Shown: piece by piece, positions 1 to 64,000 of the stretch
How the letters are laid out: every line of letters begins with the position of its first letter
Numbering within the stretch: the first letter of the stretch is position 1
The notes under the pieces: generated by a model
What the model saw: the letters and a program-made list of their open reading frames with translations, nothing else
What the model was told of the DNA's origin: nothing
The model's database searches: none
Translations under genes and position numbers: made by a program
DNA from: an uncultured cyanobacterium
GTDB lineage: Bacteria; Cyanobacteriota; Cyanobacteriia; Cyanobacteriales; CAWUOF01
Assembly: GCA_963744145.1 (NCBI GenBank)
Contig: CAVUSO010000001.1
Span: 7,424,001 to 7,488,000 of the forward strand
DNA length: 64,000 bases
Direction of reading: 5' to 3'

Positions 1-491
1 CAAAAATTCCCGTTGCTACTGCTATGCAACAAAACCCATTATTAATCCCTGATAGTTTTAATATATTAGAAGCTGGTCATGCTTTGGTCAGCGGAAATGA
101 CCATAGTGGTTTAATTCTTAATGAAGCTAATGAACTGATCGGAATTATCACATTATCCGATATAAATCGCTTGATGAACCATATAAAAACCGATTCTTTA
201 GGGATAAATTTAGCTGAAAAAAAAGTTAGTGAAATTTGTACTACAGAGATTTTATATGCCTATAAAGATGAAGCAGTTGCTGATGCTTTAGATCGGATGG
301 TAGCACGAGGATTACATCAATTACCTGTGGTAGAGCGGGAAAATCTTTGTCAAGTTTTAGGTTTATTAGATGAACAAGGAATTAATCTAGCTTGTCAGAT
401 CGCGATTACTAAAGATGCGATCCAGGGACATTGTTCCTTATCACCTATAGTTGAACAAGTCCCAGCCAAGCCAGTCAAACAAATAGTTTGA
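1..491 (+). CDS. C-terminal CBS-domain pair, probably of a ClC-type chloride channel (5'-truncated by window edge)
   Basis: Frame is open from the window start (KIPVATAMQ...). CBS motifs LIGIITLSDI and LHQLPVV...VLGLL. Confidence 0.7.
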   Translation, partial: KIPVATAMQQNPLLIPDSFNILEAGHALVSGNDHSGLILNEANELIGIITLSDINRLMNHIKTDSLGINLAEKKVSEICTTEILYAYKDEAVADALDRMVARGLHQLPVVERENLCQVLGLLDEQGINLACQIAITKDAIQGHCSLSPIVEQVPAKPVKQIV

Positions 492-576
492 ATATTCATT
501 TAAAGGCTGCTATATTTAGGATGATTGTTTTTCCATTTATCAAATATTCAGTTCAGATAAATACGGGTTTATAATT

Positions 577-1221
577 ATGAACAATGGCAGAAAAACCTAT
601 GATCAGATAGCCGGACAAAGCACTCATCGAATAGAAGCTATTAGCGATGGAGTTTTTGCCATTGCTCTAACATTGCTCTGTCTAGATTTAAAAGTTCCTA
701 TTAGCACCACAATCAATAGCGAAGTACAACTGTTTACATCCTTGGTCAGTTTAACTCCAAAATTCTTGAGCTACTTTTTAAGTTTTATGACTCTCGGTAT
801 TTATTGGACAGGACATTCAACCCAATTTCACTACATTAAGAAAAGCGATCGACATCTGAATTGGATTTCATTATTTTTCCTAATGTTTGTTACTGTTCTT
901 CCTTTCACAACAGCTTTTTTAAGTGAGTATATTAATTTTAAGCTGGCAATTGGACTATATTGGCTGAACATTTTTTCTCTCGGATTAATGCTTTACCTTC
1001 ATTGGGAATATGCCGATCGACATAATTATATTAAAATTTCAGGTTATGAAAAAGATTTAATTAGTCACGCAATTAAAGAAAGAATAATTGTATCTCAGAC
1101 TCTCTACGCTAGTGGAGCATTACTATGTTTTGTCAATACTTACTTAAGTGTAATTGTCATTGTTCTAATTCAACTCAACTATGCGTTAGGATTGTCCCAT
1201 AATTCCAATAAAAAAACCTGA
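577..1221 (+). CDS. TMEM175/DUF1211 family K+ channel
   Basis: RIEAISDGVFAIALTLL signature and multiple hydrophobic helices. Confidence 0.85.
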   Translation: MNNGRKTYDQIAGQSTHRIEAISDGVFAIALTLLCLDLKVPISTTINSEVQLFTSLVSLTPKFLSYFLSFMTLGIYWTGHSTQFHYIKKSDRHLNWISLFFLMFVTVLPFTTAFLSEYINFKLAIGLYWLNIFSLGLMLYLHWEYADRHNYIKISGYEKDLISHAIKERIIVSQTLYASGALLCFVNTYLSVIVIVLIQLNYALGLSHNSNKKT

Positions 1222-1235
1222 TATAATATAAATCA

Positions 1236-1559
1236 ATGTTGTTTATACCAGAGGCAATCATCATGTTATCAACTGATATTAGACCAGAATCAATGCTGAA
1301 GAGAATTGAGGAAGTTGTTTCTGTTTTAATGGAAGAACGTCCTTTTTTTAAAGAGGATCTTAATTATTCAGAAATCGTGAAACATTTAGCACAACTATTT
1401 CAAAAAAATTTACCTGTTGAAGAATTTAACACCATGTTAGATCCAGAACTAAAAGAGCATTGTAGCTTTATTATGGCAACCGAAATATTAACAAAGATTG
1501 GAGCAGATTTCACTCCTGAACAAATGGATATTTTTGATGAAGCAATCAAGCGGAAATAA
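1236..1559 (+). CDS. Hypothetical protein, probable antitoxin partner of the downstream PIN gene
   Basis: Small acidic ORF abutting a PIN-like ORF. Confidence 0.5.
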   Translation: MLFIPEAIIMLSTDIRPESMLKRIEEVVSVLMEERPFFKEDLNYSEIVKHLAQLFQKNLPVEEFNTMLDPELKEHCSFIMATEILTKIGADFTPEQMDIFDEAIKRK

Positions 1560-1775
1560 GTGATGATGGGTGATTTATTAGATACTAATATTGTTTCTTT
1601 TTTGATTAAGCGTAATCTCCAAATTTATCAAAGGATTGAAGATCTTAAAGCTCAACGAAAAAGTATATTTATTAGCTGTGTTACTTATTTTGATGCTATG
1701 GTTAAAGGTTTAATTGTGGTTTCTAATGATAGTGATTTATCCAGAGTTGAGGGTTTAAGTTTAGAAAATTGGTGA
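1560..1775 (+). pseudogene. VapC/PIN toxin with internal deletion
   Basis: LLDTNIVS start and IVVSNDSDLSRVEGLSLENW end, but only 71 aa; the central part of the PIN fold is missing. Confidence 0.7.
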
Positions 1776-1852
1776 GAATTATAAAATTTATAGGATCAGG
1801 ATTAGATGGGATTTTATCTAATTATTTAGGCGATCGCCAAACCAAGAGAAAT

Positions 1853-1997
1853 ATGAGTGAATATTTTAATGTAAATTGAAAAAGATTCGGATGGGTATTT
1901 AGTAGCTTCTGTACCCACATGAAAAGGATGTCACACTCAAGCACGAATTTTTAATGAATTAATCGAAGGAATAAAAGATGCTATAGACAAATACTAA
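1853..1997 (+). pseudogene. HicB-family antitoxin remnant
   Basis: Manual translation: MSEYFNV/frameshift/IEKDSDGYLVASVPT*KGCHTQARIFNELIEGIKDAID. Confidence 0.7.
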
Positions 1998-2588
1998 TTA
2001 ACTCATTAAAACAGATAAAGCTAATACTCCTTCATTAGTCCAATCGGAAACAATATTATCAACTAACCAATATTCTTTAAATTGTTTAAACCCTTTAGGT
2101 TGTCTTGAATAAGTTAGATTATTATTGATAGTTTTCTTTAAAAATTCCTCAATTTGTTCTATTCTAACATTCACTGTTTCATCTCTTTTATAAGCAGGAA
2201 CAGATGCAGCAAAAGTTAAAACAAGAATCGCATTACTCCAAATCTTTGAACCTAGTTTTTCTGTTAATAATTTCAAGGTTCTTTTTTCATCTGGACGAAA
2301 ACGAGTATCATCTAAGCGAGTTATATATAACAAGGAATAAACTTCATTCAAATTAACCTTTGAACGAATTATAGATAAATATCGTTCATCGGTCAATGAA
2401 TCATCTTCAGCTAAACCCGGTGTGTCAATTAAGGAAATATTACCTAAAGAACTATTATAAGCATAATGCTCGACAATTTTAGTACAGGCTTCATATTCTG
2501 AAGTCTCAGCAATATACTTACCAAAAGTTGTATTAATAAAACTGGATTTCCCCATTCCAGTTCGTCCAACTAATAGATATTTACGCAT
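1998..2588 (-). CDS. AIG1/Toc34-like TRAFAC GTPase (short, no membrane anchor)
   Basis: G1 GRTGMGKSS, G3 DTPG, RLDDTRF...IWSNAILVLTFA. Confidence 0.8.
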   Translation of the reverse strand: MRKYLLVGRTGMGKSSFINTTFGKYIAETSEYEACTKIVEHYAYNSSLGNISLIDTPGLAEDDSLTDERYLSIIRSKVNLNEVYSLLYITRLDDTRFRPDEKRTLKLLTEKLGSKIWSNAILVLTFAASVPAYKRDETVNVRIEQIEEFLKKTINNNLTYSRQPKGFKQFKEYWLVDNIVSDWTNEGVLALSVLMS

Positions 2589-2590
2589 TT

Positions 2591-3658
2591 TTATCGGCCA
2601 AAAATTGAGCCCAAAAATCCTACTGCTACACCAACAGCACCTCCCACAGCAGCACCAACTGGACCAGCTACTGCTCCAATAGCAGCCCCTATACCAGCAT
2701 AAACAAGTGTCTTACCTGCTGTCTTCAAGGTTTTATTTTGAATTAAATCAGCTTGTCTGTGGGTAAGTTCAATGTCTTGATCATAACTAGGCTTTGTAGG
2801 GGGTGGATAACTCGACACGTAATTGTCTATAAAAACATTAATTTTTTTTCTTGTTTTAGATGATTTATTTGGATCAACGATGTCTTGATCATAACGAGGC
2901 TTTGTGGAAGGGTCAACAATTTCTTTTTCTTTTTCAGGTGGTTTAATGCGATCAATTGTTGACATTAAGAAGGCTGCTCTACCTTCTTCTGATAATCTGC
3001 AATAAACTTGAGTAAATAATTCTCCTAACCATTTATTTCCATCTGGAGTGAAACTATTATTATTACTAACCCCAACTGCTGGAACATTATCAGCAATTAC
3101 TAGACCTGCATATTTAGCAATTTCTTTACGGATAAGATCAGTGCGTTTTTCTAAGGCAATAGGATATTTTTCAGGGCTAAGATTATCAGCAAAAGTAAAA
3201 ACAATAATTGCTTGCTCCCAAATTTTAGCTTTAAAGCATTCAGCAATTAGTTTAATTGCTTTTTTTTCATCTGTTGAAACTCTTGTATCATCTAAACGAG
3301 TAACAAACCACATCGAATCAACCTGCTTGACTTGCGATCGGATCATTTCTAGGTATTTGTAATCATTACCAGCTTCTTCTAAATCATCACATAGTCCTGG
3401 TGTATCAGTTACAACAACTTTTACTCCATTGAACTCACAGTGATAATTTTTGATGTCCATAGTAGTTGGTTCATACTCACCTACTGGGGCGATTTCTTTT
3501 CCCATTAATATGTTAATAGTGCTAGATTTACCTACTCCAGTTTTTCCCACTAAAAGAAATGTGAATGGTTGTCCATTTTGTGCATTAATAAGCTTTTGTG
3601 CCAGTTCTTCTACAAACTGTTTGGCTTGTTTTTCAGCTTCCGAGTCAAATGGTGGCAT
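2591..3658 (-). CDS. AIG1/Toc34-like GTPase with C-terminal glycine-zipper hydrophobic tail
   Basis: GKTGVGKSS, DTPG, RLDDTRV...IWEQAIIVFTFA; C-terminus AGIGAAIGAVAGPVGAAVGGAVGVAVG. Confidence 0.8.
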   Translation of the reverse strand: MPPFDSEAEKQAKQFVEELAQKLINAQNGQPFTFLLVGKTGVGKSSTINILMGKEIAPVGEYEPTTMDIKNYHCEFNGVKVVVTDTPGLCDDLEEAGNDYKYLEMIRSQVKQVDSMWFVTRLDDTRVSTDEKKAIKLIAECFKAKIWEQAIIVFTFADNLSPEKYPIALEKRTDLIRKEIAKYAGLVIADNVPAVGVSNNNSFTPDGNKWLGELFTQVYCRLSEEGRAAFLMSTIDRIKPPEKEKEIVDPSTKPRYDQDIVDPNKSSKTRKKINVFIDNYVSSYPPPTKPSYDQDIELTHRQADLIQNKTLKTAGKTLVYAGIGAAIGAVAGPVGAAVGGAVGVAVGFLGSIFGR

Positions 3659-3785
3659 AGTTTTATATGTATTATCAAAATTTGCTTTGCTGTAAGCATC
3701 TATCTCAAATACAAGTATAGACCAATAATTTAGGGATTGTCATCCTAAAAAATCTTATTTATCTAGCAATAGGTTTCAGTTAACT

Positions 3786-3925
3786 GTAGGGGCAAAGCAT
3801 TTCGGCGCATAAATGATGGCTCAAACGCTTGCCCTGAGTTTATCCGATCGTTTACCCTGAGCGCCCTTCGATTTGTCCCTGAGCGCCCTTCGACTACACT
3901 AAGGGACAAGTCTAAGGGCGCTCAA
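3786..3925. repeat. Degenerate REP-like arm plus scrambled copies of the 24-nt small dispersed repeat
   Basis: GTAGGGGCAAAGCATTTCGGCGCATAAAT is the reverse complement of the array hairpin-B end; it is followed by CCCTGAGCG and CCCTTCGACTAC pieces. Confidence 0.65.
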
Positions 3926-4003
3926 GAACAATCAGAGGAATAGCCAGATTTATGCAAAGACGCAAGTAGTAAAATATTGTAGCCGACTTATAGCATAATA
4001 TCA

Positions 4004-4645
4004 ATGACAGATCAAGAACTCAACGCTTGCTCACCTATTCCAGTAAATCCAGAATTTTTTAATCCTAACTATTACCTACCCTATGGGCTAGAAATATCTC
4101 ATATCTATCAAGCTATGAATGAATTTATTGATTTTCTAGGATTTATTAATGGTCAACTCAAAACCAAAAATATGTCGCGTTTGGAAAGTTTTTTAATGCC
4201 TGCAAATTTTAGCAGCATGGTAGGCGAATTTATGAATATGAGTATTCCAAAATATTGTCCTAGCCTCGTAAAGAATCAATATCACAATGGTCATCCAGAT
4301 CTGATTCCAGTAAATACTTTTCCTAATAATGCAGTTCAGTATTCAAGCCAAGGTATAGAAGTCAAAGGTTCTAGACATTTAAGGGGTTGGCAAGGGCACA
4401 ATCCTGAATCTGGATGGCTTATGGTTTTCTGTTTTGATAGCAATACATCTAGTGATAACATTAAAAATGTAGAGCCAAAGCCCTTCGTCTTTAGAGCAAT
4501 ATATGCAGCTAAACTTGCTCAAGAGGATTGGATTTTTTCTGGTCGTTCCGTAACTAGTCGTCGGACAATTACAGCAAGTGTTAACAAAAATGGTTTTAAT
4601 AAAATGAAAACTAACTGGATCTATAAAGATCCATTAAATCCGTAA
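4004..4645 (+). CDS. Putative type II restriction endonuclease (PD-(D/E)XK fold)
   Basis: HPDL...IEVK motif; convergent with and overlapping a DNA methyltransferase gene. Confidence 0.6.
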   Translation: MTDQELNACSPIPVNPEFFNPNYYLPYGLEISHIYQAMNEFIDFLGFINGQLKTKNMSRLESFLMPANFSSMVGEFMNMSIPKYCPSLVKNQYHNGHPDLIPVNTFPNNAVQYSSQGIEVKGSRHLRGWQGHNPESGWLMVFCFDSNTSSDNIKNVEPKPFVFRAIYAAKLAQEDWIFSGRSVTSRRTITASVNKNGFNKMKTNWIYKDPLNP

Positions 4646-5587
4646 AGGAATTTGATCATCTTCTGTCTGGATCATTGTCAATTTTGGAATCGCAATTTTG
4701 CTTTTTTCAAAGTAGTCTTTATACCTCTCAATGCCAATTCCTTGATATCCAACAGCCTCGGCAGCCGCGATCGTAGAACCAGATCCCATAAAAGGGTCTA
4801 CCACAATACCTTGTCCTAGCGGTAGAGCAGCATAGACAATTTTTCTCAAGAAAGATTGTGGTTTAAGACTAGGATGTTCTACAACACTACGCTCTCTTTG
4901 AGGAGTACGTTCACTAGGAATAACATCCTCAAAAGGATTACCGTCAGGCTTTCTCCTTAAACCTCCTGTTCCAAACTCTTTCAGACAATCACTAACCTTC
5001 ATTCCCTTCAAGAGAGGTTTACGGAAAATCCCCCAAGGTTCAAAACACCCACGAGGCATTGAACACACATCATCAAATTCTTTTTCAGCATTTTTTGGTC
5101 TATCCCCTCCACGTAAAGTTCTGACTAACCGAACAACTGTTCCTCTATACTCAAATCCGCCATCTATCAATGCTTGAAAAACCAACTGTGAGAGAAATGT
5201 ATTAGATGCAATGAATATATGAGCGCCAGGACACATAGGTCGAATAGCTGCCTTTGTCCATTCCAGAAAAAAACTATTTAAGCTCGTTCTTTCCTTATCA
5301 TTAAGAGCTGTAAAACGTGGCAATGGAGAACGTATATTTCCATCAAACGATGGTGGTATTCGCCAAATTCCTCCCTGGCCATTGTCTTTTTTTTCTAACT
5401 GATCAAAGTCATATTCTTTAACTCCATAAGGAGGATCAGTGACGATCGCATGAATACTATGCTCAGGAACTGCCCTCAGCCATTCAAAACAGTCTGCGTG
5501 TATTGCTAAAGACTGACCATACTCATATACTGAATATTTAAGTGTTAATTGTGTATATTGTTTTAGCACAGACTGCTCACAACTCAA
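4634..5587 (-). CDS. N4-C/N6-A DNA methyltransferase, beta class
   Basis: TDPPY precedes HPSLKP and DPFMGSGST. Confidence 0.9.
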   Translation of the reverse strand: MSCEQSVLKQYTQLTLKYSVYEYGQSLAIHADCFEWLRAVPEHSIHAIVTDPPYGVKEYDFDQLEKKDNGQGGIWRIPPSFDGNIRSPLPRFTALNDKERTSLNSFFLEWTKAAIRPMCPGAHIFIASNTFLSQLVFQALIDGGFEYRGTVVRLVRTLRGGDRPKNAEKEFDDVCSMPRGCFEPWGIFRKPLLKGMKVSDCLKEFGTGGLRRKPDGNPFEDVIPSERTPQRERSVVEHPSLKPQSFLRKIVYAALPLGQGIVVDPFMGSGSTIAAAEAVGYQGIGIERYKDYFEKSKIAIPKLTMIQTEDDQIPLRI

Positions 5588-5674
5588 AACAAAAATTGAT
5601 GGTGATTAATGATTAGGAGCGTTGAACTTTTTTGCCCACATTATCTTTGTTTTATACAAGATAAAAAAATACCT

Positions 5675-5714
5675 AAAAAACTTTGGGAGGATGAACATTA
5701 TTCACCCTCCCAAA
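5675..5714 (-). terminator. Probable intrinsic terminator of dnaK
   Basis: TTTGGGAGG...CCTCCCAAA hairpin next to an A-run (U-tract on the minus strand), just after the dnaK stop. Confidence 0.6.
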
Positions 5715-5722
5715 CTTAACCA

Positions 5723-7649
<1,927 letters not shown>

Positions 7650-8012
7650 TTAGGATATATTCACTACGAGGACTAAGGTTTTTGACAACCAGGTTATTTA
7701 CAGATGATGGGAGACAGCCAATTGAGTAGGTCTCTCATCCGCACTCTTGTTCGGATTAAATACGCATTTATATAGAGTGCTAGTCTCTATAGTCTGCGTC
7801 GTTGGCTTTGCCGATGAAGGGGTGTTTACCGAACCTGATCCAGGACGGTTACACTATTTCTAGAAGTAATTTGACTTCAGTGTGATAATTTTTTGACAAC
7901 TTCAAAATTTCAGGCCAACACCCTTAATATAGGCAGATTCAGCACTCTGCGGCATTCCAGCAAACCGTAAAAACCAGTTGTATTTGCCGTATGAACCTGA
8001 TTTTTCCCTAAA

Positions 8013-9128
8013 TTAGCAGCGATCTAATAAAGATTCGATCGCTTGTAATAGTTGATTTTGGTTCCAGTTTTGATAAAGATGGGCAGCGATCGCACATCCA
8101 CCCGCTCCCATTCCTTCTTTCACAAATCCCCGTTCATATACTTGGAGTTGGGGATAGCGCGAATTAGCAAAATTTAACTGAGTCGCGAGTAAAGGCACCT
8201 GTCCAATTTCCCTAGCTAACCCCACGGTATCACCAGTTGGATCTTCAGCTACCCAGCGAGTTGTACCCACCACAACTTTTTCTGGATACCATTCTAAAGA
8301 ATAATAATTAGCGATCGCTCGACTCAAAGCATAAACCGCTAACATTTGTGTCCCACCAGCTAACAATACTCCGACCTTCCGACTCGCAGCGATCGCCATT
8401 CCTGCTATAGTGATTTGCATGGGATCGCCTACTGCTGCTACTAAAGATAATGGTTCGATCAGAGAAATAGAGTTGTTATTTTCCCCATCTAATCCTAAAA
8501 ATCCCGCCGCTTGTAATCCCGTTTTCACTAATTCCCATTTTTGAGCATGATTACAATTAGGGTGACTACTATTAACTTTACCAATGGCATTAAATCCTAA
8601 CCCAGTTAAAACTGCTAAGGCGGTAGTAGTACCCCCAACTACACATTCACCGCAAATTAAATAGCCATTTTCATTACTAGCAGCTAATTGTTCTCCCCAG
8701 CATAAACCCTGGCTCAGTAAATGATTGACTACCCCCAATTCCAAAGCTTTTCCTGTAGTTAGACATTGCGCGGGTGTACCTCCTAAATCAATTGCAGGTA
8801 CAACTGGATGAATCGGTAACCCAGCATTAAAAATTTTGACTGGAATTCCAAGATCCTCAACTACAGCACGGGAAATCAGAACTGGTGAAACCCCTACATT
8901 CAGGGGAGGTAAAGGATATTTTGGGGCAATCTCCGGACCTTGAACTAAAAACTCCGCATCCGCGATCGCTGTATATTGCCGATCATCAGGAGTCGCTCCT
9001 GCTGCGGAAATCCCAGGAATTAATCCTGTGTGAGTAAATCCTAATACACAAACAAATAATGGCGATCTTCCTTGATAATATCGCCACCATGCACTACCTA
9101 AATTAACTTGGGTATAGACTCGAATCAT
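8013..9128 (-). CDS. cobT: Nicotinate-nucleotide-dimethylbenzimidazole phosphoribosyltransferase (cyanobacterial/archaeal type)
   Basis: IPGISAAG, GECVVGGTTTA, LAGGTQM, VKEGMGAGG. Confidence 0.85.
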   Translation of the reverse strand: MIRVYTQVNLGSAWWRYYQGRSPLFVCVLGFTHTGLIPGISAAGATPDDRQYTAIADAEFLVQGPEIAPKYPLPPLNVGVSPVLISRAVVEDLGIPVKIFNAGLPIHPVVPAIDLGGTPAQCLTTGKALELGVVNHLLSQGLCWGEQLAASNENGYLICGECVVGGTTTALAVLTGLGFNAIGKVNSSHPNCNHAQKWELVKTGLQAAGFLGLDGENNNSISLIEPLSLVAAVGDPMQITIAGMAIAASRKVGVLLAGGTQMLAVYALSRAIANYYSLEWYPEKVVVGTTRWVAEDPTGDTVGLAREIGQVPLLATQLNFANSRYPQLQVYERGFVKEGMGAGGCAIAAHLYQNWNQNQLLQAIESLLDRC

Positions 9129-9929
9129 CTAATCTTGATCATAATCCATTAAAACTTGCACCCATCCAGGTGGAGGAGGAATGGGATTGCCCAAACGTTC
9201 TAACAGCAACCAAGATACTAAATGAACAGCAAACAAATAAATAATATTATTTAAAAGCACTATTCCGATAGCTAGGAGCTGGATTACGAACAAACTCGGT
9301 ACAGACAACCATCCTAGTTTAGTAAACCCCCATTCCCCTACTTCTTTGATTTGGTTGAGCATATAAACCCAGAGGTCTTCTCCTAACATCAGAGAGAGCA
9401 GCCAAATCCGAAAAAAGAAGCCAAAGGAACCGACAATTGTACCTAATGTAATCGTCACCGACCAACTAGCACCACGTTTCCAGAGCCAACCTAACAATAC
9501 ACCTAACAAGCCAAAAGGCATCACATATAACAAACTCCGACTTGGACCTAAAAGAACGGAAAGTAACAATCCCGAAACTAAAGCCGACATCCAAGCCGCT
9601 CGATCGCCCCAACGCAAAGACACCAAACTGATTGGTACTGGAAAAAAAATCCGCAGGATTGGTCCGATCGGAAAATAATAGTTTACATACCAAATTAAAC
9701 TCGCGGTACTAGCCAGAAACGCTGTTTCTACCATTCTCAAGGGAGGTGCTACTGTCTGGGAAATGGGAGCAGTAGCAGGTGATCGGTCTGGTAGCAATGA
9801 GTCGGGAGACTGGGACTTGCTACTTTCCGGCTCAATGTCCAAATCATGTCCCCATGAATGAGTGGGTTGATCAATGCCATCAGCATCAGCATGGGGCAAA
9901 TCCTTACGATCGGGAAGGGGATCAGTCAT
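9129..9929 (-). CDS. DUF2232 family membrane protein
   Basis: MVETAFLAS...FPVPI motif and many transmembrane helices. Confidence 0.75.
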   Translation of the reverse strand: MTDPLPDRKDLPHADADGIDQPTHSWGHDLDIEPESSKSQSPDSLLPDRSPATAPISQTVAPPLRMVETAFLASTASLIWYVNYYFPIGPILRIFFPVPISLVSLRWGDRAAWMSALVSGLLLSVLLGPSRSLLYVMPFGLLGVLLGWLWKRGASWSVTITLGTIVGSFGFFFRIWLLSLMLGEDLWVYMLNQIKEVGEWGFTKLGWLSVPSLFVIQLLAIGIVLLNNIIYLFAVHLVSWLLLERLGNPIPPPPGWVQVLMDYDQD

Positions 9930-9977
9930 TTAAGTTTCAAACAACAGCGGTGCAACCAAGTAGATAGCAGATTGAAA

Positions 9978-10688
9978 TTAAACTAACAAACGTTCGAGAG
10001 CTGGAAGATCAGGAATGCGGAGGATCTCGCGATCGCGCAAAATCAACCCCTTTTTCTCCAGTTTATTTAGCACTCTCGTCACCGTTTCCCTTGCTAGTCC
10101 GCTCAGACTGCTTAATTCCCGATGCGGTAAGTTCGGAATTTCGGTGCCAGAAACAGTTAATTTCCCCTGTCCTTCAGCTAAAAACAGAATTATATCTGCC
10201 ACCCTTGATGTACTGTCCGATTCCCGTAAGCGTAGTCTGCGATTGACTTGACGTAAACGTCGGGCCATGAGTTGAGCTAAACGAATTCCCGCAAATGGTT
10301 CGGTATGTAGTAATTGGACAAAGTCTTGAGCTGGCATATTGCCAATTGTAGTCTGAGTTAGGGTGATCACATCAGTGGAACGGGGCACTTCGTCTAGAGC
10401 AGCCATTTCGCCAAATAGCTCTCCTTTACCCAAAATATTGAGCGTCACCTCTTTACCATCTAAGTTGTAAGTGCGAATCTTGACCCAACCCTCCAAAATA
10501 AAGTATACAGAGCCACCCCAGTCATTTTCCAGTAAGATCACCTGATTGGCTGGATGGCTACGTCCAACGACATGAGCAGTCGCTCTTACCACCGCAGCTT
10601 CTGGTAAGCCAATAAAAAAGGATGTCGTGCGGATTACTTCATGGGGCTGCAAAGCGGAGGGTTCGCGGGTGCGATGTCGGTCATCCAT
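9978..10688 (-). CDS. Crp/Fnr family transcriptional regulator
   Basis: cNMP-binding domain (FGEMAAL...PRST) and HTH LSGLARETVTRVL. Confidence 0.92.
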   Translation of the reverse strand: MDDRHRTREPSALQPHEVIRTTSFFIGLPEAAVVRATAHVVGRSHPANQVILLENDWGGSVYFILEGWVKIRTYNLDGKEVTLNILGKGELFGEMAALDEVPRSTDVITLTQTTIGNMPAQDFVQLLHTEPFAGIRLAQLMARRLRQVNRRLRLRESDSTSRVADIILFLAEGQGKLTVSGTEIPNLPHRELSSLSGLARETVTRVLNKLEKKGLILRDREILRIPDLPALERLLV

Positions 10689-11270
10689 GAGGGCATCATC
10701 TTAATGAATTCGGAGGGTAGATTCAGGAAAATAGTAACCTGACTCACTGGTGAGCGGCTGTTGGACAATTAAACCAAGATTTTTGTGAGCATTGCCAGTA
10801 AATTCACGGTCTTACTCTCCCTGATCTAATCGATTTTTGTCTTTTCTAGCGTACACCTGGTGCTGTCTAATATCAGAAAAATCGCTTATTCTGATCACAT
10901 TAAGCTAAATCTAATACTTTTTACATTAAGGTCAACCTAATCCTTGCTCAAAATTCCTGATTTAAGTTCGATTGAATTGTCTTACCTCCAATATTTTGTT
11001 ATGCCCATAGCTCAGATTTTCTAATATTCAGCAGCAATTTTACCAAATTATTGGCCTACTCAACTGGCCATCACGGTTAACTTTTTTGGCCAATGAGTTA
11101 AAGGTAATGGGTAAATGATCAGTAGATTGGTTATTATACCTGGGTGTTAAGTATGGTACAATCCAAAAAATCAGAAAAAATTTTAATAATTTGGATCAGA
11201 CCAGAGCTACAAGCGTCCCGGTTATTCTGATTTTTGGTAAAAAGATTTATTCAGTCTCGGAGCTTGCATT

Positions 11271-13724
11271 GTGACTTCTCAGCTTGAGCAAATTCAAGTA
11301 TTACTTTTAGAAATTGATGGATGGCTTCGGAAAGTGAACTTACGTCCACCAATGGGTGTGGCAGAAATTGCCCAACAGCGTGGTTTATTAGAAAAGATTC
11401 GCAATTATCTTGATACTCACTATCAACAACTACTACTGACCGAAAAAAATCTGTCTTCAGTCGAACAGGAACCTGAGTTAGTTCCCGAACAAGTTCCGGT
11501 TAGTGATCAGGATGAATCCATACCTATATCGCTGTTATCGACATTAACAGCTCAACAGATTCGACAGTCGGTTGAGCAAGAAATGAACGGTGTTCGAGTT
11601 CAATTTATTAAATATTTCCAAGCTGAATTAAAAAAATTATCCAGGGAAAAGGAAGTTCTGGTTCAGGAAATTACTAAACTTCGCGAAGCACGTCAAGCTT
11701 TGGATTTTCAAGAAGAACAGCAGCGATCGCAAGCAGAAATTCTGACTAATTTTTTAGAAGTAATTGCTACTAATTTACAAGATACTCTCCCTCAACAAAT
11801 TACGGAAATTCTGACTGAGCAAATTTCCCAATTTAATTTACAATCACCAGTAACTAAAACTGAAATTCAGATTGAGCAAATATCTCAAGAAGTAATAGTT
11901 CCAGATCAGCAACCTCCCCAAAAAGATTTAGTTAGTGCAAAAATTACTGAATCTAGTGATATAATTACTAGCTTTACTGAACTTTTAGCACAATTAAATT
12001 TAGAGGAAAAAATATCCGAGGTAAAAGAATCTATTGTAGCTGAACCGCAAAATCAAGAAATTTCACCCTCCGTCAGTGATCTAAAAGCAGATTTACCTAC
12101 TCAAACAAATCCGGATGAACAACTTACTGGTTTGTTAGATGATCATCATGATGATTTACCAACTCCAGTAATACCACCAGGGAGGAAAAATTCAGCTCAA
12201 AAGAGTAATATTTCATCTGCTAGTAAAAGTACATTACTTAATCCAGCTTCGATCGCAAATAAACAATCAGTTCCGTTGGTAACTAATCCAGACTCTGCAA
12301 TTCCACCATCCCTACCCAGTAGCTCAAATTCCGTGGAAACAGTTTTTCCAGTTAATCCACCAGAAGTTTGGTATCTAGGTATTGATTTAGGAGCAACAGA
12401 TATTTCTGCTACTTTGTTCAATTGTTTAACTGGTGTATTATATCCTTTATCTTGGTCAACTTCTGGGACAATTGATGTTCGTTTAGCAATTGAAAAAACC
12501 GGGTTATTATGGTCAAATTTTCCATCGGGATTAAGTGAAGCAATTCCTTATGCTCCAGCAACTATAGCTCCAGTTTCAGAAAGTAATCAACCAAATTTAT
12601 CCGAATTACCAAAAACGATTATCAAAGCACTCCAAGAATTATTTGCACTTTTTCTTAAACCCAATAAAGTCATTGTTCCTCCCGAGTTAGATCCAGAGAC
12701 TTTTCACTTAGCACTACGAGAATTAGCTGGAGTAATTTTAGGTTGTCCAATTGATTGTCCAGATACTTATCGTTTCAATCTCCGGGAAGCAGTATTAGGT
12801 GCTAAGTTAGTAGCTAGTGCTGAACAAATTTTTTTTATTGAAAACGCGATCGCACTGTTAATTTCTGAATTACCCTTACCGAAACAATCAACTAAGTTAA
12901 ATTCTACTTCTGACCAAGAAAACAAACTTTCTCTGTTACCTGTTGAGCGAGATAATTATTGGTATGGTGGGACTTTAGTGCTAAATATTGATCCTGTCAA
13001 AACTGAGATATGTCTAGTCAGATTACCAGAACAGATCGGAACATTAACTTATAAAAATTTCCAGTTTCGATCTGTTGATAATAGGGAAGAAGTAGTTAAT
13101 TTTGTCCAAATTATAAACCGTGAATTTAATACTATCCTGATTCAAATGGGAATGACCGTAGAAGAAATTAATCAAGCAATTTGGATCGGTGAAAATAGTG
13201 AATTAACAGCGATCGCGACTTGGTTAAGACAAAAGCTACCCAACGCAAAAATTATTCAAGATCAAATAACAGATGATCGCAAATCAGGAGTAAATCGGAT
13301 TGCTAAAGGTTTAGCAAAATTACCATTATATCCCCAGATTCTAGATATTACCCAACATCAGTATGAAGATTATTTTCTATTCATGGAACTATTACGAGTT
13401 ATCCCTGAGCAAGATTTACAAATTGCAGAGGTGATGAAGTTATTAGAAGAGCGAGGTATTAATACTCGTGTTTGTGAACCAAGAATCTTAGCGATTTTAA
13501 ATGGTAAAATTCCAGTTGGATTAGTTCCTCCTTCCAACGAAATTGGGGATAATATTCCTAATTCTCCCACCCATATATTTGAAAAACTAGATGAGCAAAC
13601 CTATCGACCATTATCCCAGCAATGCGATCGATTCCGTCGATATTTGCGTCAAATTTTAGCCCATAGTTACCAAAAATTAGAGGAACCACTCACCGTCGGT
13701 TTTATGATGGATGTAGTCAAATGA
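11271..13724 (+). CDS. Hypothetical protein: coiled coil, low-complexity linker, degenerate Hsp70/actin-like domain
   Basis: 817-aa ORF with a WYLGIDLG motif after a Pro/Ser-rich linker. Confidence 0.6.
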   Translation: MTSQLEQIQVLLLEIDGWLRKVNLRPPMGVAEIAQQRGLLEKIRNYLDTHYQQLLLTEKNLSSVEQEPELVPEQVPVSDQDESIPISLLSTLTAQQIRQSVEQEMNGVRVQFIKYFQAELKKLSREKEVLVQEITKLREARQALDFQEEQQRSQAEILTNFLEVIATNLQDTLPQQITEILTEQISQFNLQSPVTKTEIQIEQISQEVIVPDQQPPQKDLVSAKITESSDIITSFTELLAQLNLEEKISEVKESIVAEPQNQEISPSVSDLKADLPTQTNPDEQLTGLLDDHHDDLPTPVIPPGRKNSAQKSNISSASKSTLLNPASIANKQSVPLVTNPDSAIPPSLPSSSNSVETVFPVNPPEVWYLGIDLGATDISATLFNCLTGVLYPLSWSTSGTIDVRLAIEKTGLLWSNFPSGLSEAIPYAPATIAPVSESNQPNLSELPKTIIKALQELFALFLKPNKVIVPPELDPETFHLALRELAGVILGCPIDCPDTYRFNLREAVLGAKLVASAEQIFFIENAIALLISELPLPKQSTKLNSTSDQENKLSLLPVERDNYWYGGTLVLNIDPVKTEICLVRLPEQIGTLTYKNFQFRSVDNREEVVNFVQIINREFNTILIQMGMTVEEINQAIWIGENSELTAIATWLRQKLPNAKIIQDQITDDRKSGVNRIAKGLAKLPLYPQILDITQHQYEDYFLFMELLRVIPEQDLQIAEVMKLLEERGINTRVCEPRILAILNGKIPVGLVPPSNEIGDNIPNSPTHIFEKLDEQTYRPLSQQCDRFRRYLRQILAHSYQKLEEPLTVGFMMDVVK

Positions 13725-14257
13725 ATTTACCCACTTGGATTACAGTTTCTCGTTTATTAGCAGTACCAATAACTCTTTATTTTTTGCAACATCCCACTGA
13801 GCAAGAACGTTGGTTCACTGTGGTAATTTTTTTATTAGCTGCTGGAACAGATTGGTTAGATGGTTATTTAGCTCGTAAACTTAACCAAATCACCGATCTG
13901 GGTAAATTTCTTGATCCATTAGTAGATAAATTGCTCATTTTAGCTCCACTGATAGCATTAGTAGAACTTGGTCAACTACCTGCTTGGGGAGTATTTTTAA
14001 TTTTAACCCGAGAACTGGTAATTTCGGGTTGGAGAGTTAACCCAAATCTTACTGGTGGGACGAATATTCAGGGTGCTAATTGGTGGGGGAAACTAAAAAC
14101 AGTTAGTCAAATTTTGGCGATCGCGCTTTTAATTGCACCATTACCCAAAGTATGGATAATCCCCTCATTAATTGCCTTCTGGATTTCTGTTGCTCTCACC
14201 TTAATTTCCGGTATTATATATCTCTGGCCTGAAAATGTCAATGGGGAAAATGCTTAA
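13721..14257 (+). CDS. pgsA: CDP-diacylglycerol-glycerol-3-phosphate 3-phosphatidyltransferase
   Basis: DWLDGYLAR...GKFLDPLVDK CDP-alcohol phosphotransferase motif. Confidence 0.93.
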   Translation: MNLPTWITVSRLLAVPITLYFLQHPTEQERWFTVVIFLLAAGTDWLDGYLARKLNQITDLGKFLDPLVDKLLILAPLIALVELGQLPAWGVFLILTRELVISGWRVNPNLTGGTNIQGANWWGKLKTVSQILAIALLIAPLPKVWIIPSLIAFWISVALTLISGIIYLWPENVNGENA

Positions 14258-14286
14258 TTAGTTATCGAAGCTATTCAGTTAATGGG

Positions 14287-14883
14287 ATGGTGAGAAAGAT
14301 GATCGCAGTAGTAACAGCACCAACAAGAAAGCAATTCACAGTAGAGGAATATTACCAGCTGAGTGAGTTGGGGATGCTAGGGGATGGTAGGACAGAACTA
14401 ATTGATGGGGATATTATTTATATGGCACCAATGGGTAGTCGTCATTTAAGCTGTCTAATTCGATTGAATAAAATTTTCCCCAAACTTTTAAATGATCGTG
14501 CTTTAGTCGCGATGCAAGGAGCAGTCAGGCTAAATGGAAAATTAGAACCGGAACCCGACCTATCAATTTTGAAACCGCGTGATGATTGTTACGAGTATCT
14601 GCTCCCCCAACCCCAAGACATATATTTACTAATCGAAGTATCAATTACTACGATTAACGATGATCGTAATGTCAAGTCAGTCCTATATGCCAAAGCTGGG
14701 ATTATTGAACTTTGGATCGTAGACATAGAAGGACAATTAGTTGAGGTGTATCGCAATCCCACTGCTAATGGTTATGAAAGTATCCAACAATTTAGACGCG
14801 GTAACTCAATCTCACCTCTTTCATTTCCAGACATAGTAATCAGTGTTGATGAGATTTTATGGACTAATAGATCACAAAATTAA
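14287..14883 (+). CDS. Uma2 family endonuclease-fold protein
   Basis: FTVEEY...ELIDG, PEPD, LLIEVS, YAKAGIIELWIVD. Confidence 0.88.
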   Translation: MVRKMIAVVTAPTRKQFTVEEYYQLSELGMLGDGRTELIDGDIIYMAPMGSRHLSCLIRLNKIFPKLLNDRALVAMQGAVRLNGKLEPEPDLSILKPRDDCYEYLLPQPQDIYLLIEVSITTINDDRNVKSVLYAKAGIIELWIVDIEGQLVEVYRNPTANGYESIQQFRRGNSISPLSFPDIVISVDEILWTNRSQN

Positions 14884-14980
14884 TCAACCGGATTGAATAG
14901 CTAGGCTACTTCATCAGTAAAACTTTCAAATGTGGGACAGACATCTTGTCTGTCCAATAAAGTAACTTTTGCTTTCTTGT

Positions 14981-15706
14981 CTATTGATTTTGTAGCTTTT
15001 CCTTCTTTTTCCTCAACTGATCGACAAACACGACCTGTTCCGGTGACTTCAACCCGACTTGGAGTATTTCCAATACCTGTGCTAACTGATTATTAATTAG
15101 TGCCTCCACCTTCAACCATAAACCTGGAAACACCCGACTACGAATGATACCATCTGGATCAGGAGATAGCAACTGATACTCTCCATCAGTCAGAAAAAAC
15201 CATTCAATCTGATTTTCGTAAGATTTCCAAATCACATACTCCAATACGCCATTGCGACAATATACCTGCTTTTTGCTACCTGTATCGATCGCTGTACTAC
15301 TTGCGGCAATTTCCACAATCAATTCAGGAGATCCTTCAATATAACCATCTTCACTCAGTCGGGTTTGTCCTCCTGCATCCGCTTCAATAAACAGCACTGC
15401 ATCTGGTTGAGGTTCATTATCCAGATCTAGACGTACTGTCGGTTCAACACTTAAGTCTACACCCGGAGTCATTGCTTGATAAACTCCTAACCAGGTCATA
15501 ACTCGACTGTGGGGTTGACCATGCTGCTGGTGTCGTAACGGAGATACCACGTAAACAATTCCTTCGATTAGTTCTGCTTTTTTGATGTGGGGAGCAGCTG
15601 CATATTGTCGCTCGAATTCGGGACGAGTTAGGCGATCGCCACTTTGCAGGGTCAAATATTCCTGTGCCAAATCAGATTGTATTTGAGATGAGAACTCTCT
15701 AACCAT
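14981..15706 (-). CDS. Uma2 family endonuclease-fold protein
   Basis: LQSGDRLTRPEFERQY, PQPD, PELIVEIA. Confidence 0.88.
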   Translation of the reverse strand: MVREFSSQIQSDLAQEYLTLQSGDRLTRPEFERQYAAAPHIKKAELIEGIVYVVSPLRHQQHGQPHSRVMTWLGVYQAMTPGVDLSVEPTVRLDLDNEPQPDAVLFIEADAGGQTRLSEDGYIEGSPELIVEIAASSTAIDTGSKKQVYCRNGVLEYVIWKSYENQIEWFFLTDGEYQLLSPDPDGIIRSRVFPGLWLKVEALINNQLAQVLEILQVGLKSPEQVVFVDQLRKKKEKLQNQ

Positions 15707-15832
15707 TTTCAGGCATAATTTTTGTGATTATTTGGCTAAAAACAATCCCAAACTGATCCATATTTCCCAGGTTAAGTACCTGAGAATATATGGATACAAT
15801 ACAACTTCAACCAGATGTAACTGGAGTTAAAT

Positions 15833-17950
15833 TTATGCAGATTGAGCAATTTGATAGGGACTGGTTAATTTTTCCAATTGTTGCACTAACAAACTGAGGA
15901 ATAAACCAACATCAGTAACCACTCCGACCGATTCAATCGAACCCCGATCGCTTAATTTGGTAACAACTGCTGGATTAATATCCACACAAACCATTTTCAC
16001 TCCCGATGCGGTCATATTCCCTACACCGATGGAATGTAGCATAGATGACAGCATCAAAATCATATCTGCGCCTTGGAGCAAACGAGTATACTCCTCTTGG
16101 GCTTTAATTAAATCCATTTCTGTATCTGGTAAAGGACCATCATCACGGATGGAACCAGCTAAACAGAAAGGTACTCCAGCGCGAACACATTCATACATTA
16201 CACCATTGGTAATTACGCCTTCTTCAACGGCTTTCGCGATACTACCATAGCGACGAATTGTGTTAATGACTTTTAAATGATGTCGGTGTCCACCGCGAAC
16301 TGCAACTCCTCGTTTCATGTCTACTCCCAAAGAAGTACCCATGACCGATTGTTCAATATCATGAACTGCGATCGCATTTCCACCTAACAACGCTTGAACG
16401 TAACCCTTCCGAATCAAATGTCCTAAGTGTTCACCACCACCAGTATGAATTACCACTGGTCCAGCAGTTACCACCACTTTTCCATTGCGATCGCGAATTT
16501 GTCGTAACTCCCAAGCAACTTGTTCTACTACTAATTCAACTCTACGTTCGCTGGAAACTCCCGCAGACATAAAACTAAATTCCGTGGTATTGCGTTGTTC
16601 CCGCGATTCAGTTTTCCGGATAGTGCGGATTCCTTCTACACCAACAATTACATCTTCACCTACTGCTAAATCTCGGAGTAACTTACAACGAGCGATCGGT
16701 TCTCCATCGGGGGTATAGGTAATCGCGATCGCCCCATCCATTCTTTGATTTTGCACTTTTACCCACTGACATTTTACCCGGACTTCCGTGGGATAAATCG
16801 TAGTGACATAAAAATCATCAGGAGCTACACCTGCTTGGGTGACAGTTTCCAGAGTAGTATCACAGACTTCTTGAGGAGGAGCAACTGCACCCAGATCGAT
16901 CAACTGGGAGACAATTTCTTCCATAATGGCATGGGAAGGAGCAGAAACTTTGACTTCTGCCGATGAGGTACTTTGTCTTTGTTCTCCCAAATTAAAATTG
17001 AGTACCTGGAAACTTCCACCACCTCCGACTACTAAATCGAGGGCACGATTAATTAATCCAGAATCAAGCAAGTGACCTTCTAGTCGAACAGTCCGACTTT
17101 CTACGGTCACATTAGCATGATGTTCTTCCATCATCGGTTCGGTCACGCGCAAAGTCAGACACTTCGCAGCACCACCAGCTTTTAGAAATTCAGTTAGGGG
17201 AGTAGTTATAACCTGAAATCCAGCTTGTTCCAGACTATCTTTTAAATCTTTAGTGGTTTGGTTCAATACCACAATTTGGTCAATATTTACAGCATTACAG
17301 GCAAAATTGACCGCATCTGCTTCGGAAACCACTATCCGTTTTGCTTCTGGAACCCGCATTTCAATTAATCGGTTCGAGTAAGCATCAAAAGCTGGTGGAT
17401 AATAGAGTAAATAGCCACCAGTTAAAGGACAGAAACAGGTATCGAGGTGATAAAATCTTTCATCGACCAAATGGAGAGATAGGACTTCAATATCCAGCCA
17501 TTTGGCTAAATAGGGATGGGAATCTAATTCCGAGCGGAACCCATAACCAGCCCATAACCAACGTCCTTCCCGATCTAACAGAGCATCCCCTGCACCTTCA
17601 AAGGGTAAATCTTTGGGGAGTTCTTGGACGATATAACCTTGAGATTGGAACCAGGTTTTAAAAAACGGTTCTTCCCCTTGTCTTTCTTTGTGGAAAAAAC
17701 GACTAAGAACTACTTTATTTCCTAATACTAGACCAGCATTAGCCGTAAACACCATATCTGGCCAACCCTGCTCTGGCTTGACCAAATCTACGATAGCGTG
17801 TTCTTTGAGAACATAGAGCAACTTTTGCCATTGTTCGACGGCGCGATCGCGGGAAGATTTATGAATATTACCCTCCATCCAGGGATTAATCACATAATCC
17901 ACGTCGTAATGGTCAGGGGCACACATGAGAAAGCGAATCGGATCAGTCAT
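15833..17950 (-). CDS. argZ: Arginine dihydrolase/ornithine cyclodeaminase ArgZ (AgrE)
   Basis: Amidinotransferase-like N-terminus (DMVFTAN, FEGAGD, YHLDTC, GGAAKC) fused to a TIGR00300-type C-terminus. ATG start taken at 17950. Confidence 0.88.
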   Translation of the reverse strand: MTDPIRFLMCAPDHYDVDYVINPWMEGNIHKSSRDRAVEQWQKLLYVLKEHAIVDLVKPEQGWPDMVFTANAGLVLGNKVVLSRFFHKERQGEEPFFKTWFQSQGYIVQELPKDLPFEGAGDALLDREGRWLWAGYGFRSELDSHPYLAKWLDIEVLSLHLVDERFYHLDTCFCPLTGGYLLYYPPAFDAYSNRLIEMRVPEAKRIVVSEADAVNFACNAVNIDQIVVLNQTTKDLKDSLEQAGFQVITTPLTEFLKAGGAAKCLTLRVTEPMMEEHHANVTVESRTVRLEGHLLDSGLINRALDLVVGGGGSFQVLNFNLGEQRQSTSSAEVKVSAPSHAIMEEIVSQLIDLGAVAPPQEVCDTTLETVTQAGVAPDDFYVTTIYPTEVRVKCQWVKVQNQRMDGAIAITYTPDGEPIARCKLLRDLAVGEDVIVGVEGIRTIRKTESREQRNTTEFSFMSAGVSSERRVELVVEQVAWELRQIRDRNGKVVVTAGPVVIHTGGGEHLGHLIRKGYVQALLGGNAIAVHDIEQSVMGTSLGVDMKRGVAVRGGHRHHLKVINTIRRYGSIAKAVEEGVITNGVMYECVRAGVPFCLAGSIRDDGPLPDTEMDLIKAQEEYTRLLQGADMILMLSSMLHSIGVGNMTASGVKMVCVDINPAVVTKLSDRGSIESVGVVTDVGLFLSLLVQQLEKLTSPYQIAQSA

Positions 17951-18128
17951 AATAGATTTCAAATGGGTTGAGACAGCTGGCGACTTTTCCAATTTGGGCA
18001 CAACCTTTGACAGTCTTGGTTGAGAAGTCGCTAACAACTGTCCCTGCTTTTTGCCAAGATTTGGGAACCCTAATGGATCAAGCCCAATTATCTATTCTAT
18101 TATGTTTTGAGATCCATTTACCAAGGAC

Positions 18129-18323
18129 TTAAACGCTGGCAACTAATTTAATCCGACCCGCGTCCATCTCGTCCATCAATAATTCCAGCGCTTCATAATC
18201 AACATCTGAGATATAACCCAATCTAGTCAGCTCTCCGTTGATGCCATTTTCAATGTCAGGAGTTAATCGCTGCAAATAAAGGGCTTTTTCTACAAGCTGA
18301 CGAATAATCCCTGTAGGTTTCAT
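18129..18323 (-). CDS. Small hypothetical protein
   Basis: 64-aa ORF with ATG start and plausible composition. Confidence 0.65.
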   Translation of the reverse strand: MKPTGIIRQLVEKALYLQRLTPDIENGINGELTRLGYISDVDYEALELLMDEMDAGRIKLVASV

Positions 18324-18790
18324 AAAAAGATAGTTGAACTCCTGATCATTAATTTTCTCTTGATCAAATGGACAAAACCGTGATTAGTGCTTGGGTTGAA
18401 AGTGATATTAATCACTGCGGGAACAAAACTGCCGCTATGGCAATCTTTGCCAATATGGTTACGAAAAAATCATGTCACCTTGGTTGATTCCTGCATTTAG
18501 ACCCACAAGGTCAGGATCTGATGGGCTTTTCTAGGACCAATAGAAAACCAGCCCAAAGTTGCTGATTAATTTTGTGGATCGGAATAAATGACTGTTGTTT
18601 AGTTTTTCCTGAAACTAAATAGTTTAACTGCGTGATTATGGAATTTGCTGAAAATTTTAAAGGATCAAAAAATCAATTTAAAGATTTAGCAAAGCTCCTC
18701 TAATTAGTTAGTAAATTAGTAAATTTGCGGGTATGTTCAAAACATAATCAAAATTTATTTGATTATGGTATTGTCCAAAGGAATAAGAAT

Positions 18791-19126
18791 ATGCAGAGTG
18801 TTATGTCCCATCCCAAAATTACAGTTATTCAACCTGAAGGTCATCTGAATGCTTCTGGGTTAGAGAAATTTCAAAGTCAACTAATTACCACGCTTACCAG
18901 TGATGGACCATCAATTATTTTAGTAGATATGGAGCAAGTCGAATCCCTAGATAGCGCAGGACTAATGGCTTTAGTTTCAGCCCTAAGTTTAGCGCAGCGG
19001 TTAGAAAAAAGGTTTAGTCTTTGTAGCGTCAGACAGACAATTAAGCTAATTTTTGAACTGACTCAACTAGATCGCGTGTTTGAAATGTTTGATAACAGTA
19101 CAGCTTTTCGAGCCACGCTAGTATAG
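18791..19126 (+). CDS. STAS-domain anti-sigma factor antagonist
   Basis: LVDMEQVESLDSAGL...IFELTQLDRVF. Confidence 0.88.
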   Translation: MQSVMSHPKITVIQPEGHLNASGLEKFQSQLITTLTSDGPSIILVDMEQVESLDSAGLMALVSALSLAQRLEKRFSLCSVRQTIKLIFELTQLDRVFEMFDNSTAFRATLV

Positions 19127-19310
19127 GAACTGACTAAATTTGCCCCTTCGACTCCGCGAGCGGGTAAATGATCCAGTGGGATATATCTGTTTTGCTTAAA
19201 TCAGGGTGCTTTTCCAGTATCGGTCGATCAGCCAAATCTCTAACTAATGTGGAAATATCCAGTATATTAAAGATAATCATAATCATAACTGGAAGTAAGA
19301 GAGTGCTGCT

Positions 19311-21977
19311 GTGGCAGTTGCAATTAAAGAATTACTCACACCAGAAATCCAGCGTCCAGCACGCTACCTAGGGAATGAACTAGGATCGGTACATAAACCC
19401 TGGGAATCAGCTCAGGTTCGCTGGGTATTGTCCTATCCAGAAATATATGAGGTTGGTGCATCTAATTTAGGCCATATCATTTTATACAATATCTTAAATG
19501 CCCAACCTAGACAGCTATGCGATCGCACCTATTTACCAGCACCAGACTTAGCGAGCAAATTGCGAGCTACAAAAACACCATTATTTGCCGTTGAGTCGAG
19601 CAGATCACTGATCGAATTTGATATCCTAGGTTTTAGTTTGGGTTATGAACTAGGAGCTAGTAACATTCTAGAAATGTTAGATTTAGCAGGTATTCCCCTA
19701 ACTTGGCAGGAAAGACAAGCCCAAACCGGGACAACTTACCCGCTTATCTTTGCAGGTGGACAAACAGCCACATCTAACCCAGAGCCTTATAGCGATTTTT
19801 TCGATTTCATGGTAATGGGTGATGGAGAAGAAGTGCTACCAGAAATCGGACTGATTCTGGAAGAAGACCAACAAATGGGGTTAAATCGACAGGAATTACT
19901 GTGGGATTTAGCCCAAATTCCGGGAGTTTATGTACCGCAATTTTATGATCTAGGAGCTGATGGGGCGATCGTCCCCCAGCGCAGTGATGTCCCAAAGCGC
20001 ATTTCGCGTCGGGTAGCTCTCCCAATCCCAGCTTATTCCATTGGTTTAGTCCCTTATATTGAAACCGTACATGACCGACTCAGCATCGAAATTCGACGTG
20101 GTTGTACCCGTGGATGTCGTTTTTGTCAACCAGGAATGTTATCACGACCAGCTCGGGATGTAGAGCCAGAAAGGGTAATTGAAGCGATCGAACAGGGAAT
20201 AAGAAAGACAGGTTATCAAGAATTTTCCCTACTTTCTCTAAGCTGTTCAGACTATTTAGCTTTACCTGCGGTGGGGATGGAAGTGAAAAATCGGTTACAA
20301 AACGACAACATTTCCCTGTCTCTTCCGAGTCAACGAGTAGATCGATTTGATGAAAACATTGCTAAGATTATTGGTGGGACAAAACAAAACGGTCTGACCT
20401 TTGCACCGGAAGCTGGCACCCAACGATTACGAGATATCATTAATAAAGGACTAAGCAACGCTGAATTACTCAAAGGAATAAAAACTGCTTTTGAGCAAGG
20501 TTGGGATAAAATCAAGTTATATTTTATGATTGGATTGCCAGGAGAAACCGATGCTGACATCATCGGGATTGCGGAAACAGTCCGCTGGCTCCAACAAGAA
20601 TGTCGCGCTCCCGGGAGAAAGCACATTCGGTTTAACCTGACTATTTCCAACTTTACTCCTAAGCCCCACACCCCATTCCAGTGGTATTCAGTTTCTAGTA
20701 CCGAATTTAGGCGGAAACAGGCACTACTGAGAGCTGAATTAAGTTCGATCAAAGGTGTGAAAGCAAACTTCACCGATGTGCGGATTTCAGCGATGGAAGA
20801 CTTTCTGGGACGAGGAAATCGGAGTTTGGGCAAAGTAATCCGTCGGGCTTGGGAATTGGGTGCTGGCATGGACGCTTGGTTTGACAATTTAGATCGTGCT
20901 TTTACAGCTTGGGAACAAGCGATCGCCGAAGCAGGATTAACATGGAAATATGCTCAGGGCAAAAATAGTGCGGGAAAGTTGATCCCAATTCCCCGTAAAC
21001 AGGAGCAGGTTACCGAGCAAGAATCTGTCAACCTAGACCAACCTTTACCTTGGGATCATATAGATACAGGAATAGAGAAAAGTTGGCTTAAAGCTGACTG
21101 GCAAAAATCTCTAGCAGCAGCAATTGTACCGGATTGCTCTTTTGCAGGTTGTTCTCAATGCGGTATCTGTGGCCCGGAATTTGGCCATAATATCGTGATT
21201 GAACCACCACCAATACCACAATTTGCTGGTCATTTTTCCCCTAAGCAAGAAGGAAAGCAAAGAATAAGAATATGGTTTGGAAAATTGGGAGATCTGGCTT
21301 TGGTTAGTCATCTGGATTTAGCCAGATTGTTTGACAGAGCTGTGAGACGAGCAAATTTGCCCATTGCATTTACGGGTGGGTTTCATCCGAGTCCGAGGAT
21401 CGCGATCGCGAATGCTCTACCCCTAGGGACTACCAGTACGGGAGAGATTGTAGACATGGAACTAACCAAGTCCTTACCTGTAGATCATTTCCGAGACCAA
21501 TTAGCAGCCAATCTACCCATAAACATCCCCATCTATCGAGTTGAGGAAATAGATCTAAAAGCCCCCTCGGCTAGTGGAAGGTTAAAAAGAGCTGAATATT
21601 TTCTAAGTGTGGCAATGATTGATACTGAGGAAAATCAGGAAACTTCCCAGCACTGGGCTGATGTTCCGGGGAAATTCGCTAGTTGGGTGCAGGATATCTT
21701 AGCCAAAGACACTTTTTGGTGGGAATATACGGACAAATCTGGTCAAATTAAAAAGGTAAATTTGCGCGATCGCTTGTTTGAATTAGAACGGCTCGAGTCT
21801 CCACCAGCAATCTTAAACCTGAGTGCATCAGATCCTCTAACTGTTTTGCGCTATATTAGCACTTACCAACATGATGGGATACAGTTGCGACCAGAGCATA
21901 TCACCTATATGCTCACACAAGTAGCCAAACAGGAATTCAGATTAGGGCAGGTCCATCGTGTGCAGTTAATCATGTAA
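19311..21977 (+). CDS. B12-binding radical SAM protein (TIGR03960) fused to a radical SAM-linked domain (TIGR03936)
   Basis: RGCTRGCRFC, TFAPEAGT; C-terminal SHLDL...FTGGFHPSP. Confidence 0.88.
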   Translation: MAVAIKELLTPEIQRPARYLGNELGSVHKPWESAQVRWVLSYPEIYEVGASNLGHIILYNILNAQPRQLCDRTYLPAPDLASKLRATKTPLFAVESSRSLIEFDILGFSLGYELGASNILEMLDLAGIPLTWQERQAQTGTTYPLIFAGGQTATSNPEPYSDFFDFMVMGDGEEVLPEIGLILEEDQQMGLNRQELLWDLAQIPGVYVPQFYDLGADGAIVPQRSDVPKRISRRVALPIPAYSIGLVPYIETVHDRLSIEIRRGCTRGCRFCQPGMLSRPARDVEPERVIEAIEQGIRKTGYQEFSLLSLSCSDYLALPAVGMEVKNRLQNDNISLSLPSQRVDRFDENIAKIIGGTKQNGLTFAPEAGTQRLRDIINKGLSNAELLKGIKTAFEQGWDKIKLYFMIGLPGETDADIIGIAETVRWLQQECRAPGRKHIRFNLTISNFTPKPHTPFQWYSVSSTEFRRKQALLRAELSSIKGVKANFTDVRISAMEDFLGRGNRSLGKVIRRAWELGAGMDAWFDNLDRAFTAWEQAIAEAGLTWKYAQGKNSAGKLIPIPRKQEQVTEQESVNLDQPLPWDHIDTGIEKSWLKADWQKSLAAAIVPDCSFAGCSQCGICGPEFGHNIVIEPPPIPQFAGHFSPKQEGKQRIRIWFGKLGDLALVSHLDLARLFDRAVRRANLPIAFTGGFHPSPRIAIANALPLGTTSTGEIVDMELTKSLPVDHFRDQLAANLPINIPIYRVEEIDLKAPSASGRLKRAEYFLSVAMIDTEENQETSQHWADVPGKFASWVQDILAKDTFWWEYTDKSGQIKKVNLRDRLFELERLESPPAILNLSASDPLTVLRYISTYQHDGIQLRPEHITYMLTQVAKQEFRLGQVHRVQLIM

Positions 21978-22596
21978 ATTTTGGGTTGAAACGATTGGCT
22001 TTCGAGACAATTGTGCCAAAATCAGACTAATTTACGATCCAATTGAGACAATTTTGACAGCAAACCATCCAGATTCTCAAGCTCGCGCTAGGCAGGAAAG
22101 CAACTGCACGCTATAATTCATCTCAATGGAAGTTGTTGCAGCTAGACCCCTCAAAAGCGAAAGCGCAATAGGGAACCAGCAAAAAATGGCTAGGGTAACC
22201 TACTTCTCCAAGATTTCCAATCTTTCTGTTCATTCTGGGTATGAGAAAATCCCCTTAAATCAGGGTAGTATCCGAGTTACTTTCAGGATTCTAACTAACA
22301 ACTCAAGAGGTCGAGTTAAGCCAAATAGTTGGTCAAAAATCAGCAATTCGGAAATGGTTAGAAAGTCAAAAAAACCCAAGAAGGACAGCAAAATTTCTTG
22401 CTCACTTAGCTACGAATTCTGGCCATCAGTCGTCAAGAGTTTAGGCTGTAAAGTTTGGATTTTCCTGAAAAGAATTAAATTTGAGCGCGAAGCAAATTTT
22501 AATTTAAGGTCACAATCAAATCCAAAACTTGGTAGCCAAAATCAAAATTTAACCATGACTTGCTGATAGCTAAAAGCCAGTTTTTGAGGAAATTGA

Positions 22597-24693
22597 ATGC
22601 CAAAGCAAATTATTATCGCCGAGCAGCATCGTATCGCTGCTGTTTTTTCCGAAGATCAGATCCATGAGCTAATTGTTTCCAAAGGTAGTCACCAAGTCAG
22701 TGATATCTATCTGGGCGTAGTTGAGAATGTATTGCCCGGGATTGATGCAGCGTTTGTAAATATAGGTGATGCAGAACGGAACGGATTTATTCATGTCACT
22801 GACTTGGGACCATTGCGGCTCAAGCGGATATCAGGTGCGATTACAGAACTGTTAGCACCACAGCAAAAAGTCTTAGTCCAAGTGATGAAAGAACCGACCG
22901 GGACCAAAGGACCGCGGCTCACAGGTAATATCACCTTACCAGGTCGCTATTTAGTGTTAATGCCCTTTGGAAGGGGAGTAAATCTTTCCCGACGGATTAA
23001 AAGTGAAACTGAACGTAATCGTTTGCGGGCTTTAGCAATTTTAATCAAACCAGCCGGAATGGGTCTGTTAGTCCGCACCGAAGCAGAAGGAATGACCGAA
23101 GAAACGGTCATGGAAGATTTAGAAGTTTTGCAAAAACAATGGGAGGCAATTCAACGCGAAGCTAGTTCGACCCGTGCCCCAGCTCTATTGAATCGTGATG
23201 ATGATTTTATTCAGCGAGTGCTGCGGGATATGTACAGTGCTGATGTGAATCGGATTGTGGTCGATTCCCATAATGGTTTAAAACGAGTCAAACAACACTT
23301 ACTGAATTGGAGTGCTGGAAAAGCAACTCAGGGAGTGCTAGTTGACCATCATCGCGATCGCATACCAGTTCTGGAATATTTCCGGGTTAATGCAGCAATT
23401 CGCGAAGCCCTCAAACCAAGAGTTGATCTTCCCTCTGGTGGTTATATCATCATCGAACCCACGGAAGCCCTGACCGTCATCGATGTTAACTCTGGCTCAT
23501 TTACCCGTTCAGCAACAGCCCGGGAAACCGTTCTTTGGACTAATTGTGAAGCAGCCACAGAAATTGCCCGACAATTATGTTTACGAAATATTGCCGGTGT
23601 AATTATTGTCGATTTTATCGACATGGATAAACGTCAAGACCAATTACAGGTACTTGAACACTTCAACAAAGCTCTGAAAACTGACAAAGCGAGACCACAA
23701 ATTGCCCAACTATCGGAACTAGGTTTAGTCGAACTAACCCGGAAACGTCAGGGTAAAAATATTTATGAATTATTTGGTCGCGTTTGTCCCAATTGCGGTG
23801 GGTTAGGACACTTGGTGAGATTACCTGGTGAAGCTGACCTGGAAGAAGAAGAAATTGAACGTCCTGGTACAGTTGTAGTCCAGCGTGAATATCGCACCCC
23901 AGAAATTTCTAGTCGTGAAGGGTACGAGCCAGAAATTGGTAGCGAGAGCCAAGATCTTGATCTGACTAATCATCCCAGTTACCAAGAACTAAGGGGTGAA
24001 GGTCGTCGTCATCGTCGTCGGATTGGAGAAGCTCCGCTCAGAGATGATGAACTTAGACCAAGTGAACCACGTTTACCTGCGGCTTATTTGACTCCCAATC
24101 ATACTACTGGGCCGATTTTAAGTCCAGACCCCTTGGAACGCTCTAATATTCCTCTCTATGGGAATTCAGAAGTGTTTCCGCGTACCATCGTCAAAGATTC
24201 TCGTCAGATTATTGATCGGAGTAAACCAGCTAAAAGAGAGATTCCCAAGCCCATTTCGGAGCGTCCCGAAGTTGTTTCGGTGGAAATGAGTCCTCTTGAA
24301 CAAGATGTTTATGCTTGGATGGGAGTATCTCCTCTGGTGCGGGTCGAACGGGAAATTAAAAATCCTAAATCCGCGATCGTCTCAGTCCGTTTACCTGGAG
24401 AACCAGATACTACACCTGAACCGGATTTTCGGAAACCTCAAATTCCTGAACCCAGCGATCGTGAGTCTGTTCCTGTGTTTGAAGAGTCTGATGCTGAATC
24501 AGATGAACCTGAACAATTTGAACCAACTCCTCCTGTGTTGGAGGAAGTAAGTAATCAAGAGACTTATGGTTCCTCTAGTTCAGAAGATTATAGTTCCCTA
24601 TCCCTAACTGAAAATTCAGAATCGGGTGAAACGGATAGTGGAATTGCTACTCGTCGTCGTCGTCGTCGTTCCTCAGCTCTTTTTGAAGGATAG
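22597..24693 (+). CDS. rne: Ribonuclease E
   Basis: S1 domain, VIDVNSG, DFIDM, CPNCGGLG, Arg-rich C-terminus. Confidence 0.95.
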   Translation: MPKQIIIAEQHRIAAVFSEDQIHELIVSKGSHQVSDIYLGVVENVLPGIDAAFVNIGDAERNGFIHVTDLGPLRLKRISGAITELLAPQQKVLVQVMKEPTGTKGPRLTGNITLPGRYLVLMPFGRGVNLSRRIKSETERNRLRALAILIKPAGMGLLVRTEAEGMTEETVMEDLEVLQKQWEAIQREASSTRAPALLNRDDDFIQRVLRDMYSADVNRIVVDSHNGLKRVKQHLLNWSAGKATQGVLVDHHRDRIPVLEYFRVNAAIREALKPRVDLPSGGYIIIEPTEALTVIDVNSGSFTRSATARETVLWTNCEAATEIARQLCLRNIAGVIIVDFIDMDKRQDQLQVLEHFNKALKTDKARPQIAQLSELGLVELTRKRQGKNIYELFGRVCPNCGGLGHLVRLPGEADLEEEEIERPGTVVVQREYRTPEISSREGYEPEIGSESQDLDLTNHPSYQELRGEGRRHRRRIGEAPLRDDELRPSEPRLPAAYLTPNHTTGPILSPDPLERSNIPLYGNSEVFPRTIVKDSRQIIDRSKPAKREIPKPISERPEVVSVEMSPLEQDVYAWMGVSPLVRVEREIKNPKSAIVSVRLPGEPDTTPEPDFRKPQIPEPSDRESVPVFEESDAESDEPEQFEPTPPVLEEVSNQETYGSSSSEDYSSLSLTENSESGETDSGIATRRRRRRSSALFEG

Positions 24694-24742
24694 GGATGGA
24701 GTTACAACACAGAAGGGGCGCTCATTGCAATATGCCCGTACT

Positions 24743-25366
24743 ATGGATAATGGGGGAATTGTCATAACACCTGAAAACCGAGCTTCTGTGTTGTATGCTG
24801 GTGTAGATGAGGTGGGACGGGGAGCGTTATTCGGTCCGGTAGTCGCAGCAGCGGTAATTTTCCCAGATCAGGTTCTGGCTGAGTTAGCCGCGTCTGGAGT
24901 AAAAGATAGTAAGCAACTTTCTGCGGCTCAAAGATTGCGACTATCGGGTACAATCCACAAGTTGGCTTTAGATTGTCAAATTGGTGTGGCTTCGGTACGG
25001 GAAATCGATCGATTGAATATTTTACAAGCCACTTTACTGGCGATGAAAAGGGCGATCGGTAAGCTGAAAGTTAAACCTCAGTTGTGTTTGATTGATGGTA
25101 ATCAGGCTATTCCTGGTTTAGGGATTCCCCAACAAACTATAGTCAAAGGCGATCGCGAAAATTTAGCGATCGCTGCGGCTAGTATTGTTGCTAAGGTATG
25201 GCGTGATGATTTGATTGTGCGTTTGGCGGTTAAATATCCTGAATATGACTTGACAAATAATAAAGGTTATGGTAGTGCTAAACATATATTAGCTTTACAA
25301 CTTTATGGTGCTTCGGCACAACATCGTCTTTCCTTTCGCCCTTGTCGTGTCAGTCATGAAATTTAA
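24743..25366 (+). CDS. rnhB: Ribonuclease HII
   Basis: GVDEVGRG, DSKQL, IDGN, AAASIVAKV. Start codon uncertain. Confidence 0.93.
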   Translation: MDNGGIVITPENRASVLYAGVDEVGRGALFGPVVAAAVIFPDQVLAELAASGVKDSKQLSAAQRLRLSGTIHKLALDCQIGVASVREIDRLNILQATLLAMKRAIGKLKVKPQLCLIDGNQAIPGLGIPQQTIVKGDRENLAIAAASIVAKVWRDDLIVRLAVKYPEYDLTNNKGYGSAKHILALQLYGASAQHRLSFRPCRVSHEI

Positions 25367-26005
25367 AATTGTTACGGCTGTATTTGGGCTAATCTGTTTG
25401 AGCTGGACTGATCGAGCGATCGCTCAATATCGGACCGATCGTCCAACTTTTTATCAAGATGGACAACAACAATTAGAAAGAGAAATTAATCGTTTAAACC
25501 AAAAAAAACCAGATAATTTGCTGACAATTGACAGTGAAACAATTCCTTGGCAAGAATTTAAGTTTAAACCAGGGAATTTTGCTATTTTAATGCCGAATAC
25601 TCCGATCGATCAACAAGATGTTTTAACTACAACTGAGGGCACTCTAGCTTTAAAAGGGTTTAGCACACAAACAAATTCTTTATGGTTCATGGGAGCTTAT
25701 TCAGATTATCCATCAACGGCTAATTTAAGCAACTCAGAGGTAGTTTTAGCGAATGTGCGCGATCGACTTGTTGATAAGTTAGGGGTTAAATTAGTTAGGG
25801 ATAGTGCGATTACGCTAGGTGATTATCCTGGTAAAGAACTAAAGTTACAAAGTCTAACTGAGCAGATTATATTGAGGTTGTTTTTAGTAAAACAGCGTCT
25901 ATATATTATCGGAGTTAATCAGAAAAATAACGTTGATCGTTCAGAAGATATTGCGAAATTTTTAGCTTCGTTTCGATTAATACAATAAATCAAATCAATC
26001 CTAAT
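25099..26005 (+). repeat. Direct repeat copy 1 (about 907 bp: 3' part of rnhB plus downstream exported-protein gene)
   Basis: Matches 37928..38834 at a constant offset of 12829. Confidence 0.9.
25356..25988 (+). CDS. Exported hypothetical protein
   Basis: Signal-peptide-like N-terminus MKFKIVTAVFGLICLSW...AIAQ; paralog at 38185. Confidence 0.7.
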   Translation: MKFKIVTAVFGLICLSWTDRAIAQYRTDRPTFYQDGQQQLEREINRLNQKKPDNLLTIDSETIPWQEFKFKPGNFAILMPNTPIDQQDVLTTTEGTLALKGFSTQTNSLWFMGAYSDYPSTANLSNSEVVLANVRDRLVDKLGVKLVRDSAITLGDYPGKELKLQSLTEQIILRLFLVKQRLYIIGVNQKNNVDRSEDIAKFLASFRLIQ

Positions 26006-26395
26006 GAATATTATAGTCCTAAATCAGCAACCCAGATAAGCGATCGCTTGCCGATCAATAGGGTGTAGGGGCGAAGCATTCGGGCGATAATTTACCGCTT
26101 AAACCAGCAATATTAGATCCGAATGCTTCGCCCTTCTTCTGCGCCGAGCTCCCCAAAAATTCTGAACTGAATGGATTGTAATATCTAGTTGATCTGTTGG
26201 CTACATAGATGGCAGGGCAAAGCATTTCGGTAATATTATTTTTCGTTTCAGCAATTATTTATTCGCCGAAATGCTTTGCCCCTACAAGGAACTGAACTGG
26301 ATTGGTATTTAATCACCGATCGGTTGCCGATCAATGGGGTGTAGGGGCGAAGCATTCGGGCGATCATTTATCACTTAAACCAGTTAATATTATAT

Positions 26396-28639
26396 CCCAC
26401 ATTCCGCACCCTGAACTGTCACAATTCGTAATTACTGAAATAAACCTCTATCAAAGCTGAAATTTTGGCCCACTATCGTCAAAAAAGAGGTTTTTAAACC
26501 TTGATGGTCAGGTCATCAATCTCTAGTTTATTAATAATTATTAGCAATAAGTAGAAAATGAGGATTTCGGCCCGTTTTTTCAATAAATTTTGGTGTTGAC
26601 TAGCTCTCTTAACTCAGTTTTGTTAGTTAATAACTGAACAATCTCTAGTTAAGATAGGTTAATTCTTAGCTCTTAATTAAATTCAAGAACTCATTCAAGC
26701 TAAATATATTTATGCTATATTAGCAAGAGGATTAAGTGATAAATTTATAGTAGCGCCGACAATCTTCTGGTAGCAGGGTCAGGATAAATTCACGTTCATT
26801 ACTCCAATTAGATACTTGTTGTTGTTGTTGAAATGTGACCAGGTGAATTGCTTGAAAGCATTGAAATATCCATTTAGCTGTTGGACGGTCTGTTGCTTTC
26901 CCTAACTGATTTTTTATGGTTGATTTTGCTGCTGATAAAGCGGCTCGTATTTGTCTTTGTGCTAGGGTATAAACCAGTAAACCTAGCCCCATAATTGCTG
27001 CTAATGATTCGATGCGTTCGGGACTTTTCAGATAAACACTATCTGCAAAAAATGTGGGATCTTTAAGAAAACCAAATCCTCTTTCACAGGATTGCTGTGC
27101 CTTATACTCAGTCAGCATTGCCTCATTACTAATTTCGCTTTCTGCTAAAACGTTCGTCGCAATTATGAATCTACCTGCACTGTTAGTTTCTTGTTCAATT
27201 TGGCTTTTATCCTCGGTAAAACTGCCGAGAATTTGATAACACTTTTTTTGACTTTTATCTAATTTATCTGGTCTGATTTCCCTGACTTCTTTTGGTTCAA
27301 TTTGATGATATTTAAAGGATTTCGATAGGTGAGTTAATGCCTTGACTGCATCAGCTTTACAGGCAAATCTATCTTGGGATAATTTTCCTAATTCGCTGTT
27401 CAGTTTGGTGGCGGATTTACTAATTTTCTGTGATAATTTCCGTAAATCTGATTCTCTTCTTTCTTGACTTTCCACAACTAGCCATCTTTGCTTTATCCCA
27501 CCATAAGTCTGCTCTTTTGCCGCCCATGAATATCCAACTAATTTGCTTTTAGTAAATTCTGAATCTGGCAAATTTGCTACTAATTCTTGGGCTAATTTTA
27601 TCTTTAACGGTACTCGGCTTAACCACTTAATTTCCGACATTAATTTGAGATTATCTTCTGTATATAAGGCACAATCAGCTACGATTAAACTATCTACTTT
27701 TATTTGATTTTTATAATCAATTGCTATCTTCGCAAAGCATGATGAGTCGGCTTGATTTCCTGACGCTGCTTTTAAAAATATTGGGATATCTCCATCCCCG
27801 GTACATACTAATTCTATTAAAAATTGTTTTAAATCAGGTCTATGGTCACGGGAATAACCGTAATTTATTTTGATTGGTTGTCGCGATTTTATTTGGGGCT
27901 CTCCTTGGTCTGACAATTCTGGCTGACTAAATATTATCTCTGGTAATTCTTGATGATATTCCCCATGTACGTGAATTGACGATGAGTCTAGATGGGATGT
28001 ATTTAAAGATATATCAAACTTTTTAACTGCATTTAAAGTAATTGCTAAAAATATTGTATCCAGTCCTTTACTATATAGTTTATCCATCACTCTTCCCAGT
28101 TTATCGTCATTTAAATATTCGGGCTTTACCCCGGCTCCTATTAAATGTTCACAGGGAATTGATTCAAAAAATTTCGGAAACATATATAATGGTTTAGAAA
28201 TAAATCCTAACCCATTGATAATCATTGCTTTAACTGCTTGTCCAGCAGTAACTTTTTCTCCCGATTCTATCCCGATTAAATTATTAATTATTTCTACTAT
28301 TCCAATCGTATCTACTATTCCTGCTACTAACCCCAGATGGTCGATATTCTGAATTTTAATATCGTTTATGTCTACCATAGTTACCCAATTTAACGAGCCA
28401 ATTTTTGGTTCAATTATCGCATTTTTAGGCTCGATTGCAATTAATTTTTTTACTCTTTCATTTTCCGGACTTCTGCTACGGTTAATCTCTCAATAACCCA
28501 GGGCCTCTTTCTGCTCATAAATCTAGTTTAATAAAATTTATTCTCATTAATCTCATTTATGATCTTTTTGAGCCAACTTTCTTCGTCCCCAATTTTTACC
28601 CTTTTATTAAGATGTGCCAGTGAGGGTGCGGAATGTGGG
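26396..28639 (-). mobile_element. IS1634-family insertion sequence
   Basis: 17-bp terminal inverted repeat CCCACATTCCGCACCCT; 6-bp target duplication TTATAT (26390-26395 and 28640-28645). Confidence 0.92.
26732..28378 (-). CDS. IS1634-family DDE transposase
   Basis: DHLGLVAG, LNDDKLGR, HLDSSS, GYSRDHRPDLKQ, ERGFGFLKDP. Confidence 0.92.
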   Translation of the reverse strand: MVDINDIKIQNIDHLGLVAGIVDTIGIVEIINNLIGIESGEKVTAGQAVKAMIINGLGFISKPLYMFPKFFESIPCEHLIGAGVKPEYLNDDKLGRVMDKLYSKGLDTIFLAITLNAVKKFDISLNTSHLDSSSIHVHGEYHQELPEIIFSQPELSDQGEPQIKSRQPIKINYGYSRDHRPDLKQFLIELVCTGDGDIPIFLKAASGNQADSSCFAKIAIDYKNQIKVDSLIVADCALYTEDNLKLMSEIKWLSRVPLKIKLAQELVANLPDSEFTKSKLVGYSWAAKEQTYGGIKQRWLVVESQERRESDLRKLSQKISKSATKLNSELGKLSQDRFACKADAVKALTHLSKSFKYHQIEPKEVREIRPDKLDKSQKKCYQILGSFTEDKSQIEQETNSAGRFIIATNVLAESEISNEAMLTEYKAQQSCERGFGFLKDPTFFADSVYLKSPERIESLAAIMGLGLLVYTLAQRQIRAALSAAKSTIKNQLGKATDRPTAKWIFQCFQAIHLVTFQQQQQVSNWSNEREFILTLLPEDCRRYYKFIT

Positions 28640-29457
28640 TTATATCCGAATGCTTCGCCCTTTTTCTGCGCCGAGCTCCCCAAAAATTCTGAACTGAATG
28701 GATTGTAATATCTAGTTGATCTGTTGGCTACATAGATGGCAGGGCAAAGCATTTCGGTAATATTATTCTTCGTTTCAGCAATTATTTATGCGCCGAAATG
28801 CTTTGCCCCTACGAGGAACTGAACTGGATTGGTATTTAATCAGCGATCGCTTACCGATCAATGGGGTGTAGGGGCGAAGCATTCGGGCGATAATTGAACA
28901 ATCAAACCAGCAATATTAGATCCGAATGCTTCGCCCTTCTTCTGCGCCAGCTCCCCAAAAATTCTGAACTGAATGGATTGTAATATCTAGTTGATCTGTT
29001 GGCTACATAGATGGCAGGGCAAAGCATTTCGGTAATATTATCCTTCGCTTCAGCAATTATTTATGCGCCGAAATGCTTTGCCCCTACGAGGAACTGAACT
29101 GGATTGGTATTTAATCAGCGATCGGTTGCCGATCAATGGGGTGTAGGGGCGAAGCATTCGGGCGATAATTGAACAATCAAACCAGCAATATTAGATCCGA
29201 ATGCTTCGCCCTTCTTCTGCGCCAGCTCCCCAAAAATTCTGAACTGAATGGATTGTAATATCTAGTTGATCTGTTGGCTACATAGATGGCAGGGCAAAGC
29301 ATTTCGGTAATATTATCCTTCGCTTCAGCAATCATTGACGCGCCGAAATGCTTTGCCCCTACGAGGAACTGAACTGGATTGGTATTTAATCAGCGATCGG
29401 TTGCCGATCAATAGGGTGTAGGGGCGAAGCATTCGGGCGATAATTGAACAATCAAAC

Positions 29458-29481
29458 TTTACCCTGAGCGTAGTCGAAGGG
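29458..29481 (-). repeat. 24-nt small dispersed repeat inserted in a hairpin loop (other copies at 29621-29644 in opposite orientation and 30060-30083)
   Basis: TTTACCCTGAGCGTAGTCGAAGGG is present in units 5 and 7 and absent at the same site in units 3 and 4. Confidence 0.85.
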
Positions 29482-30220
29482 CAGCAATATTAGATCCGAA
29501 TGCTTCGCCCTTCTTCTGCGCCGAGCTCCCCAAAAATTCTGAACTGAATGGATTGTAATATCTAGTTGATCTGTTGGCTACATAGATGGCAGGGCAAAGC
29601 ATTTCGGTAATATTATTCTTCCCTTCGACTACGCTCAGGGTAAACGCTTCAGCAATTATTTATTCGCCGAAATGCTTTGCCCCTACGAGGAACTGAACTG
29701 GATTGATATTTAATCAGCGATCGCTAGCAGATCAATCGGGTGTAGGGGCGAAGCATTCGGGCGATAATTTACCGCTTCAACCAGTAATATTAGATCCGAA
29801 TGCTTCGCCCTTCTTCTGCGCCGAAATCCCCAAAAAATTCTTAACTGAATGGATTGTAATATCTAGTTGATCTGTTGGTTGCATAGATGGTGAGGGCAAA
29901 GCATTTCGGTAATATTATCCTTCGCTTTAGCAATTATTTATGCGCCGAAATGCTTTGCCCCTACAAGGAACTGAACTGGATTGGTATTTAATCAGCGATC
30001 GCTTGCCGATCAATCGGATGTAGGGGCGAAGCATTCGGGCGACAATTGAACAATCAAACTTTACCCTGAGCGTAGTCGAAGGGCAGCAATATTATATCCG
30101 AATGCTTCGCCCTTCTTCTGTGCCGAAATCCCCAAAAATATTATAGTTTAAGCAACTAATGAAATGCTGCAAACCTCATTCCTACGTCATCCAATTTTTC
30201 TGAAAAATATTGTTGATCTT

Positions 30221-31640
30221 GGTTCTACCGAACTATCTATGTAAAAATATTAGTTATTAGCTCGTAAAACTCCCAATTAAATAATTAATTTATATCTGAA
30301 AAATTACTGACGTGATTGACTTTGGGCGATTTTTATGTTTAAATTGGATTAGAATAATTAAGTACATCTAAGTAAAAATTGACAGCTATGGCATCTTCTT
30401 CTCAACTTCATCTAATGACTTCATTGCTGAATAGTCAAGAATTTAAAGTAGTAGATTATCAATTTCAAGAAGGGATCGGGATATTTTTACGACTAGAAAA
30501 ACGAGAATTAAAAGTTAAATGTCCTTGTTGTGAAAGCCTCACAGATAAATTACATCAAAATCATTGGTATGTAGTAAGAGATTTGGCTTTTGGTGAACAA
30601 CAAATATATTTAAAAGTCAATCGTCGTCAAATGAGATGTGACCAATGTGGCCACAAATTTAGTGAAGAGTTAAATTTAGTGAAGAAGAAAAGAAATTATA
30701 CTGAAAGATTAAGAAATAAAATTATTAAGGAAGTTTTGTCAAGTGACATAAAAAACGTGGCGATACGGTACGGATTTAGCGAGCAAGAAGTAGAGACAAT
30801 GTTAAAAGAATTAGGCGCAGAATTAATGAAAAAAAAGCCCGAAAATTTACAGCGGTTAGGAATCGATGAAATTGCCGTAGTAAAAGGGCAAAAAAATTAT
30901 TATGTAGTGTTAATAGATCTTGACCAAGGAATTGTATTAGGAATTATCGAAAACCGCAAAAAAGCCGAGATAGAAAAATACCTAGAAGCTTGGGGAGAAG
31001 AGGTTTTGGGGCAAATCCAAGAAGTAAGTATTGACCTCTGGCAAATGTATAAAAATATCGCCGAAAAATTGATACCTCAAGCAGAAGTAATCGCCGATAG
31101 ATTTCATGTAATGAAGCAAGTACAGGATGAACTAGATCAAGAAAGAAGGAAAACGAAAAGAACCGCAGAGCCATTGAAAAATAACCAAAAAAAAGAGCAA
31201 ATATTAGGCGGATTAACTAAGAGTAAATATGTCTTACTTAAAAATGAGAAAGATTTAAATGATGATGAATCTCAACGACTTAAATTAGTTAAAAAAGTTG
31301 CTCCAAAATTAGGAAAAATGCATGAGCTCAAAGAAAAATTTAGAAATATTTATGAGTCCAGTAAAGATTGGGTAGAAGGAATATTTAATTTCGCTGATTG
31401 GTTAAAAGAAGCTCAAGATTATTTCCCTCATAGTTGTGGGACAATTATCCGATGGATTGGAGAAATTATTGCCTATTTCGATCACCGAACTACTCAAGGA
31501 GTAGTCGAAGGAATTAATAATAAGTTAAAATTGATTAAAAGGCGTGGCTATGGCTTTAGGAATTTTGATAATTTTCAGCTCAGAAGTATTTTAACTTGGC
31601 ATTTTGCTAGTTAGTTTTACATAGATAGTTCGGTAGAACC
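30221..31640 (+). mobile_element. ISL3-family insertion sequence
   Basis: 26-bp perfect inverted repeat GGTTCTACCGAACTATCTATGTAAAA; 8-bp target duplication TTGATCTT (30213-30220 and 31641-31648). Confidence 0.93.
30379..31614 (+). CDS. ISL3-family transposase
   Basis: CPCC zinc finger, LGIDE, DRFHV, EGINNKLKLIKRRGYGFRNF. Confidence 0.93.
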   Translation: MTAMASSSQLHLMTSLLNSQEFKVVDYQFQEGIGIFLRLEKRELKVKCPCCESLTDKLHQNHWYVVRDLAFGEQQIYLKVNRRQMRCDQCGHKFSEELNLVKKKRNYTERLRNKIIKEVLSSDIKNVAIRYGFSEQEVETMLKELGAELMKKKPENLQRLGIDEIAVVKGQKNYYVVLIDLDQGIVLGIIENRKKAEIEKYLEAWGEEVLGQIQEVSIDLWQMYKNIAEKLIPQAEVIADRFHVMKQVQDELDQERRKTKRTAEPLKNNQKKEQILGGLTKSKYVLLKNEKDLNDDESQRLKLVKKVAPKLGKMHELKEKFRNIYESSKDWVEGIFNFADWLKEAQDYFPHSCGTIIRWIGEIIAYFDHRTTQGVVEGINNKLKLIKRRGYGFRNFDNFQLRSILTWHFAS

Positions 31641-31664
31641 TTGATCTTTTAAAAAAGTTATATG

Positions 31665-33098
31665 TTAGAGTTTAGAGAACAGAAAAGAAGACCCCGATGC
31701 TCCACTCTCAAGGTTGCACCCCCGTCCATTCACCCCCGCAGCCGCACAACACGGGAAGTGACCTAGCGGAGCAGCGCTATTAAAAGTGAGGTCAGAGTAG
31801 TTCAACCAGTTTCCTCCTTTTCTCCAGCCGACTTGATCTGCTAGTTTAACATAAGTATCCCAATCATAACTATCTAGCTTACCACCCAATTTGAGCCAGA
31901 TTTTCTTCTGGACTGAAAACCCAAATTTGTCATTAGAATACTTTAACCACAACTGGTCAATGAGCCGCAGTTCATTTTTCGGAAAATTACGACAGTTATT
32001 TGCTGTTAAGGATCTCTCTTCTTCCCTGTTCATAATTTTTAACATGACTCGAGTAGTTTCTTGATCTGCTTTTTGCCATTTTTTGTCTGATAATAATTGC
32101 TCCAGTTTTCTCAAATCAGCTCTAGATGTAACTAAATTAACTTGGGGTGCTGGAGCAAAATTAACTTGGGGTGCTGGAGCAGGTGTAGGAGAAGTAGGTT
32201 TTGGAGAAGAGCTAGTAGAATGAGGTATTTTAACATCCCCAACTTGGAGTGATGGAGCAGGTGTAGGAACCGTCATAGCATTTAACACCATTGTTGCTGT
32301 CCATCTTTTTTCTCGATCTTTTTCTAATGCTCCCTGGATGATCTCCCGATATCTTTGACTAATTTTTGACCATTCTATGCTCGGTTCTTCCTGAATTACT
32401 TTTACCATCAATTGCTGTTCTGTCTCCCCGATAAAGGGCAACTTTCCTGTCAGCATTTCTGCCATGATTACTCCTAATGACCATATATCCCATCCTGTTG
32501 CTACTACTCCCTCATAAGCTTCCGGTGGTGCGTATTCACTTGTCCCTTTTCTACTACTTGTCCTTGCTGATTTCCCAGAATTGATTGACCTCATTAACCC
32601 AAAATCTGCTAACTTCCAATGCTCCCCAACTTTAATCACATTTGCTGGTTTTACATCCCGATGTACTCGACCCTCTGGTTCTTGATGTAAATAAACTAAT
32701 GCAGCACCGATTTCCTTGACGATTTTCTCTACTTCCTCCTCTCCTAATGCCCCTGGCTTTTGCTCTAGAAGTTTTGCTAGTGTTTCTGCTCCTAATTCCA
32801 TCACTAAGTACAACATTTCTCCGATTTTAATTTGAGTTAACCCTGGCGCATAACAACGAATTAAATGTAGATGATCTAACTTTACTGCTGCAATTAATTC
32901 TTCCAGTTGTTTCTCCCGATTTTTCTGATCTCCTTCGGGTGAAATTAGCTTTACTGCTACTTGACGAATTAGCCGATCGCCTACGACTTCATCGGCACGG
33001 AAAACTGCCCCATATCCGCCCACTCCTAAGAGTTCTTTCAGGTAATATTTTCCGTCAATACATTCTGCCTCTAACAGTCGCCACAATTGTTCATTCAT
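31665..33098 (-). CDS. Ser/Thr protein kinase with one C-terminal GUN4 domain (copy A)
   Basis: LGVGGYG, VAVK, HRDVKPAN, DFG, YAPPE; GUN4 motifs WQKADQET, IDQLWLKYS..KFGFSVQKKIW, GHFP. The ATG at 33098 overlaps the PP2C remnant's stop. Confidence 0.9.
   Translation of the reverse strand: MNEQLWRLLEAECIDGKYYLKELLGVGGYGAVFRADEVVGDRLIRQVAVKLISPEGDQKNREKQLEELIAAVKLDHLHLIRCYAPGLTQIKIGEMLYLVMELGAETLAKLLEQKPGALGEEEVEKIVKEIGAALVYLHQEPEGRVHRDVKPANVIKVGEHWKLADFGLMRSINSGKSARTSSRKGTSEYAPPEAYEGVVATGWDIWSLGVIMAEMLTGKLPFIGETEQQLMVKVIQEEPSIEWSKISQRYREIIQGALEKDREKRWTATMVLNAMTVPTPAPSLQVGDVKIPHSTSSSPKPTSPTPAPAPQVNFAPAPQVNLVTSRADLRKLEQLLSDKKWQKADQETTRVMLKIMNREEERSLTANNCRNFPKNELRLIDQLWLKYSNDKFGFSVQKKIWLKLGGKLDSYDWDTYVKLADQVGWRKGGNWLNYSDLTFNSAAPLGHFPCCAAAGVNGRGCNLESGASGSSFLFSKL
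31688..31751 (-). other. Hypervariable GUN4 C-terminal segment, copy A (64 nt)
   Basis: Lies between the GHFP codons and the constant CTTTTCT anchor; unalignable with the four sister segments. Confidence 0.8.
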
Positions 33099-33339
33099 CA
33101 CCTTCAATTCCTGCTTGAACTTGAATAGCAATCACCGTAATATTATCATTACCACCATGTTCTAAAGCTGTTTCTAGACAAGTTTGAGTCAGGTTTTCCA
33201 TTGAGTTTTCCCACTGTTGCACTAAATCTAGTAACTCATCGTCTCTGACTTCACCATGTAATCCATCGCTATATAATATTAAAACATCTCTACCAAGATA
33301 ATTCCGATAACTTTTTATGTTCATCCCATTTTGGATCAA
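33091..33339 (-). pseudogene. PP2C-family phosphatase, C-terminal remnant
   Basis: DVLILYSDGL...GGNDNITVI; N-terminal half is absent. Confidence 0.8.
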
Positions 33340-33392
33340 CTGTCTGACACAATAGGATCATATCAATCAATCAAAACTCGCTAGCAAGCACT

Positions 33393-33713
33393 ATGACTAC
33401 TCTATTAATGCTTCAACCCTCATCTCTAATCTCCTCTGGTGTTAAAATGAGGCAATTCGGTAATATTTATTTATTCAAGTTTACCGATGAACTCCAGTTT
33501 TGCTTTGAAGAACTTTTAGAAAAGAAAAAAGCTCATATACTCACTCCTGACGAAGAAGCTGAATATATGGGAATATCAGAACTAGAGCAGATTTTTACCC
33601 TAATTAACGCTCAACTTGCAGCCAAAAGCCAATGGTGTCCAACTCAACTCGAAGACTTGTACGACGACGAGCCCGATACCTCTGTGAATACTGTCATTCC
33701 CCCGAATATCTAA
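33393..33713 (+). CDS. Hypothetical protein, antitoxin-like, upstream of an HNH remnant
   Basis: ELLEKKK..LTPDEEAEY pattern; overlaps the HNH fragment. Confidence 0.55.
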   Translation: MTTLLMLQPSSLISSGVKMRQFGNIYLFKFTDELQFCFEELLEKKKAHILTPDEEAEYMGISELEQIFTLINAQLAAKSQWCPTQLEDLYDDEPDTSVNTVIPPNI

Positions 33714-33790
33714 GCCCAGACCGTTTCACAATACTACGTTGCGATCGCCATGACTACCCTGTATCATACCTAGCATCAGCAACGATATAA
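33632..33790 (+). pseudogene. Truncated HNH endonuclease
   Basis: Manual translation MVSNSTRRLVRRRARYLCEYCHSPEYLSPDRFTI, then loses similarity just before the expected DH motif. Confidence 0.65.
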
Positions 33791-33983
33791 TTAGTATTGA
33801 AGATTTAATTAACCGATCGCCATTCATAAAATTCATCAAATATACGGGTTAACTTACTCCTACCTTAACCCAATATTTTTTTAGCGATCGCTATGATTAA
33901 TAGTTCAGGCGATCGCTTCTCCCTAGTCAAACTTATTTAACCAACATATTTAGCGATCGCATTTAACTGTTATCTTTACCAGC

Positions 33984-34110
33984 GCGATCGCTTGCCGATC
34001 AATCGGGTGTAGGGGCGAAGCATTCGGGCGATAATTTATCACTAAAAACCGTTAATATTATATCCGAATGCTTCGCCCTTCTTCTTCTGTGCCAGCTCCC
34101 CAAAAATATC
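33984..34110. repeat. Half unit (hairpin A) of the REP-like repeat downstream of kinase copy B
   Basis: GTAGGGGCGAAGCATTCGG at 34009; same context as array unit 7, which lies downstream of copy A. Confidence 0.85.
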
Positions 34111-34204
34111 ATAGTTTAAGCAACTAATGAAATGCTGCAAACCTCATTCCTACGTCATCCAATTTTTCTGAAAAATATTCTTGATCTTTTAGAAAAGCTA
34201 TATG

Positions 34205-37200
34205 TTAGAGTCTAGAGAAGAGAAAAGAGATTCCCCAAACACCACCCCACACCCACAGAACCCCCCCGACAGCCCGCCCCTCCCACACTGGGAGGTGTCC
34301 CATAGGAGCAGAGATATTAAAAGTGAAGTTAGAGTAGCTGCTCAACCAGTTTCCTCCTTTTCTCCAGCCGACTTCATCTCCTAATTTAACATAAGTATCG
34401 GAATCATAACTATCTAGCTTCCCACCCAATTTGAGCCAGATTTTCTTCTGGACTGAAAACCCAAATTTGTCGTTAGAATACTTTAACCACAACTGGTCAA
34501 TCATCCGCAGTTCATTTTTCGGAAAATTACGACAGTTATCTGCTGTTAACCATCCCTCTTTTTCCCTGTTCATAATTTTACACATAACTCGAACAGTTTC
34601 TTGATCTGCTTCTTGCCATTTTTTGTCTAATAATAATTGATCAAGTTTCCTCAAATCAGCTCTAGATGTAACTAAATTTTCTTGGGGTGATGGAGCAGGT
34701 GTAGGAGAAGTAGGTTTTGGAGGAGAGCTAGTAGAATGAGGTATTTTAACATCCCCAACTTGGGGTGATAGAGCAGGTGTAGGAACCATGTTAGAGTCTA
34801 GAGAAGAGAAAAGAGACAATCCAAACCCCCACCCAACCCACACCCCCAAACCAAACACACCACCAGCCGGGAGGTGTCCCGCAGGAGCAGAGATATTAAA
34901 AGTGAAGTTAGAGTAGCTGCTCAACCAGTTTCCTCCTTTTCTCCAGCCGACTTCATCTCCTATTTTAACATAAGTATCGTAATCATAATCTAGCTTCCCA
35001 CCCAATTTGAGCCAGATTTTCTTCTGGACTGAAAACCCAAATTTGTCATTAGAATACTTTAACCACAACTGGTCAATCATCCGCAGTTCATTTTTCGGAA
35101 AATTACGACAGTCATCTGGTGTTAACCATCTCTCTTTTTCCCTGTTCATAATTTTACACATAACTCGAGCAGTTTCTTGATCTGCTTCTTGCCATTTTTT
35201 GTCTGATAATAATTGATCAAGTTTCCTCAAATCAGCTCTAGATGTAACTAAATTTTCTTGGGGTGATGGAGCAAAATTAACTTGGGGTGATGGAGCAGGT
35301 GTAGGAGAAGTAGGTTTTGGAGAAGAGCTAGTAGAATGAGGTATTTTAACATCCCCAACTTGGGGTGATGGAGCAGGTGTAGGAACCATGTTAGAGTCTA
35401 GAGAAGAGAAAAGAAGACAATGACCATTCAGTTCTCCCACCAAAAATCCCCCACCCCCACCCCCAGGTAAGTGACCTAGGGGAGCATAGATATTAAAAGT
35501 GAGGTCAGAGTAGTTTAACCAGTTTCCTCCTTTTCTCCAACCGACTTCATCCCCTAATTTAACATAAGTATCGGAATCATAACTATCTAGCTTCCCACCC
35601 AATTTGAGCCAGATTTTCTTCTGGACTGAAAACCCAAATTTGTCATTAGAATACTTTAACCACAACTGGTCAATCATCCGCAGTTCATTTTTCGGAAAAT
35701 TACGACAGTTATCTGCTGTTAACCATCCCTCTTTTTCCCTGTTCATAATTTTACACATAACTCGATTAGTTTCTTGATCTGCTTCTTGCCATTTTTTGTC
35801 TGATAATAATTGATCAAGTTTCCTCAAATCAGCTCTAGATGTAACTAAATTTTCTTGGGGTGATGGAGCAAAATTAACTTGGGGTGATGGAGCAGGTGTA
35901 GGAGAAGTAGGTTTTGGAGGAGAGCTAGTAGAATGAGGTATTTTAACATCCCCAACTTGGGGTGATGGAGCAGGTGTAGGAACCATATTAGAGTCTAGAG
36001 AAGATAAAAGAGACCCATCCCCCAAACCCACCCACCAACACCCCACCACAACCCAACCAAATAACGGGAGGTGTCCCCTACGAGCAGAGATATTAAAAGT
36101 GAGGTCAGAGTAGTTCAACCAGCTTCCTCCTTTTCTCCAGCCGACTTCATCCCCTAATTTAACATAAGTATTTGAATCATAACTATCTAACTTCCCACCC
36201 AATTTGAGCCAGATTTTCTTCTGGACTGAAAACCCAAATTTGTCATTAGAATACTTTAACCACAACTGGTCAATCATCCGCAGTTCATTTTTCGGAAAAT
36301 TACGACAGTTATCTTCTGTTAAGTATCCCTCTTTTTCCCTGGTCATAACTTTCAACATGACTTGAGTAGTTTCTTGATCTGCTTCTTGCCATTTTTTGTC
36401 TGATAATAATTGATCAAGTTTCCTCAAATCAGCTCTAGATGTAACTAAATTTTCTTGGGGTGATGGAGCAAAATTAACTTGGGGTGATGGAGGAGGTGTA
36501 AGAGAAATAGGTTTTGGATGAGAGCTAATCGGAGCAGGTGTTTTCGTCATAGCATTTAACACCATTGTTGCTGTCCATCTTTTTTCTCGATCTTTTTCTA
36601 ATGCTCCCTGGATGATCTCCCGATATCTTTGACTAATTTTTGACCATTCTATGCTCGGTTCTTCCTGAATTACTTTTACCATCAATTGCTGTTCTGTCTC
36701 CCCGATAAAGGGCAACTTTCCTGTCAGCATTTCTGCCATGATTACTCCTAATGACCATATATCCCATCCTGTTGCTACTACTCCCTCATAAGCTTCCGGT
36801 GGCGCGTATTCACTTGTCCCTTTTCTACTACTTGTCCTTGCTGATTTCCCAGAATTGATTGACCTCATTAACCCAAAATCTGCTAACTTCCAATACTCCC
36901 CAACTTTAATCACATTTGCTGGTTTTACATCCCGATGTACTTGACCCTCTGGTTCTTGATGTAAATAAACTAATGCAGCACCGATTTCCTTGACGATTTT
37001 CTCTACTTCCTCCTCTCCTAATGCCCCTGGCTTTTGCTCTAGAAGTTTTGCTAGTGTTTCTGCTCCTAATTCCATCACTAAGTACAACATTTCTCCGATT
37101 TTAATTTGAGTTAACCCTGGCGCATAACAACGAATTAAATGTGGATGATCTAACTTTACTGCTGCAATTAATTCTTCCAGTTGTTTCTCCCGATTTTTCT

Positions 37201-37372
37201 GATCTCCTTCGGGTGAAATTAGCTTTACTGCTACTTGACGAATTAGCCGATCGCCTACGACTTCATCGGCACGGAAAACTGCCCCATATCCGCCCACTCC
37301 TAAGAGTTCTTTCAGGTAATATTTTCCGTCAATACATTCTGCCTCTAACAGTCGCCACAATTGTTCATTCAT
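34205..37372 (-). CDS. Ser/Thr protein kinase with four tandem GUN4 domains (copy B)
   Basis: Kinase domain differs from copy A at 3 residues by eye; four GUN4 repeats with anchor spacing 597, 600 and 586 nt. Confidence 0.9.
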   Translation of the reverse strand: MNEQLWRLLEAECIDGKYYLKELLGVGGYGAVFRADEVVGDRLIRQVAVKLISPEGDQKNREKQLEELIAAVKLDHPHLIRCYAPGLTQIKIGEMLYLVMELGAETLAKLLEQKPGALGEEEVEKIVKEIGAALVYLHQEPEGQVHRDVKPANVIKVGEYWKLADFGLMRSINSGKSARTSSRKGTSEYAPPEAYEGVVATGWDIWSLGVIMAEMLTGKLPFIGETEQQLMVKVIQEEPSIEWSKISQRYREIIQGALEKDREKRWTATMVLNAMTKTPAPISSHPKPISLTPPPSPQVNFAPSPQENLVTSRADLRKLDQLLSDKKWQEADQETTQVMLKVMTREKEGYLTEDNCRNFPKNELRMIDQLWLKYSNDKFGFSVQKKIWLKLGGKLDSYDSNTYVKLGDEVGWRKGGSWLNYSDLTFNISARRGHLPLFGWVVVGCWWVGLGDGSLLSSLDSNMVPTPAPSPQVGDVKIPHSTSSPPKPTSPTPAPSPQVNFAPSPQENLVTSRADLRKLDQLLSDKKWQEADQETNRVMCKIMNREKEGWLTADNCRNFPKNELRMIDQLWLKYSNDKFGFSVQKKIWLKLGGKLDSYDSDTYVKLGDEVGWRKGGNWLNYSDLTFNIYAPLGHLPGGGGGGFLVGELNGHCLLFSSLDSNMVPTPAPSPQVGDVKIPHSTSSSPKPTSPTPAPSPQVNFAPSPQENLVTSRADLRKLDQLLSDKKWQEADQETARVMCKIMNREKERWLTPDDCRNFPKNELRMIDQLWLKYSNDKFGFSVQKKIWLKLGGKLDYDYDTYVKIGDEVGWRKGGNWLSSYSNFTFNISAPAGHLPAGGVFGLGVWVGWGFGLSLFSSLDSNMVPTPALSPQVGDVKIPHSTSSPPKPTSPTPAPSPQENLVTSRADLRKLDQLLLDKKWQEADQETVRVMCKIMNREKEGWLTADNCRNFPKNELRMIDQLWLKYSNDKFGFSVQKKIWLKLGGKLDSYDSDTYVKLGDEVGWRKGGNWLSSYSNFTFNISAPMGHLPVWEGRAVGGVLWVWGGVWGISFLFSRL
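34228..34288 (-). other. Hypervariable segment, GUN4 repeat 4 (61 nt, terminal)
   Basis: Encodes VWEGRAVGGVLWVWGGVWGI; 53 of 61 nt are G/T on the coding strand. Confidence 0.8.
34814..34867 (-). other. Hypervariable segment, GUN4 repeat 3 (54 nt)
   Basis: Encodes AGGVFGLGVWVGWGFGLS; 51 of 54 nt are G/T. Confidence 0.8.
35414..35464 (-). other. Hypervariable segment, GUN4 repeat 2 (51 nt)
   Basis: Encodes GGGGGGFLVGELNGHCL; 41 of 51 nt are G/T. Confidence 0.8.
36011..36064 (-). other. Hypervariable segment, GUN4 repeat 1 (54 nt)
   Basis: Encodes LFGWVVVGCWWVGLGDGS; 51 of 54 nt are G/T. Confidence 0.8.
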
Positions 37373-37689
37373 CACCTTCAATTCCTGCTTGAACTTGAAT
37401 AGCAATCACCGTAATATTATCATTACCACCATGTTCTAAAGCTGTTTCTAGACAAGTTTGGCTCATATTTTTTAAGCGGTTCTGAAGGTAAGAGCTGATT
37501 TAATAATTCTCGAAAAGTATTAATGGCAATTTCTGATGCTCTTTTTCTTCCCTTACGTCCCTCCATTCCATCCGCAACTACTGCTAGTAAAGCAGATTGA
37601 GCTGACCAGAATTCTAACAAATGATTGTCTTCATTGACTGGACGAACTTTACCCGTATCAGTTTTAGAATTGTAGATTAGTTGTCTCAT
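37365..37689 (-). pseudogene. PP2C-family phosphatase with large internal deletion
   Basis: TDTGKVRPVNED...VADGM N-terminus joined out of frame near 37460 to the GGNDNITVI C-terminus. Confidence 0.8.
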
Positions 37690-37927
37690 ATTAGAATTTG
37701 CTCGATTACATATTTTCACCTATCTTCATGCGATTCTGCAAGAACATTTTTGTTCCACAACCCTGACAAAACTTAGATTGAGGGGAGTTTTCCTAGGGAC
37801 AATTAGGGTTAAGACATTTAATAAGGTTACTCATAATTTTGGAAACCTGATGTGCTAAGATCAATTAGGTAATCCGATCATATCAGAAAAATTAATGGTG
37901 TTGCTGATGATCGGCAGACACCTCGAA

Positions 37928-38834
37928 TAATCAGGTAATTCCTGGTTTAGCGATTCCCCAACAAACCATATTCAAAGGCGATCGCGAAAATTTAGCGATC
38001 GCTGCGGCTAGTATTGTTGCTAAGGTATGGCGTGATGATTTGATTGTGCGTTTGGCGGTTAAATATCCTGAATATGACTTGACAAACAATAAAGGTTATG
38101 GTAGTGCTAAACATATATTAGCTTTACAACGTTATGGTGCTTCGGCACAACATCGTCTTTCGTTTCGCCCTTGTCGTGTCAGTCATGAAATTTAAAATTG
38201 TTACGGCTGTATTTGGGCTAATCTGTTTGAGCTGGGCTGATCGAGCGATCGCTCAATATCGGACCGATCGTCCAACTTTTTATCAAGATGGACAACAACA
38301 ATTAGAAAGAGAAATTAATCGTTTAAACCAAAAAAAACCAGATAATTTGCTGACAATTGACAGTGAACCGATTCATTGGCAAGAATTTAAGTTTAAACCA
38401 GGTAATTTTGCTGTTTTAATCCCGAATACTCTGATCGATCAACAAGATACTTTAAGTACGACTGAGGGCACTCTAGATTTAAAAGAGTTTAGCACACAAA
38501 CAAATTCTTTACGGTTAGTAGTAGCTTATTCAGACTATCTATCAACGGCTAATTTAAGCAACTCCGAGGTAGTTTTAGCGAATGTGCGCGATCGACTTGT
38601 TGATAAGTTAGGGGTTAAATTAGTTAGGGATAGTTCGATTACACTAGGTGATTATCCTGGTAAAGAACTAAAGTTGCAAAGTTCAACTGAGCAGATCATA
38701 TTTAGGCTATTTTTAGTTAAACAGCGTCTATATATTGTCGGAGTTACTCAGAAAAACAACGTTGATAGTTCAAAAGATATGGCCAAGTTTTTAGCTTCGT
38801 TTCGATTAATAAAATAAATCAAATCAATTCTAAT
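37928..38834 (+). repeat. Direct repeat copy 2 (contains an rnhB 3' fragment to 38195)
   Basis: Near-identical to 25099..26005. Confidence 0.9.
38185..38817 (+). CDS. Exported hypothetical protein, paralog of 25356..25988
   Basis: Same length and highly similar sequence. Confidence 0.7.
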   Translation: MKFKIVTAVFGLICLSWADRAIAQYRTDRPTFYQDGQQQLEREINRLNQKKPDNLLTIDSEPIHWQEFKFKPGNFAVLIPNTLIDQQDTLSTTEGTLDLKEFSTQTNSLRLVVAYSDYLSTANLSNSEVVLANVRDRLVDKLGVKLVRDSSITLGDYPGKELKLQSSTEQIIFRLFLVKQRLYIVGVTQKNNVDSSKDMAKFLASFRLIK

Positions 38835-38926
38835 TAATCTACTCGCTTTTACTACTAATTCTCAATAAGCAATAGATCACCAATCAGTACGATACCTTAA
38901 AGTGGAAAGTATATTAAATCAATAAC

Positions 38927-39670
38927 ATGAAGCTAGACTATTTACCAACCGAAAAATTTTTGGCATATCCACATCAGTTTCTCGGTAAAGTTTTAGTCGT
39001 AACTTCTTGTACTGGGGAGAAACGTTACAAACCTGAAAATCAATTGACAATAGAGGATTTTAAAGAAAAAGCTCGATTCCAACAACAAGAAGCACAACTT
39101 ACTCAATTTGCTTATCCTGCAAGTCAGATGTATACAGGGACACAACACCTACGAGCAATGGAAGGAGTTAAATTACTGCGTCAGTTCCTTGGACAGGAAG
39201 TTGTAGATGTGGTGATTTTGTCTGCGGGCTATGGTTTAATTTCTGAGAACAAAACTATTGTACCATATCAAGTCACCTTCAACACAATGAAAGGTTACGA
39301 GATCGATGAGTGGGCAAAGTTTCTGGGAATACACCAAGCTTTTGAACAAGCTATTGTTGGTTATGATTTGGTGTTTATATTGCTGGGAGAAAATTATTTG
39401 CGATCGCTTTGTCTCCCTGTTGAAACTTACGATAAGCAAACTTTTATTTTTTTAGCATCGCATCGAGGTGCCAATTATATTCGAGATTTAGCTGCAAAAG
39501 CTTATGTCCTACATCTTGCCAACGCCGATGCTAAACATTACCATTATGGATTAGTAGGTTTGAAAGGATTTTTGTTCAAAAGGTTTGCTGAATGCGTTAC
39601 AAGAGAATGGACGCTACTAAAAAAGATTTATGACCAACCAGAATTATTTGTCCAGATTGTTAGATCCTGA
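38927..39670 (+). CDS. DpdA-associated protein (DUF6884/YaaA-like)
   Basis: VVTSCTGEK, ASQMYTG, ILSAGYGLI..PY motifs; overlaps the dpdA-like gene. Confidence 0.6.
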   Translation: MKLDYLPTEKFLAYPHQFLGKVLVVTSCTGEKRYKPENQLTIEDFKEKARFQQQEAQLTQFAYPASQMYTGTQHLRAMEGVKLLRQFLGQEVVDVVILSAGYGLISENKTIVPYQVTFNTMKGYEIDEWAKFLGIHQAFEQAIVGYDLVFILLGENYLRSLCLPVETYDKQTFIFLASHRGANYIRDLAAKAYVLHLANADAKHYHYGLVGLKGFLFKRFAECVTREWTLLKKIYDQPELFVQIVRS

Positions 39671-41045
39671 GTCTGTTCAGCTAGAGATACCATTAGAACT
39701 GCCAAAAGTCAAGCTTTCTCTTAAATCGGTTAAGAATCCAAGAATTGGTAAGTCTGAAGACAAAGAACTGATTCCTATTCCTGATGTCCCGATCGCTCCT
39801 AATTTAGATTTGGGAATGCAATATTTTATTCCTGAATGGGACGATCGCGTAGACCCTCACTATAATTTTTTGGATGATGCTCTGACACCGGGTCGAGACT
39901 CTTACAATGATGATTTATATGCTCATCAGATTTATAACAGTCCTAACTATAATGGAATTTTAGTTTCTAAGGGAATTGTCGAGCGTAGTAAAAAAAAGAA
40001 AGCACTAATTGAAAAAATAGGAATTCACAAATTTATCCGATTTTCAGGTTCAGTAATGGGAGATTGTGGAGCTTTTGGATATATCAATCAAGAGGTTCCT
40101 CCCTATAATACAGAAGAAATTCTAGAATACTATGAACGCATCGGATTTGACTATGGAGTGAGTATAGATCACCTGATTGTTGGATCATTTGCTGAATCCG
40201 GAGTGAGGGAAAAAAGATACAATTTAACCATAAAGAATGCAGAAGATTTTATCCATAAGCATCGAGCGATCGGATATAAATTCACTCCCATTGGTGCAGT
40301 TCAAGGGTGGGACCCAAAATCTTATGCTAATGCGGTCAAAGACTATATTAAAATGGGCTATAAATATATTGCATTGGGGGGACTAGCTAGGACTCCTAGC
40401 AAAGAGATTCTAAAAATATTAGAAAGTATTCACCCACATTTAACTTCCCAAACTCAGATGCACCTGTTTGGGGTAGGACGACTCAATGCTGTTCCAGCTT
40501 TCCGTCATTTAGGAGTAACCAGTTTTGATTCTGCAAGTCCATTGCGTAAAGCTTGGCTGGATTCAGCCGCAAATTACCATACTTTAGATGGTAAAACCTA
40601 TGCAGCTATTCGCATTCCTAAAGTAGATGGCTATGGGGTGCGTATTAAGCGATTGTTGGAAGCAGATGTATCAGATCGGGCAACCCTAAAAAGTCTTGAG
40701 GAAGATGCACTTACTAAACTGCGGGAGTTTAATTTAGGTCTTGTTACTTTAGAGTCAACCCTCTCATCACTACTTGCTTTAGACGAGTTACTAGAATTAC
40801 CTCGTGATGGTCAGGTAAACTCTCAAGAAAAAGCCAGACGCTTACATAGACACACGCAAATGTATCAGGAGCTTTTGGAGGAACAGCCTTGGAAGAAATG
40901 TGATTGTGTAATCTGTCAAGAAATTGGGATTGAAGTTGTAATTTTCCGAGGAAATGATCGTAACCGTAGACGTGGCTTCCATAATACCTATATTTTCCAT
41001 AAGCGCTTTAATGCCTTACTTAAAAATGAAAAATTTTTGAACTAA
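39630..41045 (+). CDS. dpdA: DpdA-like tRNA-guanine transglycosylase paralog (DNA 7-deazaguanine insertion)
   Basis: YFIPEWDDRVDP, MGDCGAF, SIDH, AVQGW, ALGGL, HLFG, SFDSAS, CDCVIC and RNRRRGFHN zinc-site motifs. Confidence 0.78.
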   Translation: MTNQNYLSRLLDPESVQLEIPLELPKVKLSLKSVKNPRIGKSEDKELIPIPDVPIAPNLDLGMQYFIPEWDDRVDPHYNFLDDALTPGRDSYNDDLYAHQIYNSPNYNGILVSKGIVERSKKKKALIEKIGIHKFIRFSGSVMGDCGAFGYINQEVPPYNTEEILEYYERIGFDYGVSIDHLIVGSFAESGVREKRYNLTIKNAEDFIHKHRAIGYKFTPIGAVQGWDPKSYANAVKDYIKMGYKYIALGGLARTPSKEILKILESIHPHLTSQTQMHLFGVGRLNAVPAFRHLGVTSFDSASPLRKAWLDSAANYHTLDGKTYAAIRIPKVDGYGVRIKRLLEADVSDRATLKSLEEDALTKLREFNLGLVTLESTLSSLLALDELLELPRDGQVNSQEKARRLHRHTQMYQELLEEQPWKKCDCVICQEIGIEVVIFRGNDRNRRRGFHNTYIFHKRFNALLKNEKFLN

Positions 41046-41055
41046 AGAGGATTCA

Positions 41056-41636
41056 GTGGAAAAGAAATTTTTGCCGCTCTTCTCTATGGACCACGCGGGT
41101 CTGTTAAGAAAGTTGAAGGATATAGAAGGAGATTACGGGATTCTAGCTCCCCTTTCCTGCCCAAAAAATCTTCTTAAAGATATTCGCAATACAGGTAAAC
41201 TTTTCTTTATTGACAGTGGTGTTTTTGAAAATCAAGCTCCTCCCTGGTACTACCAACTTCATTGTGAGTTCCTTCAGCAGCGATGGGTGCGAGAATTACG
41301 TTTGACTTCGGAACAACAATTAAGACAGAGGGTAAAAGACTATTTGAGTTTATGTGACATGATATTGGCTATCAGTGCATTGCTTTGGGAGGTTTATTAA
41401 AAGCCGACACTACTATGCCAACTGGTTTGAGGTTTGGTTTATCCGCTCAGGAACTAGATGAATTACTTACATGGGCTAGACCTGAATTGGTTTTAGGAGG
41501 TCTGGCTTTAAGCCGTATAGAAGTCCTCAAGAAACACAATGTTTGGGCTGATTCTACCAATTGGCTCTGGTGGGATGCTCGTTATGATCGGCAAAGGTTT
41601 GGACATCGGAATGTTTTTCAGGAAATTTTAGGGTGA
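41056..41636 (+). pseudogene. Fragmented second TGT-barrel-like gene
   Basis: FIDSG in the first ORF; GGL and ADSTNW in the second, different frame. Confidence 0.5.
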
Positions 41637-41678
41637 ATATTGTCATTACCCGTCAACAACAGTAGTATAACCATTCAA

Positions 41679-42773
41679 TTAGATAAGACCATTTACTGGG
41701 GCAACACCAACAAATTCACGCAGTGTCTTATGACACAAATCTACGGTTGTCTTTGTATTGGAAATAATCGGTTCTCCTTTAGCACCAACTTGTGTTACTC
41801 CTCTTTCTCGCCATCAAGCATTCTCGCGCTGCCACTCTATCTTTCGGAGCCGATATAACCATTGAACAATATCTTCTTCAGGAATAGCTTCTAGATAGAA
41901 TTCATGAGCCAGCATTCCTAATGCTTGGAATACAATAGCTGTTACTGCAAGTGAATTCTGTCTTTGCTTAGTGCGTTCCTCTTTACTTTTAATGCTCCAC
42001 GGGTCGTTAGGTAGAACACTCGCGGTTGCTGCCCAGAATGTGGTTGCCCAGCTAGTTAGTGGCTCCAAACCCTCTTTAGATTTTAAATAAGGGAACATAT
42101 GTCGGGTAGCTGTAACTAGGGTAGAAAATGTCAGCAATTTGGAATTATGTTTACCTAAGCCGTTTTCAACCATCTCTACATTGTTACGGAACTGAGGGAC
42201 TCGCTTAATCAAGTCTTTGGCAATTAAAACCACAGGCGATCGCTGATCGAAAGCGTGAGAGAGCGACACGCTTGGTCTTTGAACTAGAAGGTTTTGATCG
42301 CGGAAAGCTTGACGTTCCTCCTCCAATGACAGTCCAGCATATAAAAGTACCCCAATTTCAAGTTGAGAAAGGATTGGTAGATATTCCCACTGTTCAACTT
42401 GGATGTCTTTTAGTGCTTGACGGATACCAAAACATCTATGCTGACCGTCTGTCAAACCCAGAGTAACCGAGTGGTAAGGAAGAAAGATGCTGCCATTGCT
42501 ATAAGTCGGTGATAGTTGAACATTTACACAAATCGGTGGGAAAAACGTAGTACCAACTTGGTAAGTCTCCAGAATATACCGGGCGATCGCTTTAACTCTC
42601 GTAGCGTTGGGTTTGCGTTGAGCAAAATCTGGCAAATCTGACTCATTGGGAACATAAAGGCGATCGTCATTTAGCAGTCGGGCGACATCGCCAAAAAACA
42701 GAGAGCCAACATAACTTTGATGTTCACTCTGTGGTCCCCGACAAACAGGTACAGCTCGAATTACAAGTTCCAT
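41679..42773 (-). pseudogene. DGQHR/DndB-family (DpdB-like) protein with in-frame TGA at 41814-41816
   Basis: AQR, FFPPI, DGQHR, QAFRDQN motifs; the frame continues for 44 codons after the TGA (WRERGVTQ...NGLI*). Confidence 0.75.
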
Positions 42774-42867
42774 TATTAATTTATTTGTTAGAGGAGCAAA
42801 TCTCGTAGCTTAAGCATGTAGTCATGTATACATGGTAGCAAGGATTCTGTCAAGCTGACTAGAATGC

Positions 42868-43152
42868 TTGAGTACCCTTTCAGGCAATCTAACCTTGTCT
42901 TCAACAGTCCGTGTCCCGGATGAACTCTACACAGCACTGCGCCAAATCAGGCTTTCACTTGAAAGCGAACACCAAAGTGCTGCACCTACTGTGCAGGACA
43001 TGATTAGTGTCGCCCTAAAACGATTTATCACTGATTGGGAGAACAATGACAAGCAAAATCAGCTTTTAGATGAGTTACTAGAACATCGCAGAGTTGCCCG
43101 TTCAAATATGGGTAAGAGATATACTAATGTTGGGGAAGAGAGGGCAAAATGA
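42868..43152 (+). CDS. Small ribbon-helix-helix-like protein
   Basis: STVRVPDELY...TVQDMISVALKRF; overlaps the helicase start. Confidence 0.55.
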   Translation: MSTLSGNLTLSSTVRVPDELYTALRQIRLSLESEHQSAAPTVQDMISVALKRFITDWENNDKQNQLLDELLEHRRVARSNMGKRYTNVGEERAK

Positions 43153-43938
43153 TTGATATGACCACCTTCTATGAGTGTCTTGCCCAGCCGACTGCTCGTG
43201 GCTATGATCTTGATGATAAGCAGAAACAAGCTGTCGAGTATGAGGGCAGCCCATTGTGGCTTATTGCAGGACCAGGCTCAGGTAAAAGCGAAGTACTGGT
43301 TACACGTACCCTAAAACTGCTTTGTGTAGATGGTCTAAAACCACGCTCTATTCTATTAACTACTTTTACAACTAAAGCAGCACGTAAACTTGAAGATCGT
43401 CTAGCCAAGTAGCATTACAAAATAACGATCCTAGTCTTAAAGATATCGATCTAGCTGATATCAGAATAGGAACACTATACAGCCTGTGCAATGACATTCT
43501 GCAAGAATACCGCTACCCAGACTACCAAAATTTTCGTCTTCTTGATCGGGTAGAACAGGATTTGTTCACCTACCATTACGCCAAAATTTCAAATCATCAA
43601 GATTTAGCTTTCTGGAAACAGTTTGAGTATACTGTGGATGATTGGCGTAACCCAAAAAATTACTCTCCTAATAAATGGAAGCGCACTAAGGTGATACCTG
43701 TCCACCTAAACGTCCAGTTAGTGCAGTGATTGAGGTCAGCCTTGCTTCTAACAAAATTAGTGATGCTGTGAATGAATTTGCTGAAACAGTAAAGCAGATT
43801 GAACAATCACGCAGCACCGACCGATGGAATGCAGCTAACCCAAGCTCTATTAGCGAAAAAGATTGTAATATTTGTGATCTTCGTTGGGACTGCCTGACTC
43901 CAAATGGTGGAAAGGGTGTCCAGTTAAGATATCCATGA
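43149..43938 (+). pseudogene. UvrD/Rep helicase-nuclease remnant
   Basis: AGPGSGKS, TFTTKAA, frameshift, IGTLYSLC, then a deletion junction to a CNICDLRWDC C-terminus. Confidence 0.8.
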
Positions 43939-44012
43939 TGGGTAAAAAAAGAATTAAAGAAAGCTAAAGGATAATAACTGTATGACATTATCACACGATT
44001 GGATAACTTGCA

Positions 44013-44189
44013 ATGAAAGAGTTACCGGACGAACAAACACTAGCGGAACTGGTTGAGTTAGCCAAAGGCTTTGAAAACCAATGCCGAAAACTGTATGAGA
44101 TGTCAGAATCCTTTGTTCAAAAGTATGAAAAACGCATAGATGAAGCAAAACTCTCACAGATGCCGATTCAAGTCAAGGATTACAAGTAA
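44013..44189 (+). CDS. Small hypothetical protein (58 aa)
   Basis: Manual translation MKELPDEQTLAELVELAKGFENQCRKLYEMS...; below the ORF-track cutoff. Confidence 0.35.
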   Translation: MKELPDEQTLAELVELAKGFENQCRKLYEMSESFVQKYEKRIDEAKLSQMPIQVKDYK

Positions 44190-44251
44190 GATCAGCATCT
44201 GCTTAAGTTAGAATAGGAAATTAGGAACATATTAGAGGAGGTATTATAGAT

Positions 44252-44668
44252 TTGGCAGCAAAAGATATTTATCATAATGTTGTAAAAATAGCCCTAGAAA
44301 AAGATGGCTGGATAATTACAGACGATCCATTAAGGTTAACAATTGGTAGCCGTTCGGTTTATGTGGATTTAGGGGCAGAAAAGTTATTTGCTGCGGAGAA
44401 AGAAGGACGCAAAATTGCAGTAGAGGTTAAGAGTTTTATTAATCCATCTCCTGTTAATGATTTAGAAAATGCTTTGGGTCAATACATTTTATATTCAAAG
44501 ATTTTGGAAGAACAACAACCAGAACGAGTCATTTATTTAGCGATTCCTACAAACGTATTTCAAGAGATATTCAGTGAACCTATTGGAGAAATATTGTTAC
44601 GAAAAACCGATTTACTTTTATTAGTTTTCGATCCAAGAAAGGAGATAATTGTGCAATGGACGAGTTAG
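44252..44668 (+). CDS. xisH: XisH family protein
   Basis: AKDIYHNVVKIALEKDGWIITDDP...IAVEVKSF...ALGQY. Confidence 0.92.
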   Translation: MAAKDIYHNVVKIALEKDGWIITDDPLRLTIGSRSVYVDLGAEKLFAAEKEGRKIAVEVKSFINPSPVNDLENALGQYILYSKILEEQQPERVIYLAIPTNVFQEIFSEPIGEILLRKTDLLLLVFDPRKEIIVQWTS

Positions 44669-44988
44669 AAAATTATCGAAAAATTATTTCTGATGTTTTG
44701 CAATATCATACTAGGATTCCCTATGCCTATGGTGAGATTGATTGCTTGTTAATTATCAGTGAGGATAGAAATCATTTTTTGTTGATGAATAATGGCTGGA
44801 ATTATTTACAAAGAATTCATGGGTGTTTAGTTCACATTCAAATCATTGACGATTTGATTTGGATTTGGCGCGATGGGATTGAGGATGGGGTTACAGATGA
44901 TTTAGTAGCAAGAGGAATTCCTAAAAATAAGATTGTTTTAGGTTTTCAACCGCCAGAGGTAAGGCAATATACGGGGTATGCCTACTAA
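44656..44988 (+). CDS. xisI: XisI family protein
   Basis: GW...RIHGCLVHIQI...GIPKNKIVLGFQPP. Confidence 0.92.
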   Translation: MDELENYRKIISDVLQYHTRIPYAYGEIDCLLIISEDRNHFLLMNNGWNYLQRIHGCLVHIQIIDDLIWIWRDGIEDGVTDDLVARGIPKNKIVLGFQPPEVRQYTGYAY

Positions 44989-45015
44989 CCTTGACAAAAA
45001 ACCAATGGAGTTAAA

Positions 45016-45346
45016 CGAACTGGATTGGTATTTAATCAGCGATCGCTTGTAGATCAATGGGGTGTAGGGGCGAAGCATTCGGGCGACAATTTACCGCTTA
45101 AACCAGCAATATTAGATCCGAATGCTTCGCCCTTCTTCTGTGCTGAGCTCCCCAAAAAATCCTGAACTGAATGGATTGTAATATCTAGTTGATCTGTTGG
45201 TTGCATAGATGGCGGGGCAAAGCATTTCGGTAATATTATTCTTCGTTTCAGCAATCATTTATGCGCCGAAATGCTTTGCCCCTACGAGTAACTAAACTGG
45301 ATTGGTATTTAATCAGCGATCGCTTGCCGATCAATAGGGTGTAGGG
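45016..45346. repeat. Further complete unit of the ~275-bp REP-like repeat, overlapping the K+ channel gene 3' end
   Basis: GTAGGGGCGAAG at 45064, CCCCTAC near 45285, flanking spacers on both sides. Confidence 0.88.
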
Positions 45347-47027
45347 CATTGATAGGAGAAGTATTAACGCGCCAAAGTTGATCCAAACGAGTTGCCGGAA
45401 TGGTTAAATATAATACGTCCCCTATAGTTAAGCAAGTTTCTAAAACATCCCAACCATGTATAGTTTGTAACTTAGTTTCAACATATAAAGGTACAAAATC
45501 TGCATCCATCGCGGCATCTTTCACACGCTTACCACAAAAGGGATGTTCAGAAGTAATAAAAGTTCCTAAAGCAATCCAGAGACTCTCAGCCGTCAGCCCA
45601 TTACCTAAAATTCTGCCTCCTAAAGCAGCAGCGGCAAAGGCTGGTGCAGCTAATTCAGTTGGACTTAATACTGCTTCAAATTGAAAAACTTTTTTGATTG
45701 TAAAAGCAAATTCTGAGTCTTGCACGCGGACAATAACTGGTAATTTAGATACCAAACCTTTAGTGCTTAAAGCAATTTCTAAATTCGCTATATCGTTACT
45801 GGTAACTGCTAGCAAAGCTTCTGCTTGATTAATATTTGCTGCTGCTAAAGTAGCAGATAAACTAGCATCTCCTTGAATGATGGGAATACCTAAAGCACGC
45901 ACAGTATTGAGAAATCGATTATTGGGATCTGATTCAATTACTACTACTTCATGTCCATGAGAATGCAATTGATTGACTATCTGCACTCCTACCCCACCAA
46001 GCCCACAAATGATAAAATGGTTGCGCTGGGGAACTCTGGCAGCATCCCAAAATTGTTTTAAGCGAGTTCCTAAGACAAAATCGTTAAGTAGTGCGTAGAA
46101 AATACCAATGATTGCTGCACCAAGCAGCATCATTAAAACGGTAAAAATTTTAATGCTATTTGGAGCATTTTCTGCTACTTTGTCATTCCCACCTGCGCCA
46201 GTAATCATCCCAACAGAAAAATAAATTGCATCCGCAATAGATGTATCAAAATCGAAAAAGATATAAGTAAAACTGGCAATTAAAATAGTTAGCACTAGCG
46301 CGATAGTAACAAGAGCTAATGGTTGGAGGTGTTCCTGTAACCATTGCAGATTAGTTAATATTTTCCACACTTTATTAAGGTAAGATTGGCGCTGATTACG
46401 GACACTAGGTTGTGTGCCAACAATTAGGCGATCGCCTACTGCTAATTGTTGTCCATAAATAACAGCAGAAACTAGATCTATTTGTTCTTGGATTGGTAAA
46501 TAATAAATCAACATTCGCGATCGCTCATCCCACAAATCACTTAATTTGCGACCTTTCCAAGGATGCTGTTCGTGAATATATTCTTCATGGATAGGCCAAG
46601 TTTGGTTAAATAATCTTAATTGTCCGATCGCTCTATTCCCCAACGCCGTAAAAGCAAATACGGGTGCAGCTAGCGCCGCTTCACTCATGGTAAAATGTTC
46701 AGGTAGAATTTTATCTAAACGATCACCTAAGCTAGTATTAAACAGTCTATTGATAATCCGAATCTGAGGATTGAGAACTCGTGCTTGGGTCAGGATGGCT
46801 AAATTGAGTGTTTCATTATTCCCAGCAATTACCAATGTATGTGCTTCGTTAATTCCAGCGGAGATCAGTGTGGAAGCTGCTTTTAAATCCCCAATTACAA
46901 TATTATGCTCGGGATCGGGAATATACTGATCGTTAATCCCGGTTACAAATGCTCCTTGCTGTTTTAGTAAGCTAAATATTTTATAGCCAGTCGAACCTAA
47001 GCCACAAACGATGATTCGAGGTTTCAT
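45309..47027 (-). CDS. K+ channel family protein with two TrkA-N (RCK) domains
   Basis: Two ICGLG NAD-binding motifs flanking a two-helix pore region. Confidence 0.85.
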   Translation of the reverse strand: MKPRIIVCGLGSTGYKIFSLLKQQGAFVTGINDQYIPDPEHNIVIGDLKAASTLISAGINEAHTLVIAGNNETLNLAILTQARVLNPQIRIINRLFNTSLGDRLDKILPEHFTMSEAALAAPVFAFTALGNRAIGQLRLFNQTWPIHEEYIHEQHPWKGRKLSDLWDERSRMLIYYLPIQEQIDLVSAVIYGQQLAVGDRLIVGTQPSVRNQRQSYLNKVWKILTNLQWLQEHLQPLALVTIALVLTILIASFTYIFFDFDTSIADAIYFSVGMITGAGGNDKVAENAPNSIKIFTVLMMLLGAAIIGIFYALLNDFVLGTRLKQFWDAARVPQRNHFIICGLGGVGVQIVNQLHSHGHEVVVIESDPNNRFLNTVRALGIPIIQGDASLSATLAAANINQAEALLAVTSNDIANLEIALSTKGLVSKLPVIVRVQDSEFAFTIKKVFQFEAVLSPTELAAPAFAAAALGGRILGNGLTAESLWIALGTFITSEHPFCGKRVKDAAMDADFVPLYVETKLQTIHGWDVLETCLTIGDVLYLTIPATRLDQLWRVNTSPINALHPIDRQAIAD

Positions 47028-47246
47028 CTAGCCCCCCAGAAGACCTACGCCGTGAACTAAACCGTTGCGAAACAATGATTGAGAATCCCCATTAGTTTAT
47101 TTAAACCTTTATTCTGGATCGCGATCGCTTTTCAATCTGTAACTTACAACACCTTGACAAATCAAACGGGACTTACTAGAAAAAATCGGTAGTGCCTGCA
47201 AGATAGTGCAGGTACAAAAAATCAATAGTTTCGGAGTCTTCAACAA

Positions 47247-47410
47247 CCCTTCGACTACCCTTCGACTACCCTTCGACTACCCTTCGACTACCCTTCGACT
47301 ACCCTTCGACTACCCTTCGACTACCCTTCGACTACCCTTCGACTACGCTCAGGGCAAGCGCTCAGGGCAAGCGCTCAGGGCAAGCGCTCAGGGCAAGCGC
47401 TCAGGGCAAG
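47247..47410 (+). repeat. Compound tandem repeat (CCCTTCGACTA)9(CGCTCAGGGCAAG)5
   Basis: Counted directly: 99 nt plus 65 nt. Confidence 0.93.
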
Positions 47411-47687
47411 CCAAACCAGGTTAGCCAGATCAACGATTTGACCCAGGGGCGTATTGCAATGAGCGCCCGTACAGCTCTAATGGCCCGGGAAATATCTCGA
47501 GCTATAATCAGATAGGCTAGATGGCCTTTTTGTAATCTTTGAATTTTTTTTCAAAAAAAATTTATCTTGGCAACGGTTGATCACAGACTGTCAGACTACC
47601 GATCAACTTTAAAGACTCAGATAACTTGTGATTAAATACACTTGCATCTTAATTTCAAATCTTTCCGGCAACTTAAAATCAACACCC

Positions 47688-48572
47688 ATGAATAGTTTCA
47701 TTTTGCCTTTAGCTTTTCAATTTACTTCCCCAGGACCGATTATATTTCAACTGGGACCACTGACTATCCGTTGGTACGGTCTTTTAATTGCCTCAGCAGT
47801 TCTGATCGGAGTTACTCTGTCTCAATCTCTAGCTAAACGTCGCAATATTAACCCTGACCTGATCAGTGACCTGGCGTTTTGGTTAGTGCTGGGTGCAATT
47901 CCTTGCGCTCGCTTATATTATGTTGCGTTTGAATGGCGACAATATGTTTCCAACCCAATGGATATCTTTGCGATCTGGAAAGGTGGGATTGCGATTCATG
48001 GGGCAATTATTGGGGCTTTAGTAGCGATGTTAATTTTTGCCCGTATCCAAAAAATTTCTTTCTGGCAATTAGCTGATTTAGTTGCTCCTGCGGCAATTTT
48101 AGGTCAAGCGATCGGTCGTTGGGGCAATTTTTTCAATTCGGAAGCTTTTGGTCGTCCGACTGATTTGCCATGGAAACTTTATATTCCGATGGAAAATCGT
48201 CCTTTTGATTACCAGTCCTTTGAATATTTTCATCCTACTTTTTTGTACGAATCGCTCTGGAATTTGATGGTTTTTGCTTTAATTCTGACTTTATTTTTTC
48301 GGAGTCTTAAGGGAAAACCACACCTAAAATTAGGCACTATATTTATTGTCTACTTTGTCACCTATAGTTTAGGTAGATTTTGGATTGAAGGATTGCGAAC
48401 TGATAGTTTGATGCTCGGGGCGCTTCGGATTGCTCAAGTGGTTAGTTTGTCGGGGGTTGTTTTCGGTTTATTGGCTTTAGTTTGGCTTTACATTTTTAAT
48501 CGTTCTCTGCCTGATATTGTGGCCGATGACTCTCCTCAAAATGAAGATGTCAAATTTCCCAATGGTGAATAA
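47688..48572 (+). CDS. lgt: Prolipoprotein diacylglyceryl transferase
   Basis: [37 protein letters not shown]. Confidence 0.95.
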
Positions 48573-48624
48573 TTGTTGGTGTTGATTGCTAAAACTTTAT
48601 TATTTTCTCACAAATTTCTCTGTT

Positions 48625-48658
48625 AAAAAAGAAGGGGCGGATTACTCTTGCGCCCCTT
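48625..48658 (-). terminator. Probable intrinsic terminator between convergent lgt and the Kir channel gene
   Basis: AAGGGGCG...CGCCCCTT hairpin next to an A-run. Confidence 0.5.
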
Positions 48659-48825
48659 AACCAGGGTACATCTACCAGTACTTTATTCTTGGTAAAATTT
48701 TTGAGATCCGGAAAATGGAATTAAATTTAGGGGCAGATTTCCATCCGCCCCTAGAAGTTTTAGAGTCATCTTAAAATACACCGATTAATTCGATTGGTGG
48801 AAGGCTTAACCGCACAACCAAAGAG

Positions 48826-49710
48826 CTATAGGGGGATAACATCATGAAAAACATGATAATTAACACAACGACGCCCATCTGGTAAGACGGATATAATATC
48901 AACAAATCGCATATTCGAGAGAATTTCTGATGCGATAAAAGAATGACGAGCATGAATTACTTGTGAAACTGTTTCATCGAGTCCAGTTAATGTTACTAAC
49001 AGTTCTACTTGTTCTTGGGCTAGTTCTTCAGTAGTGAATCCATAAAGAGGACTACTATCATCGATCGGGTGCATCACTGTCCAACTCAAAGCAAAAATCG
49101 GAGATTTACGACGAATCAAATTCAGGTCATAGAAACGACGCATAGATTGATTTTCAGCAGTAATTTCATCGCGAGCTAAAGTTACTGCTATTTCAGCTTC
49201 TAAAATTTGATTATATCGTTGATTAGCAACACGAAAGATCAGGGTTGGTATTCCATTATAAGGAGCAATAACAGCGATTCGACTGAATAAAACTTTAGCA
49301 GTAGGACGGGCAAACCGAGAAAAAGCTAAACCTGTAATCATTGCTACCCCTAACAAACCAACTAAAGCTTCAATCGCAACTATCCCATTAGCATATAAGG
49401 TATTGGGTGACATTGTGCCATAACCAATAGTAGCCATGGTTTGGACACTGAAAAAAAAGACATCTTTAAAAGCACCAGGTTCAGCATTCTGGATACAATC
49501 TCCTCCTGCTAAATAAGCGATCGCAAATAAAGTATTAGTCAGGATAAATAATAAAGTAATTAGACCAAAAAATTTTGGCCAAGAAAGAGTTATCAATAAA
49601 TGATAAAGATCGTCCCAATCCCATCGAGAGACACCAATCCGAATTATATTGATGTGTCGATCAGGGGAAACTAAACGAACTTGGGCATGATGGGAGCGGG
49701 ATTTATTCAT
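48826..49710 (-). CDS. Inward-rectifier K+ channel (KirBac)
   Basis: FFFSVQTMATIGYG filter; WTVMHPIDDSSPL. Confidence 0.92.
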   Translation of the reverse strand: MNKSRSHHAQVRLVSPDRHINIIRIGVSRWDWDDLYHLLITLSWPKFFGLITLLFILTNTLFAIAYLAGGDCIQNAEPGAFKDVFFFSVQTMATIGYGTMSPNTLYANGIVAIEALVGLLGVAMITGLAFSRFARPTAKVLFSRIAVIAPYNGIPTLIFRVANQRYNQILEAEIAVTLARDEITAENQSMRRFYDLNLIRRKSPIFALSWTVMHPIDDSSPLYGFTTEELAQEQVELLVTLTGLDETVSQVIHARHSFIASEILSNMRFVDIISVLPDGRRCVNYHVFHDVIPL

Positions 49711-49982
49711 AAAACTCCTGAATTAGTAGTAGGATTGTAATCTTAATACTAAAAGTTGATCTGAGTAGCAACCAAGAAAAGATTTAGATAAAACCCCCAT
49801 TTCGTAATTCAAGATGTAGTATAAAAGTTACATAAAAGCCAAGAGCATTAATGAGTATAATGATATGTTAATTTTAGTCTAAGATTGGGGTAAAGGCGAT
49901 CGCTGGAAAAACGCCATGGGAATTTGGATCAATTTTAGACTAAAATCGGGAAATTTTCATCAGCATAAAGACGCGCCATGTT

Positions 49983-50309
49983 TTAATTTTCCTCGTTTCT
50001 ATGAATAGCTTCTTCTATTTCCTCTGGGTGAGCGTCTGCATAAGTCCAAGCATTAACTAAATCTTCTGCTTTCAAGTGGGAAAAATCTTGTAATATTCGA
50101 GCATCAGAAGCACCTAAACGGCGATAATTGATTAGCGACCAAATAGGAATACGGGTATTGGCAATTCTAGCATCACCACCACACACTCCAGGAGTTTTTT
50201 CAATTCCTTGCCAAGCATTGCTTAAACTTTGGACTAAAAGTTGGATTGCTTGTGCTTTTTCATTTGGACTTAATGCCAGTAATTGTAGTTCTAAATCTTT
50301 CAGTGTCAT
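49983..50309 (-). CDS. DUF433 domain protein
   Basis: TPGVCGGDARIANTRIPIW. Confidence 0.88.
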   Translation of the reverse strand: MTLKDLELQLLALSPNEKAQAIQLLVQSLSNAWQGIEKTPGVCGGDARIANTRIPIWSLINYRRLGASDARILQDFSHLKAEDLVNAWTYADAHPEEIEEAIHRNEEN

Positions 50310-50368
50310 AGTTACTATCAGTTTTGGATTTAGGATATATCTATGTTATAATAATTCCCAGGAAAAAT

Positions 50369-50944
50369 TCAACTTGAGAAAACAGGCAATTCTAAAACAA
50401 ATCCTGGTAAAACATCCTCTCCTGATAAACTAGCAGGAAGCGGGATAATTTCCACTGGAGAATTAGGACGATAAATTTCAACTTGTTGCTCTTGGGGATT
50501 AATTAGCCAACCTAAACGTAATCCGCTATTGAGATACTCTTGCATTTTTGCTCGTAATGGTCCGATCGCATCAGTTCGCGATCGCAATTCGATCACAAAA
50601 TCGGGGCAAATTGGTGGAAATGCTTCTTGTTTTTCTGGAGTTAAAGCATCCCATCGGTCTAATCTAATCCAAGCTACATCAGGGGAGCGATCTCCACCAT
50701 TTGGGAGACGAAAAATTGTTGACGAACTAAAAACAATACCAAGTTTTGTTTGCCGATTCCAGATATTCAAATCAGTAATTAAATCAGCTTCCCTATTCCC
50801 ACTTCTGCCTCCAACTGGTGACATAATAATCAGTTCTCCTTTAGCAGTACGTTCTAGTTTCCAATCTTGATTTTCTTGACAGAGATGATCAAATTGCTCC
50901 TCAGTCAAATCAACATTATGCAAGTTTAAAACTATCCCATTCAT
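50369..50944 (-). CDS. Uma2 family endonuclease-fold protein
   Basis: RSPDVAW, PDFVIELRS, RLGWLINP. Confidence 0.88.
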   Translation of the reverse strand: MNGIVLNLHNVDLTEEQFDHLCQENQDWKLERTAKGELIIMSPVGGRSGNREADLITDLNIWNRQTKLGIVFSSSTIFRLPNGGDRSPDVAWIRLDRWDALTPEKQEAFPPICPDFVIELRSRTDAIGPLRAKMQEYLNSGLRLGWLINPQEQQVEIYRPNSPVEIIPLPASLSGEDVLPGFVLELPVFSS

Positions 50945-51015
50945 TTTTACAACCTCTAGCAATTGGAAAAATATATGTTAATTTTAGTCTAAAATTGGGG
51001 TAAATACGATCGCGA

Positions 51016-51627
51016 TTAAATCTCACCTTGTAAAATTTGATTAACTGTCAAATTAATTTGGGCAAAGGTAGGAGAGATGAGGCGATCGCCATCAGTAAAT
51101 ACAGTTTCATCGTACCATCCCTCAGACAGAGTAAAAATAGTAAGTTTTACTTGGAGCGGATCGACAATCCAATATTCAGGGATATTTAAAACACAATATT
51201 CGGAACGTTTAGCACGGTAGTCGATACTTTTTGTTGATGCGCTGATAACTTCTACCACTAAAAGTGGTGCTGCTTCATTGACGTAAATAACAGCCTCGCG
51301 GTTTTGCAAATTTCGCCACTGTTCTTTAGGAATAATAACTAGATCAGGAATGCGAACTGTATCCCAGCGATCGCTGCGAGGAGATTGAATCCCAATCACC
51401 ATTTGTTTAGATACCCAATCCAGTCCTATTCTAGCAATTTCATGGCGAAATTTAGTATTAAGAAAATCGATAATTTCACCATGTTTTCCGGTTCCCAGTG
51501 CCATAGGTATTAATTTTCCATTAACTAATTCATAGAGGGTATTTGTGCCATCATCATAGTGAAGATATTCTTCTAAGGTAAAGCGTTGGGTTGTGGTACT
51601 CATCGGATTTAACTTACTATGGTTCAA
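51016..51627 (-). CDS. Uma2 family endonuclease-fold protein
   Basis: YELVNG, RIPD, LVVEVIS, IPEYWIVDP. Confidence 0.88.
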   Translation of the reverse strand: MNHSKLNPMSTTTQRFTLEEYLHYDDGTNTLYELVNGKLIPMALGTGKHGEIIDFLNTKFRHEIARIGLDWVSKQMVIGIQSPRSDRWDTVRIPDLVIIPKEQWRNLQNREAVIYVNEAAPLLVVEVISASTKSIDYRAKRSEYCVLNIPEYWIVDPLQVKLTIFTLSEGWYDETVFTDGDRLISPTFAQINLTVNQILQGEI

Positions 51628-51641
51628 TTTTATATTTAATT

Positions 51642-52211
51642 TTAAAAAATAGGTAATTCTAAAACAAATCCTGGTAAAACATCCTCTCCTGATAAACTAG
51701 CAGGAAGTTGGACAATTTCCACGGGAGAATTAGGACGATAAATTTCGACTTGTTGCTCTTGCGGATTAATTAGCCAACCTAAACGTAACCCGCTATTTAG
51801 ATATTCTGCCATTTTTGCTCGTAATGGTGCGATCGCATCAGTTCGCGATCGCAATTCGATCACAAAATCAGGACAAATTGGTGGAAATGTTTCTTGTTTT
51901 TCTGGACTTAAAGCATCCCATCGGTCTAATCTAATCCAAGCTACATCAGGGGAACGGTCTCCACCTTTAGGAAGAAAAAAAATTGTTGACGAACTAAAAA
52001 CAACACCGAGTTTTGCTTGCTGATTCCAGATCCATAATTTACTAATTAAATCAGCTTCTTTGTTACCACTTCTTCCCCCAACTGGTGACATAATAACGAG
52101 TTCTCCTTTAGCAGTACGCTCCAGTTTCCAATCTTGGTTTTCTTGACAGAGATGATAAAATTGTTCCTCAGTTAAATCAACATTATGCAAGTTTAAAACT
52201 ACAGCATTCAT
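51642..52211 (-). CDS. Uma2 family endonuclease-fold protein, recent paralog of 50369..50944
   Basis: Near-identical protein sequence. Confidence 0.88.
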   Translation of the reverse strand: MNAVVLNLHNVDLTEEQFYHLCQENQDWKLERTAKGELVIMSPVGGRSGNKEADLISKLWIWNQQAKLGVVFSSSTIFFLPKGGDRSPDVAWIRLDRWDALSPEKQETFPPICPDFVIELRSRTDAIAPLRAKMAEYLNSGLRLGWLINPQEQQVEIYRPNSPVEIVQLPASLSGEDVLPGFVLELPIF

Positions 52212-52421
52212 CTTTACAACCTCCTGGCAATTGGAAAAAAGCGATGGGAGTTTGGGTAAATTTTAGTCTAAAATTGGGATAAATGCGATGGTCAAGGTTT
52301 TTTGCCAGTAAAAAAAAGTCACGCATTTTGGTGACTTCCTTTACCGCGTTTCGGTAGATTAATAAAGTTCTGCACGGGTAATCTGAATTTTTAACTATTG
52401 AATTTTCCTAATCACTCCTGA

Positions 52422-52778
52422 CTAACCAACTAGAACGGTTTCGACTGAATCTGTGTCAAGGTTTTTTTTCTGAAAATTTGTGTTCATCTGAATCTGTAAC
52501 TTTGGACCGGAACGAGCTAACCTGACTACTGTCCCATTCTCCACCGATACTTCCCTGATCCGTTGATCAGCTAAATAAGTACCATTAGTACCTAAATTGA
52601 TGATTTTCCATTTACAACCAATTTGCTGGATCTCTAGATGATACCGCGATACTACGGCACTGTAGAGAATTACATCGTTATCGGGCGATCGCCCAATTTT
52701 AATCACTGGTTTTTGCTCAAAAGTCCAACTTTGAGCCGGTAGATTTGTGAGTGGATGCACCAATGTCAGAGTTATCAC
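52422..52778 (-). CDS. FHA domain protein
   Basis: IGRSPDND, VSRYH, GTNGT. Confidence 0.88.
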   Translation of the reverse strand: MITLTLVHPLTNLPAQSWTFEQKPVIKIGRSPDNDVILYSAVVSRYHLEIQQIGCKWKIINLGTNGTYLADQRIREVSVENGTVVRLARSGPKLQIQMNTNFQKKNLDTDSVETVLVG

Positions 52779-52990
52779 TATTTACTCCAGACAACCTAAT
52801 ATAAAACATTATTTTCTATTATGACAAAATATTTATCAATTTCGTTCCTTAAAAAATAAAATATTTTCTCCTTAATTTTGCTCAAAAATCTCTGGAAAAT
52901 AATCTGGTTTATGATATAATTAGACGCTGAATTAAGATAGGGTTTGATGTCGGGTAATTACCCCCGACACCTCTCACCCCCCCAAAGATA

Positions 52991-55066
52991 TTAATCCTCA
53001 ATGATGAGATTAAGCGATCGCCCTAAAAAAGCCCATTTATCGGCTGCTTCTGCGATAATTTTAGTAGTTGGTTTGCCAGCACCATGTCCAGCTTGAGTTT
53101 CAATCCGAATTAAAACTGGTTTTTCCCCACTATGTGCCGATTGTAATGCAGCCGCAAATTTAAAACTATGGGCTGGTACAACTCGATCGTCGTGATCTGC
53201 GGTAGTAATCATTGTGGCTGGATAAGCTGTGTCTGGTTGAAGATTATGTAGCGGTGAATACTGATATAAATTCTGAAAATCTTCAAGATCATCAGGGTTA
53301 CCATATTCAGGTGCCCAAGCCCAACCAATGGTAAACTTATGGAAGCGTAACATATCCATCACACCAACTGCTGGTAAGACTGCGGCAAATAAATCTGGAC
53401 GTTGCACCATACAAGCTCCCACTAATAAACCTCCATTACTACCACCACCAATTGCTAATTTGGTAGATGAAGTATAATGATTAGCAATGAGCCATTCAGC
53501 CGCAGCGATAAAATCATCAAAGACATTCTGTTTCTTTAATTTCATTCCCCCTTGGTGCCACTCTTCACCATATTCTCCACCACCTCGCAAATTGGGAACT
53601 GCATAAATTCCTCCCATTTCCATCCAAGTTAATAAACTCACGGAAAAACTTGGCGTGAGGGAAATATTAAACCCACCATAACCATAAAGATAAGTAGGGT
53701 TATTACCATCTAACCGCAGTCCTTTTTTAAAGGTAATAAACATCGGTACTAAAGTGTTATCCTTACTCCGATAAAAAACTTGCTGAGTCGCATAATCCTC
53801 TGGATTAAAGTCAACTTTTGGCTGACGGAATAAACTACTTTCTCCCGTAATCATATTATAACGATAGATGGTAGCTGGTGTGGTAAATCCGGTAAAACTA
53901 TAAAAAGTTTCGGTGTCAGAACGTTTACCAGAAAAACCTCCCGCTGAACCAATTCCTGGTAAAATTACTTCCCGGATGAAAGTACCATCTAGGTTAAATA
54001 TTTTTATTTCAGTATGGGCATCTTTAAGATAATCAACGACAAATTGATGATTAAGTATGCCCACATCTTCTAAAACTTCTTCAGTTTCAGGAATAATTTC
54101 TTGCCACTGTTCCGGTGCTGGATTTTTAGTATCGATCGCAATGACTCGACCTCTTGGTGCATTTAAGTCAGTCTGAAACCAAAAAACTGAGCCTTCATTA
54201 TCGATAAAATTATAACGCGCGGCAAACTCATTAATTAGTTCAATTACTGGTGAGTTGCGATCGGTTAAATCTTGATAAAAAACCAGATTTTTGGGAGCAG
54301 TTCCTTGCCACACGGAGATAATTAAATATTTGCCATCTTCTGTGACACTACCATTAAATCCCCATTCTTTTTGATCCGGACGATGATAGATTAGGACATC
54401 TTCTGATTGAGGAGTACCTAAACGATGATAGAACAATTTTTGAAAGTAATTAACTTCTTCTAATTTAGTTTCTGGTTTTGGTTCATCATAGCGACTGTAA
54501 AAAAAACCTTCGTGATCGTGACTCCAAGATGCTCCAGAAAACTTGATCCAATTTAAGCGATCGCTAAAATCTTCACCAGTTTCAATATTACGGACTTTCC
54601 ATTCTTGCCAATCTGATCCAGCCGTAGAAAGTCCGTAAGCAAGTAATTCTCCATTTTCACTAATCGCAAATCCTGAGAGAGCTACTGTACCATCTGGTGA
54701 TAAAGTATTCGGGTCAAGTAAGAGTCTCGGTTCCCCATCTAAAGTAGTCAAAGTATATAACACACTTTGGTTTTGTAGTCCATCATTTTTAAAATAAAAA
54801 TAACGATTACCTTTTTTAAAGGGAATACTATATTTTTCATAGTCCCATAATTGAGTCAGACGTTGTTTAATTTTTTCCCGGCTCGGGATTTCTTCGAGAT
54901 ACTTAAAAGTTAATTGGTTTTGTGTTGTTACCCAAGCTTTCGTTTCCTCAGAATCTGGATCTTCTAACCATCGATAAGGATCGGCAATTAAAGTACCATG
55001 ATAGTCGTCAACTTGGTCAACTTTGCGGCTGATTGGATATTGCAGAGATTTTTCGTTAGATGTCAT
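52991..55066 (-). CDS. Prolyl oligopeptidase (S9A)
   Basis: ADPYRWLED, GGSNGG, DDRVVP, AGHG. Confidence 0.95.
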   Translation of the reverse strand: MTSNEKSLQYPISRKVDQVDDYHGTLIADPYRWLEDPDSEETKAWVTTQNQLTFKYLEEIPSREKIKQRLTQLWDYEKYSIPFKKGNRYFYFKNDGLQNQSVLYTLTTLDGEPRLLLDPNTLSPDGTVALSGFAISENGELLAYGLSTAGSDWQEWKVRNIETGEDFSDRLNWIKFSGASWSHDHEGFFYSRYDEPKPETKLEEVNYFQKLFYHRLGTPQSEDVLIYHRPDQKEWGFNGSVTEDGKYLIISVWQGTAPKNLVFYQDLTDRNSPVIELINEFAARYNFIDNEGSVFWFQTDLNAPRGRVIAIDTKNPAPEQWQEIIPETEEVLEDVGILNHQFVVDYLKDAHTEIKIFNLDGTFIREVILPGIGSAGGFSGKRSDTETFYSFTGFTTPATIYRYNMITGESSLFRQPKVDFNPEDYATQQVFYRSKDNTLVPMFITFKKGLRLDGNNPTYLYGYGGFNISLTPSFSVSLLTWMEMGGIYAVPNLRGGGEYGEEWHQGGMKLKKQNVFDDFIAAAEWLIANHYTSSTKLAIGGGSNGGLLVGACMVQRPDLFAAVLPAVGVMDMLRFHKFTIGWAWAPEYGNPDDLEDFQNLYQYSPLHNLQPDTAYPATMITTADHDDRVVPAHSFKFAAALQSAHSGEKPVLIRIETQAGHGAGKPTTKIIAEAADKWAFLGRSLNLIIED

Positions 55067-55104
55067 AAACTCAGATAGTAAGCGACATCTTTTAGTTTAA
55101 CCTT

Positions 55105-55914
55105 TTAAAACCCTAAAAGTTTCACAACTCCAATCCCACCAAAATATAACCCTAATGCAGCACCTGCGAATAGACTTTGAGTTAAAGGGTCAGTCGAAGG
55201 AGTCAGGATCGCACCTAAAACAGCAGCACCTAAAATCACAAACCGCCAACTAGCAATCATAATTTTTGACGAAACAATCCCCACCAGACTTAATAAAATT
55301 TGAATCACTGGAATTTGAAAAGATAAACCAGTTACAAATAACAGCATTAACACAAATTCAAAATATTTCTCAATCGACCAAGCTTGTTCAACTACATCTT
55401 TTCCATAGCTAATCAAAAAACTAAGAGCCGCAGGAATTAATAACCAATAGGCAAAAAATAGCCCAGCTATAAATAAGATACTCGAACCAAAAACAATCGG
55501 AGTAACTAAGCGACGTTCTTTAATAGTTAATCCTGGGAGAACAAAACGAACAATTTGATAGATGATTACCGGACTAGCTAATAGTAAACCACTATAACCC
55601 GCAACTTTAATCGTTACAAAAAAGTATTCTCCTGGAGTCAATTGGAGAAATTTTACTCCTCGGGCTGGTATTTCTAATAACTTCACCAAGGGTTTAGCTA
55701 TAAAAAAACAACCAATTATGCTAACCACAATAGCAATTAAAGAGTAAAAAATTCGCCGTCGCAACTCATCTAAATGGTCAAAGATGGACATTTCCACGTC
55801 ATCGGGTAACTCGTCGTCGGGATCTTCATCGGTAATTTTTCCGTTTAGACTTACTAAGGTGGAAGTTTCTGATGGGTCAGGAAAATTGGTCTCCCTTTCT
55901 GATGGAAGCGTCAT
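55105..55914 (-). CDS. tatC: Twin-arginine translocase subunit TatC
   Basis: [26 protein letters not shown]. Confidence 0.95.
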
Positions 55915-55945
55915 GGTTTAGCCACAATCCTAGTTTTTTCTCTAT

Positions 55946-56072
55946 TAGACCTCTTGCAAAAGTCATGTTGATCAATTTACTGGCTGGACAGGCAAGATGC
56001 CTGTCCCACAACCAAAAAAACTCTTGTGGGACAGGCATCTTGCCTGTCCTAGTTATTTTTGCAAGAACTCTA
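55946..56072. repeat. MITE-like palindromic element
   Basis: TAGACCTCTTGCAAAA...TTTTGCAAGAACTCTA ends enclosing two inverted GGACAGGCAAGATGCCTGTCC hairpins; a related hairpin lies at 14931-14956. Confidence 0.7.
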
Positions 56073-56087
56073 TTGTATCTAATCATG

Positions 56088-59075
56088 TTACCGAGAAAGT
56101 AGACTGGTTTGGAGAGTGCTGAGTAACTCCTTATCTAAATAAGGTTTCGTTAAATACTCCGTTGCTCCTAATTGTTTGGCCAATTGGCGATATTTTTCAC
56201 TGCGACGGGATGTTAAAATAATTACTGGTAATTTAGACTCAGAAAATTCTTTCCGACAACGAGTCAAAAACTCAAAACCTGTCATTTTTGGCATTTCCAA
56301 ATCAGAAATGACTGCTTTGATGGTAGGATCTTGACGCAGTTTTTCTAAAGCTTCTCCACCATGTTTAGCTTGAACGACTCGATAACCCCCTTTACCCAAA
56401 CTCACGGACAGGGTATGTCTCATGGTGAGGGAATCATCAATGACTAGAATCGTTGGGACTGATGTAGATTTGACATCTGCTCTGACTGGTGTTGAGGATT
56501 TAGCTGTCACTGAACCTGAAGTGGGTAGTTGTAACCATCGCGCAACTAACGCTTGACCATCAATTACCGGGACTAAACGACCATCACCCAAAATTGTACA
56601 ACCACATAGATAAGTTGGTGCTGTAATCGTTTCTCCAAAAGGTTTGATCACTAGGTTTTGTTCCATCAAAATTTGATCGATCTTGAGGGCGATAATTTGG
56701 GAACCCTGAGATATTAATAGGAGGGAAACTTTTCCTGATGGTTGACTAGAACGATTGACCGATAGCTTGCTAGCTTCTGCTGTGGGTGGATAATGATAAG
56801 CAAATAGTAAAGCTGATGGGTAGAGTGGAACCCGTTGATTTTGCCATAAGTAATATTCTCGTCCTTGTCGAGTTTCTATTTGCTGGATTGGTGCTGATGC
56901 GATCGCAACTAAGGTATCCACTGGAATTGCTAAAACATTCCCCTCCACACTGAATACCAACAATTTCGTAATTGTCAAAGTCCAAGGTAAACGTAAGATA
57001 AATGTGGTTCCTTTTCCTGGTTCCGAAGTTAGGGTAATTGAACCTTTTAAAGCATCTATTTGTAATCGTACTGCTTCTAAACCCATCCCCCGTCCTGAAA
57101 GTTCACTCACTTTATCCGCAGTGGTAAACCCAGGAGCAAACAAATATTCATACAAACTACTATTAGAGACCATCGCTGCTTCCGATGGAGAAAGTAAATT
57201 CTTAGAAACAGCCGAAAGACGAATTTTTTGGGGATCAATTCCTTGACCATCATCTTTGATTTCTACATAAGTATAGTTTCCTTGATGATAAGCATGAATT
57301 GTAATAATTCCTTGAGCAGGTTTACCCTGAGATTTTCTAATTTCTGGTGGTTCAATTCCATGATCAAAAGCATTACGAACTAAGTGAACTAAAGGATCAT
57401 AGAGTTTTTCTAAAACTGCTTTATCAATCAGTGTGGTAGTACCAATTAGTTCTAAAGTAACTTGTTTATTTTCTTTAGCAGCTAAATCGCGCACCATGCG
57501 GGGAAATCGATTTAATAAATCCCCTACAGGTAACATTCGCGCTCGTAAAAGATTATTTTGAACTTGTTTGAGAGTTTGTTGTCTTTTTTTTAGAATTTGT
57601 TGACTTTGCTGGTTAATCAGCGACATATCTTGAATTGCTTCTGACAGTTGCACCACTTCTTCTACTACTGCTTCCATCAAAAATTGTAAATGTTTATAGG
57701 ATTGAGCAGAAGTAGTATTATTCATACCATAGCTGCTATCAGTTGGGGTAAATTCTGTCTGAAACTTTGGTTCTAATGCGGTCTTTTTTTGTTCTTCCGA
57801 TGCTTTTTTATAAGCATATTCACTCATCCCTCGATTAGCCCAGTTTTGCATTTGTCGAGTTAATTTATTTAGACGGTTATACCATTGATTTAAAGCTTCT
57901 AAGGTTTCTTTATTTTGTTGATTTTGCAATAAAAAGCTATTTTCCTGAGTAACTAATTCCCCGACTAGATTATTAATTAAATCTAAACGCGATAAGTCTA
58001 CCCGTACTCCCATAGCTAGAGTCCCTGTAGATAAACTAGCAGCTTTGGGATCTGGTACTAAGGGGGATATTTGTTGAGTAATATTTTTATTGATTTCTCT
58101 GACTATTTCTTGTTCGATCGGTTCCGGTAAAGGTTCTAGAACTGGAGCTTGATTACCATTGGTAGGTTGTGGTACTTTTGGTAAACTTTGAGCAGTCGAT
58201 TGAGCTGGGGGAGAAGATTTTTGGGGTATGGGAGTTTTAGTAATTGTTTGAGGGGAAGAATTTAGTTGTTGTGGGGTGACTTTATGCGCTTTTCTTTCCG
58301 ATAGTTGAATTAACTGAGTCGAGGGATTAATTTCCAATTCTCGATCGCCATTTAATACCGCTTTTTGAGCTTTACTAAAATCAGCAAATGCAATTTTACC
58401 GATCGCTTTGACAAACTCAGGATTTAATTCTAAAGCTTTAATTGTCCTTTGAGCGATCGCTACAAATCCAGCTAAATTAAGTAATTCTCCTAAACTAGCA
58501 AATACTTCAGTTTGAGACTTTAATTCTTCGATCATTTCTGTGGGTGAAGAATTAGTCAAAATATGTTCCCACCGTTTGAGTCCTTGGACTACTTCTTCCG
58601 CAAACAAAAATTGCGTAATATCAGCTTCCATTTCAACTTCGGGCATTTCATTCTCATATTCTTCTTCTAAAGAATGCCCTAATTTTTGTTCTAATTGAGC
58701 AAACACTAACTTAGCTTTTGCTTCCGCATTACCTTCATCATAAAATCCCGTTTCAATTTGGGAAATTAAAGGCGATCGCAAACAATCATAAGCTTTTAAA
58801 AACAATTCTTCTGTTTCTAAATCAATATTTTCTTCTCGATAAAGTGCCCTAAATCCATTTTCTAACTGATGTGCTAAAGTCTGAATTCCCATTAAACCCA
58901 CACAAGCAGCTCCTCCTTTAATTGAATGAGCAGCTCGCATCAAAGTATGAATTTTTGTCTGATTATGTTCTTCTCTTAAATTTAACAATCCTACTTCTAA
59001 ACGTTGTAATAGCTCTACAGTTTCTTGGACAAAAAACTGATAAGTTTGATCATTAGTGTCAATTTCGGTATTCAT
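56088..59075 (-). CDS. CheA-like hybrid histidine kinase (Hpt-HATPase-CheW-REC), PixL-like
   Basis: RAAHSIKG, HLVRNAFDHG, DDGQG, SGRGMG, C-terminal receiver. Confidence 0.92.
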   Translation of the reverse strand: MNTEIDTNDQTYQFFVQETVELLQRLEVGLLNLREEHNQTKIHTLMRAAHSIKGGAACVGLMGIQTLAHQLENGFRALYREENIDLETEELFLKAYDCLRSPLISQIETGFYDEGNAEAKAKLVFAQLEQKLGHSLEEEYENEMPEVEMEADITQFLFAEEVVQGLKRWEHILTNSSPTEMIEELKSQTEVFASLGELLNLAGFVAIAQRTIKALELNPEFVKAIGKIAFADFSKAQKAVLNGDRELEINPSTQLIQLSERKAHKVTPQQLNSSPQTITKTPIPQKSSPPAQSTAQSLPKVPQPTNGNQAPVLEPLPEPIEQEIVREINKNITQQISPLVPDPKAASLSTGTLAMGVRVDLSRLDLINNLVGELVTQENSFLLQNQQNKETLEALNQWYNRLNKLTRQMQNWANRGMSEYAYKKASEEQKKTALEPKFQTEFTPTDSSYGMNNTTSAQSYKHLQFLMEAVVEEVVQLSEAIQDMSLINQQSQQILKKRQQTLKQVQNNLLRARMLPVGDLLNRFPRMVRDLAAKENKQVTLELIGTTTLIDKAVLEKLYDPLVHLVRNAFDHGIEPPEIRKSQGKPAQGIITIHAYHQGNYTYVEIKDDGQGIDPQKIRLSAVSKNLLSPSEAAMVSNSSLYEYLFAPGFTTADKVSELSGRGMGLEAVRLQIDALKGSITLTSEPGKGTTFILRLPWTLTITKLLVFSVEGNVLAIPVDTLVAIASAPIQQIETRQGREYYLWQNQRVPLYPSALLFAYHYPPTAEASKLSVNRSSQPSGKVSLLLISQGSQIIALKIDQILMEQNLVIKPFGETITAPTYLCGCTILGDGRLVPVIDGQALVARWLQLPTSGSVTAKSSTPVRADVKSTSVPTILVIDDSLTMRHTLSVSLGKGGYRVVQAKHGGEALEKLRQDPTIKAVISDLEMPKMTGFEFLTRCRKEFSESKLPVIILTSRRSEKYRQLAKQLGATEYLTKPYLDKELLSTLQTSLLSR

Positions 59076-59123
59076 ATATTTAATTAGGGATCAGAAATTA
59101 GAGTTAATATCGTTTAGTAAAAA

Positions 59124-59250
59124 GACCTCTCTCCCAACCCCTCTCCTAAAAGGAAGGGGAGCAAAATGACTCCAATTAAATCTCTCATCAATTTAATCAT
59201 CTTCATTACTCCCCCTTCCCTCCTAGGGAAGGGGGTTGGGGGGTTAGGTC
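59124..59250. repeat. Intergenic inverted repeat with two GC-rich hairpins
   Basis: GACCTCTCTCCCAACCCCTCTCC...GGGAAGGGGGTTGGGGGGTTAGGTC. Confidence 0.6.
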
Positions 59251-59352
59251 GATCTTGCAAGAATCGATCGTGAAACAGCCGTGCTTTTTAATGGGGTTGG
59301 AGGGATCAAATTCTCTCCATCCTCATCAAAAATTGGGATAACACCTAACAAA

Positions 59353-62300
59353 TTACTTTGCCCGGAACTGCGCTACACTTTCTTGCAATTGTTGAGCAAC
59401 TCCTAGTAACTTCGTAAACGAATCAGCTACATCAACAGATTGCTCAGAAGTTTTGTTCGCGATCGTCGCTACTTCTTGCATGGTCTGACTTACGGATGCA
59501 GATGTTTGGACCTGTGCTGCTGCGGATTTAGCCATTGCTTCCACTAAGGTCCGGATTTGGGCACTTACCGTTCCAATCGACATCAATTTAGTTCTAGTCT
59601 CTTCTACTAAGTGGGTTCCGGTCAACACTTGGTCCATTCCAGCTTCCATTGCTGATACTACTTCATTGGTTTCTGTTTGGATTTCCTCAACTATTTGTTC
59701 AATTTCCTTAGTCGCGGTAGCTGACTGTTCTGCTAAAGTCCGGACTTCTTCAGCAACTAGTGCAAAACCTTGATCCTCTTCCCCAGCTCGAGTAGCTTTA
59801 ACAGAAGCATTTAAAGCTAAAACGTTGGTTTGATTGGCAAAATCACTAATCAAACTTACCACCCGGGAGATTTTCTGAGAAGCTTCACCTAAGTGTTTAA
59901 CTTTCATTGCCGCTTCTTCAACTGTTTGCTGGATTGCGACAATCCCAGCTACAGTCCGGTTCATTGCTTCATCTCCAGCTTGAATGGTTTGATTAGCTTG
60001 TTGTACTTTTAGTTTTGCTTGTCCAGCATTAGTAGCAACACTTTGAATCGAATCTACCATTCCTTGAATCTGAGCTAAAGCAGCTTTAATCGCATCTGCT
60101 TGACGTTGAGCTTCAGTCGATAAAGTTTTGACATCTTTTTCACTACCTTGAGCGGTTTTGGTTGCTTCCACAGCTCCCGCTTGAACTTGAAGCACAATTT
60201 GCTGTAAGTTTTCAATCATGGCATTGAAAAAGTCAGCTACTGTTCCCATTTCTCCTACTGATACTTTAGCGCGAACGGTTAAGTCCCCACTAAAGGATTC
60301 TTCGATGTTGTCCAGAAATTCGCTGATCTGTTCTTGCAGTTCTTCTTTTTGTTGACGTTGTTGGGATGCTACTGTTTCCGCTTCTTGACGTGCTTGTTCT
60401 AGTTCTTCTAAGACAAATGCTTGGTCAAGCGCATATCCCATTTGAATTGCTACTTGTTTGAATAGTTCAATTTCCCAATCTTGCCAGTTCCGGGTACTAG
60501 TACATTGATGAACCCCGAGTAAGCCAAATAATTTTTGATTCGCTAAAATTGGGGCACAAATGTTGGCTTTCACTTCCCAAGTATTTAATTGTTGCAAGTG
60601 ACAGTCGCTTAAACCTGCTTTAGTTACATCAGCAAGTGCTTTCACCCGACCTTTTTCGTAGGGTTCGACATAATCTGCGGGAAAACCTTCTTCTTCGGTT
60701 GTACCTAAAATTGGTTTACAACCGGGATTGAGGGCTTCGGCACAAATGTCTCCTTCCCATTTCGGTCCTAAACGATATACTACTACTCGATCGGCGTGCA
60801 TGGCTTTGCGGCATTCTTCCACTGCCACATTAAATATGCGTTGGGTTTTTAGAGATTCCCGGATTCTGGCGGTAATTTCGTTTAATAATTGAGCTTGTTT
60901 GACTGCTGCTTGTTGTTTTTCCAACAAAATCGCTTGGTCGATCGCAAATCCGACTTGGATTGCTACTTGTTTGAAAAAGTCAATATCTGTCTCTTGCCAA
61001 TTTCTTGGTCCAGAACACTGATGGGCAATCAGTAACCCATAAAGTTGTTGGTTGGAGATAATTGGTGCTACTAATTGGGCTTTGATCTCATATGCTTCTA
61101 ATTCGCCAATATGTGGGGGTGTTAAATCTGCTTCCCGGAGGTTGGCGATCGCACTGATCCGTCCTTTTTGATATTGTTTGGCTGATCTTTCTGATAAGCA
61201 ACAATGACCTGAGATGACTACTCCTAAACAGGGTTTATAAGCTACTGATACTGCTTCGGAGATAATTTTCCCTTCTTTTTCTTCATTGAACTGACATACT
61301 ACTACTCGCTCAACTTGTAAGATTCTTGAGCGTCTTCAACCGCTGCGGTAAAAATATCTTCTGGTTTGAGGGATTGACGAATATGAGAGGTAATTTCGTT
61401 TAATCGTTGGGCTTGTTTAACGGCTGCTTGTTGTTTTTCCAGCAAGATTGCTTGGTCAATGGCAAATCCGACTTGGATTGCTACTTGTTTGAAAAAGTCA
61501 ATGTCTGTCTCTTCCCAATGTCGTGGTCCGGAACACTGATGGGCAATCAGTAACCCATAAAGTTGTTGGTTGGCAATAATTGGTGCTACTAGTTGAGCTT
61601 TGATCTGATATGCTTCTAATTCGGCAATATGTTGGAGTGTTAGCCCTGCTTCCCGGAGGTTAGCGATCGCACTGATCCGTCCTTTTTGATATTGTTTGGC
61701 TGATCTTTCCTGTACGCAACAATTACCTGGAATGACTACTCCTAAACAGGATTTATAGGCCCCTGATACTGCTTCGGAGATAATTTTTCCTTCTCTTTCT
61801 TCATTTAGCTGACATACTACTACTCGCTCAACCTGTAATATTTCTTGAGCATCTTCGACCGCTGTGCCAAAAATATCTTTGGGATTGAGTGATTCGCGAA
61901 TTCTCGAAGTAATCTGATTTAATAGCTGGGCTCGTTGGGCGGTCGCTTGTTGTTTTTCTAAAACTATGGCTTGATCAAGGGCAAATCCGATTTGAACACC
62001 GACTTGTTTGAAAAATTCGATTTCTGATTCTTGCCATTGTCTGGTCTGATCGCACTGATGACCAATTAATAACCCGTAGAGTTTTTGATTGACCAGAATT
62101 GGTGCTACTATGCTAGCTTTGACTTGATAGGGTTCTAGTTGTTGAAGATAACACTCGGTTAAATCTGCTTCGTGGATATTGGCGATCGCTTGAACTCTTC
62201 CTCTTTGATAAGCTTTGATGTAACGGTCTTTAAAGCAAGGATCGGTGATCGTTTTTCCTAAGGTGGCTGTCCATCCTGACCCGACTGCTTCGGCGACGAT

Positions 62301-63260
62301 TGTCCCATTCCAGTTCCCATCAAATTTATAGACGACGGTTCGATCTACTTCGAGAATATCTCGCACATCTTCGACTGCGACGGTAAAAATATCTTCGATG
62401 TTGAGAAATTCCCGAATGTGGGAGGTAACGCTATTTAACCGCTGGGCTAGGTTGGCTGTTTGTGCTTGTTTTTCTAATAAAAATGCTTGATCGATCGCGT
62501 AACCAACTTGAATTGCTAATTGTTTAAATAAGTCTATTTCCCATTCTTGCCAAGTTCTGGGCTGTTCACATTGATGGGCAATCAGTAATCCATGTAGTTT
62601 TTGATTAGCTAAAATTGGTGCTACTAAGTTAGCTTGGACCTGAAAAGTTTCTAATTGGGTGATATGGCATTCGGTTAAACCTTCTTCATAGATGTTCGCG
62701 ATCGCTCTCACTCTCCCTTTTTGGTAAGGTTCTATATAGCGCATCCGAAAACATGGGTCAGTTAATTCTGCCCCTAAGGCGGCTGTCCACCCGGTTCCGA
62801 CTGATTCAGCGACGACTGTACCATCCCAATTTTGATCAAATAGGTATACTACTACTCGATCTGCTCCTAAAACTTCCCGAATATCTTCTACCGCAGTGGT
62901 GAAAATTTTTGCAGGTTGTAAAGTTTCGCGAATATGGGAGGTAATTTCACTTAATATTTGGGCTTGTTCAGCTACAGTTTCTTGTTTGGCTAGTAAATTA
63001 TGCAACTGATCTGTCATCTGATTGATTCCAGTCATTAAGCTTGCTAATTCACTCGCGATCGCTTTTTTTTGAGTTACTGGATAGGATGGTGGTAATGGAC
63101 TATGATTCGGACTAAGATGGGCTTCGCTGATCTGTTCCTCTGGTGCCGATTCTACTCCTGGTGGTAAGGATGGCATTGTTTTGCTTGGAGGTGAGGGAAT
63201 TAACGACGATCTCTGAAAGTCTTTGCGGAAATTACCCGGTTTATAAGGTGTGTGTGTCAT
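59353..63260 (-). CDS. Methyl-accepting protein with five GAF domains (PixJ-like cyanobacteriochrome), split by a -1 frameshift near 61323
   Basis: GAF repeats with DPCF and CH/CY motifs; MCP core QTNVLALNA...GFALVAEEVRTLA; frame restored by one A (GAATC to GAAATC). Confidence 0.85.
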
Positions 63261-63307
63261 TTTTTTTGACTGAATAGTAAAAAAAGTTATTAGTTGGAGA
63301 GAAAAAA

Positions 63308-63790
63308 TTATCCTCTGCGGATTTCTGTACTTTCCTGTCCTAATTGGGGTGTGGTTAGCAATGATTCTATATCTAAAACTAGCAAATTTTCGCCGTTCGG
63401 GTTTTGCCATTCACCAATAATTGCATTACTTAAAACTGGTCTAGTTTTAGTTGAACTAGGTACTTTGATCTGGTTGAGATGACAGCTAATCATCTGACCA
63501 ACTGCAAATATTGCTAAACCTAAAAATTTACCTTTTCCTTGGACGATTAAGATGCTATAATTAGGCTGCCGCCAATCTTGAGCAAATAAAGGCTTAAAGC
63601 CTAATAAATCGCCTAAATCCATCAACCATAAAATTCCTCCTCTCCAATTACAAACCCCCATTACGGCTGGGGGCATATCGGGAATTGGTGCTATTTGACC
63701 AGGAGATAAACTCAGGATTTCTGCTAATTGCTCAGTCGGTAGCATTCCTTGGATCTGGGCAGTGATGGAAAAACTGAGAAAACGTTGCAT
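63308..63790 (-). CDS. CheW-like protein (PixI-like)
   Basis: IAPIPDMPPAVMGVCNWRG. Confidence 0.88.
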   Translation of the reverse strand: MQRFLSFSITAQIQGMLPTEQLAEILSLSPGQIAPIPDMPPAVMGVCNWRGGILWLMDLGDLLGFKPLFAQDWRQPNYSILIVQGKGKFLGLAIFAVGQMISCHLNQIKVPSSTKTRPVLSNAIIGEWQNPNGENLLVLDIESLLTTPQLGQESTEIRRG

Positions 63791-63795
63791 GGAGA

Positions 63796-64000
63796 TTAAC
63801 CTTTGGCAAATTGTCTGATCGTTGCTACTAACTCTTGTTCATCGACCGGTTTAGTTAAATATGCTGATGCACCTTGTTTTATTCCCCAAGCTTTATCGAT
63901 TTTCTCGCTTTTACTAGAGCAAATAATTACGGGAATATCACAAGTTTGTTTACTTTTTTTCAAGTCTCGACACAGCCCAAATCCACTCTGACCAGGTAAG
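63796..64000 (-). CDS. CheY-like response regulator (PixH/PilH-like), 5'-truncated by window edge
   Basis: Manual translation LPGQSGFGLCRDLKK...IPVIICSSK...WGIKQGASAYLTKP...AKG*. Confidence 0.85.
   Translation of the reverse strand, partial: LPGQSGFGLCRDLKKSKQTCDIPVIICSSKSEKIDKAWGIKQGASAYLTKPVDEQELVATIRQFAKG

Follow-up and report, generated by a model that had tools for sequence, protein, structure and literature searches.

A conserved DNA element with three staggered stops, read in three frames, at the ends of cyanobacterial GUN4-like genes

Two genes of an uncultured cyanobacterium end in a pyrimidine run followed by three stop codons, one per reading frame, directly behind a segment of variable sequence. 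The locus thus raises the question of whether such an arrangement is a coincidence of AT-rich DNA or the mark of a gene end that tolerates inserts of any length. The window considered here is the whole 64,000-nt stretch at positions 7,424,001-7,488,000 of the forward strand of contig CAVUSO010000001.1 (assembly GCA_963744145.1; GTDB lineage Bacteria; Cyanobacteriota; Cyanobacteriia; Cyanobacteriales; CAWUOF01).

The cassette in genes A and B

The features of the locus are collected in Table 1. On the minus strand, the stops of copy A are TAA 31674-31672, TAA 31667-31665 (used) and TAA 31660-31658, and those of copy B are TAG 34214-34212, TAA 34207-34205 (used) and TAG 34200-34198. The original prediction of three stops in both copies, 7 nt apart and one per frame, is correct to the base, as is the exchange of TAG (B) for TAA (A) at the two unused stops, and translation of copy B gives the three tails that had been announced (SFLFSRL, LFSSLDSNI and FSLL). 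Counted from ATG, the product of gene A has 477 aa, like its database entry, while the ORF from TTG 33131 (31665..33131) has 488 aa. The ORF of gene B (34205..37405) ends at stop 2 of its last cassette, and its GUN4 match comprises four stretches (Pfam, 1.1e-164). The kinase parts of the two copies are 100% identical over 300 nt, and A and B are recent duplicates. An ISL3 IS lies within the conserved flank 3′ of gene A, separate from the cassette, and marks the point where the homology of the A and B flanks breaks off (repeat families D12 and D13).

The cassette is not confined to the ends of the two genes. The 27-nt string TCTTTTCTCTTCTCTAGACTCTAACAT closes, with 0-2 mismatches, the three internal units of gene B too, at the cassette positions of Table 1. 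These internal cassettes are coding, with a third-frame translation LFSSLDSNM... that continues into the following unit; in B3, ATGGTT stands in place of the third stop, so that translation runs through. Rather than being specific to termini, the cassette belongs to the repeat unit and to an element shared by the whole family.

Table 1. Features of the locus (positions in the window)
Feature	Position	Strand	Basis
Gene A: Ser/Thr kinase and one GUN4-like unit	31665..33098	-	Pfam Pkinase 2.3e-45, GUN4 1.3e-39
Gene A end: stop 2 of cassette used	31665..33098	-	ORF list, translation
Gene A variable insert, 63 nt, between GHFP codons and tail	31689..31751	-	
Gene A tail and stop cassette: pyrimidine run, then three stops	31658..31688	-	
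Gene B: Ser/Thr kinase and four tandem GUN4-like units, ~600-nt period	34205..37372	-	
Terminal unit B4 variable insert, 60 nt, 87% G+T (hand count)	34229..34288	-	
Gene B tail and stop cassette	34198..34228	-	
Internal unit B3: insert 34815-34867 (53 nt), cassette 34788-34814, stop-3 frame	34788..34867	-	
Internal unit B2: insert 35415-35464 (50 nt), cassette 35388-35414, stop-3-frame read-through	35388..35464	-	
Internal unit B1: insert 36012-36064 (53 nt), cassette 35985-36011 (2 mismatches), stop-3-frame read-through	35985..36064	-	
ISL3-family transposase gene of an IS	30379..31614	+	Pfam DDE_Tnp_ISL3 9.4e-67

A family-wide element used in three frames

The cassette of the window is a shorter version of a ~45-nt DNA element found at the ends of cyanobacterial GUN4-like genes. 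In the full element, a pyrimidine run is followed by a CG-rich core and by three tandem heptamers (T-G/A-T-A-A-n-n) with one stop each. The element aligns without gaps to 77 of the 122 ends examined (79 loci and 43 GUN4 matches of the window's own genome), and each of the 25 nhmmer hits (E up to 0.032) is directly 3′ of a GUN4 match. The canonical GUN4 gene of this genome has no match to the cassette (score 21). Stops 1, 2 and 3 are present in 71, 71 and 66 of the 77 aligned ends and all three together in 58, from loci of many cyanobacterial genera, as well as in 31 of 39 ends of an independent metagenome sample, homolog counts being non-independent. The same pattern recurs in 80 metagenome loci and 120 database proteins.

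By translation, this single DNA element gives rise to three tail families among the 77 aligned ends. Homologs had been expected to use all three frames, and they do: of 84 classified ends, short variant included, 34 use stop 1, 28 stop 2 and 22 stop 3; when only the 77 element-aligned ends are considered, the numbers are 32, 21 and 18, with six others. Among the 39 metagenome ends, main-form genes use the three stops 10/14/6 times and short-form genes 0/3/2 times, four ends being of other types; database proteins include 13 stop-2-type and 7 stop-1-type tails, a single strict stop-3-type tail and visible variants. The main-form tails read SLLSRRDL, LFSRVETCKL and SSLASRLVNCNI according to frame; the upstream part of the element is likewise read in three frames across the family and encodes an [L/F]-x-S-R tail in every one. 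In the shortened variant of the window (LFSLL, SFLFSRL, LFSSLDSNI), Arg is absent from two of the three frames. Among the terminal copies of this subfamily in the genome, four end at stop 2 and one at stop 1, and the three internal units are in the stop-3 frame; as four of the five terminal copies use the Arg-bearing frame, the three frames may be non-equivalent. Elsewhere, in a genome of another family (G041), one copy uses stop 2 and another stop 3. Frame carries no phylogenetic signal: on the GUN4-domain tree it requires 39 changes, versus 39.0 +/- 2.5 for shuffled labels, and it differs within strongly supported sister groupings with near-identical domains (L111/L112, L062/L068, and the L053 group versus L065).

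Of 142 unused stops, 125 are retained, and most of the variation among them consists of A-to-G changes, which preserve a stop. Conservation reaches ~1.5 bits at the stops versus ~0.96 bits in the spacers and fades past ~column 50, in agreement with the expectation that off-frame stops would be kept better than neighbouring bases. The ratio of A-to-G to A-to-pyrimidine changes is 43:11 at stop positions versus 25:68 at other A columns (Fisher 6e-10, a test that disregards phylogeny and shared ancestry). T29 and T36 are conserved to the same degree as the stops, the T-G/A-T-A-A repeats recur with a 7-nt period, and conservation extends ~10-25 nt beyond the last stop. Conservation concerns the whole element, stops included, and the stops could be maintained incidentally by some function at the DNA or RNA level.

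The variable insert and its place in the GUN4 fold

Inserts range from 24 to 288 nt, their length modulo 3 being distributed 40/25/20 over 85 cases, and 32 of the 85 are open in all three frames. Their composition (G.426, T.340, A.134, C.099; 77% G+T) is equal at all codon positions, a bias explained equally by the generating process and by selection for a frame-robust alphabet. In the window's own subfamily, the flanks are 91.8% identical and the inserts 57.6%, versus 56.2 +/- 5.8 for shuffled inserts; the insert of gene A has no detectable homology to other inserts. Inserts are turned over between near-identical domains. Internal tandem duplications and short tandem repeats within the coding sequence are found, and G runs of at least 7 occur in 12 of the 85 inserts. 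The same insert is nevertheless present, apart from point changes, in six Microcoleus genomes and seven metagenome contigs, and a G7 run is kept in five of six orthologous Microcoleus genomes without any indel. Replacement is visible at the species or paralog scale only and not as ongoing hypervariation. The predicted tolerance of any insert length is borne out; the frequent rewriting of the tip is not, and applies over evolutionary time only.

The start of the insert coincides with the α6/α7 loop of canonical GUN4, in which Leu210, Arg214 and Arg217 bind porphyrin (PMC1084334), and with the LxNxLR motif, which is absent from paralogs (PMC10156173). Compared with canonical GUN4, a Mg-chelatase cofactor (PDB 1Y6I, 1Z3X, 4XKB), the fold and the GHLP motif are shared and the endings are similar (SLLNHPAW versus SLLSHQEL or SLLSRRDL here), but after GHLP the variable insert replaces the LxNxLR/Arg214-Arg217 porphyrin-binding stretch. 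A model of a stop-3-frame protein (pLDDT 75.4) superposes on solved GUN4 up to the C-terminus of the chain (Z 18.3, rmsd 1.8 Å, 132 aligned), the insert being predicted with low confidence and the tail as a helix (residues 146-152); for a stop-1-frame protein, pLDDT is only 56.7.

Frame tolerance, its alternatives and comparable systems

The three stops probably terminate a tail module that works in any frame and with which GUN4-like sensor domains end across the cyanobacteria. Behind the conserved GHLP motif, the canonical porphyrin-binding stretch gives way to an insert of arbitrary length, whose mostly-G/T alphabet allows no stop and codes, in any frame, only for Gly, Val, Trp, Leu, Phe and Cys. 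The C/T run behind it gives Ser, Leu and Phe whatever the frame, the CG-rich core supplies one Arg per frame and, since 7 is not a multiple of 3, the tandem heptamers place one stop in each. Whatever the insert length modulo 3, translation then ends in a short hydrophobic Ser-Arg tail, with a stop within ~13 codons. With tail and stop provided in every frame, loop length would be free to change, and indels, duplications and replacements would alter the ligand-facing loop and leave the gene intact; in genes with tandem units, as in gene B, an insert that shifts the frame would cleanly truncate the protein at that unit. Selection for frame tolerance would keep the DNA conserved, all three tails may be functional, and the inserts would arise by ordinary slippage, duplication or template switching with no dedicated enzyme.

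Coincidence in AT-rich 3′ sequence, perpetuated by the shared ancestry of two recent paralogs and with no selected role, has a real basis for a single gene, where the chance contribution to a triple stop is not negligible: among 5079 ORFs of this genome with 150 aa or more, 15.9% have a stop in every frame no further than 17 nt from their own, and 95 (1.9%, GUN4 genes themselves counted in) show the exact 7/7 spacing. The cassette rises above this background because the same three positions are conserved in homologs (58/77 and 31/39 ends); all three frames are in use, and spacers and flanks vary whereas stops do not. Chance as the sole cause is contradicted by the homolog survey and is most improbable. 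The element could also be the cis-acting site of a dedicated diversification machine, for instance a boundary nuclease with a polymerase adding G/T-rich or locally templated DNA, the all-frame tail having evolved so that its products are always productive. Such a machine would account for sharp boundaries between conserved flanks and unalignable inserts, for G/T composition without codon periodicity, for DNA conservation irrespective of frame, for the position of 11 of the 54 strong G/T tracts of the genome directly behind GUN4 domains, for a kinase gene fragment fused straight to the tail at the identical insert/tail boundary, and for Xenococcus inserts that are patchworks copied from the preceding 100 nt. 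In kinase, NACHT, caspase and TIR proteins, moreover, GUN4 takes the sensor position, in which lectin domains diversified by diversity-generating retroelements (DGRs) are also found (PMC7159879, PMC7517822). However, no candidate enzyme is linked to the inserts: the three reverse-transcriptase matches of the genome are not near any GUN4 gene, none of 17 Y1 transposase matches lies within 5 kb of a GUN4 end, and 79 downstream ORFs include only one Y1 transposase and two HNH. Neither a second copy of the flanks as template nor insert donors of at least 16 nt were found, the inserts are stable across species and samples, and their tandem duplications fit ordinary slippage; a dedicated machine is therefore rather unlikely.

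A shared RNA or DNA regulatory site (heptamer binding sites, a 3′-end stability hairpin or an sRNA target), with stops conserved as part of the motif and the whole paralog family co-regulated, would explain the frame-independent conservation beyond the last stop, the 7-nt repetition and the constraint on T29 and T36. It also finds an argument in the inverted repeat CTGTAAC/GTTACAG, paired in 71% of cells versus 31-41% in slid controls. Covariation of this hairpin is weak, however, with the observed pairing reached in 33 of 500 shuffles and only one covarying pair; RNAalifold gives no consensus structure, Rfam has no match to the element above threshold, and no terminator-like site was found. 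A binding motif would not predict the stop-preserving bias at stop positions, and the upstream half encodes a tail in each frame; a regulatory origin is quite improbable. Equally hard to credit as chance is programmed ribosomal frameshifting at pyrimidine or G runs, by which the ancestral stop-1-frame tail would always be made and the other frames would be apparent only. Slippery-looking runs (T4, G7) do lie in or beside inserts, and the stop-1-frame tail resembles the canonical ending, but the unalignable inserts leave no conserved shift site at fixed distance, +1 and -1 shifts would both be required in similar numbers, and stop-2 and stop-3 tails each retain their own Arg and their own stop.

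The GUN4 ends have parallels in several systems. In the CDR3 of antigen receptors, V(D)J joining with N additions creates the variability, and D segments are read in three frames. In both, a loop facing the ligand, variable in length and biased in composition, separates two conserved parts of the gene; its length is arbitrary modulo 3, and the downstream segment is met in different frames. However, neither a recombinase nor signal sequences nor a terminal transferase came to light for GUN4 inserts, whose variation is germ-line and evolutionary rather than somatic. Whereas two out of three V(D)J joints are non-productive, every frame is productive at GUN4 ends, since the downstream part encodes a tail and a stop in all of them. 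DGR targets include kinase, NACHT or caspase proteins that carry a C-type-lectin variable region at the C-terminus (Vallota-Eastman et al. 2020, PMC7517822; Kaur et al. 2020, PMC7159879). The common points are a variable stretch at the extreme C-terminus of the sensor domain, in the same cyanobacterial multidomain signalling or conflict proteins, and a conserved DNA stretch with an inverted repeat behind it. GUN4 ends differ by their fold (GUN4 versus C-type lectin) and have no nearby reverse transcriptase, template repeat, adenine-specific pattern or fixed length.

Contingency loci undergo phase variation by slippage in intragenic homopolymer or short-repeat tracts. The G runs and coding tandem repeats of the inserts recall them, and in both a frame change has a defined outcome; at GUN4 ends, however, this is a tail with a stop in every frame and not a gene switched off, and no population heterogeneity is seen, as the maintained Microcoleus G7 run illustrates. 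Hidden off-frame stops, according to the 'ambush' idea, limit the cost of frame errors. Indel-resistant triple coding is reported for human SRD5A1 (PMC13352861). Off-frame stops that limit such costs and a stretch read in three frames are common to these cases and to the GUN4 ends, but in the latter the three readings belong to different paralogs or alleles of one family instead of one mRNA, and the stops form a fixed, 7-nt-spaced cassette conserved phylum-wide.

The stop cassette in the window, its genome and a relative

Two minus-strand genes, A and B, carry the cassette at their 3′ ends; they belong to a 7.7-Mb genome with 39.4% G+C and 54 GUN4 matches (see table). Gene A matches the GUN4 profile PF05419 at 1.3e-39 (136 bits against a curated cut-off of 29.2), and four stretches of gene B, repeated with a period of ~600 nt, match the same profile at 1.1e-164. 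The three stops behind the variable insert stand where the original prediction placed them. Read on the minus strand, copy B has TAG at 34214-34212, TAA at 34207-34205 and TAG at 34200-34198, while copy A has TAA at 31674-31672, 31667-31665 and 31660-31658. The predicted 7-nt spacing is borne out, both genes use the middle stop, and the other two do differ as TAG in copy B and TAA in copy A.

Coordinates of the features in the window and of related motif copies in its genome (C1, a contig of that genome)
Feature	Position	Strand	Remarks
Gene A	31665..33098 from ATG	minus	Ser/Thr kinase, then one GUN4-like unit
Gene B	34205..37372	minus	kinase nearly identical to that of gene A, then four tandem GUN4-like units
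27-nt motif, copies in the window		minus	two terminal, three internal
27-nt motif, terminal copies outside the window	C1:416465, 2922999, 7499153	minus	
27-nt motif fragment, locus L039	C1:2896305-2896331	minus	tail directly joined to kinase codons, 2 mismatches
Second variable spot (AP-x-GH)	31764-31772, 34301-34309		and internal equivalents (alignment columns ~499-506)
PP2C fragment upstream of gene A	33091-33339	minus	C-terminal piece; truncated ORF
PP2C fragment upstream of gene B	37423-37719	minus	N-terminal piece; truncated ORF
ISL3-family IS	~30221-31639	+	transposase ORF 30379-31614; in conserved 3′ flank of gene A
Resumed homology to the flank of gene B	30129-30220		98%
275-nt repeat family	28674-30100		tandem array; REP-like
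275-nt repeat, further copies	26147-26421, 33985-34107, 45147-45421		REP-like
Candidate cluster	38927-42773		DUF6884 protein, TGT-family protein (queuine-tRNA-ribosyltransferase-like, 471 aa) and DndB-like protein, close together
Tandem array of 11-nt unit CTTCGACTACC	47216-47369		~12 copies; intergenic
300-nt repeat	25099-25398 and 37928-38227		97% identical; RNase HII region and region just upstream of gene B
ORFs of equal length	25305-25988 and 38134-38817		227 aa each

The five aligned GUN4 units all end alike, with GH(L/F)P codons, an unalignable G/T-rich insert of 50-63 nt and the string TCTTTTCTCTTCTCTAGACTCTAACAT. Within gene B, translation of the three internal units passes through this string in the third-stop frame (LFSSLDSNM) and on into a proline-rich linker, because ATGGTT stands in place of the third stop. 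Since these internal units carry it as coding DNA, the cassette is part of the repeat unit and not an appendix of the terminal copies. A second, smaller variable spot lies 2-3 codons before GH(L/F)P; it is different in all five units, and the DNA around it is nearly identical among them.

Closure of all three frames is not a rare event in this genome. Among its 5079 ORFs of at least 150 aa, all frames are closed within 17 nt of the stop in 15.9%, so the two copies in the window could not by themselves decide against chance; 1.9% have exactly the 7/7 arrangement, a share that counts the GUN4 genes too. A search for the 27-nt motif with up to 5 mismatches gave 9 matches in the genome, every one on the minus strand. 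Four of the five terminal copies use stop 2 (ISFLFSRL or SSFLFSKL), and the copy at 7499153 uses stop 1 (GCLFSLL). With up to 3 mismatches, the motif was found in none of 60 other genomes of the order save one, from another family (G041), so the wider family was reached by protein-based locus searches. The G041 motif has TAG, TAG and TAA at the three stop positions; its two copies differ in frame, one being closed by stop 2 and one by stop 3 (LFSSLDSST). The identity of the stops thus shifts between the two genomes while the stops themselves remain, and taken together the terminal copies of this cassette type use all three frames, as anticipated.

The fragment L039, outside the window, consists of a kinase fragment (HRDVKP codons), 9 nt and the tail motif. 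It looks as if a deletion had removed everything between the kinase catalytic loop and the exact boundary of insert and tail, a junction that hints at this boundary being a preferred breakpoint.

One tail element in three readings

When 43 of the GUN4 ends of the genome were translated, one plan was found almost everywhere: GHLP comes first, a stretch in which Gly, Trp, Val, Leu, Phe and Cys are abundant comes next, and the end is formed by one of a small set of tail motifs. A further 80 loci were fetched from named cyanobacterial genomes, including Nostoc, Microcoleus, Microcystis, Xenococcus, Planktothrix and Fischerella, with the alignment of the units as query. In many of these, the first stops of the three frames are again exactly 7 nt apart. 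The seemingly different tails SLLSRRDL, LFSRVETCKL and SSLASRLVNCNI are a single DNA element in three readings, TCTCTTCTCTCGCGTCGAGACTTGTAAACTGTAACATATAAGG, which occurs exactly in L092. Every reading of the element contains [L/F]-x-S-R and has its own TAA at the end. The version found in the window is this element with a shortened core.

For 122 ends (79 loci with a recognisable GHLP and the 43 from the own genome), alignment to the element was gap-free at the chosen thresholds in 77. Stop 1 is used in 32 of these, stop 2 in 21 and stop 3 in 18, while in the other 6 the stop is lost or another one comes earlier. With the short variant added, the counts become 34, 28 and 22 of 84 ends, which agrees with the expectation that homologs use all three frames. 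The complete set of stops is found in 58 of the 77 ends, and, taken singly, positions 1, 2 and 3 have a stop in 71, 71 and 66 of them.

The further expectation that off-frame stops outlast neighbouring bases also held. Of 142 unused stops, 125 are retained (50 of 57 off-frame within coding sequence, 75 of 85 in the 3′ untranslated part), and the information content of the nine stop columns is ~1.5 bits against ~0.96 for the eight spacer columns. The upstream part of the element, which is read in three frames, reaches ~1.4 bits; beyond column ~65 the value falls below 0.5. Variants at the A positions of the stops are G in 43 cases and C or T in 11, compared with 25 and 68 in six other mostly-A columns of the element (Fisher 6e-10), and users of stop 1 alone give 124:4 against 96:32 (3e-7); these P values are overstated because related sequences are counted as independent, but the direction is clear.

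Replication on 80 metagenome loci yielded 58 analysable ends, 39 of them with the cassette. The main form was used in frames 1, 2 and 3 by 10, 14 and 6 ends, the short form by 0, 3 and 2, with 4 classed as other; the full set of stops was found in 31 of the 39, and insert composition was unchanged from the first sample. Strict tail patterns were also applied to 120 database proteins related to the GUN4 part of gene A. Main-form tails were of the stop-2 type in 13 proteins, stop-1 in 12 and stop-3 in 8, and short-variant tails in 13, 7 and 1, respectively; the remaining 66 fell outside the strict patterns, many being visible variants of these tails. In the short variant, Arg or Lys is found in the stop-2 frame alone, and stop 2 is the commonest among terminal copies, which suggests that the three frames are not fully equivalent. 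In P0085, P0061 and L052, two tail motifs follow one another (for example SLFSRT...TLFSRTDL); the tail element can therefore duplicate, the older copy becoming part of the insert. Full-text literature searches, and the available portions of papers on GUN4 and on conflict systems and DGRs, gave no description of the element or of its three-frame use.

Position, turnover and composition of the inserts

In a search against solved structures, the unit aligns to GUN4 as far as GHLP. In Synechocystis GUN4, porphyrin lies over Leu210 of the alpha6/alpha7 loop, with its carboxylates held by Arg214 and Arg217 of the same loop (PMC1084334), and an LxNxLR motif straight after GHLP is required for bilin binding and is missing in paralogs (PMC10156173). 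The canonical GUN4 of the own genome has GHLP, then LTNQLRGVRVIN, then SLLNHPAW. LxNxLR with Arg214 and Arg217 is absent after GHLP from the five units of the window, where the unalignable G/T-rich insert stands instead. Because the canonical protein has LTNQLRGVRVIN and the porphyrin-contacting loop at the place where the units have an insert, the variable insert takes the place of the ligand-contacting loop, and the stop-1-frame tail is the counterpart of the ending SLLNHPAW. A predicted model of L111, a relative using the stop-3 frame and not the protein of the window (pLDDT 75.4), has a low-confidence insert and a tail helix at residues 146-152. It matches 1z3x/1z3y with Z 18.3 and an rmsd of 1.8 Å over 132 residues, and residues 1-155 superpose on residues 97-234 of the GUN4 chain, so that a GUN4 core fold is predicted for this relative. 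For the stop-1 frame, modelling of L112 with 18 relatives gave a pLDDT of 56.7, too low for the model to be interpreted.

The turnover of frames and inserts was followed on a GUN4-domain tree (maximum likelihood, quick search, 122 columns), many forks of which are unresolved. Frame state requires 39 changes on this tree, against 39.0 +/- 2.5 with shuffled labels, and the starred branches by themselves require 8-10 frame changes per state. Frame changes are thus frequent compared with domain divergence. Well-supported sister pairs have almost identical domains and identical tail DNA, yet different frames and unrelated inserts; such pairs are Microcystis L111/L112, Xenococcus L062/L068, the Microcoleus L053 group and L065, and the own-genome copies 7499205 and 2923110. 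In the subfamily of the window, the 198 nt before the insert average 91.8% identity, whereas the inserts, 50-87 nt long, reach 57.6% against 56.2 +/- 5.8 for shuffled inserts.

Persistence is found as well. Point changes aside, one Microcoleus insert is common to 6 genomes and 7 contigs from metagenomes; a second allele was found in 5 contigs, with a related form in L065. Since sister pairs differ while the Microcoleus insert persists, inserts are replaced at the pace at which paralogs and species diverge. Of the idea that the tip is repeatedly rewritten, replacement between paralogs and species therefore stands, while ongoing hypervariation was not seen. For the window's own genes, no near-identical relatives were found in the metagenome contigs searched (best 64% identity). 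A single run among public reads, from a soil metagenome, contained 40% of the words of 33900-34700; its contigs on 32300-34800 are fragmentary and paralog-mixed, with low depth over the insert bin, so minor variants are not visible in this way.

The composition of the inserts is strongly biased. Across 85 inserts (5749 nt), G accounts for 42.6%, T for 34.0%, A for 13.4% and C for 9.9%, equally at the three codon positions. Lengths range from 24 to 288 nt (median 58) and are distributed modulo 3 as 40/25/20. Synonymous choice tracks the nucleotide bias: GGG makes up 46% of Gly codons and TTG 58% of Leu codons, against 15% and 16% in long ORFs of the own genome, a rough comparison because the inserts stem from many genomes. 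All three frames are open in 32 of the 85 inserts, runs of at least 7 G occur in 12, and 25 contain a canonical G-quadruplex motif, compared with 10.9 +/- 2.5 in shuffles. Of the 54 strongest G/T tracts of the own genome, 11 lie directly behind a GUN4 domain, and the others are mostly periodic repeats of the Val-Gly type. Tandem duplications are visible within inserts. In L062 and L068 of Xenococcus sp. PCC 7305, the flanks are identical and the inserts are patchworks of short copies taken from the 100 nt just before them, with a stretch coding for GHLP among the duplicated pieces; this is a signature of templated insertion and not of G/T-rich filling.

With G and T alone, no stop codon can be spelled, and the only residues available, whatever the frame, are Gly, Val, Trp, Cys, Leu and Phe; C and T alone, as in the first part of the tail, encode only Ser, Leu, Phe and Pro. 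Because G/T-only DNA is stop-free in any frame, the lack of codon periodicity fits a biased generator and selection for frame-robust sequence equally well.

Known systems, possible working and gene surroundings

The variable tip with its conserved tail was compared with several known systems. In outline, the arrangement is like the junctional diversity of antigen-receptor loops. It also sits in the position that lectin domains diversified by DGRs take in proteins of these kinds (kinase, NACHT, caspase, TIR). No enzyme is linked to the element, and a DGR target was rejected for want of a reverse transcriptase, a template or a donor copy and in view of the variable insert lengths. RVT_1 was found by profile search in none of 15 ORFs in window 22.6-42.8 kb, and none of its three matches in the own genome (3.19, 5.01 and 5.09 Mb) lies beside a GUN4 gene. 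There is no second copy of the flank; tail-element matches are at GUN4 gene ends in 25 of 25 cases, and each of the nine 27-nt motif matches is a gene end, an internal unit or the single fragment, none being a template copy. A 16-mer search found no donors of the inserts beyond isolated 16-18-mers for 9 of 24, a 12-mer search being uninformative because matches of that length are expected by chance. Instead of fixed-length, adenine-only variation, the subfamily of the window has inserts of 50-87 nt with identity at the level of shuffled sequence. As in contingency loci, simple-sequence tracts occur within the reading frame (G7 in insert B4, (GGT)5 in copy C1:416465), but there is no ‘off’ state because each frame yields a tail and a stop.

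A free mobile element of the REP or MITE kind was rejected, since significant nhmmer matches are confined to GUN4 ends: in the own genome, all 25 matches with E ≤0.032 lie within ~300 nt 3′ of a GUN4 match, and the remaining 4 have E ≥0.37. A link to a transposase was rejected for the sample examined, in which the flanks are short (~600 nt) and a more distant link is possible. Among 79 downstream ORFs of at least 70 aa, within ~600 nt of 60 loci, no transposase recurs (1 Y1_Tnp, 2 HNH), and in the own genome the 17 Y1_Tnp matches are all more than 5 kb away from any GUN4 end. Families of the toxin-antitoxin type account for 19 of the 79, which fits a location in defence or accessory islands; HicA/HicB, ParE, RelB, PIN, DUF433 and DUF2281 are represented, often directly downstream (L047, L049, L053, L055, L079, L092, L108, L110, L111 and others). 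An intrinsic terminator was rejected as well: 31400-34400 holds no terminator-like site, against 2.0 +/- 1.4 in shuffles, and the family-wide inverted repeat around stops 2-3 is AT-rich and without a T run. Rfam gave nothing above threshold on 28000-38500 (best mir-H11, 26.9 bits against 70, in the repeat hairpin 34011-34080), and RNAalifold predicted no pairs in 60 tail elements; a 7-bp hairpin drawn by hand is mostly the conserved inverted repeat, with weak covariation.

Most likely, the module frees the end of the domain from any dependence on reading frame. Whatever the length of the insert, translation would run through hydrophobic residues coded by pyrimidines and an Arg to a stop, and every base of the element would be constrained by three readings and three stops. 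The DNA of the element would then be conserved because paralogs within a genome use all frames and often switch between them. In tandem-unit genes, units are fused by loss of the in-frame stop, examples being gene B, L149, L097 and own-genome 330267; an out-of-frame insert in such a gene would end the protein at that unit. It is considerably more doubtful, and on balance improbable, that the conserved 45-nt element is the recognition site of a putative nuclease/polymerase activity, forming a second, retroelement-independent route of diversification in the GUN4-like sensor domains of kinase, NACHT, caspase and TIR conflict proteins. Such an activity would open the gene between GHLP and the tail and insert DNA of any length there, either G/T-rich or templated locally; the all-frame tail and stops would have co-evolved to keep each product productive. 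If true, bacteria would have an equivalent of junctional (CDR3-type) diversity that does not lose two thirds of the joints.

GUN4-like domains occupy the sensor position in hundreds of cyanobacterial signalling and immune-type proteins, fused to kinase, NACHT, caspase, TIR and trypsin domains. Hypervariable sensor tips and frameshift-buffering off-frame stops are each of a kind already known. Here, a loop of free length and fast turnover stands where true GUN4 binds porphyrin, next to a gene end that is productive in every frame, and the two together give a testable picture of sensor diversification without a retroelement. The element is a rare natural example of one DNA stretch kept readable in three frames across a protein family, and a clean system for the study of selection for frameshift robustness. 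It is phylum-wide and cleanly testable, and it bears on how GUN4-like sensors diversify; the C-termini of these proteins are liable to misjudgement by gene callers and domain models.

Around the two genes, the window is rich in repeats and rearrangements. An original phosphatase-kinase pair seems to be broken in both copies, because just PP2C fragments precede both kinase genes. The ISL3-family IS interrupts the 3′ flank of gene A ~20 nt past the third stop, and homology to the flank of gene B picks up again beyond it. Each 275-nt repeat contains a long hairpin, with arms GGGCGAAGCATTCGG and its complement, and one copy sits just downstream of gene B. The DUF6884, TGT-like and DndB-like genes look like a candidate DNA-modification or defence cluster. 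The 300-nt repeat, together with the nearby ORFs of equal length, points to a segmental duplication.

Follow-up and report, generated by a model that had tools for sequence, protein, structure and literature searches.

Variable G/T-rich tips upstream of a three-frame anchor in cyanobacterial GUN4 paralogues: apparently an undescribed variant of indel-driven hypervariability

How can a short coding segment differ beyond recognition among neighboring copies of one domain when the DNA on both sides of it is well conserved? The question is raised by a stretch of 64,000 nt from an uncultured cyanobacterium (CAWUOF01, Cyanobacteriales; assembly GCA_963744145.1, contig CAVUSO010000001.1, positions 7,424,001-7,488,000 of the forward strand), here called the window. 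The genome carrying it is labeled G000, and C1 coordinates are those of its chromosome. Two genes of the window, K1 and K2, encode Hanks-type Ser/Thr kinases, as judged from their Pkinase profile matches, and both pass the cut-off of the GUN4 profile (PF05419). Their five GUN4-like domains (U1 to U5) each end in a different segment, the tip. An earlier note on this DNA proposed that machinery acting in trans rewrites the tips by a mechanism other than a classical DGR.

Table. Features of the two kinase genes (positions are those of the window unless marked C1)
Feature	Position	Strand	Basis
K1, Ser/Thr kinase gene, 488 aa, one C-terminal GUN4-like domain	31665..33131	(-)	ORF; Pkinase 2.3e-45, GUN4 1.3e-39
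K2, Ser/Thr kinase gene, 1066 aa, four tandem GUN4-like domains	34205..37405	(-)	ORF; Pkinase 2.1e-45, GUN4 1.1e-164 in 4 stretches
GUN4 domain U1	31743..32123 (C1:7455743-7456123)	(-)	GUN4 profile search of genome
GUN4 domain U5	34283..34663	(-)	GUN4 profile search; AlphaFold2 pLDDT 89.8
GUN4 domain U4	34859..35239	(-)	GUN4 profile search
GUN4 domain U3	35462..35836	(-)	GUN4 profile search
GUN4 domain U2	36032..36436	(-)	GUN4 profile search
Tip U1, 64 nt (= 1 mod 3), terminal, ends ..SFLFSKL*	31688..31751	(-)	sequence, alignment
Tip U5, 61 nt (= 1 mod 3), terminal, ends ..SFLFSRL*, canonical G4 motif	34228..34288	(-)	sequence, alignment
G7 homopolymer run (C7 on + strand) within tip U5; candidate slippage site	34261..34267 (C1:7458261)	(-)	sequence, run list
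Tip U4, 54 nt (= 0 mod 3), internal, read-through ..LFSSLDSNMVPTP.., canonical G4 motif	34814..34867	(-)	sequence, alignment
Tip U3, 51 nt (= 0 mod 3), internal, read-through	35414..35464	(-)	sequence, alignment
Tip U2, 54 nt (= 0 mod 3), internal, read-through, canonical G4 motif	36011..36064	(-)	sequence, alignment
24-nt pyrimidine-rich anchor after U1, CTTTTCTGTTCTCTAAACTCTAAC	31664..31687	(-)	anchor search
24-nt anchor after U5; frame 2, SFLFSRL*, predicted final helix	34204..34227	(-)	anchor search, AlphaFold2
24-nt anchor after U4; frame 0 (LFSSLDSN) into next unit	34790..34813	(-)	anchor search, frame reading
24-nt anchor after U3; frame 0	35390..35413	(-)	anchor search, frame reading
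24-nt anchor after U2; frame 0	35987..36010	(-)	anchor search, frame reading

The coordinates and lengths of the tips given in the earlier note, as well as their coding-strand G+T counts (45, 53, 51, 41 and 51 nt for U1, U5, U4, U3 and U2), are reproduced exactly. To call the GUN4 domains near-identical, as it did, is somewhat generous, their DNA identity being 85-95%; the three residue differences that it counted between the kinase domains stand (L/P, R/Q and H/Y; 14 differences in 882 nt of DNA, or 98.4% identity). The pairwise identity of the tips, 0.52-0.66, is about that of shuffled tips, 0.51-0.64. The 520 nt upstream, on the other hand, are 82-95% identical among the units when linker indels are counted, and for the 24-nt anchor the figure is 83-100%. 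Change is localized to the tip, where it is far faster than in either flank, as had been claimed.

The tip bias is at the level of the nucleotide and not of the peptide. When synonymous codons were resampled with the genome's own usage, third-position G in the window tips numbered 46 against 22.3 expected (z 7.2) and third-position A numbered 10 against 28.6 (z -4.8), so the bias is greater than the peptide requires; the other 38 tails of the genome also have an excess of third-position G (z 9.8). The prevalence of G, V, W, L, F and C in the peptides is a by-product of the G/T make-up of the DNA, and tail amino-acid frequencies agree with the prediction from base composition (e.g., W, 9% observed vs. 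8% expected). The suggestion that A-poor sequence keeps all frames open also holds in the window, with 3 off-frame stops against 9.0 expected, a value reached in 5 of 2000 resamplings. The other 37 tails have 101 against 113 expected (126 of 2000); the depletion is clear in the window family only.

The G/T-rich tip is not peculiar to the window locus, since 29 of the 42 non-canonical GUN4 paralogue tails of this genome have a coding-strand G+T of at least 0.70, and tails of the same kind are present in other genera. The tail of the single canonical GUN4 of the genome has 0.42. Whichever chromosome strand a gene lies on, it is the coding strand that carries the bias (0.70, n = 16; 0.73, n = 26). 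GUN4 paralogues are fused to kinases and, according to PMC7159879, also to caspases, trypsin and TIR domains.

Where does the tip lie in the protein? The GUN4 profile matches end at positions 124-133 out of 141, and alignment to solved GUN4 structures stops at GHLP plus one or two residues (query 11-136 to 99-218 of 1z3x, 6.5e-20; to 92-210 of 1y6i, 1.2e-16). These matches and an AlphaFold2 model of U5 agree on the GUN4 core fold, its last helix lying against the palm; this helix (residues 152-160) is the anchor, and tip residues 140-149 have pLDDT below 50. As modeled, the alpha6/alpha7 loop ends in the tip, which lies between GH(L/F)P and the last helix. In SynGUN4, as the accessible portion of its description has it, the 'greasy palm' receives Pro208 and Leu210, a carboxylate clamp is predicted for Arg214 and Arg217, and alpha7 begins at Val218 (PMC1084334). 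By analogy, the proline of GH(L/F)P and the residue after it are predicted to plug into the porphyrin pocket. The paralogues share with canonical GUN4 (1y6i, 1z3x) the fold, the predicted GHLP plug and the final helix, with the tip at the hinge of the alpha6/alpha7 loop beside the porphyrin pocket, as located from the same portion of that description (PMC1084334). They differ in that the canonical protein of this genome has a short fixed linker with the two predicted porphyrin-clamp arginines, whereas the paralogues, which are fused to other domains, have 12-30 variable G/V/W/L/F/C residues there. In the window the tips replace this stretch and the Arg214/Arg217-type pair after GHLP is absent, the sole R being in U5 (VWEGRAV..). 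The tip may affect ligand sensing or membrane binding.

The account in the earlier note missed the family-wide occurrence and two features of what follows the tip. The first, which is new here, is that the anchor is conserved as DNA, is used in each of the three frames and has its stops staggered. Whichever frame is used, a stop comes within about 10 codons and the resulting tail is similar and S/L/F-rich; of the three, one has no early stop in the window family and continues into the following tandem GUN4 unit. The second is that whether translation stops or reads on depends on tip length modulo 3. A frame change in an internal unit of K2 would truncate the protein after that domain. A recognizable anchor is present in 24/43 tails of the genome and absent from 19/43, and the three frames are used 4/8/4 times in anchor type E1 and 3/4/1 times in the window type. 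Among Microcoleus orthologues 19/20 have the anchor (frames 4/5/10). Between paralogues read in different frames the anchor DNA is 0.74 identical, as against 0.69 for the domain body. Across genera, the 3′ flank too is conserved at the DNA level for about 110 nt beyond the stops; this conservation well beyond the last stop is left unexplained by the model that we favor. The same frames bear on whether the tips could be assembly or sequencing noise. G-rich homopolymers are error-prone, and contigs from public runs are fragmentary, breaking near the tip. Nevertheless, every frame remains open as far as its expected stop, and the same architecture recurs in dozens of independent assemblies, among them complete genomes, so that noise is hardly credible as the source.

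How fast the tips change was followed in 19 Microcoleus orthologues, by setting tip identity against flank identity and against the shuffled level in all 171 pairs. In the 4/171 pairs with flank identity of at least 96%, the tips are alike at 98% or more; in the 167/171 pairs at or below 93.7%, tip identity is at the shuffled level. For the 163 pairs below 0.93, the mean is 0.500 for tips and 0.508 for shuffled tips, with the 3′ flank at 0.83. There are no intermediates between 96% and 93.7%, and turnover looks all-or-nothing, a pattern that gradual slippage predicts poorly. Within Microcystis the tips are identical; in four clusters of close relatives at 90% identity or above, all of them are (6/6, 5/5, 7/7 and 3/3). 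Since tips are the same at 96% or more, unrelated at 93.7% or less and identical in Microcystis, turnover is episodic and on the timescale of species, not generations. Ongoing rewriting, as envisaged earlier, does not fit tips that are identical among close relatives.

The earlier note took identical tips in close strains to be the mark of old divergence, with the flanks homogenized by gene conversion or unequal crossing-over that halts at the non-homologous tip. Close relatives do have identical tips, yet the tips are unrelated between Microcoleus species. Within the locus, the units show mosaic sharing (GGTCACTT in U1 and U3, GGACACCT in U2, U4 and U5; an AGC insertion common to U4 and U5), and the contrast between kinases at 98.4% and GUN4 units at 82-95% implies that conversion or recent duplication acts there. 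Old tips would also be stable within species, as observed. But U2, U3 and U4 each run into the same unique junction, ..TCTAACATGGTTCCTACACC.., 24 nt downstream of the tip (terminal units go on as ..TCTAACATATAGC..), and because of this shared junction the three internal tips most simply descend from one ancestral tip, a common origin that old divergence does not foresee. The same contrast of tip and flank is seen in single-copy orthologues between Microcoleus species, where no array conversion is possible. Finally, an old allele pool predicts sharing across species, and there is none in 79 genomes of the genus: the 71-nt tip of one orthologue, L057, is found full-length in 1/79, its own, and is absent from the other 78. 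We consider old divergence rather unlikely.

A donor or template elsewhere in the genome would leave copies of the flanks. Searched with the anchor and flanks, the genome has every copy at a GUN4 tail or in one gene fragment, and the non-coding template with an A-rich middle that had been predicted was not seen. Gene conversion from silent donor cassettes, as in pilE/pilS, or from other paralogue tips could draw on the roughly 54 GUN4 matches that a genome contains, whose flanks are conserved. The G4 motifs of the tips would also suit it, as a G4 starts pilin variation in Neisseria. However, the nine window-type anchors of the genome are all accounted for (five in the window, three at paralogue tails, one in the gene fragment), so that silent donors sharing the flanks are lacking; no window tip has a second copy in the genome (best non-self match, E 0.24), and the L057 tip is equally alone in its genus. 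Donor conversion, one of the routes suggested earlier, is very improbable.

The genome has three RVT_1 matches: a group-II-like RT, Drt5 and a truncated DGR-type RT. The last (C1:5012059-5012886) carries an IGNLTSQ motif, which we take to be a hallmark of DGR RTs. This remnant, and the C-terminal place of the variable region in a kinase-linked sensor domain, would suit a classical DGR target whose template differs only at adenines. But its frame has only 275 aa and lies among non-coding repeats, no CLec target gene was found beside it, and no intact DGR was found in the genome. Moreover, tips range from 51 to 64 nt here and from 37 to 94 nt in Microcoleus orthologues (with the short pyrimidine run before the anchor counted), every base type differs, flank copies outside GUN4 tails are missing apart from the gene fragment, and the fold is GUN4, not CLec. 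The earlier judgment that this is not a classical DGR is sustained, and we hold the contrary to be extremely improbable.

There remains a dedicated trans-acting system that recognizes the 3′ element, in the way that a DGR uses its IMH and hairpin, and rewrites the tip up to GHLP with untemplated or loosely templated G/T-rich DNA of variable length. It would account for sharp boundaries on both sides, for all-or-nothing replacement, for the uniqueness of each tip, for a 3′ element conserved past the stops and for a synonymous-site bias that points to nucleotides. In addition, related kinase domains (55-60% identity) bear FGE-sulfatase/CLec (PF03781) domains instead of GUN4, and kinase plus CLec is the architecture targeted by DGRs, according to the available part of the report on them (PMC7517822). 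Against such a system, no candidate gene was found in the genome: none of the three RTs serves as the atypical RT once proposed, and the window neighbors include no polymerase or RT, in agreement with the earlier observation. The tips are stable in the four clusters, the small changes observed amount to one nucleotide of run length and one G-to-T substitution, and the excess of internal short repeats fits local duplication. We regard trans-acting rewriting as decidedly unlikely.

We prefer the view, with a probability of roughly 0.6 for the model as a whole, that a stop-poor, A-poor unstable tract and the three-frame anchor together explain the tips. In non-canonical GUN4 paralogues of filamentous cyanobacteria, the loop is encoded by a tract of G/T runs, followed by a pyrimidine-rich anchor that gives an S/L/F-rich helix in any frame and then stops in all three. 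Slippage in homopolymer runs, short duplications and deletions, and perhaps breaks linked to G-quadruplexes or R-loops would make the tract intrinsically unstable. Since the loop is disordered and each frame leads to a tolerable final helix, tips of nearly any length and sequence could survive. The tip would then be replaced quickly, while selection and concerted evolution in the tandem array would hold the flanks, and no dedicated enzyme or template would be needed.

The instability we infer from several signatures in the DNA. Two Microcoleus tips differ as G9 (L064) and G8 (L054) and their reading frames shift accordingly, although a MAG is involved and sequencing error is possible; L070 has a G-to-T change within the equivalent run, and in L058 the anchor is partly duplicated. 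Repeated 5-7-mers are in excess in the tails (z 3.9-4.9). The GUN4 tails, about 0.13% of the chromosome, hold 6/135 of its G/C runs of at least 7 and 9/82 of its canonical G4 motifs, the latter all on the coding strand and about 85-fold enriched. Runs of G7-G8 occur in other tails of the genome and G8-G12 in Microcoleus tips; most tip runs are of 2-5 nt, short for high slippage rates. G-run slippage, short-repeat excess and G4 enrichment point to local DNA instability. In sum, the hypervariability of the tips is real and of an indel-driven kind that has apparently not been described; it looks like a case of inbuilt slippage tolerance and not a new enzyme-driven diversification system.

Several known systems resemble this one in part. 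The DGR variable regions in CLec domains of cyanobacterial Ser/Thr kinases are likewise C-terminal and in the same kind of kinase, as far as the available part of the report goes (PMC7517822), but GUN4 tips are without template repeat, adenine-specific pattern or linked RT, vary in length and belong to another fold. Like contingency loci, the tips have slippage-prone G runs (7-12 nt) in coding sequence, and a 1-nt difference between close relatives shifts the frame; the run-length polymorphism seen is the one G9/G8 difference between species-level genomes. Unlike them, the GUN4 tract is made up of many short runs in place of one repeat, and a shifted frame leaves the gene on, a similar C-terminus resulting from each of the three. 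Instability linked to G4 or R-loops is exemplified by the pilE G4 of Neisseria and by immunoglobulin switch regions. There, too, G4 motifs lie on the non-template strand at the variable site, but GUN4 tips have no donor cassettes and no known deaminase, and G4 motifs would be tied to their instability only tentatively. Cryptically simple coding sequences that evolve by slippage share the excess of short internal repeats and the biased composition; the GUN4 tip differs from these in being confined between two conserved anchors, within one domain family, and in having downstream of it a segment that tolerates every frame.

Two minus-strand kinase genes, K1 and K2 (see the table), lie in the window, C1:7424001-7488000 of a cyanobacterial genome of 7.70 Mb and 39.4% G+C. 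Their translations bear out the earlier note's count of three residue differences between the kinase domains, which differ at 14 of 882 nt. K1 ends in one GUN4 unit (U1) and K2 in four (U2-U5), of which U2-U4 are internal. Each unit carries a variable G/T-rich segment, the tip, and all five tips were recovered with exactly the coordinates, lengths and G+T counts first reported. When aligned, the five units are well conserved as far as the GH(L/F)P codons and again from a 24-nt pyrimidine-rich anchor, CTTTTCTCTTCTCTAGACTCTAAC; they share 82-95% identity over the 520 nt upstream and 83-100% in the anchor. Pairwise tip identity is 0.52-0.66, equal to that of shuffled tips (0.51-0.64). The original observation of hypervariable tips is confirmed and, as described below, extended. 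An origin by hyper-transition preserving purines and pyrimidines was rejected, as the two 54-nt tips differ by eye in their purine/pyrimidine pattern; for G/T-only sequence this test is the same as that of pairwise tip identity.

Features of the locus and of the conserved 3' element (window positions unless a contig or locus is named; G000, this genome; C1, its contig; L054-L073, Microcoleus orthologue loci)
Feature	Position	Strand	Description
K1	31665-33131	minus	Hanks-type Ser/Thr kinase, 488 aa, one C-terminal GUN4-like domain
K2	34205-37405	minus	Hanks-type Ser/Thr kinase, 1066 aa, four tandem C-terminal GUN4-like domains
DpdC-like/DUF6884 gene	38927-39670		weak
DpdA	39630-41045		PADLOC 2.7e-127
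DndB-like gene	41814-42773	minus	
Conserved 3' element	G000 C1, e.g. 378993-379100; L054-L073, from anchor on		

It is the DNA of the tips, rather than their peptide, that carries the bias. Synonymous codons were resampled with the peptides fixed, following the genome's usage in 1182 long ORFs. Third-position G occurs 46 times in the window tips vs. 22.3 expected (z 7.2), and third-position A 10 times vs. 28.6 (z -4.8), the tips using GGG, GTG and TTG instead of the genome-preferred GGA/GGT, GTA/GTT and TTA. The residues observed (G 31%, V 14%, L 13%, W 9%, F 6%, C 5%) are close to those that random sequence of tip base composition predicts (G 24, V 17, L 10, W 8, F 5, C 7%), which makes the richness in Trp and Cys a by-product. 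In the window tips off-frame stops number 3 vs. 9.0 expected, and 5 of 2000 resamplings go as low. For the remaining 37 paralogue tails the depletion is only marginal (101 vs. 113; 126 of 2000).

Alignment to solved GUN4 structures ends one or two residues after GHLP (residue 210 of 1y6i, 218 of 1z3x). In SynGUN4, Pro208 and Leu210 project into the 'greasy palm', a clamp for porphyrin carboxylates is predicted at Arg214 and Arg217, and alpha7 starts at Val218 (PMC1084334). An AlphaFold2 model of U5, built on a 49-sequence alignment, has a pLDDT of 89.8; tip residues 140-149 fall below 50, and a last helix (152-160) is predicted with confidence from the anchor peptide. Taken with the SynGUN4 positions, the model predicts that the tip is a disordered linker at the point where the lid of the ligand pocket hinges, in the place of the arginine pair. 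The tip may alter the choice of ligand, or may serve as a hydrophobic tail for membrane binding.

To the earlier description we add that the anchor can be read in all three frames. The window-family anchor gives SLFSSLDSN.. in frame 0, LFSLL* in frame 1 and SFLFSRL* in frame 2. The terminal tips (64 and 61 nt, 1 modulo 3) lead to termination in frame 2, and the internal tips (54, 51 and 54 nt, 0 modulo 3) keep frame 0, which reads via ATGGTTCCTACACC.. into the next unit. Frame 1 is used by a paralogue at C1:7499205. A larger subfamily has its own anchor, the E1 type, and its three endings, ..LLSRKDL*, ..LFSRAKTCNL* and ..SLAQRLVTCKI*, are a single DNA, TCTCTTCTCTCGCGCAAAGACTTGTAACCTGTAAGATATAA, read in three frames to three staggered stops. 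An anchor is recognizable in 24 of 43 tails of this genome, with the frames distributed 4/8/4 (E1 type) and 3/4/1 (the type of K1 and K2); the other 19 had none at the thresholds used. Among paralogues in differing frames, DNA identity is 0.74 in the anchor vs. 0.69 in the domain body. The 157 proteins with a near-terminal GHLP-type motif fall into six classes of 12, 21, 40, 22, 9 and 3, with 50 unclassified. A 155-aa kinase fragment ending in HRDVKPG (C1:2896307-2896763; 1808-2264, minus strand, of region L022) runs straight into the final bases of a tip and an anchor (..CFSFLFYRI*); it is a deletion with one breakpoint within a tip.

Such tails are a family trait. There are 54 PF05419 matches in the genome, and the tails of the best 43 were considered. 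The canonical GUN4, the only match to span the entire profile, has a tail G+T of 0.42. Coding-strand G+T is at least 0.70 in 29 of the 42 non-canonical paralogues and lower in 13. It is 0.70 for plus-strand genes (n = 16) and 0.73 for minus-strand genes (n = 26); as the bias tracks the coding strand on either chromosome strand, replication-strand bias is not its cause. The chromosome has 51 G/T- or A/C-rich 45-nt stretches, nine of them at GUN4 tails and most of the others tandem repeats. Similar tails occur in homologues source-named Microcoleus, Laspinema, Crinalium, Okeania, Microcystis, Dolichospermum and others, and inspection of the DNA of five other genera found them in four. An unrelated two-unit kinase, P0002, mirrors the window in having near-identical units with unrelated tips. 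Further tandem clusters of kinase-GUN4 or GUN4 genes lie at C1:1292576-1303365 and C1:327980-337870, where one 746-aa ORF has two GUN4 units fused via a stop-less frame-c anchor. In multicellular cyanobacteria, GUN4-like domains rank with the commonest sensor modules attached to kinases, caspases and TIR proteins (PMC7159879).

How fast do the tips change? Beyond this genome, the top match to K1 spanning 90% or more of the query reaches 49% identity and that to a single unit 68%; no strain-level orthologue of the locus was found, the best match in 30 relatives being 65%. Because the locus has no close relative in the collections, we analyzed a kinase-GUN4 orthologue in 20 Microcoleus-group genomes. 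The anchor is present in 19 of them, behind tips of 37-94 nt (counting a short pyrimidine run before the anchor) in frames 4/5/10. The 95 nt from the anchor on, mostly 3' UTR, are conserved equally to the 600 nt of coding sequence upstream. Among 171 orthologue pairs, the four with upstream identity of at least 96% have tips 98-100% identical, and tips are at the shuffled level in the four pairs at 93.2-93.7% and in the 163 below 93% (mean 0.500 vs. 0.508 shuffled in the latter). In a second sample, protein clusters at 90% identity, tips are identical in 6/6 Microcystis sequences and in 5/5, 7/7 and 3/3 members of three other clusters; in clusters 3, 5, 8 and 9 all tail-bearing members differ (4/4, 4/4, 3/3, 3/3), clusters 5, 8 and 9 including Microcoleus-named members. 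From the pairs and clusters together, turnover is episodic and on the scale of speciation, not per-generation hypermutation. For within-population data, four public runs (X1-X4) were examined as contigs. The share of sampled words was 0.60 in X1, 0.07 in X2 and next to none in X3 and X4; over 33350-34700, X1 contains the organism (a 485-nt contig with no differences), its contigs breaking around the tip at a depth of ~4.

Conservation resumes beyond the tip. A stretch of ~110 nt that follows the E1-type anchor and lies past every one of the three stops is shared from genus to genus (..ATTTCAGGCCATTTGTCAAGCTT..CTACGAAAACATCGGCTTT). The opposite strand of this element has TTGACA, a gap of 16-17 nt and a TATA-like hexamer, together a possible antisense promoter. 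RNAalifold found no consensus structure in 29 sequences of the element (energy 0.0), leaving unconfirmed a hairpin seen by eye (CCTGTAA..TTTCAGG; GCTGTAA..TTTCAGC in Microcoleus). Rfam searches of five sources gave no family at tails or element, the sole match being a tRNA in locus L061.

The earlier note had proposed that a localized process rewrites the tips, and had suggested searching the genome with the flanks for a template. All nine window-type anchor copies (up to four mismatches) belong to GUN4 tails or their remains: five in the window, three in paralogue tails and one in the truncated-kinase fragment. The window tips have no non-self match in the genome better than E 0.24, and in 79 genomes of the genus the complete 71-nt tip of L057, a Microcoleus locus, turned up nowhere but at L057 itself. 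The three RVT_1 matches in the genome are a group-II-like RT, a Drt5 and a frame of 275 aa that has a DGR-like motif. The last (C1:5012059-5012886; 6060-6887 of region L021), a truncated RT frame with the motif IGNLTSQ, is flanked by two copies of a ~280-nt non-coding repeat with no CLec target nearby, and is probably a DGR remnant. Its direct repeats were rejected as a DGR repeat pair, being non-coding and differing by indels, not at adenines. Neither a polymerase nor an RT is found among the window neighbors. With no template, donor or linked RT, and with tips stable in close relatives, a new enzymatic hypervariation system is unsupported. That dedicated machinery, still unseen, rewrites the tips is quite improbable; it stays alive because turnover among Microcoleus pairs is all-or-nothing and because the ~110 nt of non-coding 3' DNA are conserved across genera.

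The surroundings of the kinase genes look rearranged. A PP2C phosphatase fragment lies upstream of each gene on the minus strand (33091-33339, C-terminal 82 aa, ahead of K1; 37423-37719, N-terminal 98 aa, ahead of K2). K1/K2 homology reaches 66 nt 5' of each start codon, as far as 33197 and 37471, and the rearrangement that duplicated the kinase looks to have broken both PP2C copies. The 3' UTR match between K1 and K2 ends ~24 nt past the stop and ~30 bp before the stop (31614) of an ISL3-family transposase gene (30379-31614, plus strand; DDE_Tnp_ISL3, 9.4e-67), as though the rest of the K1 3' UTR had been severed by an insertion. In the 3' region of K2, an inverted-repeat element (33994-34085; GGGGCGAAGCATTCGGGCG ... 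CCGAATGCTTCGCCC) has a summed contig depth of ~1200-1600 in run X1 vs. ~9 at unique flanks, depths that mark it as a small repeat of high copy number which may be a MITE. GCGATCGC palindromes are abundant in the window's intergenic DNA. Scanning 31500-34400 gave 4 promoter-like sites vs. 6.8 expected, no terminators and nothing at the tail. A Dpd-like cluster (7-deazaguanine DNA modification) occupies 38927-42773, 1.5 kb from K2. In a search without positive control, DpdA was not found in 5/5 Microcoleus genomes with G/T-rich tips, so that the Dpd neighbors are unlikely to be tied to the G-rich tips.

The tips themselves bear signs of instability. Between close orthologues, the sole changes are G9 vs. 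G8 and a G-to-T within that run. The former shifts the reading from ..SLASRAVSCNL* to ..VLSHREL*, the G8 genome being a metagenome bin in which an error is possible. In the orthologue locus L058 the anchor is partly duplicated. Repeats of 5-7 nt exceed shuffles (z 3.9-4.9) in this genome and in Microcoleus alike. GUN4 tails, ~0.13% of the chromosome, hold 6 of its 135 G/C runs of at least 7 and 9 of its 82 canonical G-quadruplex (G4) motifs. Each of these nine motifs is on the coding strand, the template strand having none, and the U5, U4 and U2 tips are among the nine sites. The U2, U3 and U4 tips each lie 24 nt from one shared unique duplication junction, which argues that these three would descend from a single ancestral tip, since become unrecognizable.

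The model with the best support places a stop-free G/T tract, unstable by its nature, in a structurally tolerant linker, where the anchor makes every frame acceptable. Slippage and small duplications and deletions would produce the turnover, possibly together with G4- or R-loop-linked breaks; G runs possibly grow and then decay by G-to-T changes, and selection would hold the flanks while the tips change. This model explains poorly both the all-or-nothing turnover and the cross-genus conservation of the 3' DNA. On these grounds another reading, that the tips are ancient and the flanks homogenized, is kept alive, though in our view it is unlikely.

A stretch next to the ligand pocket is replaced wholesale between close species, and the layout of the tail lets the protein stay complete after any insertion, deletion or frameshift at that place. 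The portions of the literature reached by a full-text search contained no description of a frameshift-robust GUN4 tail, and this architecture of a widespread sensor domain is apparently undescribed so far. The tails offer a testable handle on the diversification of GUN4-like sensors and an example of coding sequence shaped for frameshift robustness. They also hold a caution for annotators and alignment-based methods, as three C-terminal 'motif families' are one DNA in three frames.

Finally, the whole tail (G4-prone stop-free tract, three-frame anchor and staggered stops) might be an evolved module for diversifying a sensor loop, a proposal that we hold to be doubtful. Slips in G/T runs would re-frame parts of the loop, rewriting the peptide within a fixed G/V/W/L/F/C alphabet, and would switch the gene between stopping there and reading on into further GUN4 units. 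The process would be enzyme-free, or aided by a putative factor acting on the conserved 3' element. If true, filamentous cyanobacteria would own, besides DGRs, a second and retroelement-free means of diversifying kinase-linked sensors.

Follow-up and report, generated by a model that had tools for sequence, protein, structure and literature searches.

GUN4 domains of conflict systems have been described as tetrapyrrole sensors (Kaur, Burroughs, Iyer and Aravind, eLife 2020, PMC7159879). In the passages of that paper that deal with GUN4, the domain is fused to kinases, caspases, TIR, vWA and NACHT-type modules, as it is at the locus described here and in its homologues, and these passages mention neither a hypervariable loop nor a frame-tolerant gene end. 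A search of the literature returned no description of the loop or of the cassette reported below. The units studied here have their fold and Pfam family in common with true Gun4 (PDB 1Y6I, 1Z3X, 4XKC). Tandem GUN4 arrays are common, at least two units being present in 75 and at least three in 8 of 219 homologues. Other cyanobacterial multi-GUN4 kinases and caspases resemble the present locus in placing tandem units after a kinase, caspase or other N-terminal module, and in having a loop after the motif GHLP that differs from unit to unit. In these other arrays, for example those of Nostocales joined by ...FSRVETCKL-FPVQERQPQIIPTPQP..., the C-terminal motif is translated in its usual frame and no stop codon is left. 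In contrast to these multi-GUN4 arrays, the array reported here (copy B) retains both stops of its repeated gene end and avoids them through frame choice. Among the 219 homologues, it is the sole four-unit protein and the sole carrier of its junction, and no other array was found to read through past retained out-of-frame stops.

Simple-sequence contingency loci, e.g., the opa genes of Neisseria, contain coding repeats that set the reading frame. As at the present locus, a variable-length tract inside the ORF decides whether translation goes on; here, however, the genes end productively in all three frames, and the variable tract lacks periodicity and has short runs. In DGR targets, as here, an invariant stretch of DNA borders the variable end on the 3' side. 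The passages of PMC7517822 on cyanobacterial DGR targets describe a Ser/Thr kinase with a C-terminal CLec/FGE domain, and thus, as here, a signalling N-terminus followed by a C-terminal binding domain with a hypervariable extreme end. DGR variation is adenine-specific, preserves length and requires a template repeat, whereas the loops described here range from 51 to 88 nt across the GUN4-linked loops of the genome and have no second copy.

The window analysed is a stretch of 64,000 nt from an uncultured cyanobacterium (CAWUOF01; GCA_963744145.1, contig CAVUSO010000001.1, 7,424,001-7,488,000, forward strand), and all positions below refer to it. It contains two related kinase genes:

31665..33131, minus strand: copy A, a Ser/Thr kinase with one GUN4-like domain, 488 aa (Pkinase E 2.3e-45, GUN4 E 1.3e-39)
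34205..37405, minus strand: copy B, a Ser/Thr kinase with four tandem GUN4-like domains, 1066 aa (GUN4 in four stretches, E 1.1e-164)
36554..37318, minus strand: kinase domain of copy B, residues 30-284 (profile match)

ORFs and profile matches bear out the initial annotation, with one GUN4 domain in copy A and four in copy B. The GUN4 domain of copy A (PF05419) scored 136 bits in the profile search, above the curated cut-off of 29.2. The kinase profile (PF00069) was matched (E 2e-45) together with the catalytic HRDVKP motif, which reads HRDVKPANV in both copies. The kinase regions of copies A and B are identical at 896 of 900 aligned nt, unlike their GUN4 units, which are only about 90-92% identical. 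The whole genome holds 54 GUN4 matches. No Rfam family was matched between positions 30000 and 39000 of the window.

Copy B is divided into four units, listed in the order of translation, and is followed by a shared flank:

35985..36545, minus strand: unit B1, with a shortened first linker (KTPAPISSHPKP...), GUN4, loop and cassette, then TAT (unit alignment, linker comparison)
35388..35984, minus strand: unit B2, 597 nt, with an A-type linker, GUN4, loop and cassette, then CAT (period, unit and linker comparison)
34788..35387, minus strand: unit B3, 600 nt, with an A-type linker, GUN4, loop and cassette, then CAT (period, unit and linker comparison)
34205..34787, minus strand: terminal unit B4, with an A-type linker lacking one 24-nt repeat, GUN4, loop and cassette (unit and linker comparison)
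34075..34204, minus strand: 3' flank of copy B, about 130 nt, also present at three dispersed paralogues in other parts of the genome (86-98% identity across the cassette plus 100 nt)

Each array unit starts with the linker and continues through GUN4, the loop and the cassette, stops included, as far as 3 nt into the 3'UTR. Both hallmarks of a tandem array formed by unequal recombination were found, i.e., a regular period (597 and 600 nt) and one common junction. This junction, CTCTAA(C/T)AT followed by GGTTCCTACACC, occurs three times in the genome (7.7 Mb), always at copy B, and is identical at all three joins, where TAA(C/T)AT abuts GGTTCC and the third stop is eliminated. The fusion of the cassette just before the third stop, as read in the initial annotation, is thereby confirmed, and the extent of the units together with one illegitimate junction present three times supports its proposal that the array was built from whole gene-end cassettes. 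Its reading of the linkers also holds: the internal linkers of copy B (VPTPAPSPQVGDVKIPHST...) match the kinase-GUN4 linker of copy A, whereas the first linker (KTPAPISSHPKP...) lacks 39 nt and shows further differences. The four-GUN4 protein is predicted to be of roughly 117 kDa and to contain the junction peptide ...SLDSNMVPTPAPSPQVGDVK. Individual substitutions and an individual loop were seen in every unit, and the units are mosaics: the 5' half of B2 groups with B3 and B4, but the region close to its 3' end with A and B1. Within the array, dS at the flanks of the loops amounts to 0.027-0.085. On the plus strand, ORFs of 53-57 aa lie opposite each GUN4 unit and, in the ORF list, ORFs of 42-60 aa begin at the ATG complementary to the junction CAT. 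The antisense ORFs of the locus were treated as by-products of repeated, stop-poor DNA.

A 23-nt pyrimidine cassette (CTTTTCTCTTCTCTAGACTCTAA) closes each GUN4 unit, after GHLP and the loop. Its core, TCTTCTCTAGACTCTAA, is present five times in the window, four times exactly and once, in copy A, with two mismatches; shuffled sequence gave an expectation of 0.17, and 0 of 100 shuffles reached five copies.

31665..31687, minus strand: copy A cassette, two mismatches to the consensus, frame a, FLFSKL plus TAA (motif search, frame reading)
35988..36010, minus strand: B1 cassette (CTTTTATC variant), frame b, LLSSLDSN, TAG and TAA out of frame (frame reading)
35391..35413, minus strand: B2 cassette, exact consensus, frame b, LFSSLDSN (motif search, frame reading)
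34791..34813, minus strand: B3 cassette, exact consensus, frame b (motif search, frame reading)
34205..34227, minus strand: B4 cassette, exact consensus, frame a, FLFSRL plus TAA (frame reading)

The cassette carries staggered stops, and a third stop, TAG, follows 4 nt beyond it in B4 (CATATAG). Its own length is invariant, and its pyrimidine-only stretch codes for Leu, Phe and Ser whichever frame is used. A loop of 3n+1 leads to the TAA and the ending SFLFSRL-stop (SFLFSKL-stop in copy A), in line with the SFLFS(R/K)L ending previously noted for both terminal tips. A loop of 3n+2 meets the TAG and ends in LFSLL-stop, and a loop of 3n bypasses TAA and TAG and meets the third stop, ending in LFSSLDSNI-stop. 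Because the junction eliminated the third stop, the 3n loops of the internal units B1-B3 read on into the next linker, as L(F/L)SSLDSNM-VPTP. The two out-of-frame stops ascribed to the internal cassettes are indeed present in all three, but the peptide LFSSLDSNM is not, since B1 reads LLSSLDSNM owing to one cassette substitution.

Nine GUN4-linked cassettes were found in this genome, six of them matching the consensus exactly; five are read in frame a, one in frame c and three in frame b. The frame-b readings are the three internal units of copy B, and those in frames a and c are gene ends. At the protein level, the natural C-termini of other cyanobacteria comprised 18 of frame a, 17 of frame c and 7 of frame b among the 219 homologues, the endings used being SFLFS(K/R)L-stop (a), LFSLL-stop (c) and LFSSL(D/N)SN(I/T)-stop (b). 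At the DNA level, a 20-nt pattern was recovered at 16 loci in other cyanobacteria, 10 of which could be anchored on GHLP; these gave five LFSLL-stop, three LFSSLDY(N/K)P-stop and, with the automatic anchor, two premature stops. The cassette is thus shown to be a family-wide, frame-tolerant gene end, whose three frames are used here and in other cyanobacteria. Insert length does set the frame, as the initial annotation had stated: identical cassette DNA is read in frames a, b and c in this genome, and the three endings are natural elsewhere.

The predicted model of the B4 unit reached a mean pLDDT of 88.4, with values under 50 for residues 128-139 of the loop and a terminal helix spanning residues 142-150. 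All ten top Foldseek matches of this model were Gun4/GUN4 structures (TM 0.74-0.81, the best including 1z3x at TM 0.81), and the model shows the Gun4 'cupped hand' fold. In the alignment, which ends at GHLP, this motif lies immediately upstream of Arg214 and Arg217 of Gun4. According to the passages on this region in PMC1084334, the alpha6/alpha7 loop shapes the porphyrin pocket; Leu207 and Pro208 of that loop are the counterparts of GHLP. The position of the loop is that of the C-terminal end of the porphyrin-binding alpha6/alpha7 loop of true Gun4. No conserved Arg pair equivalent to the porphyrin-binding Arg214/Arg217 (Synechocystis Gun4 numbering) was found after GHLP, where a G/V/W-rich loop stands instead. 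Where Gun4 has a segment with Arg214, Arg217, alpha7 and alpha8, the units described here have a G/T-encoded variable loop and an end of 7-9 residues. The loop is predicted to be disordered, and the cassette after it to encode a short helix at the terminus; the frame-b version of this helix has a low model confidence of about 60. The genome's own true Gun4 is of ordinary composition in the loop region (G+T 0.39-0.42).

Loop length was counted from the Pro codon of GHLP up to the 23-nt cassette, and gave the same figures as the tip lengths noted before:

31688..31751, minus strand: copy A loop ('tip'), 64 nt, 3n+1 (loop measurement)
36011..36064, minus strand: B1 loop, 54 nt, 3n, G or T at 50 of 53 scored bases (loop measurement)
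35414..35464, minus strand: B2 loop, 51 nt, 3n, with (GGGGGT)x3 (loop measurement, repeat scan)
34814..34867, minus strand: B3 loop, 54 nt, 3n (loop measurement)
34228..34288, minus strand: B4 loop, 61 nt, 3n+1, with a G7 run and a G4 motif (loop measurement, repeat and G4 scans)

The composition bias of the loops is set at the DNA level, G and T being in excess in all three codon positions (G 0.41/0.38/0.33 and T 0.31/0.32/0.38 at positions 1/2/3), and GGG accounts for 38% of Gly codons in the loops vs 12% in the domain body. Local tandem repeats occur in three of nine loops (summed P = 0.006), and at least 9 of the 84 G4 motifs of the genome fall within GUN4 loops. The flanks of the nine loops are 90-97% identical upstream and 86-98% downstream, yet the loops are unalignable although the flanks differ by a dS of only 0.03-0.09. 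All ten loop pairs compared were no better than shuffles in residual homology (P > 0.1), and the whole genome contained no donor or template copy, each of the nine loops matching only itself. Diversity climbs gradually over the last 30 nt upstream of the loop (0.19-0.23 vs a mean of 0.08), including synonymous changes in the GHLP codons. Orthologues in other lineages (85-98% protein identity) have the same or an alignable loop; this holds at about 85-90% identity, and one set of nine proteins differing at 1-11 residues has an identical loop. Given these stable orthologous loops, the fast turnover may be lineage-specific or only apparent.

Three candidate descriptions of the loops were rejected. 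They are not DGR targets, as there is no template repeat for any loop in the genome and loop lengths are unequal; no reverse transcriptase was found near the locus, the three matches of the genome all lying more than 2 Mb from the window. Nor are they kept free of stops in every frame: three open frames were found in only 7 of 36 loops, with an off-frame stop density of 0.055 in loops vs 0.077 in domain bodies. Deamination of a common ancestral loop (A to G, C to T) was set aside on differing purine/pyrimidine patterns, a weak comparison made by eye for B1 vs B3 only.

Taken as a whole, copy B is probably a genuine tandem expansion of a gene-end module, specific to its lineage. In one illegitimate join, the beginning of the kinase-GUN4 linker (GGTTCCTACACC...) would have become fused to the 3'UTR, 3 nt beyond the TAA (...CTCTAACAT), and unequal recombination would then have multiplied this junction to yield four units of about 600 nt. 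We infer that all three internal loops are maintained at 3n by selection for the full-length four-GUN4 kinase, as three in-frame internal loops are the outcome expected when the full-length protein is under purifying selection. With an indel in an internal loop, the kinase would be cut short, and the downstream units could perhaps restart at the in-frame ATG that lies 1 nt past the TAA at each junction. Turnover is probably much faster in the loops than in their flanks and would come from a local process in G-rich DNA, prone to indels and duplications, under diversifying selection.

Concerted evolution alone is a possible, though rather unlikely, account. The array and the dispersed paralogues would then be old and the loops would have diverged in the ordinary way, while gene conversion homogenised bodies, cassettes and linkers and the non-homologous loops escaped. 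The mosaic units, the near-identity of the A and B kinase regions next to more divergent GUN4 units, the gradual rise in diversity up to the loop, synonymous changes of the GHLP codons included, and the stability of loops in orthologues elsewhere are all consistent with it. However, both flanks of every 51-64 nt loop are near-identical (within the array, 92-97% upstream and 98% downstream), and a conversion tract spanning both flanks should carry the loop too, yet all nine loops are unique. Moreover, since the junction arose once, the internal loops should have begun as copies of one loop.

On a further reading, which we regard as unlikely, GHLP, loop and cassette would form a dedicated diversification module of cyanobacterial GUN4-like sensors. 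New G/T-only DNA of arbitrary length would be placed between a selected 5' motif and the invariant cassette, which would have evolved a usable Leu/Phe/Ser helix plus a stop in every frame so that no new loop is wasted; in arrays, the length lottery would also set the number of sensor domains. Such loop DNA could come from breakage and repair at G-quadruplex-forming DNA or, alternatively, from an unknown polymerase, untemplated or templated.

It is more doubtful still that frequent loop-length change toggles the population among one, two, three and four GUN4 domains, each new specificity coming with a new valency in a contingency-like manner. In B1, B2 or B3, any indel that is not a multiple of 3 brings translation to a stop at TAA or TAG, the loops are rich in G runs with G4 motifs, near-identical units carry wholly different loops, and all three frames are used in nature. 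Phase-variable tracts are, however, usually longer than the G5 and T5 that are the longest homopolymers of the internal loops; neither a long homopolymer nor a perfect short repeat of the contingency type was found in these, apart from the short (GGGGGT)x3 of B2. All three internal loops are in frame, orthologous loops in other lineages are stable, and the design is not recurrent, since no other array among the 219 homologues retains out-of-frame stops. Searches for related strains and scans of metagenomes returned no second strain or allele: of 40 related genomes searched, 14 matched, only one fragmentary genome of the same family having a close homologue (83%, GUN4 part); the related-locus search returned one locus, that of the same genome; and metagenome scans for the junction and for the cassette plus UTR gave 0 matches each. 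A regulated or frequent switch is not supported, and neither is the working one-to-four valency switch coupled to specificity that the initial annotation had proposed, given the lack of long homopolymers and the stable orthologous loops.

A wrong joining of alleles or paralogues into four units is highly improbable: the region is repetitive, and the one public run that contains this DNA, a soil metagenome, covers 0.61 of the sampled words as short contigs, with several bins at zero depth, no contig across the array among the pieces listed and no RNA data set among the matches listed, but the chromosome is assembled as a single 7.63-Mb contig with zero N, the three junctions are one novel sequence absent from the rest of the genome, each unit has its own substitutions and loop, and the frame is open across all 1066 codons.

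GUN4-like domains, which are candidate sensors, belong to the most frequent C-terminal modules of cyanobacterial kinases, caspases, NACHT and vWA proteins. Here a hypervariable loop with a G/T bias at the DNA level takes the place of the segment at the Gun4 ligand site, and this marks where specificity is likely encoded. In one subfamily, a gene end functional in all three frames comes after this loop. What is new is that a single cassette DNA provides natural gene ends in each of the three frames, both here and in other cyanobacteria; read-through past retained stops is seen only in copy B among the 219 homologues. The four-GUN4 gene is a natural reporter, as an out-of-frame loop would show as a shorter protein, and the locus raises the question of a length-tolerant, non-DGR diversification of receptors in bacteria.

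The kinase-GUN4 genes of the window, copies A and B, are paralogues. Each GUN4 unit matched the GUN4 Pfam profile, and the four units of copy B (B1 to B4) recur with a period of 597 and 600 nt.

Kinase-GUN4 genes of the window.
31665-33131, minus strand: copy A, Ser/Thr kinase with one GUN4 domain, 488 aa
34205-37405, minus strand: copy B, the same kinase followed by four GUN4 domains, 1066 aa

As had been claimed in the initial annotation, comparison of the linkers showed that those between internal units are the kinase-GUN4 linker of copy A and not the first linker of copy B, which is 39 nt shorter and has further differences from the A-type linker. A 24-nt tandem duplication, encoding AP(S/A)PQVNF twice, is present in the linkers at 35241-35297, 35838-35894, 36438-36492 and 32134-32181; unit B4 is without it. 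The kinase parts of A (32280-33131) and B (36554-37405) are identical at 896 of 900 nt, with one synonymous and three non-synonymous codon changes, whereas the GUN4 units of A and B are only ~90-92% identical. The break in identity coincides exactly with the start of the linker, where the array junction lies too.

Fragments of one PP2C phosphatase gene lie 5' of both kinase copies (33091-33339 and 37423-37719, both minus strand). The fragment before copy A comprises the C-terminal 82 codons only, and the one before copy B is an N-terminal 98-codon ORF entering the shared last 60 nt out of frame. Since pieces of the same gene precede both copies, an ancestral PP2C-kinase operon seems to have been duplicated and then broken. 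An intact ISL3-family transposase (30379-31614, plus strand) is located 50 nt downstream of copy A, whose 3' flank departs from that of the other paralogues ~25 nt past the stop. Downstream of copy B, a small hairpin repeat of the GGGGCGAAGCATTCGGGCGA...TCGCCCGAATGCTTCGCCCC type (33985-34085) recurs downstream of dispersed paralogues and showed very high depth in the one public sequencing run compared. Genes for a DUF6884 protein, a TGT-like protein (471 aa) and a DndB-like protein (38927-42773) lie just upstream of the GUN4 locus, a set that we take to resemble a 7-deazaguanine DNA-modification (Dpd-type) cluster.

When aligned, the five GUN4 units are near-identical in DNA, with one unalignable island each, here called the loop, between the GHLP codons and a conserved pyrimidine stretch. 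The core of this cassette, TCTTCTCTAGACTCTAA, occurs five times in the window, compared to 0.17 expected by chance. Counted from the Pro codon of GHLP up to the 23-nt cassette CTTTTCTCTTCTCTAGACTCTAA, the loops measured 54, 51 and 54 nt in B1, B2 and B3, 61 nt in B4 and 64 nt in copy A, the same figures as initially annotated. The cassette with its 3' flank, CTTTTCTCTTCTCTAGACTCTAACATATAG, contains stops at positions 14-16 (TAG), 21-23 (TAA) and 28-30 (TAG). A 3n+1 loop leads into frame a (...SFLFSRL, then TAA), a 3n+2 loop into frame c (...LFSLL, then TAG) and a 3n loop into frame b (...LFSSLDSNI, then the third stop). In the internal units, TAA(C/T)AT is followed by the linker start GGTTCCTACACC in place of ATAG. 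The third stop is therefore replaced and frame b continues LFSSLDSNM-VPTP (LLSSLDSNM in B1), so that junction DNA and frame together bear out the claim of three internal repeats with the cassette fused before the third stop and reading on. Across the 7.7-Mb genome, this junction was found at three places, all within the copy B locus. It reads TAACATG, but TAATATG at B1/B2, and forms an ATG in frame with the next unit, 1 nt past the out-of-frame TAA (34788-34790, 35388-35390 and 35985-35987). Given this placement, a frameshifted loop might permit re-initiation at the junction ATG, freeing GUN4 units.

The source genome contains 54 GUN4 matches, hosted by kinases, caspases, STAND/NACHT-like, vWA-like and TPR proteins or standing alone. 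About 40 of the domains carry, after GHLP, a loop and then a short conserved end. Loops are G/T-rich on the coding strand irrespective of the genomic strand of the gene: G+T is at least 0.70 in 24 of 36 loops, compared to ~0.50 in the domain body, and 0.39-0.42, without G/T richness, at the loop position of the genome's true Gun4 gene. G amounts to 0.41, 0.38 and 0.33 at codon positions 1, 2 and 3, and T to 0.31, 0.32 and 0.38. GGG represents 38% of Gly codons in loops versus 12% in the domain, and G or T stands at the third position in 0.73 of loop Gly codons versus 0.40 of those in the domain. Because the bias is similar at all codon positions, including synonymous sites, it is at least partly a DNA property and not only a preference for Gly, Trp or Val. 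Keeping loops stop-free in all frames was rejected as its cause, as only 7 of 36 are open in all three.

The short cassette was found on nine GUN4 units, in six cases as the exact 23-mer. Frame a is used by five (A, B4 and three dispersed genes), frame b by B1-B3, and frame c by one, a TPR-GUN4 gene located 11 kb outside the window, whose loop is 59 nt long. About 130 nt of 3' flank are common to B4 and three of the dispersed genes, whose N-terminal parts are nevertheless unrelated. Outside the window, a kinase remnant (~2896270-2896890 of G000:C1, the source genome and its contig; minus strand) runs through HRDVKP and within ~10 nt enters the same cassette (...GCFSFLFYRI, then stop); this direct fusion places the 3' end of the deletion at the loop/cassette border.

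The cassette as a gene end extends to other cyanobacteria. From 219 homologues fetched, six of them from the source genome, 174 had a scorable tail; in this set, which includes close relatives so that counts are not independent, 18 end in SFLFS[KR]L, 17 in the LFSLL type and 7 in LFSSL[DN][SY]N[TIP], the remainder having longer motifs (43 ...SRxxxC(N/K)(L/I), 33 ...SR(K/R)DL) or other endings (56). A DNA scan with a 20-nt cassette pattern, one genome per species, returned 16 loci in Dolichospermum, Anabaena, Cuspidothrix, Gomphosphaeria and others; one match, from a record outside the cyanobacteria, is probably fortuitous. Ten loci were anchored on GHLP (five LFSLL and three LFSSLDY(N/K)P, each followed by a stop, and two premature stops under the automatic anchor), and six were without this anchor. 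Across orders, therefore, genes naturally end in one and the same DNA cassette in any of the three frames. The share of G, V, W, C, L and F residues is 0.54 in the loops versus 0.29 in the remainder of these proteins (n=174). At L032 (760-850), a homologue locus in the fragmentary same-family genome G001, the protein ends LFSLLL and stop, followed by two or three partial tandem cassette copies (...CTCTAAACTCTAATACATAGCTTTTCT CTAGGTCTCTAATATATAGCTTTTCT...), so that the cassette region itself is prone to duplication; the match to the source genome is 96% for the cassette and 83% for the domain.

GUN4 domains in tandem are common, at least two units being present in 75 of the 219 homologues and at least three in eight; only the copy B protein has four, and only there are retained stops read through. 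Other cyanobacterial GUN4 arrays carry the C-terminal motif in its normal frame with the stop lost, whereas the copy B array keeps the stops and bypasses them.

The B4 unit was modelled with a mean pLDDT of 88.4, falling below 50 at loop residues 128-139, and with a terminal helix (142-150) encoded by the cassette. Its best structural matches were Gun4/GUN4 crystal structures (1z3x, TM 0.81). In the frame b unit B3, a helix was modelled at 136-143 with a pLDDT of only ~60. The sequence match of the units to Gun4 stops at GHLP. For Synechocystis Gun4, Leu207 and Pro208 are described within the alpha6/alpha7 loop forming the porphyrin pocket, and following residues including Leu210, Arg214 and Arg217 are modelled as holding the porphyrin (PMC1084334). 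As GHLP corresponds to Leu207/Pro208, the variable loop would take the place of the ligand-contacting end of the alpha6/alpha7 loop.

How fast loops change was judged against their flanks. Several observations favour fast turnover in the source lineage. All ten pairs of the five window loops were no closer than composition-matched shuffles (P > 0.1). A genome-wide search for a donor copy of the loops found none, the nine subfamily loops each being unique. Their flanks nevertheless show 90-97% identity on the upstream side and 86-98% on the downstream side, and synonymous divergence between array units is only 0.027-0.085. Significant local tandem repeats occur within three of nine loops (summed P = 0.006), and GUN4 loops, in total ~2-3 kb of DNA, hold at least nine of the genome's 84 canonical G-quadruplex motifs. 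The junction arose once; therefore, the internal loops should have started as copies of one loop. Other observations speak against fast turnover and would fit gene conversion, homogenising the flanks around older loops: outside the source lineage, nine proteins differing by 1-11 residues share an identical loop, and loops are the same or alignable at ~85-90% identity; the array units are mosaics; and A and B are closer in their kinase regions (896/900 nt) than in the GUN4 parts (~90-92%). Moreover, diversity climbs gradually across the last 30 nt 5' of the loop, including synonymous GHLP-codon changes, while the 3' border is sharp. However, a conversion tract over both near-identical flanks should bring the 50-nt loop along, yet no two loops are alike, and we therefore lean towards real fast turnover of loops in the source lineage. 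Between GUN4 domain bodies of array units, dN/dS is high (0.47-1.34, from small counts), which suggests that the domain body is also under relaxed or diversifying selection.

A search of the genome for a DGR-like template of the loops also found none, and none of its three reverse transcriptase genes is near the window.

The initial annotation had further proposed that loop length switches the protein between one and four GUN4 domains. The sequence logic, in which length sets the frame, is sound, but we consider a valency switch in working use very improbable. The longest runs in internal loops are G5 or T5; the G7 run belongs to the loop of the last unit, B4, and a frame shift there would alter the final few residues only. 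In the one public run compared, no piece spanned the array, and no second strain was found. All three internal loops being 3n, ~1 in 27 by chance if lengths were free, is what selection for full-length protein predicts. The observation is confirmed, its earlier interpretation is partly supported, and the structural explanation of the locus is probable; a dedicated loop-generating mechanism seems unlikely.

Tandem domain arrays, DGR-varied kinase sensors and frame-setting coding repeats in contingency genes are known. Fusions of GUN4 to kinases and caspases have been described in cyanobacteria (PMC7159879; PMC7517822), as have the Gun4 fold and pocket (PMC1084334). Our literature search found no hypervariable loop with a G/T bias at the Gun4 ligand site, no pyrimidine cassette serving as gene end in all three frames and no array retaining stops and reading past them. 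The description that fits the locus best is that of a tandem domain array together with a hypervariable sensor loop.
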